IMG/VR virus record: IMGVR_UViG_3300046007_007030
Source: a virus
Direction: 5' to 3' (one strand)
Length of the DNA: 64,000 bases
In this document: piece by piece, positions 1-64,000 of the stretch
How the letters are laid out: every line of letters begins with the position of its first letter
Position numbering within the stretch: the stretch's first letter is position 1
Made by a program: the position numbers and the translations under genes
Notes under the pieces: generated by a model
The model's database searches: none
What the model saw: the letters and a program-made list of their open reading frames with translations, nothing else
Told to the model about the DNA's origin: nothing

Positions 1-330
1 ATTGACGTTGAGATTGCCCTCTGTCTTGCCGTTGACGTGTGTGGACGTGTTGGCGAAGAGAGAGTTATTGACGTTGAGATTACCCTCTGTCTTACCGTAC
101 GCAAAAGTCGAGTTGTTGGCGAAGACTGCACTGTTGACGTTCAAGTTACCTTCAGTCTTGCCGTAGGCGAATGTCGAGTTGTTGGCGAAGACTGCACTGT
201 TGACGCTGAGGTTACTCTCTGTCTTACCGTACGCAAAAGTCGAGTTGTTGGCGTTAGTGGCAGACACCGCCGAGTTGACATTGAGGTTGCCCTCTGTCTT
301 GCCGAATGCGTGCGTGGCGTTATTCGAAGT
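1..330 (-). repeat. Coding tandem repeat, about 5 copies of a 66-bp (22-aa) unit (GKTEGNLNVNSAVFANNSTFAY-like)
   Basis: The motif ttgacgtt..g.tt.cc.tc.gtctt.ccg recurs at about 66-bp spacing; one copy also occurs in ORF 2825-4318 (STHVNGKTEGNLNVNNALTAND). Confidence 0.85.
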
Positions 331-1836
331 GAGAGTAGCTACGTTGGCCGAGAGGCCGGCAGTGGTCTGGTAGTTAGAGAGGTTACCAGAGAGCTGCGAG
401 TTAGACACCACGTTGGCTGCGGACACTGACCCGACGAAGCTGGTGTTGTTGGAAGTCCCGGTGAAGAACGTAGAGTTTACAGTCGAGTTGACGGTGCTGT
501 TGCCGAACGTGACGGTGTTCTGGAACGTATGAGTATTAGTCCAGACGTACTGAGCATTGACATTTACGCTACCACCAAAAGCAGCCGTGTTCCAGTACGC
601 CTTGGTGCCGTCGGTGAACAGCACCTGACCAGTGGTACCGACTCCGCCATTGGCCGAGATAGCATTTACCGTGAGGGTGTTGTTGACGGTAGCCCCGCCG
701 CGGACGAGTAGAGCGGCGGCATTGACCAGCGTAGAGTTGGCCGTGAAGCTCGATCCTACTTGGAAAGTCGTGGAGTTGACGACCGTGGAATTAGCCCAGA
801 ACTGGTTGTCCACTGTGAAAGCAGCGGCATTGACTGTATTACCGACGAAGAGGTTGTTGGCTACCGAGACGCTGTTCGTGGTCTTATTATATGTCAGACC
901 GGCCGCGCCGTTGGCTAATCCGGAGTCATTGAAAGTGACGTCGGTGTTAGTTCCCGGAGGCGCGGTGATGATATTGCTGATGGGTGTGATGTTTACGATG
1001 GCCGACGGCACTTCTGGCGCGAACGCTGTATTCGCGACGTACACCATCGTGACCGAGCTGTTCGCACTCGTAGCCCACATGATCTGGAACTTATCGCCGG
1101 CATTCGCGTTGTCGATGAGAGAAGTTACTGTGACGATAAAGCCGTTGCTGGCACCACTGACAGGATAGACGCCGAAGTCAGTACCGCTCTCAGGTACGTC
1201 CGTTCCATTCTTCCTGAGCCAGACCCAGACTGTCTCGTTCTTGTTAGAAGAGCTCGAGAACTGGAGACTGTAGCTGATTTGATAGACGCCGGCGTATGCT
1301 ACCTGCAGTTCATCGTTGGCCGTCCTAGTCAGCCCGTTACTGAGAAACGTATTCGCGAGCTTCGTGACAGTTGCGGTATTGGAACCGCCGGTTGCATACT
1401 GGTCAGACAGGTCATAGAAAGAACCGTAGTAGCCGGTCGTGTAGACGACATTCGCTACAGGTGGGTTCTGGTTGACCCACTTACTCAGCGTAGAATTGTA
1501 GGTGAGGACCTGCGTATCAGTGGCGCCATTGGCTGCCACGTCGGCGAGATCTTTGATGATCTGTTCTTTCCAGTACGCCCTGGAGCCATTAGAGGTCAGT
1601 ACCTGATTGTTGGTGCCGACTCCACCATTTGCCGACACTGCATTGACCGTGAGAGTGCCTGTAATTCGAGCATTCGTATTGTTAGCGCCGATCTCGAACA
1701 CGGTCGCGCCATTCGTGGAATACAGGATCCCATCGGTCATGTTCAGGGCTAGCTCGCCCGGATTCGGCAGTGTGGTGGAGTTAGCTGCGCGTCCGGATAC
1801 GGATGTGCGCTTAACCTGGATCAGGTTATTGGCCAT
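1..1836 (-). CDS. Tail fibre-like structural protein (partial, runs off the window); C1q/BclA-like domain and 22-aa repeats
   Basis: Not in the ORF track because no stop lies in the window. ATG at 1836 (MANNLIQVKRTSVSGRAANSTTLPNPGELALN) has an upstream GAGG. The N-terminus is paralogous to ORF 2825-4318; GYYGSFYD...AGVYQISYSLQF...VWVWLRKNGTDV resembles a C1q-like fold. Confidence 0.8.
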   Translation of the reverse strand, partial: MANNLIQVKRTSVSGRAANSTTLPNPGELALNMTDGILYSTNGATVFEIGANNTNARITGTLTVNAVSANGGVGTNNQVLTSNGSRAYWKEQIIKDLADVAANGATDTQVLTYNSTLSKWVNQNPPVANVVYTTGYYGSFYDLSDQYATGGSNTATVTKLANTFLSNGLTRTANDELQVAYAGVYQISYSLQFSSSSNKNETVWVWLRKNGTDVPESGTDFGVYPVSGASNGFIVTVTSLIDNANAGDKFQIMWATSANSSVTMVYVANTAFAPEVPSAIVNITPISNIITAPPGTNTDVTFNDSGLANGAAGLTYNKTTNSVSVANNLFVGNTVNAAAFTVDNQFWANSTVVNSTTFQVGSSFTANSTLVNAAALLVRGGATVNNTLTVNAISANGGVGTTGQVLFTDGTKAYWNTAAFGGSVNVNAQYVWTNTHTFQNTVTFGNSTVNSTVNSTFFTGTSNNTSFVGSVSAANVVSNSQLSGNLSNYQTTAGLSANVATLTSNNATHAFGKTEGNLNVNSAVSATNANNSTFAYGKTESNLSVNSAVFANNSTFAYGKTEGNLNVNSAVFANNSTFAYGKTEGNLNVNNSLFANTSTHVNGKTEGNLNVN

Positions 1837-1867
1837 TTGGCAACCTCAATTAGCCGTATGTACGGCA

Positions 1868-2074
1868 TTAGAATTTAGATTCGATGTCTTCTTCTTCAGA
1901 CTCGGGCTTATCTAAGCTCGAGGCTTCTAATTCTTTTACTCTCTCGATCAGCTTCTTGTTGGCCGCCTCGAGAAGGTCGATCTGCGTCTTCATCATCAGT
2001 CTCAGCTTAGTCATTTCTACGACTTCAGCCAAGACGTTTTCTACGTATGTATTGAAGAACTCATTGTTGTTCAT
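1868..2074 (-). CDS. Small coiled-coil hypothetical protein
   Basis: 68-aa ORF, co-oriented and tightly packed with neighbours; heptad pattern. Confidence 0.7.
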   Translation of the reverse strand: MNNNEFFNTYVENVLAEVVEMTKLRLMMKTQIDLLEAANKKLIERVKELEASSLDKPESEEEDIESKF

Positions 2075-2076
2075 GC

Positions 2077-2793
2077 TTATTCACCCTTATGATCTATTGA
2101 TTTCTTGATGTTCTTGTGGTCTGTACCAAAGATAGCGGCTATCTTTCTATATGATAGTCCCTGACTCTTTAGTTCTAGATATTTATCTCTTGGCTGCGAG
2201 TTAGCCCATTCTACATGAATCTGATATGGACCCGGAGCGAAGTACTCTCCACACGTTTCACATTTATGAGTTTTATGTCTACTTCGATCTGCTATCTTAG
2301 ATCTGGCTTCCTCGGTGTGCTTGTAGCCGACATTGATCTTAGAGATCTCTGAGCGTCTCTCAGGAGTCATCTGGATAGAGACGCTGGCAGAGATCTTCTT
2401 CTTGGTTTCTTCGGATACTACTCTACCTTTAGACCACTGACCCCAGTTTGGATTGGATCGATGAGACAGAGAGATCTTTTCACCCACGGTCAACCTAGAT
2501 GATTCATCGCTAGACCAATGCCCAAAACGATAATTATGTATATTGTAGTATCGAACACCTTTTAATTCTTCTGGCTTCATCATCTGCAACCAGCGGTGCT
2601 CTATCTCATTACTTTTACTTCTATCGTCATATCTCTCAAGGATCTTTCTTTTGAAATCCTGAGGTCTTTTTTTATAAGCTTGAAGCATCCAGGTTGATGA
2701 ACAGATATATCCGTCATTTTCATCCCCCCAATGACATCCAATGTAGTATCTCTTGTGCTTCTTATCCATCCAAATGTAAATGAAACCAGACAT
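2077..2793 (-). mobile_element. Free-standing GIY-YIG (Seg-like) homing endonuclease with NUMOD3-type DNA-binding repeats and a C-terminal HTH
   Basis: GFIYIW...YYIGCH motif, SEETKKKIS and HTEEARSKI repeats, LSYRKIAAIFG HTH; visibly more AT-rich than its flanks. Confidence 0.85.
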
Positions 2794-2824
2794 GAATAGC
2801 TCCTTTTGGAACTATTTATACAAA

Positions 2825-4318
2825 CTAGAAAGTGCCTCCGTCCAGCGATCCCCAATACGGGGCGACAGAAGAGGAGTTTACCTGTAGTATATACCCGTCA
2901 GTACCGAGACCTAGTTTGCTCAAGGCAGAACCGGTGTTGTAGTAGAGCATGTCGCCCTGAGTGTAAGTAGTCTGCCCCGTACCACCTGAGTTGCTGTTAA
3001 GCGCGGTAGTCAGAGTCATGCCATTTGCAGTGATCTGCGAAGAGACCGTGGAGTTGGCCGTTATATTGACGGCGGTGCTGTTGGCTACGAACGCACCGGC
3101 CTTGAGATATGCCTGTAAGGTGTTCCAAGTGTAGCTAGGATCGTTCGTATTGACCGTGCCACTCGGCTCGGCGTCAGTGTGGAATAGCTTCCAGATGCCG
3201 GAGTCTGCCTGATCACGGAATAGACCGGCCCAAGAAGTGACTGAAGAGTTGCCGTACTGACCGTAGAAGCCGATGGAGAGAGCGTCAGCAGTAGTCTGCT
3301 GATCCGCCAGCTTGATCATCGAGTCCTTGACCTGCAGGTTCACGGTGTCTACCGTGGTCAGAGTGCCTTGGACGGTCAGGTTACCAGATAGGGTAGCGTC
3401 TACCGCGCTGATAGTCGTAGAGTTGACCGTGACACTTCCGACCGCGAGCCCGTCTGGCGTCAGGTTGGCCGACTTACTGGTGTTGGCGATCGTGATGATC
3501 TGAGAGTTGACCGTCAGATTCGACGTCGTATTACCGGTGTACAGAGTCGTGGTGTTGACGACTAAGTTGGCTCCGACTTTGATACCAGAACTAAAGAAGT
3601 TGTTGGTGCCAGTGAACTCTAGATTGCCAGAGAGGACGCGGCTGTCAGTGTTCTGAACGTACTTGTTGGCCAGAGTTCCGCCGAGGTACGTCGAGTCATT
3701 CGCGGTCAGAGCGTTGTTGACGTTGAGGTTGCCCTCTGTCTTGCCATTGACGTGAGTAGAGCTATTGGCCAGATACGCGGTGCCGGTGTAGGCAGTAGAG
3801 TTGAGAGAGAAAGTGCCACCGAAGTAGAGACCGCTGCTATTGACCTGAGCATTTGCAGAGCCATTACCTACGATTAGCGTATTGCTGATCGTGACGTTGT
3901 TGGTAGTCTTATTGAATGTGAAGCCGGCAGTGGCGTTGAGGAATCCAGAGTCATTGAACTGGATCTGCGTATTCGAACCAGTGACGCTGTCAGGTGGCGT
4001 GTACCAGAATGCGTTAGCACCAGAGCCACCGGATGCGAGGAGCTGATTAGCGGAGCCGAAGCCGCCGTTAGCATAGACCTTAGTAGGAACCAGATTCGCT
4101 ACTCGGATCTCATCGATAGCAGCAGAGGCATTGACCACGAGCGCCTGGTTGGCGGTCAGGGTACCAGGATTACGAGCACCGGCGATGGCCTTGAGCTGGC
4201 CGTTCGAGCCGATGTACAGCACGTCTCCATTGGCGGTGTAGGCCAATTCACCGTTGGCTAATGAGCCAGGATTAGCTGTATTCAGCGATCGCTTGATCTG
4301 GATTAAGTTATTGGCCAT
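2825..4318 (-). CDS. Tail fibre/virion structural protein
   Basis: IQIKRS...LANGELAY N-terminus, GSNTQIQFNDSG and GNLTVQGTLTTV motifs, C-terminal DGGTF; N/S/T/G rich. Confidence 0.75.
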   Translation of the reverse strand: MANNLIQIKRSLNTANPGSLANGELAYTANGDVLYIGSNGQLKAIAGARNPGTLTANQALVVNASAAIDEIRVANLVPTKVYANGGFGSANQLLASGGSGANAFWYTPPDSVTGSNTQIQFNDSGFLNATAGFTFNKTTNNVTISNTLIVGNGSANAQVNSSGLYFGGTFSLNSTAYTGTAYLANSSTHVNGKTEGNLNVNNALTANDSTYLGGTLANKYVQNTDSRVLSGNLEFTGTNNFFSSGIKVGANLVVNTTTLYTGNTTSNLTVNSQIITIANTSKSANLTPDGLAVGSVTVNSTTISAVDATLSGNLTVQGTLTTVDTVNLQVKDSMIKLADQQTTADALSIGFYGQYGNSSVTSWAGLFRDQADSGIWKLFHTDAEPSGTVNTNDPSYTWNTLQAYLKAGAFVANSTAVNITANSTVSSQITANGMTLTTALNSNSGGTGQTTYTQGDMLYYNTGSALSKLGLGTDGYILQVNSSSVAPYWGSLDGGTF

Positions 4319-4348
4319 CTTAGAACCTTCTTCTTATTGTTCTATTTA

Positions 4349-4636
4349 CTAAAACGTGCCGCCGTCGATATTCAAGACGTCTACGCCGCCGACGTCGCCT
4401 ATCTCCAGTTGCTGGACCACGTAGGTGTCGTTGGCCGAGTTATAGACCAGGGTATGCCCATTCGATACAGCCGGTGGCTCGTAGACGTCATTCAGACGAT
4501 CGAGCCTGAAGTTGAGCTGATTGAATCCGACGGTGTTCTTGATCGTGATCGGATATGAGCTGTCTATCGCCTGCTGGGTATTGGCCTTCTGAGTGACCAC
4601 CACCTTCTTCTGTCGAGTGACTACGACGTTAGTCAT
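4349..4636 (-). CDS. Small virion structural protein
   Basis: RLDRLNDV...GHTLVYN motif; ends in DGGTF like ORF 2825-4318. Confidence 0.65.
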   Translation of the reverse strand: MTNVVVTRQKKVVVTQKANTQQAIDSSYPITIKNTVGFNQLNFRLDRLNDVYEPPAVSNGHTLVYNSANDTYVVQQLEIGDVGGVDVLNIDGGTF

Positions 4637-4639
4637 GGC

Positions 4640-4969
4640 TTACCTCGTGACTTGCGGATTGATTGTCACGATGCCTTCTACGATTCTGGTGATGCTGTTG
4701 GCCGCGTCAGTCAATTCGACGTCATAGACGTACCTGCCGGCGGTGATGTTGCCGGTCTGGTTAGCCGTCAGAGACATAGTGATCTCTCCGGCTGATACGT
4801 TGATTGCGGTGGTAAATTGGACAGTCAGAGAGGAGCTGTAGCTCTTTCTGATCTGAGATGTGGCATTGGAGCTAGTGAGATCGAGGATCTCACCGTCCTC
4901 GTCGGTCAGAGTCAGGACGGTCTCGTAAGTAGCACCCTGATCTATGAATAAGTTTGCCTTAGTGGCCAT
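4640..4969 (-). CDS. Conserved virion structural protein (BppU-like/Ig-like fold)
   Basis: NLFIDQGAT...AGRYVYDVEL...RIVEGIVTINPQVTR pattern common in T4-like phage late regions. Confidence 0.7.
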   Translation of the reverse strand: MATKANLFIDQGATYETVLTLTDEDGEILDLTSSNATSQIRKSYSSSLTVQFTTAINVSAGEITMSLTANQTGNITAGRYVYDVELTDAANSITRIVEGIVTINPQVTR

Positions 4970-5022
4970 GTCCGCCTCTCAGTATTTGTATCTTAGGCTA
5001 TTTATGTTGCCGCAAAAACTGA

Positions 5023-5310
5023 CTATACCCAAGAGGCGAGTGCGGCCCTCTGCCAAGTATTAGGAGCCACGCAGACGTATATGAATCCACTGGCCCAGGC
5101 TATCTGACCAGGAGTGCCACTAGAACCGGCAGTGAGAGGTGGGCTAGAAGTCGTCAGGGTTATCGAGTTGACCGTCATGGAGAGGGTAGAGGTGTTCCCG
5201 TTGGTCAGGACTCTATCTAGATTCGTGTCCTCGCGTAGGTCCCTGAAGTTCTCGTCTACTTCTCCGTAGGTGAGAGCGCTTCCCTTATTGGTCCTGTATG
5301 TTATCGTCAT
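5023..5310 (-). CDS. Small structural protein
   Basis: KGSALTYGEVDENF N-terminal motif and GTPGQIAW...YVCVAPNTWQR C-terminal module. Confidence 0.65.
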   Translation of the reverse strand: MTITYRTNKGSALTYGEVDENFRDLREDTNLDRVLTNGNTSTLSMTVNSITLTTSSPPLTAGSSGTPGQIAWASGFIYVCVAPNTWQRAALASWV

Positions 5311-5516
5311 GAGTACTGTTCCGTGCTGCTGTTCGCCACAAAGATTCCGGACTGAGCTCCGTTAGCATTGTAGTAGATGCCTACGTAGCTGACGTGGCTA
5401 TTCCCTTCGTAGCCAGGAGTCTTCTCGAAGTAGTCTCTGACCGAGTATTCGAAGAACTCCGTCTCAGCGTCAGTGGGGGCGGAGTCGAAGGTGTATCCGT
5501 TGACCAAGTTGGCCAC
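5307..5516 (-). CDS. Hypothetical protein
   Basis: 69-aa ORF tightly packed between neighbours. Confidence 0.55.
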   Translation of the reverse strand: MANLVNGYTFDSAPTDAETEFFEYSVRDYFEKTPGYEGNSHVSYVGIYYNANGAQSGIFVANSSTEQYS

Positions 5517-5517
5517 T

Positions 5518-5814
5518 TCAGTCTCCGGCTATTACGTCTGGTGATCCAGAAGAAGAGGCGTTCGGGACCCAACTAGAGTGTCCACCAGTCGCGTCTCCGA
5601 GGCGATGAACGGGGATGCCATTGACTAACACCGATCCACTTCCGGCTACTGCCGGGTCCCCGCAGTAAGTCTTGTCGCCTATCCTGACCGTCTTCTGATT
5701 ATTCGTGATCACGTCAGACGAGCCTTGAGCATAGGCGGTCCTGTGAAACGGGTTAGGCGTAGGACTGGCGTGACCTATGTGTAGATCGACGTTTACTCTG
5801 GTGACTGGTGGCAT
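5518..5814 (-). CDS. PAAR-domain spike tip protein (T4 gp5.4-like)
   Basis: His/Cys metal ligands and repeats VRIGDKTYCG, GSGSVLVNGIPVHRLGD. Confidence 0.85.
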   Translation of the reverse strand: MPPVTRVNVDLHIGHASPTPNPFHRTAYAQGSSDVITNNQKTVRIGDKTYCGDPAVAGSGSVLVNGIPVHRLGDATGGHSSWVPNASSSGSPDVIAGD

Positions 5815-6650
5815 CAGACCTCCAGCAGGTTCCTGCTGATCTTGTAGGTGCTGCTAGCCACTGCAGGAGTAGCCCATATTCTCACCGTGGTGCCGCTGAG
5901 GTTGGCAGAAAACAGTGCCAGGTTGTTAGCGACTGACCTGAGAGTAGCGTACTCGGTCGTGAACCCGGTAGTGTCGTCGTGCATCACCATGAGCTCGGTC
6001 ATCTGATAAGTGGAGTTGGCGTTGTCCTTGATAGCTACTACGTACTTACCACCTCTGTAGGCAGAACCGCTGAAGCTGTCCACTATGCTGGCCGTGGCAG
6101 TCGATACTGTCACCGAGTTGGAGCCAATGGAGTTGTCGCTGAAGTTGATCACGTTCGACACGTTTACAGGGCCAGTCACAGTCACCGAGTTAGAGAATGA
6201 CGCAGTGTTTACGAAGGTAGAGTTGCCCTGCAGGTAGAACGTCGTGGCGAACATCCTAGTATTAGTGGCAGTGGAGTTCGTAACGATCGTGATGGCGTTG
6301 CCACCGCCTATGCCGGTGATGGCGAAGGTGTTGGCGTTGACGGTGGCATTGGCGGCGTTTATGAATACGTTCGAAGTGAGAGTGGAATTGGCACCTGAGA
6401 ACGTGACGTTAGAGACTACCGCCAGGTTGGCAGCGGTGTCTACGGTGCCGCCCCTCATCTGGTAGTTGACTACCACGGTGTTGCCGCCGATGATACCGGA
6501 GACGAACGCATTTCCGCTAGTCGTATCGCCAGCAGTGTTCGTGGCCGTGGTGACCACGTTCTTGTAGGCGTTAGCCATCTGATTAGACAGTCTCAGCCAC
6601 TGAGCAAATGTGTCAGTGGCTATGACGATCTGAGTAAAGTCTTTAGCCAT
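5814..6650 (-). CDS. Virion structural protein
   Basis: TDTFAQW N-terminal motif, beta-strand N/S/T repeats, C-terminal YRGGKYVV...TELMVMHD...TEYA domain. Confidence 0.7.
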   Translation of the reverse strand: MAKDFTQIVIATDTFAQWLRLSNQMANAYKNVVTTATNTAGDTTSGNAFVSGIIGGNTVVVNYQMRGGTVDTAANLAVVSNVTFSGANSTLTSNVFINAANATVNANTFAITGIGGGNAITIVTNSTATNTRMFATTFYLQGNSTFVNTASFSNSVTVTGPVNVSNVINFSDNSIGSNSVTVSTATASIVDSFSGSAYRGGKYVVAIKDNANSTYQMTELMVMHDDTTGFTTEYATLRSVANNLALFSANLSGTTVRIWATPAVASSTYKISRNLLEV

Positions 6651-6858
6651 TCTTTGTCTTCTCCATTAGGAGCTTCTTTAGTTCTGCCATCTCCATCTGA
6701 AGACTGGCTATATCTTCTTTCGTCTTCAGGTACTCTTTGTGCTGATTCTTCTGTAACACGAATCTGGAGTAGTCATCGTAGTTCGTATTGATGACGATTC
6801 CAGTATCCTTGTCTTTCTTATAACCTTCGACGTTCGTGTTTAAGTAAGTACGAATCAT
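6643..6858 (-). CDS. Conserved small protein downstream of the VrlC-like gene
   Basis: KDKDTGIVINTN followed by a coiled coil; this position is typical of T4-like phages. Confidence 0.65.
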   Translation of the reverse strand: MIRTYLNTNVEGYKKDKDTGIVINTNYDDYSRFVLQKNQHKEYLKTKEDIASLQMEMAELKKLLMEKTKNG

Positions 6859-9392
6859 GCGGAAACTCCGATGGATCTGATGTCTTCGACTTCTGGGATC
6901 ACGGCGGTGCTTGTCGACAACAAGACGACCTTGATAGCGAATGTATCGTATCCGTCATATACGTGCATACTGGTATTGTAGTACCTGACGACGTTGTCGT
7001 TATTGACGTTACGGAAGGCCTGGTTCTTATAACCGAGCTTGGCCATACTCTTACCCTCGCCCAACAGGCTGTCTTTAGATGTCGAGTCGTCGAGGATGAG
7101 GCTCGTGGAGTTAGTCACACTATTCACCGAGGCGATGAAGTAGTTAGTCGGGAATAGCGGATCGTAGATCTTCACGAGGTCATTAGCCTTGATGCCGGTC
7201 AGCTCGTTAGTGAACGAAGTACCCGTTCCAGTGACAGTAGTGATACTGTTCTCGAGTTTGACAGTACCTGTAGTCACGTAAGAAGTATTCGGGCTCAGAG
7301 GCACGTTGTAAGTGTATTCTCTGATGTCTTTAGTGTTGTTAGGAGAGCTGTACTGATCGCCGCCAGAGATGTTCTCCATCAGTGTCCAGTCCTTGTCGTC
7401 GAACGCCTCTGGATCTTGAGAGTTATAGAGGCGGCTGTAGACCTTGAAGTCTGTGCCAGGAGGCCTGAACGCTCTCAAGTAGACCAGCGCGTCTTCGGCC
7501 AACCTGCCAGATTCGAAGGTGACTTTCTGTGTGACGTGCTTCGCGGCCGCTCTTCCGTAAGAGGTGTGCTCGTCGGTGTAGTCGTTGTTGATCAGGTACT
7601 TGTGGAAGTACACGAACGAAGTATTAGGTCTCGCGTCTATGAAGTCATTGTTAGAAGTAGTAGTGACCACTATCATAGCGTCATTGCCGCTCTGAGTGGA
7701 CAGTAGCACGACTTCATTGGACCTAGACATGATGACAGGAGTGTTACTGTAAGACAGGCCATTCTTAACGAAGTTCTTAAGATTTCGCTGGCTAGAAGTA
7801 GCGTTCTGATTGACAGTGATCACACCGTTAGGAGCCTTGTAGTAGGCTAACTGATGCTTGAGAGTATACGTCGTACCACCGGGGTTGTTGACTCCTACTT
7901 GAGGAGTGATGGAGTCTATTTCGCAGTTGATGACGTCGACGTCTTTGATAGTGTACTTCTTGATCTCCGACTTCAACCACGGTCCTTCTACTAGAGAGAA
8001 AGTCGCGCTTGAGCCGCTGCTCAGAGTCGTCGAGTTGGCCCTCACCGCCACTACCGGTTGAGTCACCATACCAGAGCCTGCGTTAGTCAGATAGATGGCC
8101 GTGAGATTACCGCTGGCGTTGGTACGAACGTTAGCATACGCATTCGTAGACCCCGCGCTAGCTGAAGTAATTTCCAGGTAGTCATTATTGGAGTAGCCAC
8201 CGCCATTAGCGGTGATAGTCACTGAGTGAATGCTGTTGTTGACGAACCTGTGAGTCAAGTTCGCGCTCGAGTTCTTGAGGATGAGCAAGTCCTGCCTGAC
8301 TCTGTCCGGCCAGTACCAGCTAGGAGTGTTAGTCAATGAGTTGAACGACTTGGAAGAGTCGCAGAAGTCTACGAACCCTACTGGCGACACCATGAAGTTC
8401 GCGACTGAGTTAGTGAAAGTCGGCGCCCTGTCGACGATGACGCTATTTCCATCAGCCGATAGCACTCTGCAGATGTTGTACTTGGTGTTGTCGTCTGACG
8501 GGTGAGCGACGTCTTGGCCTGCAGAGACGAGGACCATATAGTTGTCGTTCGAAGAACTCGAGAAGATCGCGCTGAAGTTGGCGGTCGGAGAAGAAATGGA
8601 TGTTAAGCCTCTCTGCACGTCTATAGTGTGCACTACTCCATTGTTGCTGGCCAGTGGATTTACTTGGAATACTGGTTCGCCTTCGTGCGCCTTAGTGGTG
8701 CTCTTCGAGTGCTTGCTGTCGAATAAGATGTACTCGTACTTAGCCGGCGGCAGTGAGAACGTCACCGAGGCAGTCGAGTTAGCGACATCAGTACCGGAGT
8801 TTCTGTATCTAGCCACGAAGACTTCAAATTTTAGATCTTCGTCTGACATGGCTACCCAAGTAGCCTTATCATCGACGCCTTGATTAGCGCCGGCGCTACC
8901 TGCTGCAGTAGGATTAGAATCCTGAGTGATTCTGTCTCTAGTCTTGTAGAGATTACCGACTAGTCTATCACTATTTCCCGGTGATATGGTAGTCGTTCCG
9001 ATGTACGGCTTACCCTTCTTATTCGTCCAGAGTTCGAAGTCTTCTCTGCCGTCGAACCTGATGTACAGCGCATACATCTTATCGGTCTGGATGTAGACTT
9101 CCGCTGGAAAAACGATGCTCGTCTCCTGCGACCCGTCACCAGATCTTTTGATCTGATTATACTCCACGCGACCAAATTCAGAGACTTCTCGTAAGTCAGG
9201 AGTGCCGTCTGAGTTGACTGGAGTTATAGCGACGCTTACTCCAGGCTCGAAGATGCCGGATCTGTTTTGATCTGACGTAGTTCCTCTCTTAGGCCTAGCC
9301 TTGAAGTACAAGTCCACCTTCGATATATTGACCTGAGGAGAGCCTCTGACTTTTGCTTTGTCTATGAAGAATGTTTGCGCGTAATCATACAT
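6855..9392 (-). CDS. Baseplate structural protein, C-terminal half of a VrlC/DUF4815-like protein
   Basis: YAQTFFI...ISKVDLYFKARP, EDLKFE and C-terminal FAIKVVLLS...PEVEDIRSI motifs. Confidence 0.7.
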   Translation of the reverse strand: MYDYAQTFFIDKAKVRGSPQVNISKVDLYFKARPKRGTTSDQNRSGIFEPGVSVAITPVNSDGTPDLREVSEFGRVEYNQIKRSGDGSQETSIVFPAEVYIQTDKMYALYIRFDGREDFELWTNKKGKPYIGTTTISPGNSDRLVGNLYKTRDRITQDSNPTAAGSAGANQGVDDKATWVAMSDEDLKFEVFVARYRNSGTDVANSTASVTFSLPPAKYEYILFDSKHSKSTTKAHEGEPVFQVNPLASNNGVVHTIDVQRGLTSISSPTANFSAIFSSSSNDNYMVLVSAGQDVAHPSDDNTKYNICRVLSADGNSVIVDRAPTFTNSVANFMVSPVGFVDFCDSSKSFNSLTNTPSWYWPDRVRQDLLILKNSSANLTHRFVNNSIHSVTITANGGGYSNNDYLEITSASAGSTNAYANVRTNASGNLTAIYLTNAGSGMVTQPVVAVRANSTTLSSGSSATFSLVEGPWLKSEIKKYTIKDVDVINCEIDSITPQVGVNNPGGTTYTLKHQLAYYKAPNGVITVNQNATSSQRNLKNFVKNGLSYSNTPVIMSRSNEVVLLSTQSGNDAMIVVTTTSNNDFIDARPNTSFVYFHKYLINNDYTDEHTSYGRAAAKHVTQKVTFESGRLAEDALVYLRAFRPPGTDFKVYSRLYNSQDPEAFDDKDWTLMENISGGDQYSSPNNTKDIREYTYNVPLSPNTSYVTTGTVKLENSITTVTGTGTSFTNELTGIKANDLVKIYDPLFPTNYFIASVNSVTNSTSLILDDSTSKDSLLGEGKSMAKLGYKNQAFRNVNNDNVVRYYNTSMHVYDGYDTFAIKVVLLSTSTAVIPEVEDIRSIGVSA

Positions 9393-9428
9393 TCGTTTCT
9401 GTTCCCGTAATTACTTCATTGTTCACGA

Positions 9429-12400
9429 TCAGATCTCTCTAAAACCAGAGAAGAGCTTGAACGATAGTTGCGTCTTTATCTGAGCGTATGAGCTACCGTC
9501 CGTACTATATATTTCGATGACCGGCTTCTCTACTTTTTCATAATCATCCTTCGGTTGCTTTTTAGCAGGCACGTCTAGGTTCTGATCTTGCAAGACATAG
9601 AGATAGGCTTCTATCTGTCCCTTCGCATCCGTCATGACGAACCCGTCAGGAGCGTCATTGAAGAAGTCTGGTATCTGAGAAGAGAGATTTGCCCAGGTAA
9701 CAGAAACACCCGTAGTAGCGAATGGCGGAATCGGCACTACCGTGTCGCGGACACTCGTATCGCAGAGGTGAGTCAAGTCTTGCTTAGAGAATAGCACCTT
9801 ATGCTTAGTCGAAGGCTTCAAGCCCGCGGCCGTGAAGTGAATCCTGTAGTAAGTAGCCTCTCCAGCGTTTTTCTTTGATACCTTGACGTCTTTGACTCCC
9901 TTAAAGAACATAGTACCGTCATAGCGAGCTATACCGCCCGGATTAGTAGGAGCGGGCGTAGTAGTGCAAGTGACGTTGATCGGATACTCGATCCTGTATC
10001 TCCAGATGATGGAGTGATTAGTCACTTCGATCTTATAGAATCTACCGTTGGCAGGATTATGATTGAAAGTCAGCTTACCACCGTATCTCATGCCATTAGT
10101 CGGACTACTGACTTTTTGATGATTGGATAGGCTATCTCTAGACGAGATGTAGCGACCACTTATCTTGAAGAACCCGTCTGGTAGAGCGCTCATGTAGTTC
10201 TGATCTGCAGTAGACAAAGGCGTCGAGCTTCCTGTGGTCAAGAACGGAGCGCCAAAATTATTCGCTGTCGTAGACTGATACACGCGCATCACGTCTGCGC
10301 CGCTGTAGAAGTACATATAGATGTTCACGACCCCGGAATCAGCTCCTAGATTGTTAGCCATAGTGAAGTAGGCAGTGCTTATTCTCTGATTGCCGGTCTT
10401 CACTTCCCTGCCCTGCGTCTCCTGATAGTCGGCCCTGGCCACACATATCGGCAAGTCATTGCCAGTGGCCCTGTCCTGACTGACGACGCTGAAGTCCGTA
10501 TAAGGACCCTCGCCGCCAGGGAGCTCTATCTTGATGAGTTCGTACGGTGGCACTGCTCGCTTCTTTTCGATAGAGGCGGAGTACTCGACGCTGTCTATGT
10601 CGGTGTAAGACCTGTCATCGAACGCGTCAGCGAAGAATCCGAACTTGAACCTGTTGATGTTGCTAGCGATAGAGCTAGGTAAGTTGAGGTCCTTCGTGGA
10701 GAGCTCTAGATTAGAGAGTGATACGTAGTACTCTAGATCTTTGATCCTGCGCTCGAGAGATCCGATGTCTTCCATCGAGTAGCGGCGAGGTTGCTCTATC
10801 GCTATGTCTTGCTGCGTCAGTAGTCTCGTGACACGCTTGCTGCTCTGACGACGAGTAAGCTTGACGTCGTTGATGACAGACTTATTGACGACACGGTTTA
10901 TAGAAGCGGCCGCGTTCTCTTCTAGCGAAGGATACGCTGGGACTTTGATGTAGTTCAAGATCATGGTATTCTTAGAAGGCACGGGAGTCAGTAACTCATC
11001 CGGATCTTTAGAATTCAGGATAGTAGTCGGATACGGGTGACCCCTAGAAGTTCCAATTCGACCGTCTGAACCGATGTAGACGGTGTCGATGCGACCGAGG
11101 AAGTACTCCGTGGTGAAGCTCATATTGCTGTCTGGAACCGGGAACTTCTTGTTAGTCGCCGAGAAGGTAGTCGTATACGCCGGATTGAGAGTAGCGTCGG
11201 CTACCGTCGACGCCAGATTAGCCGTGTTGGCTACCTTAGGACGGAAGTCGATGTGGCTGATCATGTCGTAGTTAGTGCCACCAGCCGCATGAATTTCTGG
11301 TATCTCGAACGTGTTGATATAAGAGTTATTGAGCTCAGTGATCGACTTGGCGTCGGTGTTGGCTCTCGTGGTAGAGTTCGCACTCACATACGAATTGATG
11401 TGTACCGGCCTGTCTTCGTAGTTACGAGTGAAGGCGTCGAACTTGACCAAGATATAATCGTTCGGGCCGATGACCAGCGAACTGTCCCTGTTCTTGACCA
11501 AGAAGCCGAGATCGGCGTAGTTCGTGGTGTGATTATGGTCGATGACGAAGTCTCTGGTCACTTCAATGCTGCTCGTATTGACTGCAGAAGTGTTAGCGAT
11601 GTACACGGCCTTGAGACGGAATATGTCCGGAACACCCAAGCACCACGGGCCATTCAAGTTCACCGCCCTGTAGATGTCGGCATTGCCAGTGAAGTTAACC
11701 GTGCTCGTCAAGTTCATGGCGGTGGAGTTGATGACGACGCCCACGTTAGCCAAGAAATTCTGTCCAGAGTTCTGAATTCTGAGTCGCTGTCCTGCGCTGA
11801 AGTTCGCCGTGGTAGTGTTAGACACCGTGTTGCTGCCACTATTGAAGTAGCCATCCACGCCGCTGCCGTATGCTGAGTAACCGAAGCCAGTAGAGTTGTT
11901 GGCCGGGTAGATCTTCACATACAGGTCGCGATTGGCGGTCTTCGTGGTGATAGACGAATTCGAGACGGAGATGTTGAACGCCGCGGCCAGAGGGATCGTG
12001 GTACTAGAGCCGAAGAGTCTAGTGCCGAGATCGATGGTGAGCTGTTGCGCGTTTATGTCGGCAGTAGCGGTGACTCCATTGCGAGTCAATATCGGCAGCG
12101 GAACGTACTTAGGGAAAGTCCTAGTCACCGTCGCAACCGCATTAGTGAATGTGCTGTTAGCGTCGATGGTTAAGTGAGTACCGTTAGCTATGTTGACGAT
12201 TCGACGCAGCTCAGTGCCACCGGTGCTGTTGCTGGACAGGCGAATGTAGTCGCCTATGCGCAGCGAAGTAGTGAACGAGGTGTTACTAGAAGAGATGACC
12301 TTAGTAGAAGTGCTGATGTTGGAGTTTCCAGCGCCTCCGGCTGCGGCGTTCGCGAATACGTCGACCAGCGGCATGATGACCAGTTGCTGCTTCTGTGTGT

Positions 12401-14594
12401 CTGACAGATCAGTATTATAAGGGAAGTACTCGTTTCCAGACAGAGTGATCTGTATGATACCGGTGTTGCTCATCGTATAGAGCGTGCCGGTGTCGTCGAA
12501 GGTCCTGTACTGATAGCTGATAGTGTTGATGGCGAGCGGAGAGTCGAATCCACTGTAGAATGCCAGCCTGTCTAGAGTCTTCTTATCAGAAGAGATCGTG
12601 TTCTTGAGAACAGCGCCGAGAGACGTAGATGTAGCGCCTGCGCCTGCTGTAGTGATATTCTCCAAGACGACGTCTGCAATGCCTTTGACCGTGCTGTCGT
12701 AGTAGATCGACTTGACGTCCTTGAACGATCTGCCCGGGTTCATCTGGATGTCGAAGATGTACATATTGTACTTCGACTCGGGGCTTCCCTGAGGGTATCC
12801 TACTGATGAGCTATCGGCGTATGTGATAGACCTGACCTTGGCCGTGCCTATCTGAGTACCACCTGCTGGAGCTGAGATAGTTCCTGCAGAGTAGTTAGTG
12901 GAATTCGATAGGTAGTTGGCCTCTGCGTTGTAGAGCTTGACTGTGCCGACGGCGCTGAAGTCGAATGAACCAGCCAGTTCGTTGACTACAACGTAGCTGC
13001 CGTAGTTGAGGCTGACATTCGCACTATTCTTGATCTCGGTGTCGATGCCCTTGTCTAGGCTGAACTGATAGTTGCCGTAAGTCTTCACTCTGTAGCCGTC
13101 GATGTAGGCAGTGCCAGGATCGATCACTACGGTAAACGAATTAGCCCTCTCGGCTACGTTGGCGGTCGACTTACAGGCCACGAGGAACTGATCGGTGACG
13201 AAGTCACCAGAAGAGTCGACGGTCCTGATGGCCAGCTCGTCTGTGATATTGCTATAGACGGTCCTCTGATTCTGCTTGTAGGGTACGCCATCGGAGAACT
13301 CTACGATAGAGAAGAATTCTAGGTTCGCCCTGGCTATGTCAGTGTTGACGACTTCGAGAGACGGAGTCAACTGGAGTCTGTCAGCTCCAGGCGCGGTGTA
13401 GTTACGAGTGCCTAGAGCGTTATCTAATAGACTCGTGTCTTCGTAGGCGTCGACGATGTCTTCGACAGTAGAGAATCCTACCGAGACGTTGTTGGGGAAC
13501 GTGTTGTACTTACTGACGACGATGGACTGCTCTGGTACGTTTAAGAAGTATCCCTTCTGGTATACCACGCCGTCAGACACGCCGAACGCGTAGCCGGTGC
13601 CTACTGAGTTAGCACCGGAATACACGGTGATCTGAGCAGAGTAGTTCTGCGCCACGAGCGCGACTCCGGAGCCACCAGACGTAGATCTCACCGTCGCATG
13701 CGGTGCTACGTAGTATCCAGAACCACCTGACAGCATGCTCACGTCTACTACTCTCTGAGAGCCGTCAGTCGTCACCACTGCTGTAGCGCCAGAGCCGATC
13801 GTCTCATCGACGATGGCAGTCACTGCCGAGTTGCTGCTTGAGACGATACTCTCACCAGGTGTGAAAGTCCAAGCGTTGGCGCTCTTCGCGGAATTCGTCA
13901 AGTCTCCAGCTACCGGACGCAGCCTGAGGATAGTCTTGTCAGGATACGTGGCGCTGTCTATACCTATGATGACGGCGTTGGCGCCGGTAGAAGACTGAGT
14001 CATGGTAGAGCCGTTCACCAGCGTACCGACGACGTCGACCACGGCTACGGATGACAGAAACAGTATTGAATCACTGTTGGAGTAGCCGGTACCGGCCGTA
14101 GTGATAGTCACATTAGAGATAGTGTATGTCGGATCTTGGACGGTGAGAGTGTCTCCGGCTGAGAAGCTATTATTTCCGCCGCCGTCTCCTGAGTTTAAGT
14201 ACCTGAGGTAGAGTGTCTTGGTATCCGGATCAGTGGCCTCGAATCCCTCGGCGAAGTCTAGGACGAGGGCCTTGTGATTAGTGCTAGAGACTACGGTCTT
14301 ACCGAGGAAGGCCGATATGTTGACCGGCGCGCCGTCTACCTGAGAGTCCCTGATCTTGACGTATGGATAGTTATTGAGGAAAGAGAACGTGCAGCCGCGT
14401 ACGATCGTACCCTTCTTGAGCACGTTGTCGCCGAATTCCTCGATCTGATTCTGGAGGATAGTCTGCAGCTCATTGAGCTCTCTGACCTGTACGGCCACGG
14501 AGGGCTTAAAGAGGATCTTATAGTAGTTCTTTTCAAGGCCGGCGGCCGCCTCGTCGAAGTACGGAGATACGCTCAGGTCTGTCTCAATTGGCAT
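9429..14594 (-). CDS. Large baseplate structural protein (VrlC/DUF4815-like, N-terminal part)
   Basis: DLSVSPYFD...YYKILFKPSVAVQVRELNELQTILQNQIE and RRYSMEDIGSLERRIKDLEYYVSLS...RFKFGFFADAF motifs. Confidence 0.8.
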   Translation of the reverse strand: MPIETDLSVSPYFDEAAAGLEKNYYKILFKPSVAVQVRELNELQTILQNQIEEFGDNVLKKGTIVRGCTFSFLNNYPYVKIRDSQVDGAPVNISAFLGKTVVSSTNHKALVLDFAEGFEATDPDTKTLYLRYLNSGDGGGNNSFSAGDTLTVQDPTYTISNVTITTAGTGYSNSDSILFLSSVAVVDVVGTLVNGSTMTQSSTGANAVIIGIDSATYPDKTILRLRPVAGDLTNSAKSANAWTFTPGESIVSSSNSAVTAIVDETIGSGATAVVTTDGSQRVVDVSMLSGGSGYYVAPHATVRSTSGGSGVALVAQNYSAQITVYSGANSVGTGYAFGVSDGVVYQKGYFLNVPEQSIVVSKYNTFPNNVSVGFSTVEDIVDAYEDTSLLDNALGTRNYTAPGADRLQLTPSLEVVNTDIARANLEFFSIVEFSDGVPYKQNQRTVYSNITDELAIRTVDSSGDFVTDQFLVACKSTANVAERANSFTVVIDPGTAYIDGYRVKTYGNYQFSLDKGIDTEIKNSANVSLNYGSYVVVNELAGSFDFSAVGTVKLYNAEANYLSNSTNYSAGTISAPAGGTQIGTAKVRSITYADSSSVGYPQGSPESKYNMYIFDIQMNPGRSFKDVKSIYYDSTVKGIADVVLENITTAGAGATSTSLGAVLKNTISSDKKTLDRLAFYSGFDSPLAINTISYQYRTFDDTGTLYTMSNTGIIQITLSGNEYFPYNTDLSDTQKQQLVIMPLVDVFANAAAGGAGNSNISTSTKVISSSNTSFTTSLRIGDYIRLSSNSTGGTELRRIVNIANGTHLTIDANSTFTNAVATVTRTFPKYVPLPILTRNGVTATADINAQQLTIDLGTRLFGSSTTIPLAAAFNISVSNSSITTKTANRDLYVKIYPANNSTGFGYSAYGSGVDGYFNSGSNTVSNTTTANFSAGQRLRIQNSGQNFLANVGVVINSTAMNLTSTVNFTGNADIYRAVNLNGPWCLGVPDIFRLKAVYIANTSAVNTSSIEVTRDFVIDHNHTTNYADLGFLVKNRDSSLVIGPNDYILVKFDAFTRNYEDRPVHINSYVSANSTTRANTDAKSITELNNSYINTFEIPEIHAAGGTNYDMISHIDFRPKVANTANLASTVADATLNPAYTTTFSATNKKFPVPDSNMSFTTEYFLGRIDTVYIGSDGRIGTSRGHPYPTTILNSKDPDELLTPVPSKNTMILNYIKVPAYPSLEENAAASINRVVNKSVINDVKLTRRQSSKRVTRLLTQQDIAIEQPRRYSMEDIGSLERRIKDLEYYVSLSNLELSTKDLNLPSSIASNINRFKFGFFADAFDDRSYTDIDSVEYSASIEKKRAVPPYELIKIELPGGEGPYTDFSVVSQDRATGNDLPICVARADYQETQGREVKTGNQRISTAYFTMANNLGADSGVVNIYMYFYSGADVMRVYQSTTANNFGAPFLTTGSSTPLSTADQNYMSALPDGFFKISGRYISSRDSLSNHQKVSSPTNGMRYGGKLTFNHNPANGRFYKIEVTNHSIIWRYRIEYPINVTCTTTPAPTNPGGIARYDGTMFFKGVKDVKVSKKNAGEATYYRIHFTAAGLKPSTKHKVLFSKQDLTHLCDTSVRDTVVPIPPFATTGVSVTWANLSSQIPDFFNDAPDGFVMTDAKGQIEAYLYVLQDQNLDVPAKKQPKDDYEKVEKPVIEIYSTDGSSYAQIKTQLSFKLFSGFREI

Positions 14595-14608
14595 TATTTG
14601 TCCTCAGA

Positions 14609-16624
14609 TTAGTAGGAGAAGATGATCTTGAAGGTCTCTTTTTGACCGGTAGTCCTAGTCACTTTCTCAATGTTTTCTAGATAGATTATGCGGCCACTCT
14701 CATATACCAGATCTGGCTCGTAGCTGAATGCTACGTATGCAGTGTCTCCGCTCTCTTCTCCAGTTACGGTGTCTCCAGTATTTATGTAGCCGAATTGATT
14801 GGTTAGATACATGACGTTGGCTGTATCTTCTTCGATTATGCCGAATAGGCTACCATGAGAATTGGCCGCCGAGGTGGCCTGGAACACTACCTCGTCTTCC
14901 TCGAAGGTATCGGTCGTAGTCACGTGATACTTCCACATCTGGTTGAAAGTGTTCAGGATAGAAGTCGTATTGGCTACCTTCATGTTATCTACAGTTCCAG
15001 AGGCGCCGGAGTCGTATCCGACCACGTTAGCCCCAGAGTCGTACGGCCTAGTGACGCCGCTGACTGCCACCGCCAGAGCCAAGTCATTGACTACCGTCGT
15101 GGGGTTAGACACGTTGGCCAAGTACATCTCGCAGTCGTTGCAGGCGAAGTTTCCTGGAGTGTCTATGGTCAGAGAAGTAGAGTTGGTGACTCCCAATACT
15201 CTAGCCAATTGCTTATCTCCGGATCCACTGACCAAGTAGATGATGGTGTTGGCTGCTATCTGGTTGAAGTAAGCTTCGCTTGCCGTCACCGAATTAGCAG
15301 ACGTCGTGATGCTGACGGAGTTGGCGAAGATCCTGACCGGGTTGATCTGATACGCAGTCTCGCCGCTGATGAACGTAGTGCCGTCCTTAGAAGTGAAATT
15401 GACGGTGACGTTAGCGTATTGAGGATCTATCATTACACCGACTTGACGGAAGTCGTTGACTGCCGGTAGGCTGTCGCTGCTCTCATTGAATGTGACGCTG
15501 AAGCACACTCTGGACGCCCCGAGCTCGTTATTGGCGTCGTAGCCGTGTCCGCCGTATGGACTCATGACGGGCCTGACAACGGCGTTGCTGGAGACCGGCA
15601 CTACGCTATTTGAATACACATACGCCGTAGCCGACTTGTACCCGGCGCCTCTATTCAGAATCTCAACGTAGTCGATCGTGTTGGCAACGCTGTTGATGAC
15701 GGCTCTGGCCGCGGCGTTGATGGTCTGAGTGTAGTCGCCCTCGATCATGACTTCTGGCGTGATCTCGTACTCCGATGTGATGTCCAGAGCCAAGATGTCG
15801 GAGAGAGTGATCACTCTGTTACTACCCGCCACGTCGTAAGATGCTACTTTCGAGTAAGATCCGGCGCCACTACCAGATACTACTTTGAAGATACATCCCA
15901 CGTAGAAGTCGTCCATGTTAGACGACTTATTGTTGCCAGAGATGTCGATCTTCTTCGAGTTACCGTCGATGTTTAGGTCGTTCTTACCCAGAGTACCCTC
16001 GAGATTGTTGTCGTACTTGGCACCAGGCGACTCTACTATGATGGAGTCTATGGTCCCGCCGACTGCGGCGGTGCTGACGCTGGTATTAGCCACCACTGGA
16101 ATGTAGCTGTCTGTAGCGAACTTCTCCATGTCGGCGTATGGAATCGTGTACATGTACTTCCATACGTAGCCGTCAGAAGTCCTGTAGATCTCATCGAAAT
16201 TGGTGATGTCATTTTTATCAGGAGCGACCGTGGAAGCTACGCTTCTGTTATTATAGAGGCACTTGAATACGTCGTGAGCAGTTCCCCTAGGCACCGTGAT
16301 GAAAAAGTTCTTGGAGAACAAGTTATCATCAGCGTCGTCGTACATGGCATAGAGTGTGTTCGCCACGTAGTTATATCGGTTCACCATGACTTTAGCGTCA
16401 CCGAAACTTACTCTCTTGCCGAAGAGCATGTCGGCATAGACTTGACGCTTACTGACTTCGCTATCGACTGGTAGTATGACTGCGTCACTATTGTCAGCGT
16501 ACTGCGTATGCTTGCTTAGAAAGACGTAGTAGACGTACTGACCGTCGAAGCCGAGAGACACGTCATTGACTATGTCTTCAGCAGTAAAGGTCTTAGCCTC
16601 TTGTGGTACTATCTTATAAGTCAT
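14609..16624 (-). CDS. gp8: Baseplate wedge subunit gp8-like
   Basis: VFKCLYNN, TSDGYVWKYMYTI, GGHGYD...ELGA, NDFRQVG and SGRIIYLENI motifs; gene order. Confidence 0.8.
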   Translation of the reverse strand: MTYKIVPQEAKTFTAEDIVNDVSLGFDGQYVYYVFLSKHTQYADNSDAVILPVDSEVSKRQVYADMLFGKRVSFGDAKVMVNRYNYVANTLYAMYDDADDNLFSKNFFITVPRGTAHDVFKCLYNNRSVASTVAPDKNDITNFDEIYRTSDGYVWKYMYTIPYADMEKFATDSYIPVVANTSVSTAAVGGTIDSIIVESPGAKYDNNLEGTLGKNDLNIDGNSKKIDISGNNKSSNMDDFYVGCIFKVVSGSGAGSYSKVASYDVAGSNRVITLSDILALDITSEYEITPEVMIEGDYTQTINAAARAVINSVANTIDYVEILNRGAGYKSATAYVYSNSVVPVSSNAVVRPVMSPYGGHGYDANNELGASRVCFSVTFNESSDSLPAVNDFRQVGVMIDPQYANVTVNFTSKDGTTFISGETAYQINPVRIFANSVSITTSANSVTASEAYFNQIAANTIIYLVSGSGDKQLARVLGVTNSTSLTIDTPGNFACNDCEMYLANVSNPTTVVNDLALAVAVSGVTRPYDSGANVVGYDSGASGTVDNMKVANTTSILNTFNQMWKYHVTTTDTFEEDEVVFQATSAANSHGSLFGIIEEDTANVMYLTNQFGYINTGDTVTGEESGDTAYVAFSYEPDLVYESGRIIYLENIEKVTRTTGQKETFKIIFSY

Positions 16625-16632
16625 CTTTCATC

Positions 16633-19600
16633 CTAGGCTATATTTGCAGTTAGGTTTGCGGATTCAGGTATAGAGAGATCTATATTGACCTCGTTTACCG
16701 TCGTATGTACGAAAGTGGAGAACATCTTCGTTCCAGCGAGGTGCATAGTGGAGTTGTAGTTATCGAGATAAGACTCTCTCGGAATAGACGTCTTGATGTC
16801 GTAGGAGTACTCTTGATAATAGTTGCCATCGAATAGATATTTACCATCGCTCAAGAATGACGCCTCGTCTTCGTAAGTCCCCAGCGTATAACCTTCTTTG
16901 ATCAATTTAGCCTTGGCGCTGCCGGCTCTCAGGCCGTCAGAAGAGAGGAACGTCACACCCTCGTTATCGAAGAAGTTGAAGCCAGACGATAGCAGATCCA
17001 GACTGCCCACGACGCCGTTCGCTATGGTGACATTGGCGCTGATGACTGCGTTTAGGCCAATGCCTAGCGCGCTATCGTCTTCGGCAATGCCGATTATGGT
17101 GGCATTAGCGCTGGTAGCCGTGCCAGTGATGACTCCATTTAGAGTGAACTGAGCCGTCATTGAGCTGTTAGCGCCTATCGGCAAGTTCTGTCTCCTGACG
17201 TACATGACGCTGGAGCTAGTGATCACTATGTCTTTGATTAGGCCGACGGCACCATTGTCCTGTGAGATCTGCTCGCCTACCATGAAGTTGCCAGAAGAAT
17301 TTGTGTAGGTGATGATGTAGTCTTTCGCATTAAATCCTGAGACGTACGGCTCTCTGACGAGCACCATGGGAGCTAGGTTATAGTCCTCGCCTGGATTCTC
17401 TGCCACTATCTTAGTGATGCTACCGACGTACGCGTTGATGTCGTTTAGAATATCACCGATGAACGGGCCGAATAGGTCTCCCGAGCTATTAGCCGGGAAT
17501 TGCCATGCCACGCCACCAGGAGTCACGTAGTAGTCGCCAGAAGAACTGGACCACGTATTCGTGTCGAGGACGAGGTGAGTCGAATTCGAGACCGTCGAGA
17601 CTTCAGTGAAGTCTGAGATGCCTTGACCACAGACGTACCAGCCTACACTTATGCCGGCGGTGCCTTCCGCTACCGCTACAATGTCAGTGTTTGCCACGAA
17701 TGTAAGTGTCAGAGGAGTAGGATAAGCGGTCGAGTTGGCGAGATTGAGCGACATATAAGGAACGCTCGCCTCGTTATTGCCCCTTAAGAAGTCGGTGTAT
17801 ACGCTATAAGTCTCCGCATAAGCAAACGTATTAGAGATCTCGAACGTGGCGTTCTTGCCGGTGCTGAGGGCTACTAAATTCGCTGTAGTATTAGAACCTA
17901 GGATGATGATGTCGCCGTTGCCGTCGTAGCTGTATCCCCTAGTGTATATTCTATTGTTGCCAGTATTGACGAAATCGTTATTGATATTCGCTATACCGAC
18001 GTAACCGTCATATGAGTTCAAGTAGGCGCTGTTACCGGAGTCTACTCCATTCGCGTACTGCATGTGGACGTCGACGGTGCGCCTGAATACGCCGGTAGAC
18101 TCGGAGAGAGTGACCGTCGCGCTATTACCTGCTCTTACGATGCCACTGATCTTACCACTGGCGGATATGTCGTATCCTCCAGTGTACGCTCTCCTCTGAG
18201 TGAGATACTGACCTATCGAGAAAGGAGTAGTACTATTAGAGACGAACATCGTGAGAGTGTTGCCGAAGCCCACGACGTTGCCAGTAGCAGTCCTGTCCAC
18301 GTATGCCGAGACGTTTATGGAGAAGGTATTAGACGGGGCCCAGAAGTAAGTATTGACCGCCGAGTTGCCGCTAGTGAGATACACGAACAGATTAGCCGTG
18401 CCGAGGTCTAAGTTAGCGATGTCATTGCCCACGACTTCGACAGTGGAGATGACTCCTCCCGTAGAGTTGTAGCTGCTGAGGACAGTGCCTACGTTGATGG
18501 TGGTTATCGCCACGGCGTCATTAGAGTCGAGGACTGTAGAATTGACTAGAGAGTTCGTGCTGAGTACGATATTACTGGTGAATGAGTCCACGCTGACTTC
18601 GAAGTCGCGCAGCTGGCTATTGGCCTTCGCTACTGAGATGACGAGATTTTGCGAAGTAGCATTTACCGCAGAGTTACTGACGATGGTTCCTACTGCCGTA
18701 TTTGATACGGTATTAGTCTGATAGACGACGGCTCCAATCGCGAACCAGGCAGACGCCGGCTTCGTCACCAAGACGGTCTGATGAGAAGTGTCGAATCTAT
18801 AGTTTAGGTTAGCCAGTGGTTGATACACTTCTTCGAGAGTGAAGAAGCTGGAAGCTACGTAAGGAGCCTGGTCCGGATTATTGACGACGTAGTCGACTAC
18901 CACGTTCTGTAGTGTCAAGATCTTATCAGACACGTATATCGTAGAGTTCGAGGTGTAGCCCCAGCCGCCGTCTTCTAGAACGAAGTCCACCACGCCAGTG
19001 GTGTTGTACACGTTCGATACGCGAGCCGTGGCCCCGTGTCCGTACCCGCTGTCAGACACTATCTCTACCACGTCGCCGACTCTGAAGTCCTTACTGCCGG
19101 CGGTGATGTCGAGGCGGCCTAGGGATCCTATGACTTTCGGTCTCTTCCTGTCACTGATAGTGAGACCCTCGTACGTGATCCTCTCGTTGTACATGAAGTT
19201 TCCAGTGATGCTGGATATGAACAAGAGATTGACGTAGCTGCCGCCGACTTTCTTCTGCACGAATCTCTCGGCGAAAGCGGTAGCACCTGAGCGAGTTCCG
19301 ATGACCTTCTTGCCGATGAACTGGTTGATCAGGTCGACGTGGCCGATTTCTAGGTAGTTTCTCTTTACCCAGTGATTGTCGGAGAGCTTGAATAAGTCCG
19401 TGCTAGGATAGTAGACCTGAGCAGGCACGCCATAGACTAGTTTGAAGAAGAGGTCTATGCCTCTCTCGGTGCCCTTAGACCTGTACAGATCTTGTACGTG
19501 CTTCACGAGCGTGCGCTTGTCTACGCTGGTGACGAACTTGAGATACGGTAGGTACTTGGCCTTGTAGTACTCGATGTACTCCTCGGGAGTCTTATCGATG

Positions 19601-19764
19601 TCTCTGTAATCCAGCAGCCTGCGCGTGTGATAGAGCGTCTCGCCTTCCTGCTCGAGGCTGGCGTAGTACATCTTGACGAACTCTACGAACTGCGGGTAGT
19701 TCTCCCTGTATACGAAGGGAAATTGCGAGGGGACGTAAGAACTTATGCGTCTCTCTTCAGTCAT
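16633..19764 (-). CDS. gp7: Baseplate wedge initiator gp7-like
   Basis: QFPFVYRENYPQFVEFVKMYY, LYRSKGT...LFFKLVYG and YYQEYSY...HLAGTKMF motifs; lies between gp6 and gp8. Confidence 0.75.
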   Translation of the reverse strand: MTEERRISSYVPSQFPFVYRENYPQFVEFVKMYYASLEQEGETLYHTRRLLDYRDIDKTPEEYIEYYKAKYLPYLKFVTSVDKRTLVKHVQDLYRSKGTERGIDLFFKLVYGVPAQVYYPSTDLFKLSDNHWVKRNYLEIGHVDLINQFIGKKVIGTRSGATAFAERFVQKKVGGSYVNLLFISSITGNFMYNERITYEGLTISDRKRPKVIGSLGRLDITAGSKDFRVGDVVEIVSDSGYGHGATARVSNVYNTTGVVDFVLEDGGWGYTSNSTIYVSDKILTLQNVVVDYVVNNPDQAPYVASSFFTLEEVYQPLANLNYRFDTSHQTVLVTKPASAWFAIGAVVYQTNTVSNTAVGTIVSNSAVNATSQNLVISVAKANSQLRDFEVSVDSFTSNIVLSTNSLVNSTVLDSNDAVAITTINVGTVLSSYNSTGGVISTVEVVGNDIANLDLGTANLFVYLTSGNSAVNTYFWAPSNTFSINVSAYVDRTATGNVVGFGNTLTMFVSNSTTPFSIGQYLTQRRAYTGGYDISASGKISGIVRAGNSATVTLSESTGVFRRTVDVHMQYANGVDSGNSAYLNSYDGYVGIANINNDFVNTGNNRIYTRGYSYDGNGDIIILGSNTTANLVALSTGKNATFEISNTFAYAETYSVYTDFLRGNNEASVPYMSLNLANSTAYPTPLTLTFVANTDIVAVAEGTAGISVGWYVCGQGISDFTEVSTVSNSTHLVLDTNTWSSSSGDYYVTPGGVAWQFPANSSGDLFGPFIGDILNDINAYVGSITKIVAENPGEDYNLAPMVLVREPYVSGFNAKDYIITYTNSSGNFMVGEQISQDNGAVGLIKDIVITSSSVMYVRRQNLPIGANSSMTAQFTLNGVITGTATSANATIIGIAEDDSALGIGLNAVISANVTIANGVVGSLDLLSSGFNFFDNEGVTFLSSDGLRAGSAKAKLIKEGYTLGTYEDEASFLSDGKYLFDGNYYQEYSYDIKTSIPRESYLDNYNSTMHLAGTKMFSTFVHTTVNEVNIDLSIPESANLTANIA

Positions 19765-21575
19765 CAGCTCTTCCTAACACCGAGGACGTTGACTTTGACG
19801 TCCTCTATCTTTATCTCGAAGTAGTCGCTCTTGCCGAAGTCTACGTCGTTAGACTCCGGAGTCACGTATATCTTGATGGCGTCTCCGCTGTACTTCTGCA
19901 CTGAGAAGCTGGACAGCTTAATTAGGCCCCTAGTGTAGTCTACGGTGCCGACGTTACGCACCAGAGAGAAAGTCCTACCAGAGCTGACGGTGATGATTCG
20001 AACGCTTCCGTTGTTGTCATCTTGGAGGAGGCAGGGCTTACCATCGAAGATGAACTGCGAAGAAGTCACTACCGTGTCGTAGTTCGTGGGATGAACATTC
20101 AGTACCTTGGGTAGAGTGCGCTTCAGAGCGAAGGAGAAGTCCAGAGTATAGTTACCCGGGACGTTGATCTGAGGCTTGATGGTCTTATACAAGGAGAACT
20201 CAGCCTCTGTGCTGAGAATAGACGGGTGAGTCTCGTCCATCGCGGTCACTAGATTACTGAACCTGACCGTGGAGTTGAAGTCGTTATAGTTAGTGTTGGA
20301 GTACTCGAGAATAGTGTTAGTGACTCGAGTAGCGACGTCTGCCGTCGTCAGGTCGGTCCTGTTCTGATCATACCTAGTAGTGACGTCGAGCCTACCCCAA
20401 GTGAAGGTAGGATCTACGAATACAGGGTCGATGGTCATCGGCATCCTATTGCGCAGCCACTTCCTGTACTCTTCTTTCTTATAGTCAGGTATGCCGTCGA
20501 AGCCTATCAGATCGGTAGCTATGAATACTCTGCCGTACTGAGGAGGATCCAGTACCTCTCCGCCGTATACTGCTAGGGCGTTGATCTCAGAGAATTGCTT
20601 CTTCAGCATCAGCCTGTAGTCTTCTGGGGTGATGGCTCTCTCTTGAGTCTGATAGTGACGAGGAGCGTTGAATCTGACGTCGTCCAGCGACTCGTACACA
20701 GACCCGCCTGAGGCTCTCCTGACCTGTCCCTCGCTGTCGAACTGAGTAGTGATGGTGACGTCGCCGAAGGTGCCGATGTTCCTGTCGTTGCTGAACTCGA
20801 AGGCTCCATTCGGTAGCTCGCCATTACAGATCCTGTACTCGGCGTAGACGGTGGCGCCATTCTTCGGGCGCTTGCCTATGACTCCGTTGCCGAATACGAT
20901 CTCGTACTTGTCGTTCTCCGCGGCCTGTAGGAAGAATACCTCCGACTGTGAGTCTAGGTCCAAGAACGAGGTGGCCAGGCGATACGTCTTCGAAGAAGAC
21001 TCGTCAGACACTACCACGGTGAGTGAAGTGGTGTCGATCGTAGGATTAGACAGGACGAAGCGTTGACGCTCGATGGCGTAGTTGCTGTAGAAAGTGTCGA
21101 CCACGTAAGTGCCTTCGTAGATCTCCACGCCTCTGGCCGTAAATACCGTCTCTACCGGATCGGTGATGACGATGTTCTCGGCGGTCACGAACTGATAGGT
21201 CTTAGAGTTGACGCGAGTAGAGAAGGACTGATTCTTCGGTATGGTCACCGATGAAGTGCTACTGTCAGTCACTACTGAGATGTCGACGACTGCCTTGGCA
21301 GACCTGAAAGACCTCGGAAGGTAGTTCAGGTCCTTGGTATGAGAGACGATGGAGTTCCTGAGCTGCGCACTGTCCAAGAACATCTCTGAGAAGAGCATGT
21401 TGAGGTAGAACGCGTTGTGATAGGTGTTGTAGGCGAGGATGTCGTTCAACACACTCATGTTAGAGCCGTCGAAGCTGTAGTCTTTGAAGAGAGGCTGCTC
21501 CTTGGCGTAGTTCCTTAGAGTCTCTTTGTACTTATTGAAGTCGAGATCTACTAGATTGATTACGGTATTTGCCAT
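19764..21575 (-). CDS. gp6: Baseplate wedge subunit gp6
   Basis: FKDYSFDGSNMSVLNDILAYNT, FLDSAQLRNSIVSH, YEIVFGNGVIGK and QERAITPEDY motifs. Confidence 0.92.
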   Translation of the reverse strand: MANTVINLVDLDFNKYKETLRNYAKEQPLFKDYSFDGSNMSVLNDILAYNTYHNAFYLNMLFSEMFLDSAQLRNSIVSHTKDLNYLPRSFRSAKAVVDISVVTDSSTSSVTIPKNQSFSTRVNSKTYQFVTAENIVITDPVETVFTARGVEIYEGTYVVDTFYSNYAIERQRFVLSNPTIDTTSLTVVVSDESSSKTYRLATSFLDLDSQSEVFFLQAAENDKYEIVFGNGVIGKRPKNGATVYAEYRICNGELPNGAFEFSNDRNIGTFGDVTITTQFDSEGQVRRASGGSVYESLDDVRFNAPRHYQTQERAITPEDYRLMLKKQFSEINALAVYGGEVLDPPQYGRVFIATDLIGFDGIPDYKKEEYRKWLRNRMPMTIDPVFVDPTFTWGRLDVTTRYDQNRTDLTTADVATRVTNTILEYSNTNYNDFNSTVRFSNLVTAMDETHPSILSTEAEFSLYKTIKPQINVPGNYTLDFSFALKRTLPKVLNVHPTNYDTVVTSSQFIFDGKPCLLQDDNNGSVRIITVSSGRTFSLVRNVGTVDYTRGLIKLSSFSVQKYSGDAIKIYVTPESNDVDFGKSDYFEIKIEDVKVNVLGVRKS

Positions 21576-22009
21576 CAGCGCACTCTGGTCAGGAAGGTTA
21601 CGGGCAGCTCTTGTACTAACCCTGGACTATTTATCGTGGTATAGAAGATCGTTATGGTGACTTGGTTGTTGTCATAGTCTGGAATCACGGACAGGTCCTT
21701 CAGCACTACTCTCGGCTCGTGATTGTGAATCGCTATCTCAATGTTCTTCTTGAGCAAGAGCACTGTCTTCTCGTCGAAATGCTCGAAGAGAAGTCTTCTG
21801 ATATCGCCACCGAGAGTCGGCTGGAAAGGACGCTCTCCTAGGTCAGTCAACATGATGTTCTTCAGAGACTCGCGAATGGCGAAGTCGTTGATGTTCCTGT
21901 ATAAGTCTCCGGTGTTGGGATTCAAGTCGAAAGGCGAGACGAAGTCCGAGAACTTCTCTTGCAGCTTTGAGTTGACCGTATACCTGTCTGCCGTCCTGAT
22001 TATGGCCAT
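21575..22009 (-). CDS. gp25: Baseplate wedge subunit gp25
   Basis: AIRESLKNIMLTDLGERPFQPTLGG...LLFE...HEPRV (GPW/gp25 family). Confidence 0.92.
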   Translation of the reverse strand: MAIIRTADRYTVNSKLQEKFSDFVSPFDLNPNTGDLYRNINDFAIRESLKNIMLTDLGERPFQPTLGGDIRRLLFEHFDEKTVLLLKKNIEIAIHNHEPRVVLKDLSVIPDYDNNQVTITIFYTTINSPGLVQELPVTFLTRVR

Positions 22010-22012
22010 GTG

Positions 22013-23023
22013 TTACTTCTTCTCTTGGAGAGGCTTAGCATATTCACCCTTATCGATTCCACTCTTTATCTGGTCTTTGCTTAACTGGTCAGTCGAGAGC
22101 ACGCTACTCTTATTGCCAGCCTCGTTGAGCTGCACAGTAGAACCAGCGACGTACGTCGTAGCCTTAGAGCCGTAAGTAGCGCCGCTACCACCGATGACAC
22201 TGACCTGCCCCTTGGCCGACATGGAGTAGCTCTGACCGACAGTCGAGCTCTTATCTTGTGCTACGAACTCAGACAAGCCGCCCTCGGCCTCGATGAGGAT
22301 GTTACCCTTAGCCTTGATCTGCAAGTTGCCGTTGGTGGCTATGACTAGATTGCCTTCTGAGCCGAGAGTGTAGCTGCCGTCGACGGCCTCTTTCCTATCC
22401 TTGGCTGTGTAGGTGACGTAGTTGCCGTCTGCCTGCATCTCGGTGAAAGTTCCAGTAGGATGAACGCTGGCCTGGTAGGTCTCTCCACCGACGTCGTGGA
22501 GGATGTTTCTCATGCCAGACTCTGAGACGTTGACGTGAGTCTTTGGATATTTACCTTTGATCAGAGGAAAAGACGCAGGAGCGTCCTTCAGTATCAGCTT
22601 AGACATGTCTGTCTGAGGATCGTGCTTACCACCAGTGAGACCGTCTTTTAGACCACCGAGAGCCATCGAGGACTGACCGCCTGCAGAGGCGCCGACTATG
22701 TCCTTACCCGCATTGTTGTAGGGCATCGCACCCAGGACAGTCACGTCTTCGTGGTTGTCATGATTGACGAGTACCATGACGACGGCGTCTTTCGTCACAC
22801 TCAGACCACCCTGACCGCCTCCGCCTCCTTGATTAGGACCGACGCCCATCGCAGGTGACATGGTCTTGGCCAGTGGTAGCATGTTGGTGGGTGTCTGACC
22901 CTTGCTTCCGTGAATAGGAAGTCTGACCCTGATCCTGTTCAGCTGCTCCTTGTCGTCGTCTACTACCTCGACCGTACCGAACATGATCGAGGTCTCTTGA
23001 CCTTGTAGTTTGATGGAATCCAT
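22013..23023 (-). CDS. gp5: Baseplate hub/central spike gp5-like, without a lysozyme domain
   Basis: OB-fold N-terminus (GTVEVVDD...RIRVRL), YPKTHV.VSESG and HPTGTFTEM motifs, beta-helix repeats. Start reassigned to ATG 23023 (TAATG overlap with the upstream gene). Confidence 0.75.
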   Translation of the reverse strand: MDSIKLQGQETSIMFGTVEVVDDDKEQLNRIRVRLPIHGSKGQTPTNMLPLAKTMSPAMGVGPNQGGGGGQGGLSVTKDAVVMVLVNHDNHEDVTVLGAMPYNNAGKDIVGASAGGQSSMALGGLKDGLTGGKHDPQTDMSKLILKDAPASFPLIKGKYPKTHVNVSESGMRNILHDVGGETYQASVHPTGTFTEMQADGNYVTYTAKDRKEAVDGSYTLGSEGNLVIATNGNLQIKAKGNILIEAEGGLSEFVAQDKSSTVGQSYSMSAKGQVSVIGGSGATYGSKATTYVAGSTVQLNEAGNKSSVLSTDQLSKDQIKSGIDKGEYAKPLQEKK

Positions 23024-24165
23024 TATGAGATCTTTCCTACGCAGTGCAAGATGGTCCTGCCCGTATGACCTGGCGTCTCGCCTCTGCCACCTATCTCCAC
23101 ACTGTGCATCAGTGAGACTACTAGCCACTTACCGGAGGCGGCGTTATCAGGATTAGCGTCGCTGAAGTATGTCGCTGATCCGCTCTTCACTTCTATGACG
23201 TCACCTGCGTGTATGTCGGTAGCTATCGGTACTAAGAGCTGTAGCTTAGCCGTGTACTTATTTAAGTTCTGCTGGTCCCTGTCTATATGACGCTTCTCTT
23301 TGTCCTGCTCTGGACTATTGACTACTGGGAAGCCGACTTTTGCCGCTTGCTTAGAGTCTACGCCGAGACCTGGAGTAGACAGACCTCTAGAAGCCGCGTC
23401 GTTATTGGCGAACTTACCGAACTGAGGATTGAATCTCTGACCCTGAGCCTCGGTCTGCTTCTGAGTAGAGACTGAGCTGCCCTCATAGTGAATGTCGAAG
23501 ATAGTAGAAGCATCTCCCAGCGATCCCATGTCCGCAGACCCGGCTCCCTTGTACACGAACTGCTTCTTAGGACCTTGCTTAGATAAGTCGTCTATAGTCT
23601 TGAAGTAGGCACTGCCGCCGTCTTTATGAGTCTGATAGTAGAAGCCTTTCGACTGCGCGCCACTAAGTCCTCCGGCTTTCTCTATAGCCTTCATAGGCAT
23701 AAGAGACGGAGAAGTGAAAGAAGCTTGCTTGAATCCAGGACTAATCTCCAGCTTCTTTTTAGAACCTACTTCTTCATGGATCTCTTTGATGGCCTTGTCA
23801 GTGTTGGTCTTGTCCCAAGCCTTGGTGACTCTCTTACTAATGAAACACTTGCCATAGTCTTCGTCTATACATACTATCGAACCAGTGAGTCCCTTGGCAG
23901 TCTTGTGCAGAGATGGCTTGGCGCTATGAACTACGTGGCTCGCCGTCAGCGATGGTCCATTCTGAGGTTGAATGTTAATCTGTACCTGATTACCGGCCAG
24001 CGCTTCTTGCATCTCGTACCTCGAGTCGCGAGCCACTTCTATGGAGGATCGAACAAAAGAACTGTTTATGTCCTCTGCTACTATGATTCGACTGGCTAGC
24101 TGGACGACGTCTCTGCCGTTGACCGTAGCAGTGACGTTCTTCAGGACGTCTACTGGTTCAGACAT
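23023..24165 (-). CDS. Baseplate hub protein (gp27-like)
   Basis: Lies between gp53 and gp5; FYYQT...YFKTIDDL and AGDVIEV...SGKWLVVSLMH motifs. Confidence 0.6.
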   Translation of the reverse strand: MSEPVDVLKNVTATVNGRDVVQLASRIIVAEDINSSFVRSSIEVARDSRYEMQEALAGNQVQINIQPQNGPSLTASHVVHSAKPSLHKTAKGLTGSIVCIDEDYGKCFISKRVTKAWDKTNTDKAIKEIHEEVGSKKKLEISPGFKQASFTSPSLMPMKAIEKAGGLSGAQSKGFYYQTHKDGGSAYFKTIDDLSKQGPKKQFVYKGAGSADMGSLGDASTIFDIHYEGSSVSTQKQTEAQGQRFNPQFGKFANNDAASRGLSTPGLGVDSKQAAKVGFPVVNSPEQDKEKRHIDRDQQNLNKYTAKLQLLVPIATDIHAGDVIEVKSGSATYFSDANPDNAASGKWLVVSLMHSVEIGGRGETPGHTGRTILHCVGKIS

Positions 24166-25411
24166 TCTTTACAATGGCCTCTAAGTTATTGTCTAGCGTG
24201 TTTATCGCTACTCTATCTAAGACGAAGATCTCTTTTCTCTTCTCATTTTGTAATACTTCATACTCGTAGGCATTCACTGGTTTCCAGTATACGAGCTCTT
24301 CATTGGTCAGTCTGCTGTTAGAGAGCAGCGCGTTGGCAGTGACGTTGGTGTCGAGTCTAGTATGAGTCAGTACCACCACGTTGGCGTCATTCTTTCTGCC
24401 GATCAGATAGTTACCGACGTCTTGATATGCGCCTGCCGTCGAGTAGGTGAAGAAGGCGTTAGGAGTTGCCAGAGTAGCGTTAGAAGAGAAGATGACGTCT
24501 GAGAAGTCTACCTTCTGTACAGTGATCTTGGCGTGAGCCGGATTCATGAAGCTGTAGGTGCTGTTGGCCGCCGGGGCGCCAGTAGGTGCCGCAGACAATC
24601 TCACGTGAGTACCACTCACTATTGCTTCTATGTATGTGTTGGCCGGTATGTTAGTGCCACTCACCTTAGCCTTAGGCAGCAACTGAGAAGCGCTCTTCAC
24701 GGTGATGGTCGAGTTGCCGTTGGTAAACGTCACGTCATAGAAAGTACTGTTAGTGTACTTGTACGGGATGGTGTTGGCGTCGGTCGTAGTGTCTACCGAG
24801 ATGACGGTGCTCTCCACCGCGATGTCATTGAGGTAGTTGTACTGATAGACTCGCTCTCCCACCTCGAACGATCCTACTAGGCTATTAACGGAAGAGTTAG
24901 AGATGACCGTGATCTGATCGATTCGATTGTTGTCGGCAGTCCAGTCGAGCTCTCGCCTGAAGTAGTTGATGATCTCACCATTGTATCCAGCCTGCGACTC
25001 CCAGTACTTCTTATTAGACAGTGGGAGAGCATTGTATTGATCCACGGATAAGAGAGTAGTGTCGCTGGCCCAGTCGACTTCATAGTACAAGATCTGATCC
25101 TGGGCTTCTTCTACGCTGCCGTAGGTGTCGATTACGTATTGATCCAGAGTCTGCGATGTCTTCGGCCACTCTGAGTAGGGGTCTAGGATGCCGTTGACGA
25201 GGTAGATGGCCCATGCGTAATAAGGATCTTCATAGTAGAAGGCCGATATGCTATCTGCTCTCTCACCCTCCTTTATCGTGTAAGGAAGAAGCGCCAATCC
25301 CGTCTCTTGTAGATACTGAGTGAGCTTGGCGCGTACGCTTATGTCTCTGACGACGTAGTCATTGTAAGAGATAGCCGGAAATTTCTGGAAATAGTTTCTA
25401 CTCGTAGCCAT
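24158..25411 (-). CDS. gp53: Baseplate wedge protein gp53 with an internal insertion
   Basis: YFQKFP, YTIKEGERADSIS..YYEDPYYAWAIYLVNGILDPYSEWP and YEYEVLQNEKRKEI motifs. Confidence 0.85.
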   Translation of the reverse strand: MATSRNYFQKFPAISYNDYVVRDISVRAKLTQYLQETGLALLPYTIKEGERADSISAFYYEDPYYAWAIYLVNGILDPYSEWPKTSQTLDQYVIDTYGSVEEAQDQILYYEVDWASDTTLLSVDQYNALPLSNKKYWESQAGYNGEIINYFRRELDWTADNNRIDQITVISNSSVNSLVGSFEVGERVYQYNYLNDIAVESTVISVDTTTDANTIPYKYTNSTFYDVTFTNGNSTITVKSASQLLPKAKVSGTNIPANTYIEAIVSGTHVRLSAAPTGAPAANSTYSFMNPAHAKITVQKVDFSDVIFSSNATLATPNAFFTYSTAGAYQDVGNYLIGRKNDANVVVLTHTRLDTNVTANALLSNSRLTNEELVYWKPVNAYEYEVLQNEKRKEIFVLDRVAINTLDNNLEAIVKNV

Positions 25412-25412
25412 G

Positions 25413-26546
25413 TTAGAAGTCCGTGCTTAGCCATGCCACAGTCTCTGTGATCTTCATGTCGATCTGGACTGATACTGGATACTTGTCTTTATGGAATGCT
25501 GGACCACTCTCAGTGGTGTAGTTGACGGAGAAGGACTCTACGTACGCTGGCTTAAAGATGTACATCTGATCTTGATTGTAGAGAATGATATTGATCAGAT
25601 GCGGGTACTTGAATGCTAATCCTCCGTAATCCGAAGTAGGGTATATCTTAGACTTGATGAAGCGTATGATGTTATAGAGTATCTCTGACTCTTCTTTGGT
25701 AGACGGCACTAACTTCCAGGAAAACGCATGAGACTTCAAGCTAGGTTGAACGAACTTGAGAGTCTGGTGAGTATTGACCGCGAATCCTGATAGAGCTAGA
25801 CCTGCTTCGCCGACTGCTGATACGGCATTAAAAATACCTCCGAGAGCATCTCCAAACCTACCAAGTTTTTGGACTACATCACTTGCGCCGGCTAATCCTC
25901 CGATTAAGCCACCCAGAGCTTCTTTACCTTTCTCAGTTAGACTGAGAGGCTGATAGACGAGAGCGTTGACATCGGTTAGATTCATAGGAACTGGTAAGAA
26001 TACGTCTCCGGATCCTTTCCTACTGTAGCTACCCAATTGAATAGATGAGATAGTATCGAAGCTGGCGTATTCAAACTGCATGGCCATCCAGTACTTGCCG
26101 ATGTCTCGTGGGAACTGAAGTGATCCACTGCCGGCCTGATTCCTAGCCCTGACTTCTTCCACGCCTGGTCTCTGACTAGTCAACCTGCTAAAACTGCTGG
26201 CTTGACCGACCGCACTCAAGAAAGAGTCCGCCTGTCTATAAGCAGACGCAGCCGAGCCGGCTATCGCAGAGATAGAAGATCCAGCTAGTCCAGTAGCGCC
26301 TAGCGCACTGGTGAACGCCTGGACTGGAGAACCACTAGCGAAGCCTTGAACCAAGCTGGAAGCCTGATCGAATCCTTTTAGGGCGCTTTGAATGGTGCCA
26401 GAGAGCTGACCAAAGGCTCCTGGATTGAAGCCCTGGATGTTGGAGAGGGTCTGGACGACCGAGCTGATCTGTCCGAGGGGAATCATCGCCCCGACTTTTG
26501 AAGTGATCTGACTAGCCGTAGCGAGAGCATTAGCCGATGTGGCCAT
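25413..26546 (-). CDS. gp48: Baseplate tail-tube cap gp48-like
   Basis: FLPVP.NL.D, HAFSWKLVPSTKEES, FKYP and SVNYT motifs; lies next to gp53. Confidence 0.75.
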   Translation of the reverse strand: MATSANALATASQITSKVGAMIPLGQISSVVQTLSNIQGFNPGAFGQLSGTIQSALKGFDQASSLVQGFASGSPVQAFTSALGATGLAGSSISAIAGSAASAYRQADSFLSAVGQASSFSRLTSQRPGVEEVRARNQAGSGSLQFPRDIGKYWMAMQFEYASFDTISSIQLGSYSRKGSGDVFLPVPMNLTDVNALVYQPLSLTEKGKEALGGLIGGLAGASDVVQKLGRFGDALGGIFNAVSAVGEAGLALSGFAVNTHQTLKFVQPSLKSHAFSWKLVPSTKEESEILYNIIRFIKSKIYPTSDYGGLAFKYPHLINIILYNQDQMYIFKPAYVESFSVNYTTESGPAFHKDKYPVSVQIDMKITETVAWLSTDF

Positions 26547-26568
26547 AGAATTCTTTCCTTAGATATGC

Positions 26569-26583
26569 ATAAATAGTATTTAT
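26569..26583. promoter_or_regulatory. Back-to-back T4-type late promoters (ATAAATA-g-TATTTAT)
   Basis: Palindromic pair of TATAAATA-like boxes in the 38-bp gap between divergent gp48 and gp4. Confidence 0.7.
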
Positions 26584-26584
26584 C

Positions 26585-27016
26585 ATGAGCTCTAAAGGCC
26601 GATTCAAGCCCAAGAATCCAGAAAAGTACAAAGGAGACCCGACCAACATCATCTATAGGTCTGGTTGGGAGCTCAAACTCATGGGCTATTTAGACGTTCA
26701 CGGAGAAGTAGTCCAGTGGGCCTCAGAGGAGTTCTGTATTCCATATAGGTCTCCTGTAGATAATAGAATACACCGGTACTTTCCTGACTTCTGGGTAAAG
26801 AAGACGGACGGATCCATCTTAGTCATAGAAGTGAAGCCGGCCGTCCAAGCCGAACCGCCGAAGCAACCGAGTAGGATGACTCGAAGGTACGTGAACGAAG
26901 TCTTTGAGTATGGCAAGAATCAGGCCAAATGGAAGGCCGCGCGCGAGTTCTGTGAAGATCGCGGCTGGCTATTTATGGTAATGACAGAACGAGAACTCGG
27001 CATCAAGAGGATCTAA
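26585..27016 (+). CDS. gp4: Head completion nuclease gp4
   Basis: KGRFKPKNPEKYKGDPTNIIYRSGWE...HRYFPDF...IEVKP...NQAKWKAA. Confidence 0.92.
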   Translation: MSSKGRFKPKNPEKYKGDPTNIIYRSGWELKLMGYLDVHGEVVQWASEEFCIPYRSPVDNRIHRYFPDFWVKKTDGSILVIEVKPAVQAEPPKQPSRMTRRYVNEVFEYGKNQAKWKAAREFCEDRGWLFMVMTERELGIKRI

Positions 27017-27612
27017 TGGCAAACATATTCGATAAGATACTCGAGATCTCGCCCATAGAGGCGGGAAAAAAGTCGAAGTCGGCTCTGGAGTGGTTTCGTC
27101 AAAAAGCTAGCGGCAGTAAGATCAGCCCGAACACTCTGCTGACTGCAGGCGACTACAGACAGAACTTCGTACCATCGCCTCTTCCAGGCAGCATGTTCCT
27201 CTTTCAATACGACGCGAAGCACAAGGAGACGTTGCCTTACTGGGACATGTATCCTCTGATATTCCCCATACAGATGGACGCTACCGGATTCTTGGGCATC
27301 AATCTACACTACCTCCCACCGACTCTCAGAGCCAGTCTTTTCAGTAGCCTAGTCGGCTTCGGGTCTAAGAATGAGTTCGAAGACTTGAAGTTGTCTTACT
27401 CGATATTGACTAAATACTCTAGACTCAGTTACTTCAAGCCGTGCTTGAAGAGATACTTGTTTAGCCACGTCAAGTCGCCGTTCCTCTACATAGAACCAGA
27501 CGAGTGGCCGATAGCCATATTCTTGCCGCTGCAGAGATTCCAGGGAGCTGGCTCTGGTAAAGTATACGCCGACTCGAGAAAGATCATCGGAACAAAGAGA
27601 AAGTACAAGTAA
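27016..27612 (+). CDS. gp2: DNA end protector protein gp2
   Basis: YDAKHKETLPYWDMYPLI, FLGINLHYLPP and KPCLKRYL motifs. Confidence 0.92.
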   Translation: MANIFDKILEISPIEAGKKSKSALEWFRQKASGSKISPNTLLTAGDYRQNFVPSPLPGSMFLFQYDAKHKETLPYWDMYPLIFPIQMDATGFLGINLHYLPPTLRASLFSSLVGFGSKNEFEDLKLSYSILTKYSRLSYFKPCLKRYLFSHVKSPFLYIEPDEWPIAIFLPLQRFQGAGSGKVYADSRKIIGTKRKYK

Positions 27613-28364
27613 TGCCAGCCATCGGAAAAGGGTTTGACATAGACGAGTTTAGAGCTCTCATGGCCCGAAAGGGCATAGCCCGAAACAACCTATACAAACT
27701 GATCATCACTCCGCCGCCGGGTCTACTGAGCGCAGCTCGCGCCTTGAATATGCCGACGAGTGGAGAAGACCTAGAAGACATCACACTCTACTGCGACAGC
27801 GTCACCATGCCAGGCATATCTCTAGCGACAGTGGACTCTCGTCCATACGGATACGGACCTTCTGAGCTCAAGGCATACGCGCCGATATATCAGCCACTAG
27901 GCGCGACCTTCATAGTGGACGCCAAAGGATACACGCTCTCGTTCTTTCGCAACTGGATGAGAGGCATAGTGAACTATACTACTGAAGGTAGAGCAGTGTG
28001 GCGTTCCGCAGTAAACGAAGTCATGGCTTTTGAGGCCGGCTACAAGGCAGATTACGAGACTACCATGACTCTGTACGTAGTGGCTGGTCAGACTACTTCG
28101 TCATCTACTAACGAGTTGCAACTAGACATCGTCAATAAGACCGTCATCAATAGAGCTTTCCCCATAGAGATAGGTTCAGTGCAGCTCAGTTACAGCTACA
28201 ACGACCAGTACCTGTCGCTACCAGTGAGTTTCAGCTACTTCGATTGGTACAGCGACGTGCTAGATCAGTCTGGCTACCAGACCGGCACGCAACAAGCCGC
28301 CGGATCTTCTGGAGGCGCAATCAATACGCCGTTCAACTACAACGCGGCCCAAAATAGACGTTAA
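27612..28364 (+). CDS. gp54: Baseplate tail-tube initiator gp54-like (tail tube gp19 family)
   Basis: GIARNNLY, CDSVTMPG and AFPIEIGSVQLSY...LPVSFSY motifs. Confidence 0.75.
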   Translation: MPAIGKGFDIDEFRALMARKGIARNNLYKLIITPPPGLLSAARALNMPTSGEDLEDITLYCDSVTMPGISLATVDSRPYGYGPSELKAYAPIYQPLGATFIVDAKGYTLSFFRNWMRGIVNYTTEGRAVWRSAVNEVMAFEAGYKADYETTMTLYVVAGQTTSSSTNELQLDIVNKTVINRAFPIEIGSVQLSYSYNDQYLSLPVSFSYFDWYSDVLDQSGYQTGTQQAAGSSGGAINTPFNYNAAQNRR

Positions 28365-28379
28365 CATGGAGACTTAATT

Positions 28380-29090
28380 ATGCCACTTCCGAAACTACAG
28401 TATCCAATCTTTGAGTTGGAAGTACCATCGACGCAGAAGACCTATAAGTTCAGGCCTTTCTTAGTATCCGAGGAGAAGATCCTCCTCATGGCACAGCAGA
28501 GCGGAGACCTCAAAGAAATCATATTGGCTCTGAAGCAGGTCATCGCTAATTGCTGCCAGGATAAAGAATTCGAAGCCGATAAGATCGCAACATTCGACAT
28601 CGAGTACTTGTTCCTCAAGCTCAGGTCCAGGTCAGTCAGCAACATGGCAAAGATCTACCTCACTGACAACGAGGATGGCAAAGAATACAGCTTCGACGTG
28701 GATCTCGAGAATGTCGGGATGAAGAAGAATCCATTACACACTCCTAAGATCTCGCTGAATGACACTGTGAGTGTGGTGCTGAGGTATCCGACCACTCAGA
28801 TGCTGGATGCAATAGCAGTGATGCAGGTAGAGACGAAGGCATTCTTCGAAGTCATGAAGTACTGCATCGAGTTCGTCATAGACGGCGACACTATCACTAA
28901 GTTCAGTGACGCTACTGACGCAGAGCAAGACGAGTTCGTGCAGAGCATCGACATCGCCGGCTTCACGAAGATCACTAACTTCTTCGAGACAATGCCGAAG
29001 ATGTACTACGAGATCGACTACAAGAACTCTCTCGGGCACGACAGAAAGGCAGTGCTCAAGAATCTAAACGATTTTTTTATATTGGGCTGA
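28380..29090 (+). CDS. gp26: Baseplate hub assembly protein gp26
   Basis: MPLPKL..P, FRPFLVSEEKILLMA, FDIEYLFLKLRSRSV and FFETMPK motifs; ends LNDFFILG. Confidence 0.88.
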   Translation: MPLPKLQYPIFELEVPSTQKTYKFRPFLVSEEKILLMAQQSGDLKEIILALKQVIANCCQDKEFEADKIATFDIEYLFLKLRSRSVSNMAKIYLTDNEDGKEYSFDVDLENVGMKKNPLHTPKISLNDTVSVVLRYPTTQMLDAIAVMQVETKAFFEVMKYCIEFVIDGDTITKFSDATDAEQDEFVQSIDIAGFTKITNFFETMPKMYYEIDYKNSLGHDRKAVLKNLNDFFILG

Positions 29091-29266
29091 GTCACAACAA
29101 CCTCAAGAACTACTACGAAGTAGTGTTTGGCTTGGCGCATCATCATAAGTACTCGATCTCCGACATCGAGGCCTTGATTCCTTTCGAGAGGGACGTATAC
29201 GTAGACTTAGCAGTCGCGTACAAGAAGCAAGTAGAAGAAGAGATGAGAACCAGGAATGGCGGATAA
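29072..29266 (+). CDS. gp51: gp51-like baseplate hub assembly catalyst, in the -1 frame and without its own start codon
   Basis: The -1 frame reads ...GLSHNNLKNYYEVVFGLAHHHKYSISDIEALIPFERDVYVDL...RNGG*, carrying the HKYS..IE..IPFERD.YV signature. Missed by the ORF track. Confidence 0.75.
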   Translation, partial: FFYIGLSHNNLKNYYEVVFGLAHHHKYSISDIEALIPFERDVYVDLAVAYKKQVEEEMRTRNGG

Positions 29267-31664
29267 TACGACCAAAGAGCAGCTGGACATGATCGTTCAG
29301 ACTATAGGCTTCGGTATAGTCTCTGACTTCCGACAGCTCTCTGACGCTATGCTCAACGTGTCATCAGACATTCGAAACAACTCGAATATCATAGGCGATG
29401 TCAATAGGAATCTAGCCGAGACTAGCCGGACTCTGAGTCAAGTCGAGACGAACATCTATAGACAGAGAGACGCTCGCAAATTCAGACAACTGGAATCTCA
29501 GCTCGAGAATCGTCTTAGACTCAACGGCAGTCGCAACGAAGAGACCATGAGGAGGATAGCTGACGCCCTCGATAAATTACAGAAGCAGGGCATACTAGGC
29601 GGAGCTGGAGGCAGTAAAGAAGAGGAAGATACCGGAGGTGGTGGCGTCGGTTTTGTAGAGGGATTGGTAGGCGGCCTTCTCGGTGGTAAAGCCGGTTCTT
29701 TCTTGAAGGGCGCCGCTAAGACTGTAGGTAAAGCAGGAAAATTCGGCCTTGCAGTAGGAGCGGTCGCTGCAGTGGGTGCAGCCGGATCTTATCTCATGGG
29801 TTCTGGCTCTTCAGAAGAAGAACAGGCTCCGGATGCTAACCTATCTCCCTCGGCTGCAGCTTCTGGATCGACTGGTGCCCCTACAGTAGCAAGTGACACG
29901 ATGCAGATGGGTGACGTGGGGCTAGGCGCGGGAGCGACTGTAGGCGCTGCAGCTATCGTGGAGAGAACCACGAGAACTGCCAGACAGAAGGCCATATCAA
30001 AAGTCTTGCCTAAAGTTCCCTCCTACTTATCTAAATTCGGAGGCAAACTCGCTACTACGATAGGCCTAAAGAGTATTCCTATATTCGGAGCTCTCGTGGG
30101 TGGATACTTCTCGTTTAGTCGATTCATGTCTGGTGACACTTGGACGTCTATCGGCGCGGAGTTCGTCTCTGGCGTTGCTCCTAACGTCGGTGGCTTAGGT
30201 GGTCCGGCTGGATACGTAGCGGGAGTCTCGTCTACTCTCGCCATTCAGGCGTACTTGATTACCAGAGACATCTACAATGAAGAGAATGCCATCGACATCA
30301 GAAACAACGTAGTACCGAACTTCGACGACCTCACGATGTCAGAGAAGACGCAGGTAGTCAAAGACGTCGGCGCGTATGTCGAGTCGTATGTGAATAGTCT
30401 CTTGGGTAGAGCCAAGACCGGTGATGCAGCCGTCGCTAATGCGACAGCTTCTTCTACGGCAGGAGCCGGGTCGGCACTTCCGCCGCCGTCTGCTGCACCT
30501 CCTGGCGCCGTTCCAGCGGCACCTCCGAGCTCTGCACCTCCTCCTCAAACATCTGGTCCACCTGCTCCTGAGACTCAAGCTCCTCCAGGAGTCACGACTG
30601 ATACTGCCGCACAAGCCGGAGCAGCATTGGCGGCTGCGGCCCCACCTAATCCGATACCTGATACTCCTGAAGCTAGACAGCAGATGAGCGACAGACTATA
30701 CGGACCCACGAGCGCCGGAGTCAATGAGACAGTCGACGCTGAGATTGGCGGAGGAGTAAGTCCTTCAGACACAGCAGCCTCGTTCTCCACTCAGTCGAAC
30801 CTAGGAGGTGACATCACTGCTCCTACACCAGGAGCGGCAGGTACCTACAGACCGACGTATCCACTCACTGAAGCAGACTTGAGCCCAGACGTGATTAACG
30901 TCATCGCTGGTGAGGCGCGTATGAGTGATCCTACTAGCTACTATGCCGTCATCAATAACATGATGAATAGAGTGGGCGGTCGAGGATACGGGCCTAGTGG
31001 TAACCTGAGACAAGTAGCTCGCGCTCCTGGCCAGTATGCCGGTTATAGAAAGGCGTCACCAGAAGAACAGCAGAAGATCATAGAGGCCATCAAGGCAGTC
31101 GCTGCTGGTAACGTACCAGATAACACTAATGGCTCGACTGAGTTTAGAGCTAGGTGGTACATGCTGGGCGAGGGCAGAGGGAAGACTGCATATAGGACTG
31201 CAGTAGAGCAGGGATTCAACGACCAGGGAGGAAACGTCTACTTCAGGAATCCTAAGGCACAGCTAGGTCCCTACGCTGCTTACTCAGCTGGCAACACTCC
31301 GCCAGAGCAGCAAACCTCGGAGTCATCAAAAGTGTCTAAGCCTATGGCAGAAGGCGCTACAGTCATACCTCTACCATCTGACAAACAGAAGTCCGGTGTC
31401 AGCGCAGACTTGAGACCTCCTGAGACTATGTCTGCAATAGATGATGAAAACACTGAAGACTTTAGTCAGATGCCTATCAACAATAGAAAACAGCAGCCCA
31501 ACTTAGTGGGCAGTCCGTCAGAGAACATAAGGAATAGACTCATCACTTACAGACCATTCATGGAACACATGTTCGGCACGCTGACTGATGAGCTCAGTGC
31601 TCACGTCAGTGGTGAAGTCACAGCAGATAAGGCGTTCAAAGACGCCATGAATCCGTTATCCTGA
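29256..31664 (+). CDS. Tape-measure/hub-like virion protein with a C-terminal SleB-like cell-wall hydrolase
   Basis: Coiled-coil N-terminus, Gly/Ala hydrophobic stretches, Pro-rich linker, then VIAGEAR...AVINNMMNR...QV...GQYAGY...DNTNGSTEF. Confidence 0.7.
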   Translation: MADNTTKEQLDMIVQTIGFGIVSDFRQLSDAMLNVSSDIRNNSNIIGDVNRNLAETSRTLSQVETNIYRQRDARKFRQLESQLENRLRLNGSRNEETMRRIADALDKLQKQGILGGAGGSKEEEDTGGGGVGFVEGLVGGLLGGKAGSFLKGAAKTVGKAGKFGLAVGAVAAVGAAGSYLMGSGSSEEEQAPDANLSPSAAASGSTGAPTVASDTMQMGDVGLGAGATVGAAAIVERTTRTARQKAISKVLPKVPSYLSKFGGKLATTIGLKSIPIFGALVGGYFSFSRFMSGDTWTSIGAEFVSGVAPNVGGLGGPAGYVAGVSSTLAIQAYLITRDIYNEENAIDIRNNVVPNFDDLTMSEKTQVVKDVGAYVESYVNSLLGRAKTGDAAVANATASSTAGAGSALPPPSAAPPGAVPAAPPSSAPPPQTSGPPAPETQAPPGVTTDTAAQAGAALAAAAPPNPIPDTPEARQQMSDRLYGPTSAGVNETVDAEIGGGVSPSDTAASFSTQSNLGGDITAPTPGAAGTYRPTYPLTEADLSPDVINVIAGEARMSDPTSYYAVINNMMNRVGGRGYGPSGNLRQVARAPGQYAGYRKASPEEQQKIIEAIKAVAAGNVPDNTNGSTEFRARWYMLGEGRGKTAYRTAVEQGFNDQGGNVYFRNPKAQLGPYAAYSAGNTPPEQQTSESSKVSKPMAEGATVIPLPSDKQKSGVSADLRPPETMSAIDDENTEDFSQMPINNRKQQPNLVGSPSENIRNRLITYRPFMEHMFGTLTDELSAHVSGEVTADKAFKDAMNPLS

Positions 31665-33481
31665 TGATCAACGTAGAACTCCAGAGACTAAAGACTCGCG
31701 TTGGTAACTCGTTCTTGCGTGCGTTCTATCCTATCGACTATCGCAGTACTCAAAACATTATCAGTAATCTCGATAAGCTACTGGAGCGCGAGACCAGAGA
31801 ACTGCGCACGATGTCTTCTACTACTAGTCAGATAAGTCAGAAGATCGGTAGGACTATAAACACTCTGGCAGAAGAAGTTGACAAGAGTCAGAGAGCGCTG
31901 GACGACTTACAAAATAAGCTAAGCGCCAGCGACGAGATTTTGCTCGAAAGAATGACGCAGATGGAGCAGTCGTCATTAAACCTGAACGGTCTGCTAGGCG
32001 CGCTGGCCGGCGCTGGTCTCGGGTCTAGGAGAGGTGATGGGAAGGCGCCAAAATCGAAGAGTCCACCGAAAGGAGCTCCTCCTGATAAGTCGCCGAAGAC
32101 GAAGAGTAGATTCAAGCTGCCTGGAGGACTCGGTCTAGTTGGAACTGCTATAACTCTCTGGTCGATGTGGGATGAGTTGAGCTCGCTCGACCCCAATGTG
32201 AAGAAAGAAGAGTACAAACAGAATGTAGCTCAGATCATCATAAGAACCGCTGCCTCAGTAGGACTGATGTACGTAGGCGCAGTAGTAGGAGGCATAGTCG
32301 CAGGAGCGATCGCTGGTCCTGGAGCAATAGTAGGATTCATAGGCGGCCTATTAGGCGGCGCTGCCCTAGACTTCTTTTACGGAGACAGCGTAGACGATAT
32401 CGTAAATCAAGTCGTCGACTATCTCTATACTGGAGACGATGAAGAGACTCCACAGCCGACGGAAGAAGACGTCAAGGCCGTCGAAGACGCGACAGTCTCT
32501 ATGAGAGAGACTACTGCGCCTCCTCTACAGCCTCCACAAAACGTAGCGCCAGAGATGAGTGCAGCAGCTGCTGCAGCGGCTGCTACGGGTATAAGTTCAG
32601 AGACTAGAGCCCAGTTCGTCGGCCCTCCTATAGCAGGACCTACACCTCCGGTACCTCCTGCCTTCCAAGTAGTCGACGGTCCTGTCATGGATCCTGCTCC
32701 AATAGAAGAGATAGACTTCGAGCCTCCAATAAATGAGACTTCTAGAGGTCTGGATTCTCAAAAAGTAGTCGACGATGCTCTGCGCAGGGCTAAGACTATC
32801 GTAGATCAGAATGAAGAAGAAGCGGGAGGTATCACTGATCCTAACGACACTACTGCGACTATCGACACGAGCCAGAATTTAGCAGGTGGAACAGAAGAGC
32901 AAGCGATAAGACCCTCGCAGTCTGTGACTGGAGGGGCTGAGCTAGTTTTTCAGTTACAGGGGAAGAATAGGTCAGGCATGCCAAATGCCGACGTGTTGAA
33001 TCTAGTGGCAGCAGCTGCGGCGTCTGTCGGCATGGAGAAGATAGCCGTAACTAGCGGCAAGGGCGATTACATCAGTCCTGCTGGAAGAGCCAAGGGGCAG
33101 AAGTCGACTTTCCACTCGACTGGTAAGGCCGTAGACGTGGCTGGATTTAGCAGCCAGCAACAGAAAATAGCATTCGCACAGGCAGCTATATCATTGGGAG
33201 CCGGTGGCATAGGAGCCTACAGAAATGGATCTCTTCACGTAGACACTGGACCTAGGAGGTCTTGGAATTGGGGTGATCCTAACTTCCCGAAGCTAGCCGA
33301 AGGCGCGAAGATCGAACCAACTAATGGAGGTACTCTGGCCCTCATTGGCGAGGCCGGAGAGCCAGAGTACGTCGTACCTCAGAGCAAAGCCATTAAGTTC
33401 GCTCATGAGATGATCTCGGCACAACCACGTTACAAAACTAAGAAGCATACTCACTACGTGATCGTGCCGATTCTCTCTTAA
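31664..33481 (+). CDS. Second tape-measure-like virion protein with a peptidase M15-like domain
   Basis: VTSG...STFHSTGKAVDV...GGIGAY...LHVDTG (H-x6-D...H zinc motif); C-terminal ALIGEAGEPEYVVP motif. Confidence 0.7.
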   Translation: MINVELQRLKTRVGNSFLRAFYPIDYRSTQNIISNLDKLLERETRELRTMSSTTSQISQKIGRTINTLAEEVDKSQRALDDLQNKLSASDEILLERMTQMEQSSLNLNGLLGALAGAGLGSRRGDGKAPKSKSPPKGAPPDKSPKTKSRFKLPGGLGLVGTAITLWSMWDELSSLDPNVKKEEYKQNVAQIIIRTAASVGLMYVGAVVGGIVAGAIAGPGAIVGFIGGLLGGAALDFFYGDSVDDIVNQVVDYLYTGDDEETPQPTEEDVKAVEDATVSMRETTAPPLQPPQNVAPEMSAAAAAAAATGISSETRAQFVGPPIAGPTPPVPPAFQVVDGPVMDPAPIEEIDFEPPINETSRGLDSQKVVDDALRRAKTIVDQNEEEAGGITDPNDTTATIDTSQNLAGGTEEQAIRPSQSVTGGAELVFQLQGKNRSGMPNADVLNLVAAAAASVGMEKIAVTSGKGDYISPAGRAKGQKSTFHSTGKAVDVAGFSSQQQKIAFAQAAISLGAGGIGAYRNGSLHVDTGPRRSWNWGDPNFPKLAEGAKIEPTNGGTLALIGEAGEPEYVVPQSKAIKFAHEMISAQPRYKTKKHTHYVIVPILS

Positions 33482-34410
33482 GAGTCGCCAGCGAGAGTCT
33501 TGAAGAACTCGAGGCTCTCATCATCATCTTCGACCACTGCGCTCTTCTTCGACTCCTTCGGCGTAGACCAAGGGAGCTCATCGTCGTCGCTCTGCTTAGG
33601 AGCAGGAGCGGCCTTACGAGGAGCTGGAGTCTCGACCACGCTGTCAGTCAAGACATCATCGAGACCGAGCACCTTGTAGAGCTTGGCCTTCAGATCGTCG
33701 TACGACTTGAAGTTGGAAGGATCGAGGAAGGGCTTCAGCTTGTGCTGCCTCTTCCAGATCTTCTCGAGCTTGGCGTCGTCGTCGAGCAACGGACCAGACT
33801 CAGAGAACTGAGACTTGTCGTAGTTGCGATAGCCCTCGACGTTGCGGATCTTGATCTGGAAGTTGGCGCCGTCCCAGAGATCGAACGGGTTCAGCGGCTC
33901 CTCGTCCGGGAACTGCGGATGCATGACTTCCTGGAGCTTGTCGAAGATCTTCTTGCCATACTTGAAGAGAAACACCTTGCCCTCGTTCTCAGGGTTGGCG
34001 GGATCCTTCAGCACGATGATGTTGGAGATGTAGGTGAGGCGACGCTTCTGCGCGCGAGCCTGACGACGCTGAGGAGAGTTGTCGTCCTCGGTAGCGTTCC
34101 AGAGCTTGGAGTTGTACTCGCCGACAGGATCCTTCTCGTTAGGACCGAGAGAGGTGCGGGAGTTCTCGATGTACCATCCGCCTGGTCCCTTGAATCCGTG
34201 GTCCCAGATGCGAATGAACGGTACGTCTTCACCCTCGGTTGGGGGGAGGAAGCGAATCACGGCGTAGCCGTTACCGGCCTTGTCCACGGCCGGATACCAG
34301 ATACGGTCGTCTGCTGACTGCTGATTGGTCTTGGTGTTGAGCTTATTGAGTTCCGCGGTGAGTGTCTCGAGCTGAGACGTGCGGTTCTTCTTGAGGGAAG
34401 CGAAGTCCAT
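33478..34410 (-). CDS. gp32: Single-stranded DNA-binding protein gp32
   Basis: DKAGNGYAVIRFLP, GWYIENS, NEGKVFLFKYGKKIFDK and NPFDLWDGANF..KIR.VEGYRNYDKS motifs; acidic tail. Confidence 0.96.
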   Translation of the reverse strand: MDFASLKKNRTSQLETLTAELNKLNTKTNQQSADDRIWYPAVDKAGNGYAVIRFLPPTEGEDVPFIRIWDHGFKGPGGWYIENSRTSLGPNEKDPVGEYNSKLWNATEDDNSPQRRQARAQKRRLTYISNIIVLKDPANPENEGKVFLFKYGKKIFDKLQEVMHPQFPDEEPLNPFDLWDGANFQIKIRNVEGYRNYDKSQFSESGPLLDDDAKLEKIWKRQHKLKPFLDPSNFKSYDDLKAKLYKVLGLDDVLTDSVVETPAPRKAAPAPKQSDDDELPWSTPKESKKSAVVEDDDESLEFFKTLAGDS

Positions 34411-34510
34411 AGTATTCTCCGTATTGCGTTGTATATTGCGTATGCTTAATATGCGGGCTTACGCCCATTCTATATATCATGCCAGGGCAAAAGATGGAAC
34501 AGAAAAATTA

Positions 34511-35086
34511 TCAGTTCCTCACGTATTTCTTGAGAACGATCTCTCGAAACTTGTCCTTCTCGAACTTGAGAAACGGTCTGTACTTGACCAGCTTTCTCCT
34601 GATAGTAGGCCACATGACGGTGTCCTCTATCTTCTTATCCCAAGCCTCGATGATGTTAGCCAAGGAGTCTATCACTAGGATAGTCTCGGCAGACACCTTC
34701 TTCTGCATGTACATCTTCAGTAGTTGAGGGTGTTGCCCGTCTTCTACCTTGACGGCCTGCTTCAAGTCCTCGATCTTCTCGAGCTCCTCGCTGAACCTGT
34801 AGGTCAGCGACTGCGTCCTCTTTACCCAATCACGATATACTCGCTCGGCGTCTTCTTGTGTGAGGTCGCGCGAGTAGCTCTTGTCGTTCTCGAGAAAGTT
34901 GGCGACTAGGAATTCCAATAGGTCTTCCTTGCGCGCCAGCTTCTCGAAGAAGTACCTGTCCTTACGAGCGTAGAAGGACTCCAGCTTAGCCGGCACCTTA
35001 CCGCGATACTTGAAGTAGTCGTATCCGTCACGCTCGAAGTGGTTTTTCACCGCCAGGTAGGTGGTGTATGCCTCGAATGGATTCAT
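34511..35086 (-). CDS. gp59: Helicase loader gp59
   Basis: YLAVKNHF...YDYFKYRGK...RKDRYFFEKL and HPQLLK...VSAET motifs; adjacent to gp32. Confidence 0.9.
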   Translation of the reverse strand: MNPFEAYTTYLAVKNHFERDGYDYFKYRGKVPAKLESFYARKDRYFFEKLARKEDLLEFLVANFLENDKSYSRDLTQEDAERVYRDWVKRTQSLTYRFSEELEKIEDLKQAVKVEDGQHPQLLKMYMQKKVSAETILVIDSLANIIEAWDKKIEDTVMWPTIRRKLVKYRPFLKFEKDKFREIVLKKYVRN

Positions 35087-35224
35087 AATTTACTCTCTCA
35101 TATCCAGCGAATGGTCCACCATGAATGCAGTCGATGTAGTCTTTATGACGCCAGCACTTATGACAACATGGACAATAGCATTGCACATATAGATGTGGAT
35201 CATCTATATGATTAAGTCTTCGCT

Positions 35225-35464
35225 TCATATAGGAAGGTGTGCGGTCTTCGGAATAAAGTTGAGAGCCTCGGCCTCCAATTGAATGTTGGCCTTAACGACA
35301 GTAGACATCTTGATGATGTTAGCCACCGTCTCGATCTCCATGTTGTTCTTCTCGGCATAGTGAATGGCGGCGTCTATATAAGGAATGTCTTTCTCCATAA
35401 CGAGCTTCTCTATACCACGAAGGATCTCAGAAGACGACCTCATTGACTTGATATTGACTTTCAT
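35225..35464 (-). CDS. gp33: Late transcription coactivator gp33
   Basis: IEKLV...YIDAAIHYAEKNNMEIETVA...IQLEAEALNFI. Start reassigned to MKVNIK. Confidence 0.85.
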   Translation of the reverse strand: MKVNIKSMRSSSEILRGIEKLVMEKDIPYIDAAIHYAEKNNMEIETVANIIKMSTVVKANIQLEAEALNFIPKTAHLPI

Positions 35465-35466
35465 TC

Positions 35467-35682
35467 TCAGGCGTCTTTCTTCGATACGAAGGCATTGAGA
35501 GTCTCGGCCGCCTTGATGACGTCCTCGACTGATACTACTGGAACTGTCGGGAAGGAAACCTTCATGTCGTCGCGGATCAAGTGCCAATCGTTTTCTAGGC
35601 GAATGCGCTCCGACATTACTCGCTCGTTCTCGATCTGTTGAGCGAGCTTGAGCAGCTCGAGTCGAATCTCAAAGGGGTTCAT
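35467..35682 (-). CDS. Conserved hypothetical protein
   Basis: NPFEIRLELLKLA...EDVIKAAETLNAFVS with a good AGGAG RBS. Confidence 0.75.
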   Translation of the reverse strand: MNPFEIRLELLKLAQQIENERVMSERIRLENDWHLIRDDMKVSFPTVPVVSVEDVIKAAETLNAFVSKKDA

Positions 35683-35704
35683 GATATACTCCTGTGTTTA
35701 TGTT

Positions 35705-36030
35705 GAGAGTGGTGGGTTTATTCTGTTTCCAAGTCAAACCCACCGAAAACTCATGTCAGGCCGCTAGGGCGAGACGAGGTGCATAGTTGTCGTTTGCACT
35801 TAACGTTTTGCGCTTGACGTAGTCGCCTACGATTATCTCCAGTCGCCTATTACACTCTTGTCGAATCCTAAGCTCGCCCCCATCAAGAACACACCGATTA
35901 TCATATCTCATCGGCTAGCACGATATAAGACCACACGCTCTATTCGGTGGCTGGTGTGTTCGTGGTGGAGGCGCCGGGAGTTGCACCCGGGTCCAAGTAG
36001 TCTTTCAACTTCCTTCTACGATAATTCTGT
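35705..36030 (-). ncRNA. ssrA: Circularly permuted two-piece tmRNA
   Basis: On the minus strand: an acceptor piece ending CCGGG-TGCAACT-CCCGG-CGCCTCC-A-CCA (35963), an 81-nt intervening segment, then a coding piece starting GGGGGCG...GGATTCGAC (35881; G3:U pair). Tag frame ANDNYAPRLALAA* at 35797-35756. Outer ends approximate. Confidence 0.92.
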
Positions 36031-36250
36031 CTTGTCAATCCTAGTTCACTCCCATCAAAGATGCATCTTTGGCCATTTTAGATGAGCCTCAGCATATTTC
36101 TTTCCCATCGTCTCAGAATCAACCAATATTGTTACTTTGACGTTGGTTTCAAGAATAATAAATTCTTCGATCTTTTTAAGTTTCATGATGCATCTTTGGT
36201 GGAGGCGCCGGAGTTGCACCTGGGTTCAAGTACCTTCTACGATAATTCTA
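36029..36250 (-). pseudogene. Degenerate duplicate of the tmRNA tRNA-like domain
   Basis: A second AGAATTATCGTAGAAGG...TGCAACTCCGGCGCCTCCACCA and a second 5' piece GGGAGTGAACTAGGATTGACAAGA, with no tag region of its own. Confidence 0.75.
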
Positions 36251-36258
36251 TTCGCTAT

Positions 36259-36477
36259 TTATGTCTTGTCCATCAAATTCTTGGAGTCTACCTTGCCCTT
36301 AGCACCTCTGATGGACCCGTCTTTCAATATTGAGATGACCTTGTACTTCTCTAAGTAGGAGAACGCTCCTTCTATTCCTAGGAGGATGCCGTCTTGCCTG
36401 CCTCTCGAGTGACTAAGGTACGCGCAAGCCCCGAAGCAGCCGACGATAGCGGCGATCATCCAGTATTCTAAGTACAT
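36259..36477 (-). CDS. Small membrane protein
   Basis: N-terminal hydrophobic helix; GAGGA RBS. Confidence 0.65.
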   Translation of the reverse strand: MYLEYWMIAAIVGCFGACAYLSHSRGRQDGILLGIEGAFSYLEKYKVISILKDGSIRGAKGKVDSKNLMDKT

Positions 36478-37187
36478 GTCTCATTCCTCTCTATCAGGCC
36501 GCGGAAGTACTCTTGCGTGTGACCGTGCCTGGCGTGATAGCCCTTGAAGTAGTCCCTCGCTACTTCTATATAGTCTTGGGTGTCCTTGTGAAACACCTGC
36601 ATACCCTCTGGGGAGGAGATCAGCACTGCGAACTTTTCAATCGGCCTACCGAACCTCTCTCGTAGCATCAGAGCGTAGGCGGTCGCCTGAATAAAGTAGT
36701 TCTCGATCCACTCCTCTTTCTTCAACTTCGAGGATGACTTGAAGTCCACGACTGTGGGCTTCCCATCGAATACGCAGAAGCAGTCACACCTGCCGGCCAC
36801 TCCTAAGTCGAGAGAGTACATCGGAAATTCTTGAGCATATACTACACTGATTCGCTCATCGAGTACAGGCTTCATTTTAGAGAAGAGCTCGAGCTCTCCA
36901 GGAAACGCCTTGCGATCGTAGTCAGGCACATTGTCTAGGTAGTTCTCGCACATCGTGTGTAGTCTAGTACCGAGAGAGGCGGCCTCACGACCTATCCTGT
37001 TAGCCTCTTCCTCGCCGACTCTACGGCGCCACTCCATCAGCGAGTCCTTCTTCATATCCCCGAGAGCGGTAGTCACAGACGGAAAGAGGACCCCGTCAGC
37101 ATTCTCGTACAGACGGAATCCTCCCTCGAGTGTGTGAGACTTTAGTTCTTCAAATGATAGGCGCTGGTGTAAGAACTCCTTACGCGT
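36468..37187 (-). CDS. PD-(D/E)XK (RecB/Cas4-like) exonuclease; start uncertain
   Basis: FPSVTT, WRRRVGEEEANRI, GTRLH, AGRCDC, VDFKSS and YFIQATAYA motifs. Confidence 0.85.
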   Translation of the reverse strand, partial: TRKEFLHQRLSFEELKSHTLEGGFRLYENADGVLFPSVTTALGDMKKDSLMEWRRRVGEEEANRIGREAASLGTRLHTMCENYLDNVPDYDRKAFPGELELFSKMKPVLDERISVVYAQEFPMYSLDLGVAGRCDCFCVFDGKPTVVDFKSSSKLKKEEWIENYFIQATAYALMLRERFGRPIEKFAVLISSPEGMQVFHKDTQDYIEVARDYFKGYHARHGHTQEYFRGLIERNETCT

Positions 37188-37935
37188 ATCCGAGATTTGT
37201 CTTAGCGATGATGTAGTCACGTACCAATCCTGATCTGACGATGTCGTCTTTACCGAATTCAACATAAGCGAAGTTGCGTAATTTGTCAACTATGTCCATG
37301 AACTTCAACAACCCATTACGATCCTCGCTCTTGACCAGATCCGACTGTCTGAAGTCACCGCAGAATATGATCCTGCAGTTCTTACCGACTCGAGTGATGA
37401 CCGAGTCTATCTCATGGAAAGTCATGTTCTCGACTTCGTCTACTATGATGACGGAGTCGTTGATGGTGGTTCCTCTGATGAATGATGTAGTGATGAAGTT
37501 TATGATCTTCTTTTGCTTGAGTACGTCGTATGCGTCTCCGCGATTGAAGAGGTCCTTCGCGATCGGGAAGTACGGCATCTCATAGGCTCTAGACTTCTCG
37601 CCCTGGTTGCCAGGTAGAAAGCCCATGTCGCGAGTAGGAACGACAGAGCGAACGATAGTAACATCATTGTAGGCCTCCTTGTTAATCACGTCTTCGAGTG
37701 CTAGGTACATCGAGATGAAGGTCTTGCCAGTTCCGGCCATGCCGTGAAGCATCAGGTTCTTGCCGACCTCGTAGGCCTCGAATGTCTTCTGCTGATTCTC
37801 AGTCAATGGCATGACTCGCTTCAGCATCATATTTCCTAGGCCGCGACGAGCCTGATTGGGATCGTAGTGAAGTTTCTCCTTCTTTTTGAGCTGTCTTTTT
37901 TGTTTTCTTGTTAGCTCTTGGATCTCTTCGTACAT
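37180..37935 (-). CDS. phoH: PhoH-like ATPase
   Basis: GMAGTGKT Walker A, MGFLPG, SFIRGTT, IIVDEVEN, CGDFRQSDL and DDIVRSGLV motifs. Confidence 0.95.
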   Translation of the reverse strand: MYEEIQELTRKQKRQLKKKEKLHYDPNQARRGLGNMMLKRVMPLTENQQKTFEAYEVGKNLMLHGMAGTGKTFISMYLALEDVINKEAYNDVTIVRSVVPTRDMGFLPGNQGEKSRAYEMPYFPIAKDLFNRGDAYDVLKQKKIINFITTSFIRGTTINDSVIIVDEVENMTFHEIDSVITRVGKNCRIIFCGDFRQSDLVKSEDRNGLLKFMDIVDKLRNFAYVEFGKDDIVRSGLVRDYIIAKTNLGYA

Positions 37936-37942
37936 GGAACTC

Positions 37943-38197
37943 CTAGAACGTGTTAATCGTTGACTTACTCAACCCTCCCGAGTGTCGCTTCTTCATATCC
38001 TTGAGTAGATCTCTAAATCCCGAGTCGGGCTTGTTCTTCACCCCCTTGACCGATAGACTGGTGGGGTCGAGGAGAGGCGTAGGATAAAGTACTTGTTGCA
38101 CATCCGGATTACTACGTAAGTACTCGGCGTGCTCGCTCATGCTCATGAATTCTGACCACTCTTTACCAGTGGAGTCAGTGAATGTGTAAGTCGGCAT
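37943..38197 (-). CDS. FmdB-like small protein
   Basis: MPTYTF...YLRSNP...GFRDLL pattern typically found upstream of phoH in T4-like phages. Confidence 0.65.
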   Translation of the reverse strand: MPTYTFTDSTGKEWSEFMSMSEHAEYLRSNPDVQQVLYPTPLLDPTSLSVKGVKNKPDSGFRDLLKDMKKRHSGGLSKSTINTF

Positions 38198-38352
38198 CAG
38201 GTGTCATAATCCTCGTCTTCGTCCTTGCGCTTCTTCTTGGCGAACTCCGCGATTCGCTTGGCGCGACGATTGTCCTTATTCTGGTGTGGCGCGAAGTAGT
38301 TACCATACTCGGCGTCGTTGTACTCAGACTCTTTATGAAAGATCTTGTTCAT
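38197..38352 (-). CDS. Small charged hypothetical protein (51 aa)
   Basis: MNKIFHKESEY...EDYDT*; overlaps both neighbours; below the ORF-track cutoff. Confidence 0.55.
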   Translation of the reverse strand: MNKIFHKESEYNDAEYGNYFAPHQNKDNRRAKRIAEFAKKKRKDEDEDYDT

Positions 38353-38780
38353 ATCAGTGCTGCCTCATTGATCAGACCAGGGAATGCCTCCTGTACTAAC
38401 TTCTCAGAGATGCCTTTGAACGGGAGCTTCTTATCCTTGACAGAGGCCATGAGCTGAGCTTCTTTAGGAGACAGCGTCTCGAGTAGTTGAATGAACAGGA
38501 ACTCGCGACGAATCTGCTTTAGATTAGGGTTGCCGCCTTCCACGAATAGGTAGAGTCGACGGGCCTCGTTGTAGAGGTTGCCCTCTTGATCGAGGTACTT
38601 GGTAGGATTGTACGGGACTTCTCCCTCCGGTAGGAGCCACTTGATTCTCTGATCATAGGTCCACTGGAGGATCTTCAGCATCACCATGTTGCTCACGTTC
38701 TCGCGAAGCTTGGCGATCTTATCTTCTTTCTTTTTCAAAGCAGAGATCTCTTCTAGAATCTCCGCTACGCTCTTACGCAT
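38349..38780 (-). CDS. Conserved T4-like hypothetical protein
   Basis: LPEGEVPY...RREFLFIQLLETL...KDKKL; follows rnh. Confidence 0.75.
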   Translation of the reverse strand: MRKSVAEILEEISALKKKEDKIAKLRENVSNMVMLKILQWTYDQRIKWLLPEGEVPYNPTKYLDQEGNLYNEARRLYLFVEGGNPNLKQIRREFLFIQLLETLSPKEAQLMASVKDKKLPFKGISEKLVQEAFPGLINEAALI

Positions 38781-38790
38781 GATTATCTCC

Positions 38791-39648
38791 TTAGAAGTCG
38801 CCTATGACTTCCATCAAATTCTTTAGCTTGTTTTGGATGAAGTAGTTGAACAGTCTGTCGCGGGTCTTACCGGACTGAGCCTTGTACTCGTCGAGGATGC
38901 GAGTCTTGACATCTTCTGGAATAAACTCAAAGTCTACCAACTGCTGGTTTCGCTTGTAGTTACGAAGCATCATGTCGTCACAGAACTCGCTCGGATCCTT
39001 GCCTAACCAGGCGTCGATCTTCTTCTGCGTGAGGGGCTTCTGTCTCTTGTCCGATACGAAGGTATCGTCGTCCGAGAGGAAGTTCGGGATGCCGTCTCCG
39101 GTGTCCCCCCTCATGATGTGCTCCTGTACGTATTTATACGGATCGTCAGTCTTGATCCATTTTTTTCTCACCGGGTCGAACTGCTCAACATTGCCATACT
39201 TCTGGAGTTGGTTGAAGTCCTTGTCACCCGATAGGATGAGGATCCGCTCGCTGGATACAGTGGCTCCCTTGAGAGAGCACAGTGTGGCGATCACGTCGTC
39301 GGCCTCCACCGAGTCCACTTGAATCGTGGGATACGGGAACACTTCTCTGAGCTCGGCCCTGATCTTATTCAAGGCTTCGAAGATCTTGGTCCAGTCCAGC
39401 TCCGACTTCTCTCGGGCCTTCTTACGATTGGCCTTGTAGTAGGGATAGACCTTCCGACGCCAGTAGTTCTTGTCGTCACACGCGATGACCAGCTCTCCGT
39501 ACTCGCCGGAGAACTTCTGCTTGTACAGGCGAATGGAGTTGAGGATCATGTGACGCAGCAGATCTTCTTCTACCTGATGGTTAGTGTGGTTGCCCAACTG
39601 AACCATCAGGTTAGAGATCATGACCTGATTGAGATCAAGGATTATCAT
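38791..39648 (-). CDS. rnh: T4-type RNase H (5'-3' exonuclease)
   Basis: YWRR..YPYYKANRK, EADDVI, ILSGDKDFNQLQ and GDTGDGIPN motifs. Confidence 0.95.
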   Translation of the reverse strand: MIILDLNQVMISNLMVQLGNHTNHQVEEDLLRHMILNSIRLYKQKFSGEYGELVIACDDKNYWRRKVYPYYKANRKKAREKSELDWTKIFEALNKIRAELREVFPYPTIQVDSVEADDVIATLCSLKGATVSSERILILSGDKDFNQLQKYGNVEQFDPVRKKWIKTDDPYKYVQEHIMRGDTGDGIPNFLSDDDTFVSDKRQKPLTQKKIDAWLGKDPSEFCDDMMLRNYKRNQQLVDFEFIPEDVKTRILDEYKAQSGKTRDRLFNYFIQNKLKNLMEVIGDF

Positions 39649-40609
39649 GAGGAGCGATTCGCTTCTTGATGAGGATTGACTTGAGTAGGGCTTCCCAGGC
39701 GAACTTCTTGATGTCGACGTTGTAGAACCTGTCGGCGAACATCTTCTGGCCTTGCAGAGTATTCTCGAGGACCTCGTTCATCTCTCGCACAGACTTGACT
39801 GCGCCGTCGAGCATCTGATAGAAGTTATTGAGGTGGTCCTGCTTGTTGTCCTGCCACTGATACATCCATGTGTACTGCGACGCGGTCTCGTAGAGGGCGC
39901 CGTAGTTGGGGTGCACGCAGAGACACTCGGCGCTCATGGCCTCCATCAGGGCCATACAGGACGTCTCCATCCAGATGTTCGGATATGCGAAGATGTGAGC
40001 CTTAGACAGAGCCTCGCGGACTTCCTCGTTGGGGCGAGCCCCGTGGTAAGTCATCTTCGGGTGCTGCTTGATCATGTCGAAGAGAGGCTCGTACGGCTTG
40101 TCTCGCTCTGACCACCCGTAGATGGAGAATGAGGAGTAGACGTCTAGATGAACGTCCTCGTGGTTCTTGGCCAGCTCGGTGAAGGCGGGAACGAGGAGCT
40201 CGAGGCCACGGTGCGGAGTCGTGTGGTAGATCACGTTGACCCGATCCTTCGGCTTCTTGTCGAGGGCGGAAGGCACCGACTCGATGGCGTTGGTCAGGAC
40301 GCAGCACTTGTACCACGGGATGCCGTAGTAAGCGATGTAGTTCTGCATCTGCCAGTTGGAGACGAAGACGAGTCGCTCGAACTTGTTGTAGCCGCCATTC
40401 TTCAGATGATCGGAGGCGGGGTCGCCGGGCAAGTCCTGCAGCTGGAGCATCTGGATCTTGCTCTCGTCGACCTCGCCTACGCGAGACACGTGGATCTGGA
40501 AGTGCTTGAGCATCTCGGGATCGATGCGCTTCTCTAGCCGCTCGGCCATGAGCTCGCTGCCGCCTCTCGACTTCTTGGTCATATCGATGTTGTTGTAGGC
40601 GAAACCCAT
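39635..40609 (-). CDS. Glycosyltransferase (GT-B fold, GT4/group 1-like)
   Basis: GGSE, VFVSNWQ, YHTTPHRGL and YPNIWMETSCMALMEAM (EX7E) motifs. Confidence 0.85.
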   Translation of the reverse strand: MGFAYNNIDMTKKSRGGSELMAERLEKRIDPEMLKHFQIHVSRVGEVDESKIQMLQLQDLPGDPASDHLKNGGYNKFERLVFVSNWQMQNYIAYYGIPWYKCCVLTNAIESVPSALDKKPKDRVNVIYHTTPHRGLELLVPAFTELAKNHEDVHLDVYSSFSIYGWSERDKPYEPLFDMIKQHPKMTYHGARPNEEVREALSKAHIFAYPNIWMETSCMALMEAMSAECLCVHPNYGALYETASQYTWMYQWQDNKQDHLNNFYQMLDGAVKSVREMNEVLENTLQGQKMFADRFYNVDIKKFAWEALLKSILIKKRIAPHDNP

Positions 40610-40896
40610 TATACAGACTCCCTGATGGTGATGGACTCGATCGAGTCGATGCGGAAAGAGCGCCAGCCCTTGGCCTCGAGGTCGTAGACGGAGATCACCT
40701 CGAGGTTCTCCTTGCGCTCGGGCTTGGTGAGGTCGATGACAGGCTTCTCCGGAGGAGGGAGCTTATCACCGCGCAAGGTGCACTTCATCGTGCGACGAGA
40801 GCCGTCGCGCTTGGTGAAGTCTACTTCGAGGATCATGGAGTGCAGCTGCTCTACGATGTAGTCGCGATCAGCCAGAGAGAACGTTCCTGAGGTCAT
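40609..40896 (-). CDS. WYL_2/Sm-like SH3 domain protein
   Basis: VDFTKRDGSRRTMKCTL...VYDLEAKGWRSFR. Confidence 0.8.
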   Translation of the reverse strand: MTSGTFSLADRDYIVEQLHSMILEVDFTKRDGSRRTMKCTLRGDKLPPPEKPVIDLTKPERKENLEVISVYDLEAKGWRSFRIDSIESITIRESV

Positions 40897-41116
40897 TGTG
40901 AGTCATCCATTCTGTAAGGTCTGTGTAGCCACCGACGTGATGGCCGTTGATTATGATTTGAGGGACTGTCTTGCAGTTAGGAAACTTCTGTAAGAACTCT
41001 TCCCTCGATATGTCTGATCCTACCACGTGTTCATTAAATTGTACACTGTTTGCTCTAAATACAGCCTTCGCAGCGTCGCAGTAGGGGCAGTTCGGTTTAC
41101 TGTAGATCTCTATCAT
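40868..41116 (-). CDS. nrdC: Glutaredoxin
   Basis: CPYC active site, TVPQI and VGGYTDL motifs. Confidence 0.92.
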   Translation of the reverse strand: MIEIYSKPNCPYCDAAKAVFRANSVQFNEHVVGSDISREEFLQKFPNCKTVPQIIINGHHVGGYTDLTEWMTHNDLRNVLSG

Positions 41117-41140
41117 CGTGCCTCGCTGTTTGTTCACAGT

Positions 41141-41371
41141 CTATATATCGTGCACGACGATGTCCACGACTCTATCGATGTCCAGTAGGCGAACTGGATA
41201 CGAGGAGCCTCCAGTCATTCTAAAAGTGCCGGCCGGATCTCGCTTACCAGACTCGCATAAGCGACCCGTGTACTCGTTGAACTCCGGTATGTGCACGTAG
41301 CTGGCGTAGACCTGCTTGTATGGCCACATCGGGTTCTTGACTGTGACCGTGATGGTATCACCTACCTGCAT
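41141..41371 (-). CDS. Hypothetical protein
   Basis: 76-aa ORF with a GGAG RBS. Confidence 0.6.
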   Translation of the reverse strand: MQVGDTITVTVKNPMWPYKQVYASYVHIPEFNEYTGRLCESGKRDPAGTFRMTGGSSYPVRLLDIDRVVDIVVHDI

Positions 41372-41825
41372 CTAGTTTCTCCTCCAACATGTCTGCTATG
41401 AGTTCAGTCAGCTCTACCTCTCGACGAAATGCTTCTTTCTCCCAGGGTTGAGCGCTATACTTCTCGTAGTTCTTAGTCTCCATCACCACCGGCTTGTCTT
41501 CCCAGAGCATGGTCTTCGTAGTGATCTTCAGACGACCGTGCTTGAACTGCTCGGCGTGCACCAGCTCGTGCATTAGAGCTCGCATCACGGAAACCAGAGT
41601 ACTACACTTACGCGTGTCGATGACTACCTTCAAGTTATTATGACTGTAGTAGGCATTGGGCTTACGTGTTGGCTTGAGCTCGATGAGCAAGGAGCTCGGC
41701 AGGTCTAGCAGCGTCCTAGCCAGCGGCATGACTCTCTTGACTAGCATCGCCACTTTCTCGGAGTGATTTGTATACTTCTTGTCGTACCCGTACTTGAAAG
41801 ACGAAGAGATCTTAACGAAATCCAT
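41358..41825 (-). CDS. HEXXH zinc metallopeptidase-like protein
   Basis: LMHELVHAEQF...QPWEKEA. Confidence 0.7.
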   Translation of the reverse strand: MDFVKISSSFKYGYDKKYTNHSEKVAMLVKRVMPLARTLLDLPSSLLIELKPTRKPNAYYSHNNLKVVIDTRKCSTLVSVMRALMHELVHAEQFKHGRLKITTKTMLWEDKPVVMETKNYEKYSAQPWEKEAFRREVELTELIADMLEEKLDAGR

Positions 41826-41853
41826 AGTACATCCTATTGTTTGGCTTAACAGC

Positions 41854-41881
41854 ATTATACACTAATGCACAGACGTGTACA
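41854..41881 (-). promoter_or_regulatory. Early sigma70-like promoter (TGTACA-16-TATAAT)
   Basis: Same architecture as the other early promoters in the window. Confidence 0.6.
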
Positions 41882-41897
41882 GGAGAATATTAGAGGC

Positions 41898-42161
41898 TCA
41901 GGTGTAGAGGTGCCTGGCGTGATCCTGCTGCCACCTAGAATTCGGAACAGCGAGACCATCACCTGCCAGGATGACGTTCCACATGGTCAACATGAGCTTC
42001 TCCGAGGACGGCGATCGCTCGATGTCGAGCAACAGGTTGTTGTACCTGTAAATGCTGTTCTCCTTCTTGGGCTTTACCAACCAAGACTTGGATACTTCCT
42101 TGGCAACAGGGAGCGGCAGCTTATCGAGATTTCGCATTGCTTCGAGGTTCATGTTCTTCAT
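41898..42161 (-). CDS. Early hypothetical protein
   Basis: MKNMNLEA start directly after the stop of the upstream ORF. Confidence 0.55.
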   Translation of the reverse strand: MKNMNLEAMRNLDKLPLPVAKEVSKSWLVKPKKENSIYRYNNLLLDIERSPSSEKLMLTMWNVILAGDGLAVPNSRWQQDHARHLYT

Positions 42162-42162
42162 C

Positions 42163-42375
42163 TCACTTCCCCATCGCGTAGGTGTGATGATCGGCCAGAG
42201 AGTTGAGATACATCTCGTCCATCTCGCGATCCAGTTGATTGACCTGCTTCTCGAGGTCGCGAGCCACGAAGCTGACTTCTTCGAGGATAGCAGAGCGAGA
42301 GTGGCCGAACGTGTCGGCGCGGCGGATGAGGCTACGCAACCGCATGGCGAGAGCTTCGATTTCATTGATGTGCAT
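42163..42375 (-). CDS. Early hypothetical protein
   Basis: Strong AAGGAGGT RBS. Confidence 0.7.
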   Translation of the reverse strand: MHINEIEALAMRLRSLIRRADTFGHSRSAILEEVSFVARDLEKQVNQLDREMDEMYLNSLADHHTYAMGK

Positions 42376-42493
42376 AGTAGACCTCCTTGAGGAAAGCGTG
42401 AACGGTGAAGAAAGTGATGAGGAAGACGAGAGCCAGGAGCCCCGGAGGGGTAGGCGCCGCCAAGAGAAGAGAGAGGAGCAGAGTTTTCATCAT
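42362..42493 (-). CDS. Leaderless small hydrophobic membrane peptide (43 aa)
   Basis: MMKTLLLSLLLAAPTPPGLLALVFLITFFTVHAFLKEVYYAHQ*; the ATG lies 6 nt after a TAAGAT -10 box. Confidence 0.55.
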   Translation of the reverse strand: MMKTLLLSLLLAAPTPPGLLALVFLITFFTVHAFLKEVYYAHQ

Positions 42494-42499
42494 ATGAGC

Positions 42500-42528
42500 A
42501 TCTTACCCTGAGTGCCAAAAAATGTCAA
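42500..42528 (-). promoter_or_regulatory. Early promoter TTGACA-17-TAAGAT
   Basis: Near-consensus sigma70 promoter in an intergenic gap. Confidence 0.75.
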
Positions 42529-42531
42529 CCG

Positions 42532-42762
42532 CTATTCCCAGTAGAAGCCGGTGCCGTCTACCAGCTTGCGGTCGACCTCTGAGTTCCAGATCCGGACCGC
42601 GTCCTCGCGAGGGAGCTGCTCGGCAGCTTCCTTGATCTTCATGTAGGACGCGTGACCGAGACGCCGAACACCGGCGTCGTCTGAGTAGTTGTAGGTGAGG
42701 TCGTGACGAGCGACCATGGTCTTGAATTCATCGAGAGTCATCTGTGTATCTCCGTTGTTCAT
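42532..42762 (-). CDS. Early hypothetical protein
   Basis: HDLTYNYSDD motif; SD-led ATG at 42741 and an in-frame ATG at 42762. Confidence 0.7.
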   Translation of the reverse strand: MNNGDTQMTLDEFKTMVARHDLTYNYSDDAGVRRLGHASYMKIKEAAEQLPREDAVRIWNSEVDRKLVDGTGFYWE

Positions 42763-42767
42763 AGTTA

Positions 42768-42796
42768 CTTATAGGCTATCTGGTGACCAGAGTCAA
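42768..42796 (-). promoter_or_regulatory. Early promoter TTGACT-17-TATAAG
   Basis: Intergenic, correct spacing. Confidence 0.65.
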
Positions 42797-42799
42797 CCG

Positions 42800-42889
42800 T
42801 TATTTGTATCTGGAAAGTGCTAGCCTATGTTCTTTCGAACCATAGCCATATTGTTTTGCGTAGAACCAGACGATGTGCCATCCAAACAT
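42800..42889 (-). CDS. 29-aa early peptide
   Basis: AAGGAG RBS followed by MFGWHIVWFYAKQYGYGSKEHRLALSRYK*. Confidence 0.6.
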   Translation of the reverse strand: MFGWHIVWFYAKQYGYGSKEHRLALSRYK

Positions 42890-42899
42890 CGGTTTCTCC

Positions 42900-43055
42900 T
42901 TAGAAAGGGCAGCTAGCAGATTGCATCAGAATACGCTTGACTTGATTGACGGTAATGCCTGCCATCCGGGCAAGCTGAGCGACTGTCATGTTGGGGTTCA
43001 TATCATACATCTCACGAATTTCAGAAGGGCACATCTGTCTATCTCCGTTGTTCAT
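42900..43055 (-). CDS. Small HTH-like early protein
   Basis: NPNMTVAQLARMAGITVNQVKRIL; SD-led ATG at 43034. Confidence 0.6.
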   Translation of the reverse strand: MNNGDRQMCPSEIREMYDMNPNMTVAQLARMAGITVNQVKRILMQSASCPF

Positions 43056-43061
43056 AATTAG

Positions 43062-43090
43062 ATAATAACCTATTTTGAAGCTTATGTCAA
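43062..43090 (-). promoter_or_regulatory. Early promoter TTGACA-17-TATTAT
   Basis: Near-consensus sigma70 promoter. Confidence 0.75.
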
Positions 43091-43305
43091 CCAACCACGT
43101 TGAAGTGGAAGTGGATGCCTTCCTGTACCGCTTCCTGACCGACGAACACCGGGAAGAAGCGACCTTCATCGTTCTGCATGATGAAGTGGCGGAGGCGCTC
43201 GGCACCGATCTTGGCCACTGCCTTACGGGCATTTTCCCTGCTGGCGTAGGTCTTGGGAGCGGTGATGGTGAATTCCCGGTTCATGTTGTTCCTTTCCTTG
43301 ATCAT
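43087..43305 (-). CDS. Early hypothetical protein
   Basis: AAGGA RBS before ATG 43284; in-frame ATG at 43305. Confidence 0.7.
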   Translation of the reverse strand: MIKERNNMNREFTITAPKTYASRENARKAVAKIGAERLRHFIMQNDEGRFFPVFVGQEAVQEGIHFHFNVVG

Positions 43306-43310
43306 GATTC

Positions 43311-43590
43311 TTTATACCCAGGGTGCCCATAAATGTACATGCCCAGGGTGAAAAAAGTGCGCATGATACGAACTTTTTTTAGTCTAACAATATCAATGGC
43401 TTGCAGAGAACTCAAAACCGGCAGGCAAGCCGCTGAAAAGATTAGACTTTTTGAGCCCTTCCAGAGCTCTCCGGAGCGCACAGGAGCCCCGTGGCCGGCA
43501 GGCCATATTACCCTATCCCAGACTGGCCGGAGGGGCTCCAGGGCTTCTCTAAATTTAACCGTGTACATTTTTCATACGACTAGATAAGAT
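43311..43590. promoter_or_regulatory. Divergent early promoter region (TGTACA-17-TATAAA on -, TGTACA-17-TAAGAT on +) with an IHF-like site
   Basis: Promoters at 43311-43339 and 43562-43590; WATCAANNNNTTR match at 43391-43403. Confidence 0.65.
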
Positions 43591-43617
43591 CTAGTCAAAT
43601 CTTAAGGATTCCAAGTA

Positions 43618-44763
43618 ATGCCCAAGAAGTTAATCAGGAAAGCTCCTCCAAAGAAGATCAAGAAGACGAGATCTGAAGTCTACCTAGTAAATCAGAAGTA
43701 TCTCGGAGATGAGCCCGTGTATAAGCCTGGGCAGATCTTGTCTGATGCTGAGAGGATCCGTGCCTACACGTGGTACGGGTCCATGGCCGAGCTATCGGAG
43801 GCACGAGAGTGGCTCACTGACTTCCTGAAAAAAGACGGCCGGTTGGAAGACGCCAAGAGGCTGAAGACCGTGCCTGACAACCTATTCCCCTTGACCTGTG
43901 CCTGGATCGCCCGCATGTCCTCGCGTGGTGTCCAGTTCACTTCTCACACATATGACTTCCTCGATGACAAGCTTCGTGAAGCTTTCAGCAAGCGGTCTAC
44001 TGACGAAGATAAGAAGGAAGAGAAGCCGGCCTCTGAGAAGCCTAACATTCAGGAGAGGATCCGTGATCGAGTGGCCGACCTGATAGGTGACCTCGAGGAA
44101 GTGATGGACAAGCACTATCTCGGAGAGATCACCGAGTTCGACGCCTACGAGTTCTGTCAGAAGGCAGAGATACCCGCTCAACACACCACTAAGATGGCAG
44201 CCTACTACGCGGGCATGTACGAGGAGCTGGAGCTCGCCGTCGAGGGATCTGATCCTCAGGTGAACGAGGCCTACTCACGTTTCTCTAAGAAGTGGCTCAG
44301 GTCTCGTATTGCCTTCCTCGAGAAGATGATGTCAGACCTGCTTCGCTACGGACAGAACGCCAAGAAGCTCCGCACTCCTCGTAAGAAGAAGCCGCAGAGC
44401 GTGGAGAAGAAACTGAAGAACTTCCGCTATAAGAAGGAAGACCAAGAGACCAAGCTCGCCTCGGTGTCGCCAGAGCAGATCGTCGGCGCGGCCGAGCTCT
44501 GGACATACAACGTCAAGTACAAGACGCTCACGGTGTTCCGAGCCATCGATCGCGGCGGCTTAGACATCAAGAGGTCTAGCATAGTCAACTTCGACGAGAA
44601 GACGACCATGACTCGTCGCACAGGCAGGCAAGGCGAAAAGATCGTCCAGTCCGTCTTGAGTGGTGGTAAGATCATCCTGCGCAAGGTCATGGACGACCTG
44701 AAGGAAGCGACTCTGCAGGATCGCATAAATGAGAACACAATACTATTGAGGGTAGTGAAGTGA
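43618..44763 (+). CDS. Conserved basic hypothetical protein
   Basis: 381-aa ORF behind its own promoter; SVSPEQIVGAAELWTYNVKYK...RINENTILLRV. Confidence 0.8.
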   Translation: MPKKLIRKAPPKKIKKTRSEVYLVNQKYLGDEPVYKPGQILSDAERIRAYTWYGSMAELSEAREWLTDFLKKDGRLEDAKRLKTVPDNLFPLTCAWIARMSSRGVQFTSHTYDFLDDKLREAFSKRSTDEDKKEEKPASEKPNIQERIRDRVADLIGDLEEVMDKHYLGEITEFDAYEFCQKAEIPAQHTTKMAAYYAGMYEELELAVEGSDPQVNEAYSRFSKKWLRSRIAFLEKMMSDLLRYGQNAKKLRTPRKKKPQSVEKKLKNFRYKKEDQETKLASVSPEQIVGAAELWTYNVKYKTLTVFRAIDRGGLDIKRSSIVNFDEKTTMTRRTGRQGEKIVQSVLSGGKIILRKVMDDLKEATLQDRINENTILLRVVK

Positions 44764-45002
44764 GAGTCTATAAGACTAGAAATACGATGTATCTCAGGCG
44801 TGATAAGTACAGCGCGCTTGCCGACTGGATAGCCCGTAATTATGGTTCAGAACCTGGTTATGATTGGGAGATGCCGACGATCGAGCTCTTCAAAGACACT
44901 AAGCCTAAAGATGGCACACTTCACACACTAGCTTATTACAATGAAGGCGGAAACAATTGGCCAGACAGGTTGCTGTTATGCAGAGAGGTGATCAAGCAAT
45001 GA
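44760..45002 (+). CDS. Hypothetical protein
   Basis: GTGA overlap with the upstream ORF. Confidence 0.6.
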   Translation: MRVYKTRNTMYLRRDKYSALADWIARNYGSEPGYDWEMPTIELFKDTKPKDGTLHTLAYYNEGGNNWPDRLLLCREVIKQ

Positions 45003-45145
45003 AAGAATACACAGTTCGTTACTCCATCGGTGCCTATATCTACGAGTCTGTAGTACGCACGTCGAGTTCAGATGCGGCCCTACTCTGGGCAGAGGCCATG
45101 GGAGGCTATAGGGTGACAGTAGTGTCATGGAAAGAAGTTGAATAA
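44999..45145 (+). CDS. Small hypothetical protein
   Basis: GAGGTG RBS, ATGA overlap. Confidence 0.55.
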   Translation: MKEYTVRYSIGAYIYESVVRTSSSDAALLWAEAMGGYRVTVVSWKEVE

Positions 45146-45810
45146 TGAAGTTCGGTATCATCTCAGACCTACACATGGAGTTTCAGCCGTGGTATCCGCC
45201 AGAGCTAGATCCTGAAGTGTTCTACCTGAATGCTGGTGACACGCATCCAAATAAGCTAATGCGTGACTGGCTCGAGAAAGAGATGGGTGATAGGTACTTC
45301 GCAGTGCCAGGCAACCACGACTACTACGGGAAATCGTTCGCTAACGCCGACGTAGACTTTCCTGACACTATCGAGGTAGACGGCATCAAGATCGCGGGCG
45401 CCACTCTCTGGACCGAGATCTCGCCTACTCGCTGGTGGGACTTCAAGGAGTACATGGTAGACTGTCGTCAGATCAGAGGCATGAACTATGACAAGTACGT
45501 GAAGACACACATAAATCATAAGGAGCATCTATTCAGATCCAATGCAGATGTGTGGGTAGTCCATCACCTGCCGTCATACCAGTCGGTTCATTCCAAGTAC
45601 AGGGAGTCTGGTGGCAATGACTTCTTCGCGACCGAACTCTCCTATAAGATCTTGGATATGAAGAAGCCGCCGAAGCTGATCGTGCACGGGCACACTCACG
45701 AAGCCTGCGACTACATGATCGGCGATACTCGAGTGGTCTGTCATCCTCGCGGCTATCCTAAAGAGACGCCTTACTACGACGACTACAAGCCACTAATCGT
45801 GGAAGTGTAA
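45145..45810 (+). CDS. Calcineurin-like metallophosphoesterase
   Basis: SDLH, AGD, GNHDYY, HHLP and HGHTH motifs. Confidence 0.92.
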   Translation: MKFGIISDLHMEFQPWYPPELDPEVFYLNAGDTHPNKLMRDWLEKEMGDRYFAVPGNHDYYGKSFANADVDFPDTIEVDGIKIAGATLWTEISPTRWWDFKEYMVDCRQIRGMNYDKYVKTHINHKEHLFRSNADVWVVHHLPSYQSVHSKYRESGGNDFFATELSYKILDMKKPPKLIVHGHTHEACDYMIGDTRVVCHPRGYPKETPYYDDYKPLIVEV

Positions 45811-45842
45811 ATACCATGGGATTATCACTTCTAGGAGTTACC

Positions 45843-46223
45843 ATGGACAACGTCATCACCTTCCCAAAAGAGAATAAGCGACTAGACGTAAGTAATACGC
45901 CGACGTCTGTCGACGAGGTGGCTAAGGCTATCGAGGCGATGAAGTTGGACTTCTATCACGACGTCGCAGACAACTTGATGGATCACATCATTCAGAGCAT
46001 CGGTAGCCTGAATCTAGATGGTAACAGCGAAGAGGTGCACCTCAGAGAGGTAGACATCATCCTCATTAGAGAAGTGCTGACTGCCTTCATGTGTAAATTA
46101 GGGGGCGTAGAACACCCCCTAAAGAACCTCGCTGATGCCGTAGTGCAGGACTTAAACGTCCACGACGGCGCTATAGACTATCGACTCAAGATCCCCGGCG
46201 AGCAACCCGAGAAGAAGACTTAA
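45843..46223 (+). CDS. Hypothetical protein
   Basis: AGGAG RBS before MDNVITFPK; TAAATA box at about 45808. Confidence 0.65.
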   Translation: MDNVITFPKENKRLDVSNTPTSVDEVAKAIEAMKLDFYHDVADNLMDHIIQSIGSLNLDGNSEEVHLREVDIILIREVLTAFMCKLGGVEHPLKNLADAVVQDLNVHDGAIDYRLKIPGEQPEKKT

Positions 46224-46632
46224 GGTGACTGCGGTGTACGCGGACCCAGATGTGTCCGTTGTAGTACTCGTCGCTCAATAGCACGCCTCTGGTGAACTGC
46301 TCGTAAGCCTCCCAGTAGTTGCACTCGCCCTTAGACGCACACAAGTGAAGGACCTCGCGCTTAAACGAGGTCCTTTCTTTTTTATCTACGTCAGCTATGA
46401 GCTCTAAGTTAGAACCGTAGTACGTCTTCCAGTTAGACTCGACTAGATATCGTTTCTTTTTCTTCTTGACTACCTTCGTCTTCTTACTCCAGAAGAGCTT
46501 CTTACCGACGTACTTCTTATCAGTCTCGGTATCGGTTATGAGGTAGATGAATCCGTAGTTGTCGCCTATGATTTCCGGAGTCAGCGGGACTCCCCAATAT
46601 AGCCACGGATTCTCGTACTCAGAATTCTCCAC
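46186..46632 (-). CDS. Small GIY-YIG domain protein
   Basis: YGFIYLIT...KKYVGKK...ESNWKTYYGS...YYN. Confidence 0.75.
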   Translation of the reverse strand: MENSEYENPWLYWGVPLTPEIIGDNYGFIYLITDTETDKKYVGKKLFWSKKTKVVKKKKKRYLVESNWKTYYGSNLELIADVDKKERTSFKREVLHLCASKGECNYWEAYEQFTRGVLLSDEYYNGHIWVRVHRSHLKSSSRVARRGS

Positions 46633-46879
46633 CGGTCTGATCGTCCCATTCTTCTTGAGCTTCTTCTTCGACTAAGTCCTCTTCAGGATACTTCTCCAGA
46701 TAGACCTCGTCGAATACCTCGTCGATCTCTAAACACTCATTTAGATTATCGCAGTCGTAGTTCTCGAAGATGTCGATGAGGGCGGAATAGACTTCCGCCC
46801 TGTACTGATCGTCCGACACGGTCTCCATTAGAGCCTCGATGATGTCGCCCATAATCTTTGAGCCTGTTGACCAACCCAT
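46619..46879 (-). CDS. Acidic hypothetical protein
   Basis: GGAGGA RBS; MGWSTGS start. Confidence 0.7.
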   Translation of the reverse strand: MGWSTGSKIMGDIIEALMETVSDDQYRAEVYSALIDIFENYDCDNLNECLEIDEVFDEVYLEKYPEEDLVEEEAQEEWDDQTGGEF

Positions 46880-46890
46880 TCATTCCTCCT

Positions 46891-49104
46891 TTAGACTAAG
46901 CAACCATCAGCAGTACCGACGCACGCGGCGGCACCCATGGTGTCTACATCTATATACTTCTTCTCCACGAGACTGCTCTCCCAGTCCACGTCTTGGACCA
47001 GGTTCTGCTGGATCTTCTCCCACTTGTGGAGGATGAACACGTCCTTGAGGCAGTACTCGGCCTGCTTGGCGTCGCCCTTGAAGTAGTTCTCCGCGAACTT
47101 CTTGAAGCGGCGAATCCAGTCCTTCTTCAGCAACAGGCTGGAGTCATCGCTGCTTATGTCGATGCTCCTGTTCTGGGCAGTCATGCACGCCACCCAGAGG
47201 TTGTCGAACGCCTTGAGTCCGTCCACCACGAGGCCAGAGGCGAATACCGCACCGGTGCCATAGGTCTTCACGATCTCCTTGGCGTCGATCACCTTCGTGT
47301 TCGGGGCCTGAGCGTAGTCCTTGTCGCCAGTCATGGCGAGGAACGAGATGCCAGCGAAGTTGGCGCGATTCTCGTATACGTACTCGGCCACCTCGTCCCA
47401 GTCGTCCACGATGACTGTGTTAGACACGTTGTGACGGATGCCCTCGTCGGCGCAGAGCTTCTCGTCCGTGCCGGCGTTGACCCAGTGCTTCTGCGCCTTG
47501 GCGATTAGCCAGAGGTGCTTGATGCCGATGGTGTCGTCCTTGTACAGCGAGCCCTTCTTCGGTACGACCGGGAATGACACGACGTAGTCAGTCCTGCCGG
47601 CAGACCACACCGACTCCTCTACCATGTGCGGGTTCAACTTCTTGATGAGACGCGCGACCTCTGTGTCCTTGTTCAGCTGGATGTTGCGAATGTACATGGG
47701 CGAGTGATCCGCGTGGATACCCGACGCAGTCATAAGAAGCACAGAAGCGTTGCCACTAGGTTTAACGCAAGTGGTCCTAGCAGCGGGATTAGTACCAATA
47801 AGAGCAGCCACAGTCCTATTTGTGGATCGTACTGTGGTGGCTCCGGCTTCGAGGATCTTTTCATTGAACAGCGTCCTCGGGTTGTTCATCCAACCCGTAA
47901 TGGAGACGCCAAGCAGCGCCTCCCTATCGAAGATCTGCTTGCTCGTCTCGTCCAAGAACTTGAAGTTGGTGTAGCCGGCCTGGAGAGTTCCCAGGATGGA
48001 CGCTGCCTTGCAGGCCCTCTGGAAAGTCTCTTCGTCGGAACACATTCCTCCGTTGATCTCAGTCAGGTTGCATCCCTGCCACCCCGACTTGCCGTCGATC
48101 TGCGGGTACATCCCGATCTCGACGCATGGATTAGTCGTGTGCTCGGTGGACTCGACGAATACGAAGCCGGGCTCACCGAACTGCTTGATGCTCTGCATCA
48201 ATTGCATGAATTGCTCTTTGCTTGTGGTCTTTCGAACGATGACTGCGGAGTTGTTCGAGCGTCCACGCTGCGGATTATCGATGAACCAGTTGCCCGTCTT
48301 GGCCTTGGCCATCTCCTCGTCATCAGGGGAGAATAGGCAGATGGTCGCCGATCGACGCACACCACCCGACAACACAGCGTCGGCTGCATGCATCACGATG
48401 TCGTACACGTGGACCGGCCTCATCTTCGCTTCCTTCTCAGACATGAGGACCATGCTGGTCAGGAGGTGCTCGATGCGGTCGAGTGCTCTGCGGAGAGGAT
48501 CCGGTCCTGGTGCCATGAAGCCACCAGAGATCTTCGCGCCCTTCGGCCTGATCTGATTCAAGTCGAAGTACACCTTACGTCCTGCGTACTCTAAATATTT
48601 ACCTCCGTCCTTGAAGAAGCTCGACATCAACACGTCAAGCGCCGTGGCCCATCCCTCGATGGAGTCCTCGACGACGTGAGTCTTCGGCTGCTTCGTCCTC
48701 GGAGCGATCACTGGGATCTTGTCGACGTGATGCCTCTGCACCGAGAAGCCGGCGCCTGCGCCGCACAACAGGATGTAGAAGATCTCGCCAAAGAAAGAAG
48801 CGCGATCGGCATAAGACGAAGTACAGTTGTACATCTTCATCTGGTGCTTGAGGAGCTGATCGCCGCCGAACTGCAAGGCGCGCTGAGCTCCGAGTACGAG
48901 CTTGTCTTTGTAGGCCGTCTCCGCGAACGCGATGTACTCGGCTAGCTTCGGGGTCATCTTGTCCTTGTAGAAGTCGCGATGCATATTCATCACGCGCTCT
49001 ACGGCTTCATCCCAGGTCTCGTAGCGTCCCTTGTCTTCGTCGTATCTAGAATAGGACTCATAGAACTTAGCGTCGGACAATAGCTTACGTGTGTCAGTAT
49101 ACAT
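46891..49104 (-). CDS. nrdJ: Class II (adenosylcobalamin-dependent) ribonucleotide reductase
   Basis: YNC, GGVRRSA, RSNNS, TNPCVEI, CNLTEIN and TCVKPSG motifs, C-terminal Cys pair; no adjacent nrdB. Confidence 0.88.
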   Translation of the reverse strand: MYTDTRKLLSDAKFYESYSRYDEDKGRYETWDEAVERVMNMHRDFYKDKMTPKLAEYIAFAETAYKDKLVLGAQRALQFGGDQLLKHQMKMYNCTSSYADRASFFGEIFYILLCGAGAGFSVQRHHVDKIPVIAPRTKQPKTHVVEDSIEGWATALDVLMSSFFKDGGKYLEYAGRKVYFDLNQIRPKGAKISGGFMAPGPDPLRRALDRIEHLLTSMVLMSEKEAKMRPVHVYDIVMHAADAVLSGGVRRSATICLFSPDDEEMAKAKTGNWFIDNPQRGRSNNSAVIVRKTTSKEQFMQLMQSIKQFGEPGFVFVESTEHTTNPCVEIGMYPQIDGKSGWQGCNLTEINGGMCSDEETFQRACKAASILGTLQAGYTNFKFLDETSKQIFDREALLGVSITGWMNNPRTLFNEKILEAGATTVRSTNRTVAALIGTNPAARTTCVKPSGNASVLLMTASGIHADHSPMYIRNIQLNKDTEVARLIKKLNPHMVEESVWSAGRTDYVVSFPVVPKKGSLYKDDTIGIKHLWLIAKAQKHWVNAGTDEKLCADEGIRHNVSNTVIVDDWDEVAEYVYENRANFAGISFLAMTGDKDYAQAPNTKVIDAKEIVKTYGTGAVFASGLVVDGLKAFDNLWVACMTAQNRSIDISSDDSSLLLKKDWIRRFKKFAENYFKGDAKQAEYCLKDVFILHKWEKIQQNLVQDVDWESSLVEKKYIDVDTMGAAACVGTADGCLV

Positions 49105-49117
49105 GAGTAGTACCTCT

Positions 49118-50158
49118 CTAAATCTTCTTCCAGCGTTGTAGGGCGAGCTTGGCCTGAAGGCCGCGATGTGTAGACCGGTGTATTAGATCCAAGACGTTCC
49201 GACGACTCATACCGGACATGATCATTTCATTTATATCCTTGTGGGGAACGTCTTCGAGGATGCAGACACGACGGTTGCTGTCTATGTATGCTTGCATCTG
49301 TTTGACGATGTCCTTGTTCCGAGGCTCATTGTCGAAAAAATAAATGGTATCATTACTCAGCGGCAGAGCAGATAAGTCCGCGGAGCTACCCGCCAGAGCT
49401 ATGCAGTTCGGCAGGAATAAGGAGTCGATCGGTCCCTCGACCACGATGACTTCTTTCTTGAAGTCCACTCTATCCAAGCCGAATACCTTAGGCGCTTCTT
49501 CCTTGAACTTGATGGTGACGTACCTCAGCTTGGCGTCTTTCTCCAGAGACCTGCCAGTGCAGCCGGTGACGTATCCATTCTGGTCCACGAACGGGAGCAC
49601 GAGCCTGCCCTCGTCTTTCTCGAGAGTCTGCGCCGAGAACTTGTCGGGGATGTAGTGATTGACCCAGGTGTAGAACTTCGGACACCAGTACAGGAAGTAG
49701 TGAGTGTCGGTCGGTATCTTCCGAGACTCGACGTACTGTCTGCACTTGTGATCGAATGGGAGTTGGGATACTTTCTTGAGAGTCTTCAGTGGCTCGAACT
49801 TGTCAGTCCTGCGCTTGTCGAACTTCTCTATCTGGTGCTCGAACTTGGTGGCAGGCTTAGAAGAGAAGCCGTGCTCCTTGAGCCACTCCATGTTGTACTG
49901 CTCGAAGAGAGTCAGGTCGACCTCTCTCAAGAAGTTCTTGAACTTGGTCGACTTGCCGCAGTTGTGGCACTTGTACCAGAAAGTGCCCTTGTACTCAAAG
50001 ACGTAGCCTCGAGCCTTCGACTTACTCTTCTTAGAGTCGCCGCATATCGGACACCTGAAGTTGTATTGAGTCTTGCCGACCTTCTTGAATCGGTCTAGGC
50101 GAAAGGACAGGAGGTTGACGTACTTCTCGTCAAGCCATGTAGAATTGGTCGTTAACAT
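49118..50158 (-). CDS. gp61: DNA primase gp61
   Basis: NFRCPICGDS...CHNCG zinc finger, VVEGPIDSLF, DNEPRN and KDINEM motifs. Confidence 0.95.
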   Translation of the reverse strand: MLTTNSTWLDEKYVNLLSFRLDRFKKVGKTQYNFRCPICGDSKKSKSKARGYVFEYKGTFWYKCHNCGKSTKFKNFLREVDLTLFEQYNMEWLKEHGFSSKPATKFEHQIEKFDKRRTDKFEPLKTLKKVSQLPFDHKCRQYVESRKIPTDTHYFLYWCPKFYTWVNHYIPDKFSAQTLEKDEGRLVLPFVDQNGYVTGCTGRSLEKDAKLRYVTIKFKEEAPKVFGLDRVDFKKEVIVVEGPIDSLFLPNCIALAGSSADLSALPLSNDTIYFFDNEPRNKDIVKQMQAYIDSNRRVCILEDVPHKDINEMIMSGMSRRNVLDLIHRSTHRGLQAKLALQRWKKI

Positions 50159-50194
50159 AAGCTAGCCTCATTTGCGCTAGCACCATTATACACA

Positions 50195-50635
50195 CTATGG
50201 TATAAAAGTAAACAGTTTACTGAAGTCTACTTTAGAGGCGAGCAGCGAGGCCGCGATCGCTCCTCCCACGACAGTCCACTTCCACTTCTCGATGGCGTGC
50301 ATTCTCGTAGACAGATCTTCGTAGTGCTCTTCTTCTTTAGCCGAGAGTTTATTCAGAGTCTCTACTATTTTTTTGATCTCGTCGTTCATCTTCTCAACGA
50401 TCTCTTCTGTTTTCTTTTCCTGATAAGTCAGCCTCTGTTCATGTACTACCGCCAACTTCTCGAGAGAAGCAGAAACATCTGAGAGTTTGTCAATCGTCAA
50501 GTCAAACTTAGCGATCAAACCGTTGTACTGGCTGACCTCTCTCTCCAAGAGAGCGACCTTCGTTGATAGCTCAGGGTCTAAGTGATTTATTTCTTTTTCT
50601 AAGAGAGCTATCTTCGTCTGCAAGTCTTCAGTCAT
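50195..50635 (-). CDS. Coiled-coil protein with a C-terminal TM helix (XhlA/holin-like)
   Basis: LAVVHEQRL...IEKWKWTVVGGAIA. Confidence 0.55.
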   Translation of the reverse strand: MTEDLQTKIALLEKEINHLDPELSTKVALLEREVSQYNGLIAKFDLTIDKLSDVSASLEKLAVVHEQRLTYQEKKTEEIVEKMNDEIKKIVETLNKLSAKEEEHYEDLSTRMHAIEKWKWTVVGGAIAASLLASKVDFSKLFTFIP

Positions 50636-50858
50636 TGGTGCTCTCCTCGATCCACTCCCTGAATCCCATGAGAGACTTCAGTGCACTCCTCTTGAGAGGA
50701 GCTTCCGGGTCGGTGATGATGACGCGCTTCTTTCTCTTAGGAGGTACGCCAGGCTCGGCGAACTTCTTAGACTCCGGCGTAGTAGGATCCGCTCCGGTCG
50801 GTGCCGCGCCCATGCCGGCGGCTGCTCCCACTCCTACCATCTCTCTTAATCTAGTCAT
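50628..50858 (-). CDS. Hypothetical (putative head) protein
   Basis: LRE N-terminus, EPGVPPK and FREWIEE motifs. Confidence 0.55.
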   Translation of the reverse strand: MTRLREMVGVGAAAGMGAAPTGADPTTPESKKFAEPGVPPKRKKRVIITDPEAPLKRSALKSLMGFREWIEESTND

Positions 50859-51241
50859 AGATCTCTGAGCCTCTTCTCTATCTCAGGATCCATCGGAATC
50901 CCGGCCGTGTAGTGATTAGTACCGTCGATGTTCTCTACTATGTCTGGCAATATGCTCAAGAATACTAAGAAGGGCTTCACATAAGACTCCATGCCCTCCA
51001 GTTTCAAGAATATCATCCTCACAGTAGCCATCGGGCCAAACACGTTATTCAGCGCTATGACATGATTCAAGATCAATCGTTCTTTGAGGTCGCCTCGTTT
51101 GACGTACCTGTTGAGTAGTCTCTTTATGTACTTGAATCGCTTCAAGTCCTCGTAGAACTCGGCCGTGTCGTAGCACTGTGGATTATCGTAGTACTTCGCG
51201 GCGTATAATAAGAAGTTGGACTCGTCTAAGCGATCAGTCAT
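50855..51241 (-). CDS. Conserved T4-like hypothetical protein
   Basis: NFLLYAAKYYDNPQC...EFYEDLKRFKYIKRLL...ERLILNH. Confidence 0.8.
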   Translation of the reverse strand: MTDRLDESNFLLYAAKYYDNPQCYDTAEFYEDLKRFKYIKRLLNRYVKRGDLKERLILNHVIALNNVFGPMATVRMIFLKLEGMESYVKPFLVFLSILPDIVENIDGTNHYTAGIPMDPEIEKRLRDL

Positions 51242-51250
51242 AAAAATAAA

Positions 51251-51526
51251 TTACCACGACGTCGTGATCGAAGTCCTTACCCAAGTATTTGCCGCAGTAC
51301 ATATGTAGAGATAAGTGCTATTGGCTATAATCTGCCCGCGAGTACCGACAGCGGTATTAGAAGCGGGGGCCGCACCGACGGTCACGATACCCTTGAAGAG
51401 GTTCGTGACCGTGATCTTATTAGAGGTGGGAACACCTGACGGGTCTTTGACGACGTAAAGCAAGTCGGTATTAGCCGCCGACGTGGTCGCATCGAGCTCA
51501 GTGATCTTCTTAGTTGTAGTAGCCAT
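51251..51526 (-). CDS. Small structural protein
   Basis: KKITEL N-terminus; C-terminal GQI...YLYICTAANTWVR module shared with ORF 5023-5310. Confidence 0.65.
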   Translation of the reverse strand: MATTTKKITELDATTSAANTDLLYVVKDPSGVPTSNKITVTNLFKGIVTVGAAPASNTAVGTRGQIIANSTYLYICTAANTWVRTSITTSW

Positions 51527-51547
51527 GTGTTCCCACTCTCAGTTTGT

Positions 51548-52192
51548 TTACGAGGTGATCGTAAGGACGGCGTTGCCAGAGTTGACGTTCGCCGCGCCTG
51601 TAGCGCCGACCTGTACGCGATAGATCTTGCCGTTGAGAGACGGCGAGGTGTTCGCGAGGATCGACAGGGTAGCAGTCGTGGAGTTGCTGTAAGAACCACC
51701 ACTGACGTTGGCGAACGACGAACCGCCCCAGAGCTGCCACTGATAGGTGATGGTAGCGCCCGACGGCACCGAGGCAGCGACGACGCTGATGTTGGTGATG
51801 TCGTTGTTGGTCGAGTTACCAGAAGCGTTAGCCGGCTGCGTGGTGATGTTGAGCATGTAGTCCGGAATGACAGTGTCGTCAGAGCCGTCTTGTGCGATAG
51901 TCTTCATCGCAACGAGAGTCTCGTTCTGTACGCGACCTGCACGATTGCCAGAGCCGACGGTGCGAAGCACCCATCCGGCGTGAGTGACCTTGGTGTTGGC
52001 ACCGCCGCGGAGAGCCTGAGCTTCCTGACCACTGACGCCGAACTGACCGACTGTGATGCCAGTGATGAAAGCGTCTGCGGTGGTGTTCGTGTATAGGTTT
52101 GCCTGATTAACAGTATTCGGAGTCAACTTGACTTGAGTAGTTGCCCAGAGTACTGAATTTGCAGCATCATCGGTATTACCCCAATTAGCCAT
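51548..52192 (-). CDS. Virion protein with a C-terminal Ig-like domain
   Basis: HAGWVLRT.G.G.RAGRVQ.ETLVAM, then ITTQP...TYQWQ...YRVQV. Confidence 0.75.
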   Translation of the reverse strand: MANWGNTDDAANSVLWATTQVKLTPNTVNQANLYTNTTADAFITGITVGQFGVSGQEAQALRGGANTKVTHAGWVLRTVGSGNRAGRVQNETLVAMKTIAQDGSDDTVIPDYMLNITTQPANASGNSTNNDITNISVVAASVPSGATITYQWQLWGGSSFANVSGGSYSNSTTATLSILANTSPSLNGKIYRVQVGATGAANVNSGNAVLTITS

Positions 52193-52220
52193 TAGTAGTT
52201 ACTCCTGTTGGTTGTTATTC

Positions 52221-52412
52221 TCATTCTTTCATATCACGATGAAACTTTGAATTGCTCTGTAGAATGAAGCTGTTTCTGGTCGACACCAGCTTTGGTTCGT
52301 TGAAGATCTCTACTTGATCTTGAGGCGGCTTCTTCGGCTCTGCCTTGACGACTTCGACCGCTGGCGTGAACTTCTTGCCGCCGATGATTATCGTATTAGC
52401 CTTTATTGTCAT
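52221..52412 (-). CDS. Hypothetical protein
   Basis: Packed ORF within the late cluster. Confidence 0.5.
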   Translation of the reverse strand: MTIKANTIIIGGKKFTPAVEVVKAEPKKPPQDQVEIFNEPKLVSTRNSFILQSNSKFHRDMKE

Positions 52413-52599
52413 GCGCAAACTCGACCAGTTTCCTAGCTAACTGTCTCATAGGAGAGACAGACTCGTCCACGTCTATGCGACGCGGCTTGATCTTATTGAC
52501 TCGAGCCCTGCGCTCGATCGTCTCTTTGTCGCCGGGCTTGAGCTTCATCTTCTCGTAGGGAGTGCCCTTGACGTTGTCTCTTACCGGAAAGTCGGTCAC
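52396..52599 (-). CDS. Hypothetical protein
   Basis: GTGA overlap with the upstream ORF. Confidence 0.5.
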   Translation of the reverse strand: MTDFPVRDNVKGTPYEKMKLKPGDKETIERRARVNKIKPRRIDVDESVSPMRQLARKLVEFAHDNKG

Positions 52600-52808
52600 T
52601 TCAACTTTTCCTGAGCTACCTTCGCGGCTTCCCTAGCGAAGCTAGGTCCCTTCACGCGATTAGCGTAGTCTGCAACTTGCTGAGGGGTGTTCTTACCCCC
52701 AGCGATGGCCTCGTCCACGAAGCCGTTGACTTTCTTCTCATGAGACTGCTTCATCACGCTCGTGATGTCGTTGAGTACGGACTTTGGTCCGTCGAATAGA
52801 CTCGGCAT
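52596..52808 (-). CDS. Hypothetical protein
   Basis: TAATG overlap with the upstream ORF. Confidence 0.55.
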   Translation of the reverse strand: MPSLFDGPKSVLNDITSVMKQSHEKKVNGFVDEAIAGGKNTPQQVADYANRVKGPSFAREAAKVAQEKLK

Positions 52809-53161
52809 TACTTCACCCTTCCCTTGTTCTCGTCGTGCATCATGACGTCGTGTACTGTACTGATGTAGTCGCTGGCCAGAGAGATCTTCGTCTGGATCCA
52901 GGCCTCGAGTTGCTCCTCTTCACCGAGGGAGTCTGCCATCTGCTTGGCCTTCTCAGCCATCGCGAGGAGCTGAGTCTTGGCCATGCCACCCTCGTAGTCT
53001 CTCTCTTCCTTGACGGGCTTCTCTTCCTTCGGGGGCTCCTGAAGCTTGTCGACTGCCTTGTTGACTCGCTTCTGCCAGTCGTCGAGCATCTTCTTACCCG
53101 CCGACTTGCGACCTTCCACGAGAGAAGTCTTGATCTGTGACTCCAGTGACTTGTACGTCAT
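52808..53161 (-). CDS. Putative internal head protein
   Basis: EGGMAKTQL...LEAWIQTKISLASDYI motif; candidate LVE/VKE cleavage sites. Confidence 0.6.
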   Translation of the reverse strand: MTYKSLESQIKTSLVEGRKSAGKKMLDDWQKRVNKAVDKLQEPPKEEKPVKEERDYEGGMAKTQLLAMAEKAKQMADSLGEEEQLEAWIQTKISLASDYISTVHDVMMHDENKGRVK

Positions 53162-53162
53162 C

Positions 53163-53600
53163 TTACACCTTTAGTGTTGACTTGAGCATCCAACCGTGCT
53201 TGGCGTGGATGTCGATCCTGTCTTGCAGGAAGTTAGCGAGGCCGTAGACCTTCTGCTTCTCGGCCTCGAGGAATGCGGCCTTCAGCGTCTCCATGACCTT
53301 GTCGTTGTCGTCCTTTAGCTTAGACACCATCGCCACAGCGGCAGGAATGGAGGTCTCGTCATCAACGGTGGCCAGCTGACCGAATCGAGTGAACGAGCCT
53401 GGCGCGTATGCGTCGAGCGTACGGATCTGCTCGGCGATGGCGTCGGTGGCCAGCCACAGCTCATTGTAGATGCCTCCAAAGAAGGCGTGCATCTCGTTGA
53501 AGTTTGGACCGATCACATTCCAATGAAACATGTGAGCCTTCAGGTACATGGCGAAGGTGTCAGCGAGGACTACCTTCATCTTTTCGACTAGCTCTTCCAT
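53163..53600 (-). CDS. dps: Dps (DNA-binding protein from starved cells, ferritin-like)
   Basis: YLKAHMFHWNVIGPNFNEMH..F...D.IAEQIR...HAKHGWML ferroxidase motifs. Confidence 0.92.
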   Translation of the reverse strand: MEELVEKMKVVLADTFAMYLKAHMFHWNVIGPNFNEMHAFFGGIYNELWLATDAIAEQIRTLDAYAPGSFTRFGQLATVDDETSIPAAVAMVSKLKDDNDKVMETLKAAFLEAEKQKVYGLANFLQDRIDIHAKHGWMLKSTLKV

Positions 53601-53619
53601 TCTATTCCTCTCTCAATAT

Positions 53620-54795
53620 TTACCAAGCTCTGCAAGACCAGTACTTGGCCTTCCACTTCGGACCGGGGTTGACGTCGCAGCCGTGACGGGCGCGGAATGA
53701 CTTACGGGCAGCGGGATTGCTCTTACGAATCCTCATGTTCGGATCGCCGAAGCGAACCTTGACTACGTTGCCCTTCGAGTTCTTCACATAGACGGCACGC
53801 TTCTTGTTCTCACCTGGAGTAAGGAACGGCTTGTTGAGCGACACCTTGCGGCCTCCACTTTCTGCTTCTTCCTTGACGCAGTTCGGTACAGGATTACCGT
53901 TTCTGCCCTTCTTCATGCCCTCCATCCTATATCCGGTCCAGCACGGACCCTTCTTCTCGTGAATGACGGCGTATACCTCGACTTCCTCGGACTCTTCACC
54001 CCAGTCCTCGTACTCTACGTCTTCTTCTAGGTTGAAGAACTCCTCGGCGTAGCCGAGCTCCAGCTCCTCCACGAACTCCGAGAATGACTTTATGGAGTCT
54101 TCCTCGCGCAGGTCCTTGTCGGCGCCGTGATATGTACCCTTGCCCTTGGTGATGTACGAGTTGACTCTGGCCATGCCCCACTGCTGAGGAGTGGTTCCCG
54201 GCCTGTGACCGGTCCTCCAAGCGGCGACGCCCCTCTTATACACGGTCCTCAGGGTACCTAGGGAGACGCCAGACGACTTGGCCTTCTTAGCAAGAGCGCT
54301 GCCGGCCTCCTCGTCGATCATCTCTTCCTCGAGCTCGACTTCCTCACCGAACTTGGCGCGATACGCCTTCGTGTGCTTAGACTCCTTCGTCTTAGCATTG
54401 GCGTCGCCCGGCGCAGGCTCGTAGGCAGCCGGATCTTTCGTATCCATCTTGGACGTCTTGGCCCAATGCGCCTTGCGTGCAGCTACGGTAGACTTTGATA
54501 GACCCTTGTAGTAGGCCTTGTTCTCGGAGATATAGTCGCCAAAGAATTGATCGAAGTGTGACACGATTCCACCTTTTCCACCTGGTCTGTAGGCGGCAGC
54601 TCCTGGATCGCTGGCTACTGACAGGTAGTTGATGTTTGGAGGGTTGATGACTATCTCTACGCGGTTCTTGCCCTTGCCGACGGTAACAGTACCCTGAGGT
54701 ATGTTCACCTTCTGCTGGTTGGCCGGCTTCTGTGAGTCGTCACCCTTATTCGGGATCTTCTCTGAGGCGCCCTGGTCTTGCTTTGCGTCTGCCAT
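53620..54795 (-). CDS. Modular basic/acidic putative internal head polyprotein
   Basis: Basic modules (VYKRGVAAW..GHRPG..PQQW..ARVNSY; PCWTGY...VPNCVK; VRFGDP...RKSFRARH.C...YWSC) separated by Glu-rich linkers; late box at 54824. Confidence 0.65.
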   Translation of the reverse strand: MADAKQDQGASEKIPNKGDDSQKPANQQKVNIPQGTVTVGKGKNRVEIVINPPNINYLSVASDPGAAAYRPGGKGGIVSHFDQFFGDYISENKAYYKGLSKSTVAARKAHWAKTSKMDTKDPAAYEPAPGDANAKTKESKHTKAYRAKFGEEVELEEEMIDEEAGSALAKKAKSSGVSLGTLRTVYKRGVAAWRTGHRPGTTPQQWGMARVNSYITKGKGTYHGADKDLREEDSIKSFSEFVEELELGYAEEFFNLEEDVEYEDWGEESEEVEVYAVIHEKKGPCWTGYRMEGMKKGRNGNPVPNCVKEEAESGGRKVSLNKPFLTPGENKKRAVYVKNSKGNVVKVRFGDPNMRIRKSNPAARKSFRARHGCDVNPGPKWKAKYWSCRAW

Positions 54796-54845
54796 CTCTA
54801 AACCTTTGATTCTACTAGTACTGTATTTATGCTATAAGAATGTCT

Positions 54846-56330
54846 TCATCTCTTGACTTTTAACTTACCGGACTCTATGGCCTTCTTAATCCTATCAGCG
54901 TGACGAGCAGCTTCTTGCCTACTAAACATTGGACCGAGATGACGGTGTACTTCTTCTACGTCTCCCTTAGAAGACGCAGTCCTCAGGTTAGTGCCCGACA
55001 TACCATGAGAGCGATCACTGTCTTCCGGATGATGTATTTGGATCTCATCAAACTTTTTCTCTCCCATCTCCTTGATCTTACCAGCCTCGAGGGACTTCTT
55101 TAGACCATGCGCCCAATCGGCGCGATCGTGACCAACTAAGAGATGGAGTACCTTGCGACCACCCTCTGGCAACGAGTCGTGTGCTGCTCTGATAGTCTCA
55201 CCGGCAGACCCGACTACGTGAGTAGCTACTTTCTTCTTTCCACCCCACTGTCTGGCGAGTATGTCGGCCCTCTCTTTAGGAGAGTAGACGTCTGACTTAG
55301 CAGAGATGCCGACGTGTTTAGTGCCCGGTAGCTTCGCCATCGCTCCACCGAGGTCCTTAGCGTGACCCATGTGAGAGATAGGCGAGAATCCAGTCAGCGG
55401 CACTACTGAGGTGTGATGTGTCTCTTCAGCTTCTTCATTGATCGGATTCTGAATACCAAGAGTCTTACCGATGTGAGCGATGGCCTTGCTATGATCAGCT
55501 CCTTTCATCTTAGACACCGAGTCGGCGAACTTCTGATAGATGGCTGCGTGATGGTCAGGATGGACGTGATCTCTGATGAGTTCGGACAGTCCCTGGAATG
55601 AGTGAACCTTAGAAGCGTCTGCTTTTGGACCGAACAGAGCGCCAGTCACTTCGCTCGGATCAGATATGCCAGGATCGTCTTTAGCCGAGTCGCGCGAGCG
55701 CAAACCGTGAGTGATGGAGAACTTCTGATTGTTGGCCGAGGCGATGGCATTGAGGAGTACTTTATGATGAAGTCCCTTGATACCACGCTGACGATCTGAG
55801 AAGTTGGCGCTGTGCAAGAACTGCTCGCCAGGTGTAGGCTCGCCGGTCTTAGGATCTGTGTGAACACCCTCGAAGTCGAACTGGTGATGCTCGCCGTTCT
55901 CGTGCTTCATTACTGCCGAGACTTCATTACCGTGCTTCTTGGTGCCGACGACCATGTACTTACCGATGAGACGACCTGGGAACAGGAACTTCGCCATCTG
56001 ATTCTTGTGATCGTGATGCATCTGGGCATCGACGTCGCCAGTAGTCGGCATCGCATCAGCGACTGCCTTGTGCGGCAAGTTTTCGTCCATGAGCGAGCGC
56101 GTAGATCCGGCGTATGTAGAACCACTGCTCAGACCGGACTTTTTCTTGCCGAATAGGTGCTCGCCCGTCTCTTTATGGAACTGGTCGTGTAGGTCAGAAA
56201 GAGCGCCGTGGATGTCGGCTTGACGCTGAGACCTGTTTCGAGCCGTCACAACGAATGGAGCAGCAGATCCACCCTCGACAGATATATTGCCACCCTCGGC
56301 TAAGAGGAACTGTCCGAACGTCTTAATCAT
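54846..56330 (-). CDS. Two-domain nucleotidyltransferase: pol-beta-like N-terminal domain plus HIGH-superfamily (cytidylyltransferase-like) C-terminal domain
   Basis: Start reassigned to MIKTFGQFLLAE. AGST...GDVD...QFDF motif, then FSPISHMGH, LLVGHDR and MSGTNLR. Confidence 0.65.
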   Translation of the reverse strand: MIKTFGQFLLAEGGNISVEGGSAAPFVVTARNRSQRQADIHGALSDLHDQFHKETGEHLFGKKKSGLSSGSTYAGSTRSLMDENLPHKAVADAMPTTGDVDAQMHHDHKNQMAKFLFPGRLIGKYMVVGTKKHGNEVSAVMKHENGEHHQFDFEGVHTDPKTGEPTPGEQFLHSANFSDRQRGIKGLHHKVLLNAIASANNQKFSITHGLRSRDSAKDDPGISDPSEVTGALFGPKADASKVHSFQGLSELIRDHVHPDHHAAIYQKFADSVSKMKGADHSKAIAHIGKTLGIQNPINEEAEETHHTSVVPLTGFSPISHMGHAKDLGGAMAKLPGTKHVGISAKSDVYSPKERADILARQWGGKKKVATHVVGSAGETIRAAHDSLPEGGRKVLHLLVGHDRADWAHGLKKSLEAGKIKEMGEKKFDEIQIHHPEDSDRSHGMSGTNLRTASSKGDVEEVHRHLGPMFSRQEAARHADRIKKAIESGKLKVKR

Positions 56331-57297
56331 TATTCGCATTCCTCTTCTTGAAAGTCGGGTTCTCTTTCTCCGCCGCCTTGTACTTTCTGAAGCCCTCTGA
56401 CGTGACTTTGAAGCGAGGAGCATTTGAACCTTCGGGTGGATGGATGACCACTCCCTCAGACCCGCTACCCCACTTAGGAGTGATGTTGAGAGTCCTGACG
56501 TGAGCGTCTACTTTGTCTGACACTCTCTTCCTGATCTCGTCGAGCTTAGCCGTCTCGGCGGCCTTAGCTTCCTTGTTCTTCGGAATAGTGCGAGTGTTGA
56601 GAAGGTCGCGATTTATTCCCTTCATCATCTCTCGCTCGTCAGACACATCGACCGCGGTCGGCGGGGTATCGATCTTGTCGTCATCGAAGTTGATGTCATT
56701 GTTGCCAGCATTCTTGATGGCCTCGAGGTTGTGAAACTTGTTCTCTGGAAGTTGCGAATGGACGACGATCTTACCAACCCGTCCTATATGAGACGGGTCG
56801 TAAGAAGTACCAACGAATTTGACTTCGCCTTTCTTATCTTCCGAGGGGCGACCAAACGGAGTATAGAATAACTCGCCGCGGATCTTAGACTCGCCGCCTT
56901 CTTTAGCGGCCTGACTCTTTAGATAGGCCATGAGCTTCTTGTTCTTCATCAGCGTGTCATGCGCGTGATCGAACATGTTAGATCCAGTGAGATCGAGAGG
57001 CTTACCCGTCTCTTGAGACCTGCGAGTAGCGCGAGCAGCGTAGTCACCTGGCATCCTCATCTTCTCATTGCCTGAGCCAGAAGACTGAGTGTAGAAGCCG
57101 TCTTTGTCCCAGCCCATCATGTGAGTAGAGCCGTCGGTCTTCTCAGTCTTATTAGACATGTTTATCCTGCCTGAATTTAGCAGATTATGCAGGTCGTCGT
57201 GATGCATCGTGAGGATGTGCGGGAGACCCTGACGGATACCCTCAGTCAGGTAAGTGGACTCTATTAAAAACTCAGTGAATGATAGCATATTACTCAT
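56323..57297 (-). CDS. ATP-dependent RNA-ligase-like nucleotidyltransferase
   Basis: Ligase motifs in order: EKTDGS (I), GELFY (III), EGVVI (IV), RFKV (V). Confidence 0.6.
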   Translation of the reverse strand: MSNMLSFTEFLIESTYLTEGIRQGLPHILTMHHDDLHNLLNSGRINMSNKTEKTDGSTHMMGWDKDGFYTQSSGSGNEKMRMPGDYAARATRRSQETGKPLDLTGSNMFDHAHDTLMKNKKLMAYLKSQAAKEGGESKIRGELFYTPFGRPSEDKKGEVKFVGTSYDPSHIGRVGKIVVHSQLPENKFHNLEAIKNAGNNDINFDDDKIDTPPTAVDVSDEREMMKGINRDLLNTRTIPKNKEAKAAETAKLDEIRKRVSDKVDAHVRTLNITPKWGSGSEGVVIHPPEGSNAPRFKVTSEGFRKYKAAEKENPTFKKRNANND

Positions 57298-58276
57298 GTC
57301 CTAATACTTTTTTCATCTTCTCAATGTCCTCGTCTTTGCCGAGGTGTGTATCAGATTTATTAAGCTTTTTGATAGAGAATTGAACTGTCCTTGCATTGGC
57401 GTTGTCAGTCTTCTGTCTGACTCTAAATCTGCCGGAGCCCTGCATGGGAGAGAGATTGAGCCCATGCCTATCTTTCTTCTCGCTGGCACCAGCTCGAAAC
57501 GTACCGTGACTATCGACATGAAGAACGTCGACGTGGTGATCTCTTAAATATGCATGTGCGGGTGAAAGGTCGGTATCATCAGAGTGAAAACCAGACTTGT
57601 TGGTAGTTCCGACACTGCCCTCGGTGTGATTGAGATGGTCTATGAGCGACCTCTTCTTGCCATCGGCGCCGGTGACTGTGGCTCTCTCGACGTGAGAGGC
57701 ATACTCGGGTCTCCTCGCGCGGGCTTCGTCACTAATGTGCCATTTACCAGTTTTAGGGTGTCTGGTGAGAGTCAACTGACCGAAAGCAGTAGTCTTGATG
57801 TCAGACTTATGCTCACCAGCGACTTGTTGAGGATGACCTTCAGTTCCTCGAATTTTTTTAGCTTCTTTTTTTCTTTTATCAATTAGATGGAAGTCGTTTC
57901 CACCCGTAAATCCTGCGCCGCCGCCAGTCATAAGACCACTCTTAGAAAGCTTTGAGGCTAAAGCTCCCTCTTGTTCAAATCCTCTATTCGCGCGAGTGGT
58001 TGGTTTATTAAGCTTATTAGTTGGGACTTTAATTTTTTTACCATCGCTGCCGGATACCGTCGCATGATGTACTCCGTCTTCTATACTATGACCGTGTATA
58101 GTGACTTTATCTCCAGCTTTTAAGTGACCTACATTAGATACTAGTTCGTGTGATCCCTTAGCGTGTTTAGGACCCTTTGGAAGATATGGAGTAATATACT
58201 GCGCGGTATGCCTCTCGGCCGATTGACCGGAAGCTTTTATAGCGACTTCGGTGATATATTGTATGAAAGAAAGCAT
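57290..58276 (-). CDS. His/Lys-rich protein with a putative PD-(D/E)XK nuclease core
   Basis: NRGFEQE helix, GGNDF and GEHK motifs; capsid-targeting-like leader MLSFIQYITE. Confidence 0.5.
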   Translation of the reverse strand: MLSFIQYITEVAIKASGQSAERHTAQYITPYLPKGPKHAKGSHELVSNVGHLKAGDKVTIHGHSIEDGVHHATVSGSDGKKIKVPTNKLNKPTTRANRGFEQEGALASKLSKSGLMTGGGAGFTGGNDFHLIDKRKKEAKKIRGTEGHPQQVAGEHKSDIKTTAFGQLTLTRHPKTGKWHISDEARARRPEYASHVERATVTGADGKKRSLIDHLNHTEGSVGTTNKSGFHSDDTDLSPAHAYLRDHHVDVLHVDSHGTFRAGASEKKDRHGLNLSPMQGSGRFRVRQKTDNANARTVQFSIKKLNKSDTHLGKDEDIEKMKKVLGHE

Positions 58277-58304
58277 AGCATGGCCCCGATTTGATTATCT
58301 TCTT

Positions 58305-58311
58305 CTATTTA
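58305..58311 (-). promoter_or_regulatory. T4-type late promoter (ATAAATA)
   Basis: Intergenic. The same box precedes other late units at 4999, 21628, 26569/26577, 36256, 54824, 58642 and 62999. Confidence 0.65.
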
Positions 58312-58332
58312 TCAAATCTGGCGGAGCTGCTA

Positions 58333-58602
58333 TCAGTTATCGACCGCCTTGTAGTGCAGCTTGCGGTCATAAGAACCGACCATGACATGTCTCTCATGCT
58401 GGTCAGCGGCGTACAGCAGGACTGTACGCATGCGGGGATGTTCGTTCAGGAGCCGAACTGCCAGTTCCTTGGCGGCTGCGAGGCTCGGTACATCGGCGGT
58501 CCTGTTCCATCCACCCCTCGGCGTGAAGCCAGAGACGGTGTAGGAAACTGCTTGCGCCAGAATCTCTTGGTTGTGGCGATCGACTGCTCGTTCTATCTTC
58601 AT
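58333..58602 (-). CDS. Hypothetical protein
   Basis: GGAG RBS. Confidence 0.6.
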   Translation of the reverse strand: MKIERAVDRHNQEILAQAVSYTVSGFTPRGGWNRTADVPSLAAAKELAVRLLNEHPRMRTVLLYAADQHERHVMVGSYDRKLHYKAVDN

Positions 58603-58620
58603 GTCATTCTCCAAATGAAG

Positions 58621-58644
58621 ATAGGGAGGATCGCTCCTCCCTAT
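58621..58644. terminator. Intergenic hairpin ATAGGGAGGA-tcgc-TCCTCCCTAT
   Basis: Perfect 10-bp inverted repeat between ORFs. Confidence 0.55.
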
Positions 58645-58653
58645 TTATGTTTC

Positions 58654-58872
58654 TTAGAGACCTATCGCTTTCTGAGTATACTTCAGGGTGCCTCCCTTGA
58701 AGTCGTCTCGGAGCCAGTCCTCGAGGATCTCGAACCTGATGGCCGCGTCTTGATCTCCTGCGTCTAGGAGGTCTTCCTTGGCCGCTCGCACGAACTTGAT
58801 GAGGCTGCCGAGGCTGACGTTCTCAGAGTCGTAGGCACCGGCCGCGTGAGTCTTGCCTGCTCGCTGGTTCAT
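58654..58872 (-). CDS. Hypothetical protein
   Basis: TAATG overlap with the upstream ORF. Confidence 0.65.
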   Translation of the reverse strand: MNQRAGKTHAAGAYDSENVSLGSLIKFVRAAKEDLLDAGDQDAAIRFEILEDWLRDDFKGGTLKYTQKAIGL

Positions 58873-59282
58873 TAGAGGTCCTCTTCAGGGGTGTAGTCGT
58901 CGTCATCGTAGGGTGGATCGGTGTCGACGCAGACGTCACCGAAGTAGATGAGACCATCTTTGGAATAGGTCTCGAAGGGCTCTTTGAACTCGATCACCTG
59001 ACCACCGCGAGTGAAATTGCCGTCAGCCTCGAGGTCCAGGTCTTCGATACGGGCGCAACCGATCAAGCCGGCGTCCACCGAGTACTCACGACCGTGATTG
59101 TCGAAATAGGTACCGTCACCCCACTTGGTGCCGTAGCAGGCGAACTGAGTCCCGTCCTTGAACTCCATCTCTCCCGAGAGCACGTGGGTGCCCGAGATCG
59201 TGACGTCGCAGAACTCGTCCCAACGCTCGTGCATCACGTAGCAGAGGTCACCGACGTAGTAGGTACCAGCTGGCATAGTCAT
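58872..59282 (-). CDS. Conserved phage hypothetical protein
   Basis: YYVGDLCYVM...TKWGDGTY...VDAGLIG; GGAGG RBS. Confidence 0.75.
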   Translation of the reverse strand: MTMPAGTYYVGDLCYVMHERWDEFCDVTISGTHVLSGEMEFKDGTQFACYGTKWGDGTYFDNHGREYSVDAGLIGCARIEDLDLEADGNFTRGGQVIEFKEPFETYSKDGLIYFGDVCVDTDPPYDDDDYTPEEDL

Positions 59283-59283
59283 A

Positions 59284-59496
59284 TCAGAAGTCCTCCGCAT
59301 AAGAGCAGGTTTCAAATCGATCCGAGTCGTCTAAGTCTTCCTCTACTTCTTCTTCGTCTGTCCAGCCCAAGGTCTCTGCCATCTGGCGGACTTCGCTCTC
59401 GGACATCCAGTTGAGGATCTCGAGGATGAGCTGATCCTTGTCGAAGCGTCCTTCCTTGACCATCTCGAGGATCGTGTTGGTGTATTCGCGTGCCAT
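59284..59496 (-). CDS. Early hypothetical protein
   Basis: GGAG RBS before MAREY. Confidence 0.7.
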   Translation of the reverse strand: MAREYTNTILEMVKEGRFDKDQLILEILNWMSESEVRQMAETLGWTDEEEVEEDLDDSDRFETCSYAEDF

Positions 59497-59514
59497 GATA
59501 TTGTTCTCCAATTA

Positions 59515-59958
59515 TTAGAGCCAGCCGTCTTGATAGTGGCAGGCCAAGTAGTCGATCGGCTCGGGCTGCTCTGCCAGCCAAGCTGCACGCACAGCCTCCT
59601 GCTCGATGCGATACGCTTCTTCCTCGGCTTCCCACCGAGCATCAGCCTCGATCTGGGCTTCGATCTGTCTACCACAGTAGTTCACCAGATCCTGGAGCTC
59701 CTCGAGGCTCATGGACTTGAGATTGAGGTGCCTCGGGCGGATGCCAGTCGCATCCTTATACATGTCCCAGACGAGGGTTTCGAGCTCGTAACGCTTGTAC
59801 TGGGCAACAGTAGTGATGCCCATCTCAGCCCAGTGAGTCAGATCCTCGGTGAGGAGACCAGCCCAGCGGTTGGCCGGATCTTCGGCGATCCAGGCAAGAG
59901 TCTTGGCATTCAGAGCGGCGAGGTGTTCAGCGAGAGTCATGTAGTTCTCCTTGATCAT
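59515..59958 (-). CDS. Early hypothetical protein
   Basis: WDMYKDATGIRPR motif; AAGGAG RBS before ATG 59940. Confidence 0.75.
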   Translation of the reverse strand: MIKENYMTLAEHLAALNAKTLAWIAEDPANRWAGLLTEDLTHWAEMGITTVAQYKRYELETLVWDMYKDATGIRPRHLNLKSMSLEELQDLVNYCGRQIEAQIEADARWEAEEEAYRIEQEAVRAAWLAEQPEPIDYLACHYQDGWL

Positions 59959-59964
59959 GTGTAG

Positions 59965-59993
59965 ATCTTACTGCACTTCTGATAAAATGTCAA
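59965..59993 (-). promoter_or_regulatory. Early promoter TTGACA-17-TAAGAT
   Basis: Near-consensus sigma70 promoter. Confidence 0.75.
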
Positions 59994-60169
59994 CCCATCA
60001 TCAGGCTGATTTCGTACATGCACTCTTCTTTGAGTTCGTGGAAGTAGGAGTAGTCGTCGCCGTGAAGCTGCTTGATCTGAGCGTCGGTCAGGTCGAAAGC
60101 GACCTCGGGGAAGTTCTTGATGCGGCCGTTGGAGTAGCGAGCCAGTGCCTTGAATTCCGAGTTGGTCAT
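59990..60169 (-). CDS. Early hypothetical protein (59 aa)
   Basis: AGGGG RBS followed by MTNSEFKALARY...; below the ORF-track cutoff. Confidence 0.6.
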   Translation of the reverse strand: MTNSEFKALARYSNGRIKNFPEVAFDLTDAQIKQLHGDDYSYFHELKEECMYEISLMMG

Positions 60170-60201
60170 GCCGGTGTTTCCCCTGTGTTTCCATTATTAG
60201 T

Positions 60202-60230
60202 ATCTTACCTGACCTCGCATTAAATGTACA
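60202..60230 (-). promoter_or_regulatory. Early promoter TGTACA-17-TAAGAT
   Basis: Same class as the promoters at 43311-43339 and 43562-43590. Confidence 0.7.
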
Positions 60231-60376
60231 TGCCTAAAACGCACCCAGGGAGAAAAAAGCGCATAAAAAAAGCCTAACCAAATCAAAGACTTAGGATGTA
60301 CCTGCAAGTCCATGAAAAGATTAGGCTTTTTAATGGCCCTGGGAGCCCTTCCGGAGCTCCCAGGCCGGCTAGGGGC

Positions 60377-60583
60377 TTACCCCATGCGGTAATACAGGAC
60401 CTGCCGGCCGTTGACCATGCGGCGGTTGGAGTAGATCTGGAAGCCCTCGGCGCGAAGATCCGAGATGCGCTTCATCACGGTGCCACGAGGTACCTTGGTA
60501 TCCGAGGCGATCCGCGAGGCGGTCACGCCGGGGGACTCCGGACGACGGGCGAGGTAGTTAGCGACTCGATCGATATAGGCCAT
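60377..60583 (-). CDS. Winged HTH DNA-binding protein
   Basis: VTASRIA....PRGTVMKRISDLRAEGFQI. Confidence 0.7.
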   Translation of the reverse strand: MAYIDRVANYLARRPESPGVTASRIASDTKVPRGTVMKRISDLRAEGFQIYSNRRMVNGRQVLYYRMG

Positions 60584-60596
60584 TCATAGTTCTCCA

Positions 60597-60657
60597 TAAA
60601 AAAGAGAGTGAACCATTCACTCTTTCTCAGTATACTCCCTGTGCGCATTCATGTACA
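60597..60657 (-). promoter_or_regulatory. Promoter TGTACA-17-TATACT followed by a terminator-like hairpin with a U-tract
   Basis: AGAGTGAA-tgg-TTCACTCT-CTTTTTT directly downstream of the -10 box. Confidence 0.55.
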
Positions 60658-60669
60658 CAGGGAAATTAG

Positions 60670-60745
60670 TGGCGACCCCTGGAGGACTCGAACCTCCGAC
60701 CCACAGCTTAGAAGGCTGTTGCTCTATCCGCTGAGCTAAGGGGCC
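60670..60745 (-). tRNA. tRNA-Arg(TCT)
   Basis: 76-nt cloverleaf, anticodon loop CT-TCT-AA, encoded CCA. Confidence 0.93.
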
Positions 60746-62037
60746 TTGTGATACGCGCGCTGCCATCCGTCATGAATTCTCTTCATGTATTTAGGATAGC
60801 TACGATCCAAGAAGTCGATTGCCTTCATCACCGGCTGGTTGCCAAAGATCGGGTCTGTCCACTTGTAGTCGTCGAATATGATGACGCCGCCTGGCTTCAA
60901 GAGATGCAGCGAGTAGATGCCGTCATTGACCACATCCAGAGTGGCGTGCGAGCCGTCTACGTAGATGATATCGAAAGCTCGATTGTCCTTGCACAAAGCA
61001 GGAAGTACGAACCTCGAGTCTCCCTTCAGCAGGCGAACTTTCTCAGGCCAGCGGGAGACTCCCATGTTGAACTGGAACTTCTGCTCCATCTTGTTGACTT
61101 GGCTAGGATCGTGCTCGTGACTTCCCTTGAAGGTGTCGATGCAGTAAATTACGCTCTTCTCATGATCCATCATGTTATCGAGCAGCCAGGCAGTCGCGCG
61201 ACCCTCGAAGCAGCCGATCTCGAGGATCTTCAATGGATCGCCGTTCTTCTTATTAGTCTCGGTGAAGATGCTCTTCCAGTTCTCGATGTTACCGCTGAAC
61301 CAGTCCTCGCCGAACTTGTAGTCCATCATGCGATAGTTATTCAGTGCATCCGGTCGTGTGAGACCGGCGACGAAGCCGGGATTGTGTCTAAAGTTCTGTT
61401 TGTCGGTCACCGCTTCGTGGTGTGTGAAGGACTCGCGATCGCCGATGGCGCAGACTACGTACGGCGGATCGATCTCCAAGAACTCCAGATCGTACCTGTT
61501 ACGTACGCTGATCAAGGCCTCGGTCGGCAGCAGCCTCTTCTCTTCCTCGATCTTGTCTAACAAGAAGCGGGCTGTATTAGGAGTCAGCGTGTAAGCGTGT
61601 GCACCCTCATGGCGACGAGCCTCTAGGTACTCGTCTGGTAGGTCCGGAAACTCGTAGTCGCCGGCATAGTCGAGGCGCGGGCCGAGGTGCAGGATCTGAT
61701 CGTCGCGGACCTCGAGGTGAGTGTAGTCTTCCTTGACGATCGCGTCGTGTTCTAAGACGATGCCGGCCTCTGTTCCAGAGGCGATCTTACGCCAGATCTC
61801 GATGTGACCGAGGGCAGCGTTGTACTCCTTTACGTACTGACGATCGTTCTCTTCGATGCCCTCGCGGCCGATCTTCCATCCGGTCTTCTCGGCAAGGTCT
61901 TCGATGGTGAGACCCATGAAGCCCTCGAACATCTCGTGCTCCACACCGTACTTCACACACGAGGCCTCGCACTCCTTCGCGTACTCTCTCGACTTCTCAG
62001 TGTCGATGTATAGGATGTATGCCTTGCCTAACTTCAT
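60736..62037 (-). CDS. Glycosyltransferase family 25-like plus class I SAM methyltransferase fusion
   Basis: GH..IW.KI...IVLEHDA...GAHAY.LTP, then ILEIGCFEGR, IDTF.GS, FDIIYVDGSH and LKPGGVIIFDDY. Confidence 0.8.
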   Translation of the reverse strand: MKLGKAYILYIDTEKSREYAKECEASCVKYGVEHEMFEGFMGLTIEDLAEKTGWKIGREGIEENDRQYVKEYNAALGHIEIWRKIASGTEAGIVLEHDAIVKEDYTHLEVRDDQILHLGPRLDYAGDYEFPDLPDEYLEARRHEGAHAYTLTPNTARFLLDKIEEEKRLLPTEALISVRNRYDLEFLEIDPPYVVCAIGDRESFTHHEAVTDKQNFRHNPGFVAGLTRPDALNNYRMMDYKFGEDWFSGNIENWKSIFTETNKKNGDPLKILEIGCFEGRATAWLLDNMMDHEKSVIYCIDTFKGSHEHDPSQVNKMEQKFQFNMGVSRWPEKVRLLKGDSRFVLPALCKDNRAFDIIYVDGSHATLDVVNDGIYSLHLLKPGGVIIFDDYKWTDPIFGNQPVMKAIDFLDRSYPKYMKRIHDGWQRAYHKAP

Positions 62038-62237
62038 ATCTTCTTGATCCCCATTACGTAGTTCTCTGCGGCGTCTTCATGGTACTGCTCGCTGTGTCCT
62101 TCGTAGGACTCAGTCGCTATGACCAAGTCGTTCTTTATATAGTCGACCTCGATGTGCTTCGCCTCTCTATTGTAGTAGACGATAGCCTTGAGGTTCATGT
62201 CGTCGGAGTAGAATGTCGAGAGCTCTACCTTATTCAC
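62034..62237 (-). CDS. Conserved small phage protein
   Basis: GTGA overlap; HSEQYHEDAAENYV motif. Confidence 0.6.
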   Translation of the reverse strand: MNKVELSTFYSDDMNLKAIVYYNREAKHIEVDYIKNDLVIATESYEGHSEQYHEDAAENYVMGIKKI

Positions 62238-62464
62238 TTCATAATCCTCTTCATAGTAATCTTGGCGCCGAATGCGATGGCGATGAGAATGACAACCCAA
62301 GCGAATAGTACGAAAGCCAGTGGAATCCAGATGGGAGCGAGTACCCACCACCAAGACCAGTCGATGTAGTTAGTCAACTTGAGAGTGATGAAGATGAGAC
62401 AGAGGATACCAAGAAATCCAGGATTGATGTTGACGTCTACTGACGGTTTCATATCGAACTCCAT
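62234..62464 (-). CDS. Small two-TM membrane protein
   Basis: IFITLKLTNYIDWSWWWVLAPIW. Confidence 0.75.
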   Translation of the reverse strand: MEFDMKPSVDVNINPGFLGILCLIFITLKLTNYIDWSWWWVLAPIWIPLAFVLFAWVVILIAIAFGAKITMKRIMK

Positions 62465-62471
62465 ATTGAAT

Positions 62472-62546
62472 TGGTGCGCCCGGTAGGACTCGAACCTACA
62501 CTCAGACAGTTATGAGCTGTCAGCTTCACCTTTAAGCTACAGGCGC
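62472..62546 (-). tRNA. tRNA with CAT anticodon (Ile2 or elongator Met)
   Basis: 75-nt cloverleaf, loop CT-CAT-AA, encoded CCA; lacks initiator features. Confidence 0.85.
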
Positions 62547-62549
62547 TAT

Positions 62550-62625
62550 TGGTACCCCCTGTCAGATTCGAACTGACCCTGAAGCGATTTTAAGTCGCTC
62601 GCCTCTGCCGCTGGGCTAAGGGGGC
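62550..62625 (-). tRNA. tRNA-Leu(TAA) with a short variable loop
   Basis: 76-nt cloverleaf, AGCGA-CT-TAA-AA-TCGCT, encoded CCA. Confidence 0.85.
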
Positions 62626-62630
62626 TTTGT

Positions 62631-62722
62631 TGGTAGGCGTGTAGGGATTCGAACCCTAGCGAGAACACCAATCTAGTGCTAAAGGGTTTATAAGTCCCTC
62701 CGGGCCACCTGGCCACACGCCC
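62631..62722 (-). tRNA. Atypical 92-nt tRNA with TAT anticodon and a long variable arm
   Basis: GGGCGTG/CACGCCT acceptor stem, TTCGAAT T-loop, loop CT-TAT-AA, AGCACTA/TGGTGTT variable arm, CCA. Confidence 0.75.
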
Positions 62723-62727
62723 GTGTG

Positions 62728-62916
62728 CTATTTAAGATAGAGCTCTATCCGCTCTTCCATATATTTTTTGACTGTCAAGAGCTTGTCCAACTCTCTATGG
62801 GTGAAGTTCTCCGCCGCGTCGTCTTGCGCTCTGCTTATGGCAGGATCCAAGAAGTTTCGGATCTCATAGTTTAGCATTGTAACCAGAAGTTGCTTGTGAG
62901 AGTCAGAGATATACAT
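62728..62916 (-). CDS. Hypothetical protein
   Basis: GGAGG RBS before MYISDSH. Confidence 0.6.
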   Translation of the reverse strand: MYISDSHKQLLVTMLNYEIRNFLDPAISRAQDDAAENFTHRELDKLLTVKKYMEERIELYLK

Positions 62917-63009
62917 TACGCCCTCCATGATAGTCAACATACCCTATCTATTCAAACTGGTACATACTAGAATCGTAGGAGACAGATTCCCTCGGTCCTA
63001 TAAATACTG

Positions 63010-63543
63010 ATGCCTGCCAACCCAAGGAAGGAAGTCATGCTCATAAAAGTGTACGGTTCGAGCACTAAGCGCATGAAGGCGCTCGTTCGTGATGCCGTAA
63101 AGCATGTTGCCGCGAATTTCTTTGACAAGAGGATCCTCGAGAATCTCGAGATCTCCGTCAAGTTCGACTCCAAATTGATGGACGAGACGGGAGACGTGGC
63201 CCAGATGGAGTGGATGGACAATCATCTCCGCGGGCGCGTATTCACTATCTTTGTAGACAAGAATATCAATCCATTCCTGACAATCCTGTGTGTCATGCAC
63301 GAGATGGTTCACGTGAAGCAGTACGCCAAGGGAGAACTCTTCCAGTCACTAAAGGAGTGCAACCTCCACAAGTGGAATCGGAAAGAGTGGGTCAATGACG
63401 AGAAGGTACCCTACTGGGACCTGCCGTGGGAGATAGAAGCCCACGGCAGAGAGAAGGGACTCATGCTCGATTGGATGAGCGTGACAGACTTGCTATCCGA
63501 AGACGAGAAGCAAGACTGGCGTGCCAAGTTCATGTTCTCTTAG
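63010..63543 (+). CDS. HEXXH zinc metallopeptidase-like protein
   Basis: VMHEMVHVKQY...YWDLPWEIEAHG; perfect TATAAATA at 62999. The true start may be 63037. Confidence 0.7.
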   Translation: MPANPRKEVMLIKVYGSSTKRMKALVRDAVKHVAANFFDKRILENLEISVKFDSKLMDETGDVAQMEWMDNHLRGRVFTIFVDKNINPFLTILCVMHEMVHVKQYAKGELFQSLKECNLHKWNRKEWVNDEKVPYWDLPWEIEAHGREKGLMLDWMSVTDLLSEDEKQDWRAKFMFS

Positions 63544-64000
63544 ACCAACATCTTTAACTTATCTTTGAGGGACTGATTAGTCTCTCTACCCATGTCAGTA
63601 CGATCGAACACGGGGCCCTCGAGCAAGTTCTCTTGGGCTCCCTGCTCCACGTCGTAGAACTTCATCTTAGCCCTGTCCACTCCGATCACGAATCGCTTGA
63701 ACTTGTTAGGATCGCCGTATCGATTCTTCAACTGCTTCACCATGATCTGTCCCATGTCGGCCAACTCCTCGGTAGAGATGAGAGCGATCATGAAGTCGGC
63801 CGTGGCAGGCAGACCGAAAGACTCAGAGGTGTCGGTCAGCTCTACGTCCGACGACGAGTAACCAGTACGTGTCGTCTGCGTGGCAGACACGATAGGCAGC
63901 TTGAACTCTACTGCGAGGCCGCGCAACTCCTCGGCGATGCTCTTGATGTAGGTGTAAGAGTTGACGTTAGCGCCAGGCTTTATGCGAGAGCTCGCGCAGA
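63540..64000 (-). CDS. gp41: Replicative helicase gp41 (3' part)
   Basis: NSYTYIKSIAEELRGLAVE...SATQTTR.G..SSD..LTDTSESFGLPATADFM...VKQLKNRY. Confidence 0.95.
   Translation of the reverse strand, partial: CASSRIKPGANVNSYTYIKSIAEELRGLAVEFKLPIVSATQTTRTGYSSSDVELTDTSESFGLPATADFMIALISTEELADMGQIMVKQLKNRYGDPNKFKRFVIGVDRAKMKFYDVEQGAQENLLEGPVFDRTDMGRETNQSLKDKLKMLV

Follow-up and report, generated by a model that had tools for sequence, protein, structure and literature searches.

The window, by which we mean the entire 64,000-nt stretch of viral DNA analyzed here, carries a T4-like virion module in which baseplate wedge genes (14609-21575), a hub/lysozyme-like gene (22013-23128), and a gp48/54-like gene (25413-26546) lie on the minus strand, followed by gp4 (26585-27016) and gp2 (27016-27612). 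On the plus strand, a tail-tube-like gene of 250 codons (27612-28364) matches phrog_45 ("tail tube"; E 1.8e-35) and, just under the cut-off, PF23849 (Phage_TTP_2; E 1e-5). This gene adjoins the 5' side of gp26, as the tube gene does with the chaperone genes in lambda-type tail modules. The gp26 ORF (28380-29090, plus strand) encodes in the zero frame a short form of 236 amino acids (27.2 kDa), which matches phrog_150 ("baseplate hub"; E 5.8e-58) and PF12322 (T4_baseplate; E 8.9e-54). The latter match scores 182.9 bits against a cut-off of 24.5 and covers profile positions 3 to 218 of 219, that is, the full length of the family, of which the window holds one copy.

The 3' end of gp26 reads GAT TTT TTT ATA TTG GGC TGA and contains, with X_XXY_YYZ phasing relative to the ORF, the candidate slippery heptamer T_TTT_TTT (29072-29078, plus strand). 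Beyond a TAA stop at 28976-28978, the -1 frame stays open from 28979 to 29266, and the GTG at 29123 is the first ATG, GTG, or TTG codon within it. A slip of one base backward on the heptamer would append 62 new residues and a stop codon (29078-29266, plus strand), giving a predicted long form of 295 amino acids and 34.2 kDa with the junction ...LNDFF|YIGLSHNNLK; the junction peptide predicted for this form is ...NDFFYIGLSHNNLK. For the -1 piece, the match is phrog_634 ("baseplate hub assembly catalyst," gp51; E 2.5e-21), and the -1 frame read from the heptamer is also weakly matched by the C-terminal end of phrog_150, the gp26 family profile. The initial annotation, made from the DNA letters, had placed a perfect in-phase heptamer at this site, described the -1 frame as free of ATG, GTG, and TTG between the stop at 28976 and position 29123, and predicted a junction between gp26 and gp51. 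The heptamer is present as described, the absence of start codons is borne out, and the predicted junction is right, with predicted products of 236 and 295 residues.

Downstream, the ATG of an 802-codon low-complexity ORF (29256-31664, plus strand) overlaps the end of the extension, and a 605-codon ORF follows (31664-33481, plus strand), the C terminus of which weakly resembles L,D-endopeptidases/M15 peptidases (PF05951, E 8e-5; NF053624 MepK, E 1.5e-7; both below cut-off). Both ORFs contain Gly/Ala/Pro low-complexity segments, and gp32 and gp59 are located beyond them. The 802-residue product matches nothing in Pfam, PHROG, or NCBIfam, and neither product is similar to T4 gp29 or to any protein in the phage collection. 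The equivalent genes in phages phiM12 and Cr30 are annotated as tape-measure-like. The two ORFs can be called tape-measure-like, as in the initial annotation, by position and composition, no homology having been found; for the 802-codon ORF, the putative assignment follows from position. The pair may form a tape-measure/hub protein that is split in two and includes a cell-wall hydrolase.

Conservation of the T-run in related phages

Relatives of the gp26 locus surfaced in protein-level searches; at the DNA level, the gp26-gp51 region matched nothing in the phage collection. Our comparison set comprises 89 loci, namely the window, 8 GenBank phages (cyanophages, a pelagiphage, and phages of Sinorhizobium, Caulobacter, and Stenotrophomonas), and 80 IMG/VR contigs, with gp26 proteins that are 35 to 79% identical. 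An in-phase T_TTT_TTN is found in all 89 loci, zero to eight codons ahead of the gp26 stop, its last base being T in 42 loci, C in 46, and A in 1. The codon preceding the run varies (GAT, AGT, TCT, GCT, AAT, or ACT, encoding D, S, A, N, or T), but T invariably occupies its third position, and the first of the two Phe codons is TTT throughout. Indeed, both third-codon positions inside the run are T in each of the 87 aligned sequences, while neighboring third positions are scrambled. Given a codon-usage expectation of about 0.41 per lineage, the probability of this pattern after collapse to 17 clusters is about 1e-10, to be read as an order of magnitude because the clusters are not fully independent. 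The conservation of the T-run is far beyond chance. On these comparative grounds, we regard the recoding site as real and very strongly conserved.

The same comparison bears on the possibility that the seven-T run of the window is a homopolymer assembly error within an originally fused gene, a reservation raised in the initial annotation, or that the extension has decayed into a nonfunctional remnant. Sequencing errors are common in homopolymers, and a few database proteins resemble in-frame fusions, some of them with other frame errors. However, the same out-of-frame layout occurs in 88 other independent sequences, finished isolate genomes included, which makes an assembly error implausible. 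Moreover, the -1 extension is open over 55 to 74 codons in all 89 loci, is conserved from its first codon onward, and is under strong purifying selection, against the idea of decay. We consider an artefact or a decaying gene highly improbable.

The length of the run is also pertinent to transcriptional slippage, in which RNA polymerase would add one U at the T-run and a minority of the mRNAs would encode the identical 295-residue protein. The site is a pure homopolymer, and weak slippage could suffice if the long chaperone form is needed at a few percent, the lambda G:GT ratio being about 30:1. Efficient transcriptional slippage in bacteria usually needs a run of about nine or more, and the runs observed here are short, with six T in 47 loci, seven in 37 (including the window), and eight in 5. 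Furthermore, the run is followed by C in 45 of the 46 loci of the TTTTTTC clade, which indicates an absence of pressure toward longer runs.

Start codons of the shifted frame

The gp51-like domain could alternatively be made as a free peptide, without any fusion, from the GTG at 29123 or a non-canonical CTG at 29087, by initiation coupled to the termination of gp26; the T-run would then merely encode Phe-Phe. The relatives bear on this proposal in both directions. An ATG lies 3 to 8 codons past the heptamer in 37 of 87 relatives, where database records annotate gp51; translation from this ATG could additionally yield a free gp51 peptide in such phages. In 38 of 87 loci, however, no ATG, GTG, or TTG is found within eight codons of the extension start; no usable start exists in loci L039, L081, L012, and L015, and L039 lacks these codons anywhere in the -1 ORF. 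As for the window itself, two of the candidate starts named in the initial annotation are not conserved: the GTG at 29123 is found only in the closest relatives and its use would drop 17 conserved residues, and the position of the CTG at 29087 is occupied by CTC, CTT, or CTA in many others.

Two phages clearly initiate the domain separately. In Vibrio phage D528 and Pseudomonas phage Cygsa01, the heptamer is lost (CTTTTC and ATTTTC, respectively) and the same domain begins at a TAATG-coupled ATG instead; this arrangement was seen in exactly the two phages that have lost the heptamer. Many database gene calls also begin 14 codons upstream, in the -1 frame. Nevertheless, conservation of a Phe-Phe pair leaves unexplained both the invariant TTT of the first Phe codon and the invariant third-base T of the variable codon before it, and T4 gp51 shows that the tail works when attached to a gp26-like body (see below). 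Independent initiation in place of fusion is, in our view, quite unlikely for the window.

The upstream calls deserve a separate remark. They start at a conserved "MW" (ATG TGG) located 14 codons 5' of the heptamer, so that the called gp51-like gene overlaps gp26, and they account for P0004, P0005, and about 40 of the best 150 matches, a large clade. Among our 89 loci, a start is present at this position in one only (L080, where it is a GTG). The "MW" codon may mark a genuine alternative start, or else reflect an artefact of gene calling.

Database annotation of the domain is uneven. The gp51 piece is left unannotated in the records of S-MbCM6, ACG-2014j, Cronobacter phage S13, and Aeromonas phage AS-sw, and other GenBank records call "gp51" from whichever ATG comes next. 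No inspected GenBank record joins the two ORFs, with the gp51-like piece absent or given an arbitrary start farther downstream; the 295-residue long form is therefore absent from protein databases. S-MbCM6 and ACG-2014j were at one point candidates for natural fusions and were rejected, as the gp51 piece under their "baseplate hub subunit" is simply unannotated. An unannotated gp51-like -1 extension also follows gp26 in the Ackermannviridae member Klebsiella phage Menlow (L094, 1900-2110). Its site, G_ATT_TTC, is a non-canonical heptamer, and the domain start there lacks ATG, GTG, and TTG, with ATT where relatives have ATG.

RNA structure around the heptamer

The 60 to 70 nt located 3' of the heptamer are more structured than their shuffled versions (mean z of -2.4, against -0.6 for a control region), and in a scan from -480 to +120 the stretch directly 3' of the heptamer is the most structured position. 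In the TTTTTTT clade, to which the window belongs, a 9-bp stem pairs alignment columns 27-35 with 74-82 and starts 7 nt past the heptamer. Pairing holds in 85% of cells, versus 24 to 41% in slid registers, and compensatory changes are seen in seven of nine pairs, a level reached by 1 of 500 shuffles. In the TTTTTTC clade, the hairpin is local and weaker (53.8% paired, reached by 0 of 500 shuffles). For both clades, these figures come from a biased test, the named stems having been picked by eye from the sequences tested. In the window, the spacer of 7 nt (29079-29085, plus strand; from the fold and the clade alignment) leads to a 5' arm (GCUGAGUCA; 29086-29094, plus strand; clade columns 27-35) that is present in the minimum free energy (MFE) fold and spans the gp26 stop codon (29088-29090). 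The 3' arm lies within 29128-29141 (plus strand), at 29128-29136 in the MFE fold of the window and at 29133-29141 in the clade-consensus register; the window forms seven of the nine consensus pairs in the clade register, and its own MFE uses the shifted 3' arm.

RNAalifold returned no single consensus structure for either clade alignment, because the pairing register differs among sub-clades. No Rfam family was found at the site, where two sub-threshold chance matches were the only hits. Upstream of the heptamer, an SD-like motif occurs at a distance of 6 to 18 nt in 57 of 89 loci versus a background of 6.6%, an excess confounded by the overlap of the motif with a conserved Glu-Gly coding motif. 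The window lacks it, its upstream sequence being ...CAAGAATCTAAACGA.

A conserved stem 7 nt downstream is a classic stimulator of -1 frameshifting and has no known role in transcriptional slippage. Taken together, the short runs, the phase-specific heptamer, and the stem at canonical spacing favor a slip of the ribosome, and we consider slippage of the polymerase unlikely.

T4 genes 26 and 51 as counterparts of the two predicted products

Comparison with T4 suggests what the two forms may correspond to. T4 gp26 (208 residues) is a full-length PF12322 protein (E 9e-64). T4 gp51 (249 residues) matches PF12322 over residues 1-201 (E 4e-52), and so does the gp51 of a Jiaodavirus over residues 1-202 (E 4e-53). 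BLASTP aligns T4 gp26 with T4 gp51 at an E value of 2e-6; judged from these matches, the two proteins are paralogues. The remainder of gp51 corresponds to the -1 extension: in hhalign comparisons, the extension profile aligned with residues 200-244 of T4 gp51 (probability of 68%, E 5e-5) and with residues 201-250 of Jiaodavirus gp51 (probability of 89.5%, E 2e-6). The extension, which is kept in all relatives, is thus homologous to the C-terminal 50 or so residues of T4-type gp51. By these matches, T4 gp51 is built like the predicted frameshift product and T4 gp26 like the form translated in the zero frame. Since gp51 consists of a gp26-like body and a tail homologous to the extension, T4 encodes the short and long forms as two genes, which are divergently transcribed in both T4 and a Jiaodavirus. 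T4 gene 26 also contains an annotated internal in-frame product, 26' (95 residues; L095, 3803-4090, minus strand), and T4 may thus have three PF12322-derived products.

A complete relative genome of 168.9 kb with terminal repeats has one PF12322 gene only, and therefore no paralogue that could supply the long form in this lineage. Natural fusions of the two parts do occur in databases. P0002 (287 residues) is a clean in-frame fusion from which the junction residues are deleted, and P0064 is a partial in-frame fusion protein whose junction, ...NFFLLILSH, is of exactly the predicted type. Four further candidates (P0003, P0015, P0016, and P0089) were not counted, as they look like contigs with extra frame errors.

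We used P0002 for structure prediction with AlphaFold, supplying gp26 and extension sequences as alignment rows. The model (pLDDT of 85) is confident in the body (residues 1-230), and the extension is predicted as helical with low to moderate confidence. Foldseek found no significant match to the model in the PDB. In an exhaustive comparison with 48,161 chains, the three best matches were 3FGX (Z of 8.1), 2OB9, described as the HK97 tail assembly chaperone (Z of 7.7), and 3KLU, YqbN (Z of 7.1), all of them on residues 1-95, and the next match had a Z of 4.8. Scores of 7 to 8 being moderate, the model points with moderate confidence to the HK97 tail assembly chaperone as the closest fold of the N-terminal domain of the shared body. 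Both gp26 and gp51 are listed as hub assembly chaperones, and T4 gp51 is essential for hub assembly yet absent from the particle (Leiman et al. 2010, PMC3004832).

Discussion

We propose that the gp26 locus of the window encodes a chaperone pair similar to lambda G/GT, produced by -1 ribosomal frameshifting, and we put the probability of this reading, built on comparative sequence analysis, at about 0.7. The initial annotation had advanced the same proposal, which is supported by the architecture of T4 gp51, by the chaperone-like fold of the body, and by the single PF12322 gene in the complete relative. The points that it had listed as able to refute the proposal, namely loss of the heptamer in relatives, independent starts, and an assembly error, each came out on the side of the frameshift. 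From these comparisons we infer the slip itself, its ribosomal nature, its efficiency, and the chaperone mechanism.

In such a mechanism, most ribosomes would read to the TGA at 29088 and release the 236-residue short form. A minority would slip back by one base with two Phe-tRNAs on U_UUU_UUU (29072-29078), continue in the -1 frame, and yield the 295-residue long form, whose last 62 residues would make up the gp51-like helical domain. The stem located 7 nt downstream, with its 5' arm over the zero-frame stop, probably pauses the ribosome on the slippery site. If the pair works like lambda G/GT and P2 E/E', one would expect the shared body to bind the tape-measure/hub protein, with the extension serving as the link to the tube or hub during assembly, and neither form to remain in the virion.

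The -1 frameshift in lambda gpG/gpGT and its conservation among tail assembly chaperone genes were reportedly described by Levin and colleagues in 1993 and by Xu, Hendrix, and Duda in 2004. The locus in the window resembles lambda G/GT in its overlapping ORFs, in the heptamer near the end of the first ORF, in the start-less second ORF in the -1 frame, in lying between a tube-like gene and long ORFs of putative tape-measure identity, and, according to the structural model, in the HK97-chaperone-like fold of the N terminus. Unlike in lambda, the heptamers are of the type U_UUU_UUY rather than G_GGA_AAG, and the body is longer (about 230 residues versus about 140), only its first 95 or so residues matching the chaperone fold; no sequence similarity between the two systems is detectable.

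The phage P2 pair E/E+E' is a tail chaperone pair of a myophage, encoded upstream of the tape-measure gene, for which the ribosome slips by -1 on a run of T's, TTTTTTG. It is unrelated in sequence to the pair proposed here, and P2 E is much smaller. The P2 pair was reportedly described by Christie et al. (2002, PMC135442).

Many relatives combine an SD-like motif about 9 to 10 nt upstream, the heptamer, and a downstream stem, a three-part signal similar to that of Escherichia coli dnaX. The window departs from dnaX in having the stem 7 nt downstream without the SD-like motif. Termination follows the shift immediately in dnaX, and no domain is added, whereas in the window the shifted frame would add one.

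A direct literature search found nothing linking gp26 or gp51 with frameshifting, and we reached the most relevant study through a paper that cites it. Vladimirov, Gautam, and Davidson (Virology 2022, 566:9-15) are credited in that paper (PMC10885494) with the observation that in some T4-like phages frameshifting is replaced by a pair of genes, one short and one longer and fused. A 2025 paper (PMC12846349) credits the same authors with polyT signals for -1 frameshifting in the TAC-N genes of T4-like phages. Going by these citations, the core idea, namely the chaperone identity and the poly-T signal, appears to be published already. The T4-like chaperones as represented there belong to the same PF12322 family and follow the same logic of short and long forms, with no clear difference from our case; the window adds a further phage to the single-gene, T-run type. 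The value added by our analysis lies in the confirmation on a new, probably alphaproteobacterial, phage lineage and in quantitative comparative evidence.

T4 itself shares with the window the PF12322 body, found in both gp26 and gp51, and a gp51 tail homologous to the -1 extension. The two differ in that the T4 forms come from separate, divergently transcribed paralogous genes without a frameshift, whereas in the window one gene must make both, and in that T4 also has the internal 26' product. Tentatively, and with a little less than even odds, we suggest that the single-gene frameshift is ancestral to the T4-like superfamily. Genes 26 and 51 of T4 would then have arisen by duplication, with the shifted frame hard-wired in one copy, and Vibrio phage D528 and Pseudomonas phage Cygsa01 would have split off the tail as a peptide with its own start. 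Each clade would have reinvented the RNA elements that stimulate the shift, as a long-range stem over the stop codon in the clade of the window and as a local hairpin with an upstream SD-like motif in cyanophages. This scenario may be contained, in part or as a whole, in the study by Vladimirov et al. If it is true, phages offer three natural solutions to one problem of the short-to-long ratio, open to comparison. More generally, frameshifting, two genes, and a detached tail form a large natural series in which to study how the ratio of chaperone forms is set.

Other features of the window are of interest in their own right. A permuted, two-piece tmRNA is encoded at 35711-36086 on the minus strand (Rfam RF04321, 96.4 bits; RF01849 alpha_tmRNA, 69 bits), with the tag peptide ANDNYAPRLALAA according to ARAGORN. 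It is unusual cargo for a T4-like phage and points to an alphaproteobacterial host. On the same strand, two ORFs of 1721 and 845 codons (9429-14594 and 6855-9392, respectively) match consecutive parts of phrog_358, a family of unknown function, and may correspond to one giant structural protein split in two. Finally, a tRNA cluster on the minus strand (60670-62722) comprises Arg(tct), Met(cat), and Leu(taa), on which ARAGORN and Rfam agree, together with a 92-nt "Ile(tat)" (62631-62722) called by ARAGORN only.

Follow-up and report, generated by a model that had tools for sequence, protein, structure and literature searches.

In phage T4, the internal proteins that are targeted to the capsid are known chiefly as small proteins that inhibit restriction enzymes. 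Their capsid-targeting sequence, MKTYQEFIAE, has been dissected experimentally, positions 4 and 7 governing targeting and positions 8 and 10 governing processing. T4 Alt shows, moreover, that enzymes can be capsid cargo. A further precedent is the cytidylyltransferase gp154 of cyanophage S-CREM2, which was detected by mass spectrometry in CsCl-purified virions. This protein starts with MKNFSSFLTE, although the accessible text of the S-CREM2 paper does not describe this leader as capsid-targeting.

Here, a 64-kb stretch of DNA from a T4-like phage (the window) was analysed, in which three adjoining minus-strand genes, A, B and C, lie downstream of a late-promoter-like motif (Table 1). The TAA of A sits 1 nt ahead of the ATG of B, B and C overlap by 8 nt, and no terminator-like site was found inside A–C. 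A sequence-only reading had described this layout as three ORFs with similar leaders behind one late promoter, and the coordinates, the leaders and GATAAATA were all recovered. It had also called all three proteins His-rich, which holds, with His contents of 7.6% (A), 3.7% (B) and 8.1% (C), whereas the figure for 18 further large genes in the window is 1.2%. The open reading frame of B spans 56323-57297(-), but since homologues use the ATG at 57288, where the leader starts, the start was placed there and the MSNM start was ruled out by homologue N-termini. Similarly, a longer ORF of C from 56423 is unsupported by homologue N-termini and the ATG at 56330 was preferred.

Counts of leaders, promoters and neighbouring genes were made in 48 related loci from IMG/VR. 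In these loci, ATAAATA occurs at most 90 nt upstream of 28 of the 87 leader-bearing genes (expected, about 2%), with 196 occurrences in all on the coding strand and 40 on the opposite one. Late transcription of A–C would thus fit both the promoter consensus and the enrichment of this motif upstream of the leader genes of relatives.

Table 1. Features of the A–D region, with positions in the 64-kb window
Feature	Position	Strand	Remarks
Late-promoter-like GATAAATA	58306..58313	(-)	~30 nt upstream of gene A
Gene A	57290..58276	(-)	328 aa, basic (pI 9.8), His-rich
A leader MLSFIQYITE	58247..58276	(-)	F4, Y7, I8, E10; predicted cleavage after E10
A residues 27-93, SH3/Tudor-like beta-barrel	57998..58198	(-)	
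A residues 97-324, HhaI-like PD-(D/E)xK endonuclease domain (predicted)	57305..57988	(-)	Invariant E103, D128, E155, K157
Gene B	56323..57288	(-)	321 aa, predicted RNA-ligase-fold lysine nucleotidyltransferase
B leader MLSFTEFLIE and second L-T-E site	57241..57288	(-)	Directly before conserved GIRQGLPHI
B catalytic core	56362..57240	(-)	KTDG (K50), GELF (E139), KFVGTSY (K157, F158), SEGVV (E278, G279), RFK (R292, K294)
Gene C	54846..56330	(-)	494 aa, two predicted nucleotidyltransferase domains
C leader MIKTFGQFLLAE	56295..56330	(-)	Predicted cleavage before invariant GGN
C residues 13-299, pol-beta-type nucleotidyltransferase-like domain	55434..56294	(-)	G75-S76, D99-x-D101, Q150-x-D152; ends I-N-E299
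C residues 300-494, HIGH/cytidylyltransferase-like domain	54849..55433	(-)	SHMGH, VGHDR, SGTxxR
CATAAATA, gene D's own promoter-like motif	54824-54831		
Gene D	53620..54795	(-)	DUF5824 and basic modules; internal leader-like IKSFSEFVEE

The leaders carry an aromatic residue at positions 4 and 7, I or L at position 8 and Glu at position 10, B having F4, F7, L8 and E10. The leader of C is two residues longer (F5, F8, L10, E12), and the consensus of its family matches the T4 positions exactly. Overall, the family consensus is M-L/K-S/T-F-K-x-F/Y-I/L-x-E, and the likeness to the T4 capsid-targeting sequence that had been claimed from the letters is borne out at positions 4, 7, 8 and 10 by A, B and the C-family consensus. 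The strict leader pattern matches only these genes among the real ORFs of the window; in the related loci it was found in 87 coding-strand ORFs, as against 0 of 298 on the opposite strand. It is portable: HAD-like, GP88, DUF6321 and other proteins encoded in these loci carry it too, in every case on the coding strand. Residues 1-8 of A have pLDDT values below 50 in the AF2 model, and so do residues 1-20 of B in its own model. The cytidylyltransferases of T4-like cyanophages (the 'cytitidyltransferase' of S-SM2 and others) share the leader type of C, with MKNFSSFLTE and MKSFFQFLSE.

The predicted cleavage sites coincide with conserved boundaries. Of 120 C homologues, 115 have [LIVM]-x-E immediately ahead of the invariant GGN, and 89 of 120 B homologues have it immediately ahead of (G/S)IRQG, E16 being invariant. 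Many stand-alone, leaderless C homologues start exactly at M-GGN, and B-C and other fusions retain (L/I/V)-x-E before GGN while the aromatic positions are lost. The INE linker within C, singled out in the sequence-only reading, falls in the alignment at the point where stand-alone homologues have their leader cleavage site: HIGH domains that occur alone have a leader of their own, whose end lies 3–5 residues ahead of the HH...VIP start and is in register with INE299. Together, the conserved site, the M-GGN starts and the retention of the site in fusions argue for proteolytic release. As regards the enzyme, a gp21-type prohead protease (Peptidase_S77) was not found in the 64-kb window, but it scored above the Pfam cut-off in all three relatives that have B-C and are 91–100% complete, as well as in CP21 and phiKT1024. 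It should be noted that the homologue in Vibrio phage phiKT1024 has no leader, although this phage has Peptidase_S77.

B has the nucleotidyltransferase fold of the ATP-dependent RNA/DNA ligase superfamily, and its motifs I, III, IIIa, IV and V, as assigned by inspection, are all invariant in 30 homologues. Against Pfam RNA_ligase (PF09414) it scores 12.6 bits (E 0.15), which is below the gathering cut-off of 27. In structural comparison, RNA ligases rank above DNA ligases and the best relatives join RNA ends, and on these models B is predicted to act as an ATP-dependent lysine nucleotidyltransferase of the RNA-ligase fold. Its identity to ATP-dependent RNA ligases (Naegleria Rnl5, T. brucei REL1, T4 Rnl2, T4 Rnl1 and fungal Trl1) is 11–17%; unlike them, it has neither an OB nor an Rnl2-type C-terminal domain, and carries a long helical insert at residues 239-266. 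No match to B was obtained in cultured phages by tblastn.

Profile searches returned 817 relatives of C, in which either domain is also found alone. In the N-terminal domain, an alignment of 35 diverse sequences shows no variation at G75-S76, D99-V-D101 and Q150-F-D152, with a GS-to-DxD spacing of 22 residues that is longer than in typical pol-beta-like nucleotidyltransferases. Its neighbour clusters in the Atlas carry PF01909 (46%) and PF14792 (13%), while the domain had no match among Pfam and PDB sequences and no relation to the pol-beta protein gp156 of S-CREM2. The N-terminal half of C thus appears pol-beta-like from its motifs and neighbouring clusters only. In the C-terminal domain, S-H320-M-G-H323 and S445-G-T-x-x-R450 are invariant or nearly so, and G-x-D-R is also present. 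It matched phrog_3041 'cytidyltransferase' with an E of 3.7e-5, and its profile aligned with S-CREM2 gp154 over 181 columns (hhalign 94.4%, E 8.9e-8); gp154 in turn matches PF01467 with 22.3 bits (cut-off 21), whereas C itself has no direct Pfam match. Judged by these profiles, the HIGH domain is homologous to the gp154 cytidylyltransferase. The cyanophage domain occurs alone or with other C-terminal parts, whereas that of C sits behind a pol-beta-type nucleotidyltransferase and is coupled to a ligase-fold gene. In cultured phages, C was matched through its N-domain only, at 22–26% identity, in Campylobacter and Vibrio phages; alignment of the whole protein with gp130 of pelagiphage HTVC008M, a fusion of DUF5824 and a HIGH domain, was weak (hhalign, E 0.0019).

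In A, the core fold has its E on a helix, its D opening one strand and its E/D-x-K closing the following strand, as in the HhaI/HinP1I/MspI group of PD-(D/E)xK enzymes. From this model, A is predicted to be an SH3-like domain joined to a HhaI/HinP1I-like monomeric PD-(D/E)xK endonuclease. Compared with R.HhaI, R.HinP1I and R.MspI, it is only 15% identical and its catalytic spacing is D-x26-ExK rather than SD-x11-EAK; unlike them, it adds an N-terminal SH3-like domain and a putative packaging leader, and is phage-encoded, not host-encoded, with no adjacent methyltransferase seen. Searches of A against Pfam (e.g., PF11463, R-HINP1I) and, by tblastn, against cultured phages gave no match, and the Atlas lead stood at 0.79 only; its 87 homologues are metagenomic and every one is named 'hypothetical'. 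Self-protection of the genome by site avoidance was considered and rejected, as all 16 four-base palindromes are present in the window with observed/expected ratios of 0.62–1.15. Given that none is avoided there, a HhaI-like DNase that is active would have to be held in check inside the head by DNA modification or some other means.

Other sequence searches of the three genes were negative as well. The A–C region had no blastn match in cultured phages; the catalytic domains of A, B, C, 30 C homologues, stand-alone domains and large fusions had no significant Pfam match; and the PDB, queried by sequence and by profile with individual proteins as well as four alignments, gave hits at chance level only, the best being 3op1, FAD-synthetase-like, at E 0.79. 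The motifs that the sequence-only reading had listed for A, B and C are all present, with key residues invariant in alignments of 30–35 sequences. A lack of conservation at the catalytic Lys and Asp residues, which it had named as evidence against itself, was not observed, the Lys of B and the Asp residues of C being invariant. Of its domain calls, the nuclease and ligase folds and the HIGH-type homology were recovered, and the pol-beta call stands at the level given above.

Synteny, proposed earlier as a check, was followed in the 48 loci. To the B-C pair, relatives add a P-loop kinase (Zeta_toxin/AAA_33, after C in 12 of 48) and HAD-like, phosphatase-like leader proteins (15 of 48), the kinases being mostly leaderless. 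A is missing from most relatives, including three near-complete ones: it is variable cargo, and B-C is the conserved core. In locus L021, a single protein of 2202 aa combines leader, B, C, HExxH and kinase. Fusions of a HIGH domain to a P-loop kinase are seen in this polyprotein and in L038, and also fit cofactor synthesis. Gene D, downstream of C, is probably linked cargo; its C-terminal module stands alone with a leader in L017.

Taken together, these data make us lean, with moderate confidence, towards a late operon of head-packaged enzymes that bear leaders of the T4 internal-protein type. That A, B and C are packaged, cleaved and injected seems quite likely. The leader would bind each protein into the prohead scaffolding core, and a gp21-type prohead protease would cut after the leader Glu (E10 of A, E10 and/or E16 of B, E12 of C). 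A further cut in C, behind I-N-E299, would release its two domains as independent enzymes. Once mature, the basic, His-rich proteins would remain with the DNA and enter the cell along with it on ejection, in time to act ahead of any phage gene expression. The likeness to T4 IPI, IPII, IPIII and Alt extends from the leader of about 10 residues and the L/I-x-E cleavage logic to the basic character of the proteins, their late expression and the variable 'hotspot' in which the cargo genes lie. However, the known T4 internal proteins are small non-enzymatic inhibitors of type IV restriction, whereas A–C are enzyme-fold proteins of 33–54 kDa (ligase, nucleotidyltransferase, restriction endonuclease); unlike the T4 proteins, one of them (C) is predicted to be split internally, and relatives reach polyproteins of 2202 aa.

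What the cargo would do in the cell can be addressed only tentatively. The most likely job, which we put forward with reserve, is the processing of nucleic-acid ends at time zero, which would repair either RNA (e.g., tRNAs that host defences have cleaved) or the incoming genome: the window's enzymes would extend and seal, and the kinase and HAD phosphatase of relatives would supply healing. Across relatives, the set recalls T4 Pnkp and Rnl1 and bacterial Pnkp/Hen1, with a ligase, a P-loop kinase (AAA_33/Zeta_toxin), a DxDxT HAD-like phosphatase and a nucleotidyltransferase of the template-independent type. T4 Pnkp and Rnl1 differ in being early cytoplasmic proteins with no capsid-targeting sequence, and are not orthologous to the families described here. 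Moreover, the 5' kinase and 2',3'/3' phosphatase that stand beside the ligase in Pnkp/Rnl-type heal-and-seal systems are not encoded in the 64-kb window, where no kinase or phosphatase homologue was found. Thus the cut/heal/ligate kit suggested earlier stands in its ligase and nucleotidyltransferase core, which is conserved, but not in its nuclease, mostly absent from relatives, nor in its healing enzymes; and A resembles a monomeric DNA restriction endonuclease (HhaI) more than an RNA nuclease. Since A is HhaI-like and absent from most relatives, the kit is better described as a conserved ligase and nucleotidyltransferase core with variable extras.

Among the alternatives, the one that fares best, though unlikely, retains packaging and assigns the proteins to small-molecule nucleotide or cofactor chemistry. 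The HIGH domain, joined in relatives by the P-loop kinase, would resynthesise NAD+ or some other dinucleotide, and the pol-beta-like and ligase-like proteins would make or cap nucleotide signals, blunting NAD-depleting or nucleotide-signalling defences at entry. The architecture of HIGH domain and P-loop kinase, seen in L038 and L021, is known from NadR and CoA synthase, and the HIGH domain belongs to the cytidylyltransferase/NMNAT-like superfamily. In addition, the S-CREM2 paper speculates on an NMNAT-like role for the virion enzyme, and head-packaged NAD/ADPr enzymes have been predicted in myoviruses. Nevertheless, the tightest partner of the nucleotidyltransferases is a ligase fold whose best structural relatives join RNA ends, HAD phosphatase, kinase and ligase form the classic set for end healing and sealing, and the loci showed no Nampt, Nudix or ART partner.

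A set acting on DNA is less probable again. In it, A would cut host DNA or process ends or damage of the incoming genome, the pol-beta-type domain would fill or tail the ends, and B would seal them, making up a virion-borne kit for attack on and repair of DNA that recalls the repair enzymes carried in the virions of large eukaryotic DNA viruses; yet A is missing in most relatives, RNA ligases outrank DNA ligases for B, which has no OB or DNA-binding domain, and 4-bp palindromes are not avoided in the window. Least probable of all, the leaders might not be packaging signals but an N-terminal helix (for solubility, oligomerisation or regulation) shared by ordinary late cytoplasmic enzymes, as leaderless homologues, even in a phage with a gp21-type protease, and the caution voiced by the S-CREM2 authors that abundant proteins can contaminate CsCl preparations would allow; against this, the leaders match T4 at experimentally defined positions, [LIVM]-x-E sits precisely where the conserved mature N-terminus begins and persists in fusion proteins, the leader turns up on proteins of unrelated folds, and the promoters are of late type.

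Returning to packaged end processing, its fullest form is a modular capsid end-repair kit of environmental T4-like phages, a possibility that we hold as doubtful. Such a kit would comprise a ligase and template-independent and HIGH nucleotidyltransferases, with kinase, phosphatase or restriction-like nuclease as options; loaded by the tag and cut by the prohead protease, it would mend, ahead of the first phage gene expression, the damage that defences inflict on tRNA/RNA or on the entering genome.

In this locus, a T4-type tag is found on whole enzymes of families that lack any annotation, with hundreds of metagenomic homologues, all named 'hypothetical'. If the packaging reading is true, it would widen the known repertoire of phage cargo injected with DNA and account for the recurring cytidylyltransferases in cyanophage virion proteomes. 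A leader M-x-x-F-x-x-F-(I/L)-x-E ahead of a conserved mature N-terminus would then serve as a simple sequence rule to find injected cargo in uncultured T4-like phages, and the ligase-nucleotidyltransferase core is a candidate source of new nucleic-acid enzymes.

The window (GC ~51%) derives from a T4-like myovirus and encodes a gp32-type ssDNA-binding protein, gp6/gp7/gp8-type baseplate wedge proteins, a primase and a ribonucleotide reductase. When gp32 was compared, the nearest cultured relatives were Stenotrophomonas phage DLP6, Sinorhizobium phage phiN3 and T4-like cyanophages, with only ~50% identity. Genes A, B and C, which encode nuclease-fold, ligase-fold and double-nucleotidyltransferase proteins, are arranged head to tail on the minus strand; 1 nt separates the A stop from the B ATG, the B and C frames share 8 nt, and each of these two genes has a ribosome-binding site (AGGA/GAGGA). 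No terminator-like sites were found within A-C, and the neighbouring gene D has a separate CATAAATA of its own. The leaders and catalytic motifs described in the sequence-only reading are present as quoted, and the His richness it reported was borne out (A 7.6%, B 3.7% and C 8.1% vs 1.2% in 18 other large window genes). The pI of the three products is 8.9-9.8.

Location of the A-C genes, their neighbours and features of related loci
Feature	Location	Strand	Size	Remarks
Gene A	57290-58276	minus	328 aa	
SH3/Tudor-like barrel	A residues 27-93			AF2 model
Gene B	56323-57288	minus	321 aa	start = ATG at 57288, set by homologue N-termini
Gene C	54846-56330	minus	494 aa	start = 56330, set by homologue N-termini
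Gene D	53620-54795	minus		
Dps/ferritin-like gene	53163-53600	minus		just downstream of D; PF00210, E 7.6e-20; no leader
GATAAATA, late-promoter-like motif	58306-58313			~30 nt upstream of A
Strong GC-rich hairpin	58621-58644		10-12 bp	directly after CATAAATA at ~58648; upstream of small gene 58333-58614
C N-domain homologue, Campylobacter phage CP21_014	L002:3980-5140			
C N-domain homologue, Vibrio phage phiKT1024	L001:3998-5152			
S-CREM2 gp156	L058:3812-4525			
HAD-like DxDxT leader hydrolases (examples)	L008:2431-3054; L016:12420-13025; L031:15300-16139		~200-280 aa	
Giant leader-bearing ORF	L021:9983-16588	plus	2202 aa	
Leader-bearing HIGH-kinase fusion	L038:6327-8195		623 codons	open frame
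Leader-bearing Cys/Trp module	L017, 15486		167 aa	

The leaders of ~10 residues were compared with the capsid-targeting sequence (CTS) of the T4 internal proteins IPII and IPIII, MKTYQEFIAE, in which suppressor analysis has linked residues 4 and 7 to targeting and residues 8 and 10 to processing, gp21 cleaving after L/I-x-E. The A (MLSFIQYITE) and B (MLSFTEFLIE) leaders each agree with it at 4/4 functional positions, and the leaders of all three families give the consensus M-(L/K)-(S/T)-F-K-x-(F/Y)-(I/L)-x-E, that of C in the window being 2 residues longer. Among the real ORFs of the window, the strict pattern matches these genes only. The leaders are unpacked in AlphaFold models (pLDDT <50 at B residues 1-20 and A residues 1-8). 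By all sequence tests applied, the leader is a predicted CTS of the T4 type, and we consider it likely that the A, B and C proteins are packaged in heads.

Conservation data provide evidence for the predicted cleavage, beyond mere CTS resemblance. Searching 1.8 billion proteins with a profile yielded 817 relatives of C, and [LIVM]-x-E directly precedes the invariant G-G-N in 115/120 C homologues. Homologues of the N-domain either bear a leader or start exactly at M-GGN, so that the same mature N-terminus would be reached in two ways. In B-C and other fusions, (L/I/V)-x-E persists before GGN at the junction, whereas the aromatic positions degenerate. A second conserved site in B, L-(T/S)-E, stands directly before GIRQGLPHI, and its E16 is invariant. 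Some stand-alone HIGH domains have a leader and others lack one; one of these leaders (MKTYREWLQE) is close to T4's own. The leader Glu, 3-5 residues ahead of the HH..V(I/V)P start, falls in the same register as I-N-E299, where the two domains of C are joined. This register supports the earlier idea that C may be cut into two enzymes. Peptidase_S77, the family of the gp21-type prohead protease, is encoded in three 91-100% complete relatives carrying B-C.

Five N-domain homologues (P0375, P0426, P0445, P0458 and P0478) start with M-GGN and repeat the GGN after a leader-like segment, an arrangement that would result if a leader had entered behind an earlier, leaderless start. In cultured phages, the N-domain has only two homologues, those of CP21_014, with a divergent leader (MKLSELILILE) ahead of GGN, and phiKT1024, with an M-GGN start and stop codons just upstream; both CP21 and phiKT1024 encode Peptidase_S77.

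The leader is portable between proteins, and the locus forms a hotspot for cargo genes. Across 48 IMG/VR loci, the strict leader was found on 87 ORFs, all on the coding strand, compared with 0/298 opposite-strand ORFs; at least one match, in the near-identical L004 and L030, was rejected as a false positive, an internal Met of primase. Of the 87 leader genes, 28 have ATAAATA in the 90 nt upstream (~2% expected), usually at -36 to -42. B adjoins C in nearly all related loci and is fused to it in several ~810-aa proteins; two loci encode the C domains separately, with their order reversed. A lies upstream of B-C in only ~9 loci and is missing from three near-complete relatives, its slot being taken in other loci by other leader proteins. 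Among the other leader-tagged proteins are DxDxT HAD-like hydrolases, which occur in 15/48 loci and match Pfam HAD families at E 1e-5 to 1e-2, as well as one member of the GP88 family, DUF6321 proteins and representatives of several unknown families. In 12/48 loci, C is followed by a P-loop kinase whose Zeta_toxin (40.3 bits) and AAA_33 (35.8 bits) scores both exceed the cut-offs. In L021, one ORF combines a leader, B, both C domains, HExxH, a kinase, DUF5872 and DUF6321. Its HExxH segment is metallopeptidase-like, its kinase is of the Zeta_toxin/AAA_33 P-loop type, and with many L/I/V-x-E sites it resembles a polyprotein-like giant cargo.

Downstream of C, gene D encodes DUF5824 (E 1.4e-22) plus basic Cys/Trp modules. 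D probably belongs to the same cargo set, since DUF5824 is fused behind a HIGH domain in pelagiphage HTVC008M gp130, D has an internal leader-like segment (IKSFSEFVEE), and its C-terminal Cys/Trp module exists in L017 as a gene of its own with a leader. With several L/I-x-E sites besides, D resembles a cargo fusion protein that a protease may cut. Synteny between the Dps/ferritin-like gene and B-C is kept in most related loci.

B was modelled by AF2 at pLDDT 87, and its motifs KTDG, GE-F, KF, EG-V and RFK are invariant among homologues. Among its BFVD neighbours are proteins annotated as RNA ligases, along with multi-domain 'cytidyltransferase-like' proteins from S-PM2 and from uncultured phages; the ligase-fold/HIGH association therefore appears to predate B's clade.

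In the C-terminal half of C, SHMGH, VG-DR and SGT--R are fully or almost fully conserved. The HIGH domain matches phrog_3041 'cytidyltransferase' (E 3.7e-5), and its profile matches S-CREM2 gp154 (94.4% probability, E 8.9e-8), which passes PF01467. The N-terminus of gp154 is MKNFSSFLTE, that of its S-SM2 orthologue MKSFFQFLSE, and mass spectrometry has identified gp154 in CsCl-purified virions. The S-CREM2 authors describe kinases and cytidyltransferases as frequent in cyanophage virion proteomes, and contamination as possible. The N-terminal half keeps GS, DxD and QxD without exception across 35 diverse sequences, and neighbouring Atlas clusters contain NTP_transf_2 and DNA_pol_B_palm. Profile tests of this domain gave no successful match, and the putative pol-beta assignment rests on motifs. 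Two genes downstream of gp154, S-CREM2 gp156, a PF01909 pol-beta nucleotidyltransferase in the published virion list, was ruled out as a relative of this domain, there being no sequence relation.

A was also modelled at pLDDT 87. E103, D128, E155 and K157, invariant in 30 homologues, lie on the first helix, at one strand's start and at the next strand's end in the model, placed as described for HhaI D34, E46 and K48. This HhaI-like fold points to DNA. No avoidance of 4-bp palindromes was found in the phage; an active A DNase, if packaged, would thus require either modification of the DNA or some other restraint.

The T4 CTS system, Alt as enzymatic cargo, predicted head-packaged enzymes via MuF or portal fusions, and virion detection of cyanophage cytidylyltransferases have been published. 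In the literature searched, which proves no absence, we found neither the leader/GGN processing rule described nor any CTS-tagged cargo with a ligase fold, a pol-beta domain or a restriction-endonuclease fold. All homologues in protein collections are named 'hypothetical'.

HIGH plus P-loop kinase architectures are known from NadR and CoA synthase. The layout of the L038 protein, a leader-bearing HIGH domain fused directly to a P-loop kinase, recalls either. For the HIGH-kinase fusions of relatives, cofactor synthesis fits as well as end repair. Neither a kinase nor a phosphatase was found within the 64-kb window, which also lacks HAD-like leader hydrolases. Known RNA heal-and-seal systems (T4 Pnkp/Rnl1) comprise a ligase, a kinase, a DxDxT phosphatase and a template-independent-type nucleotidyltransferase. 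Since the related loci share this make-up, end repair is our preferred reading of the role that the cargo set may play.
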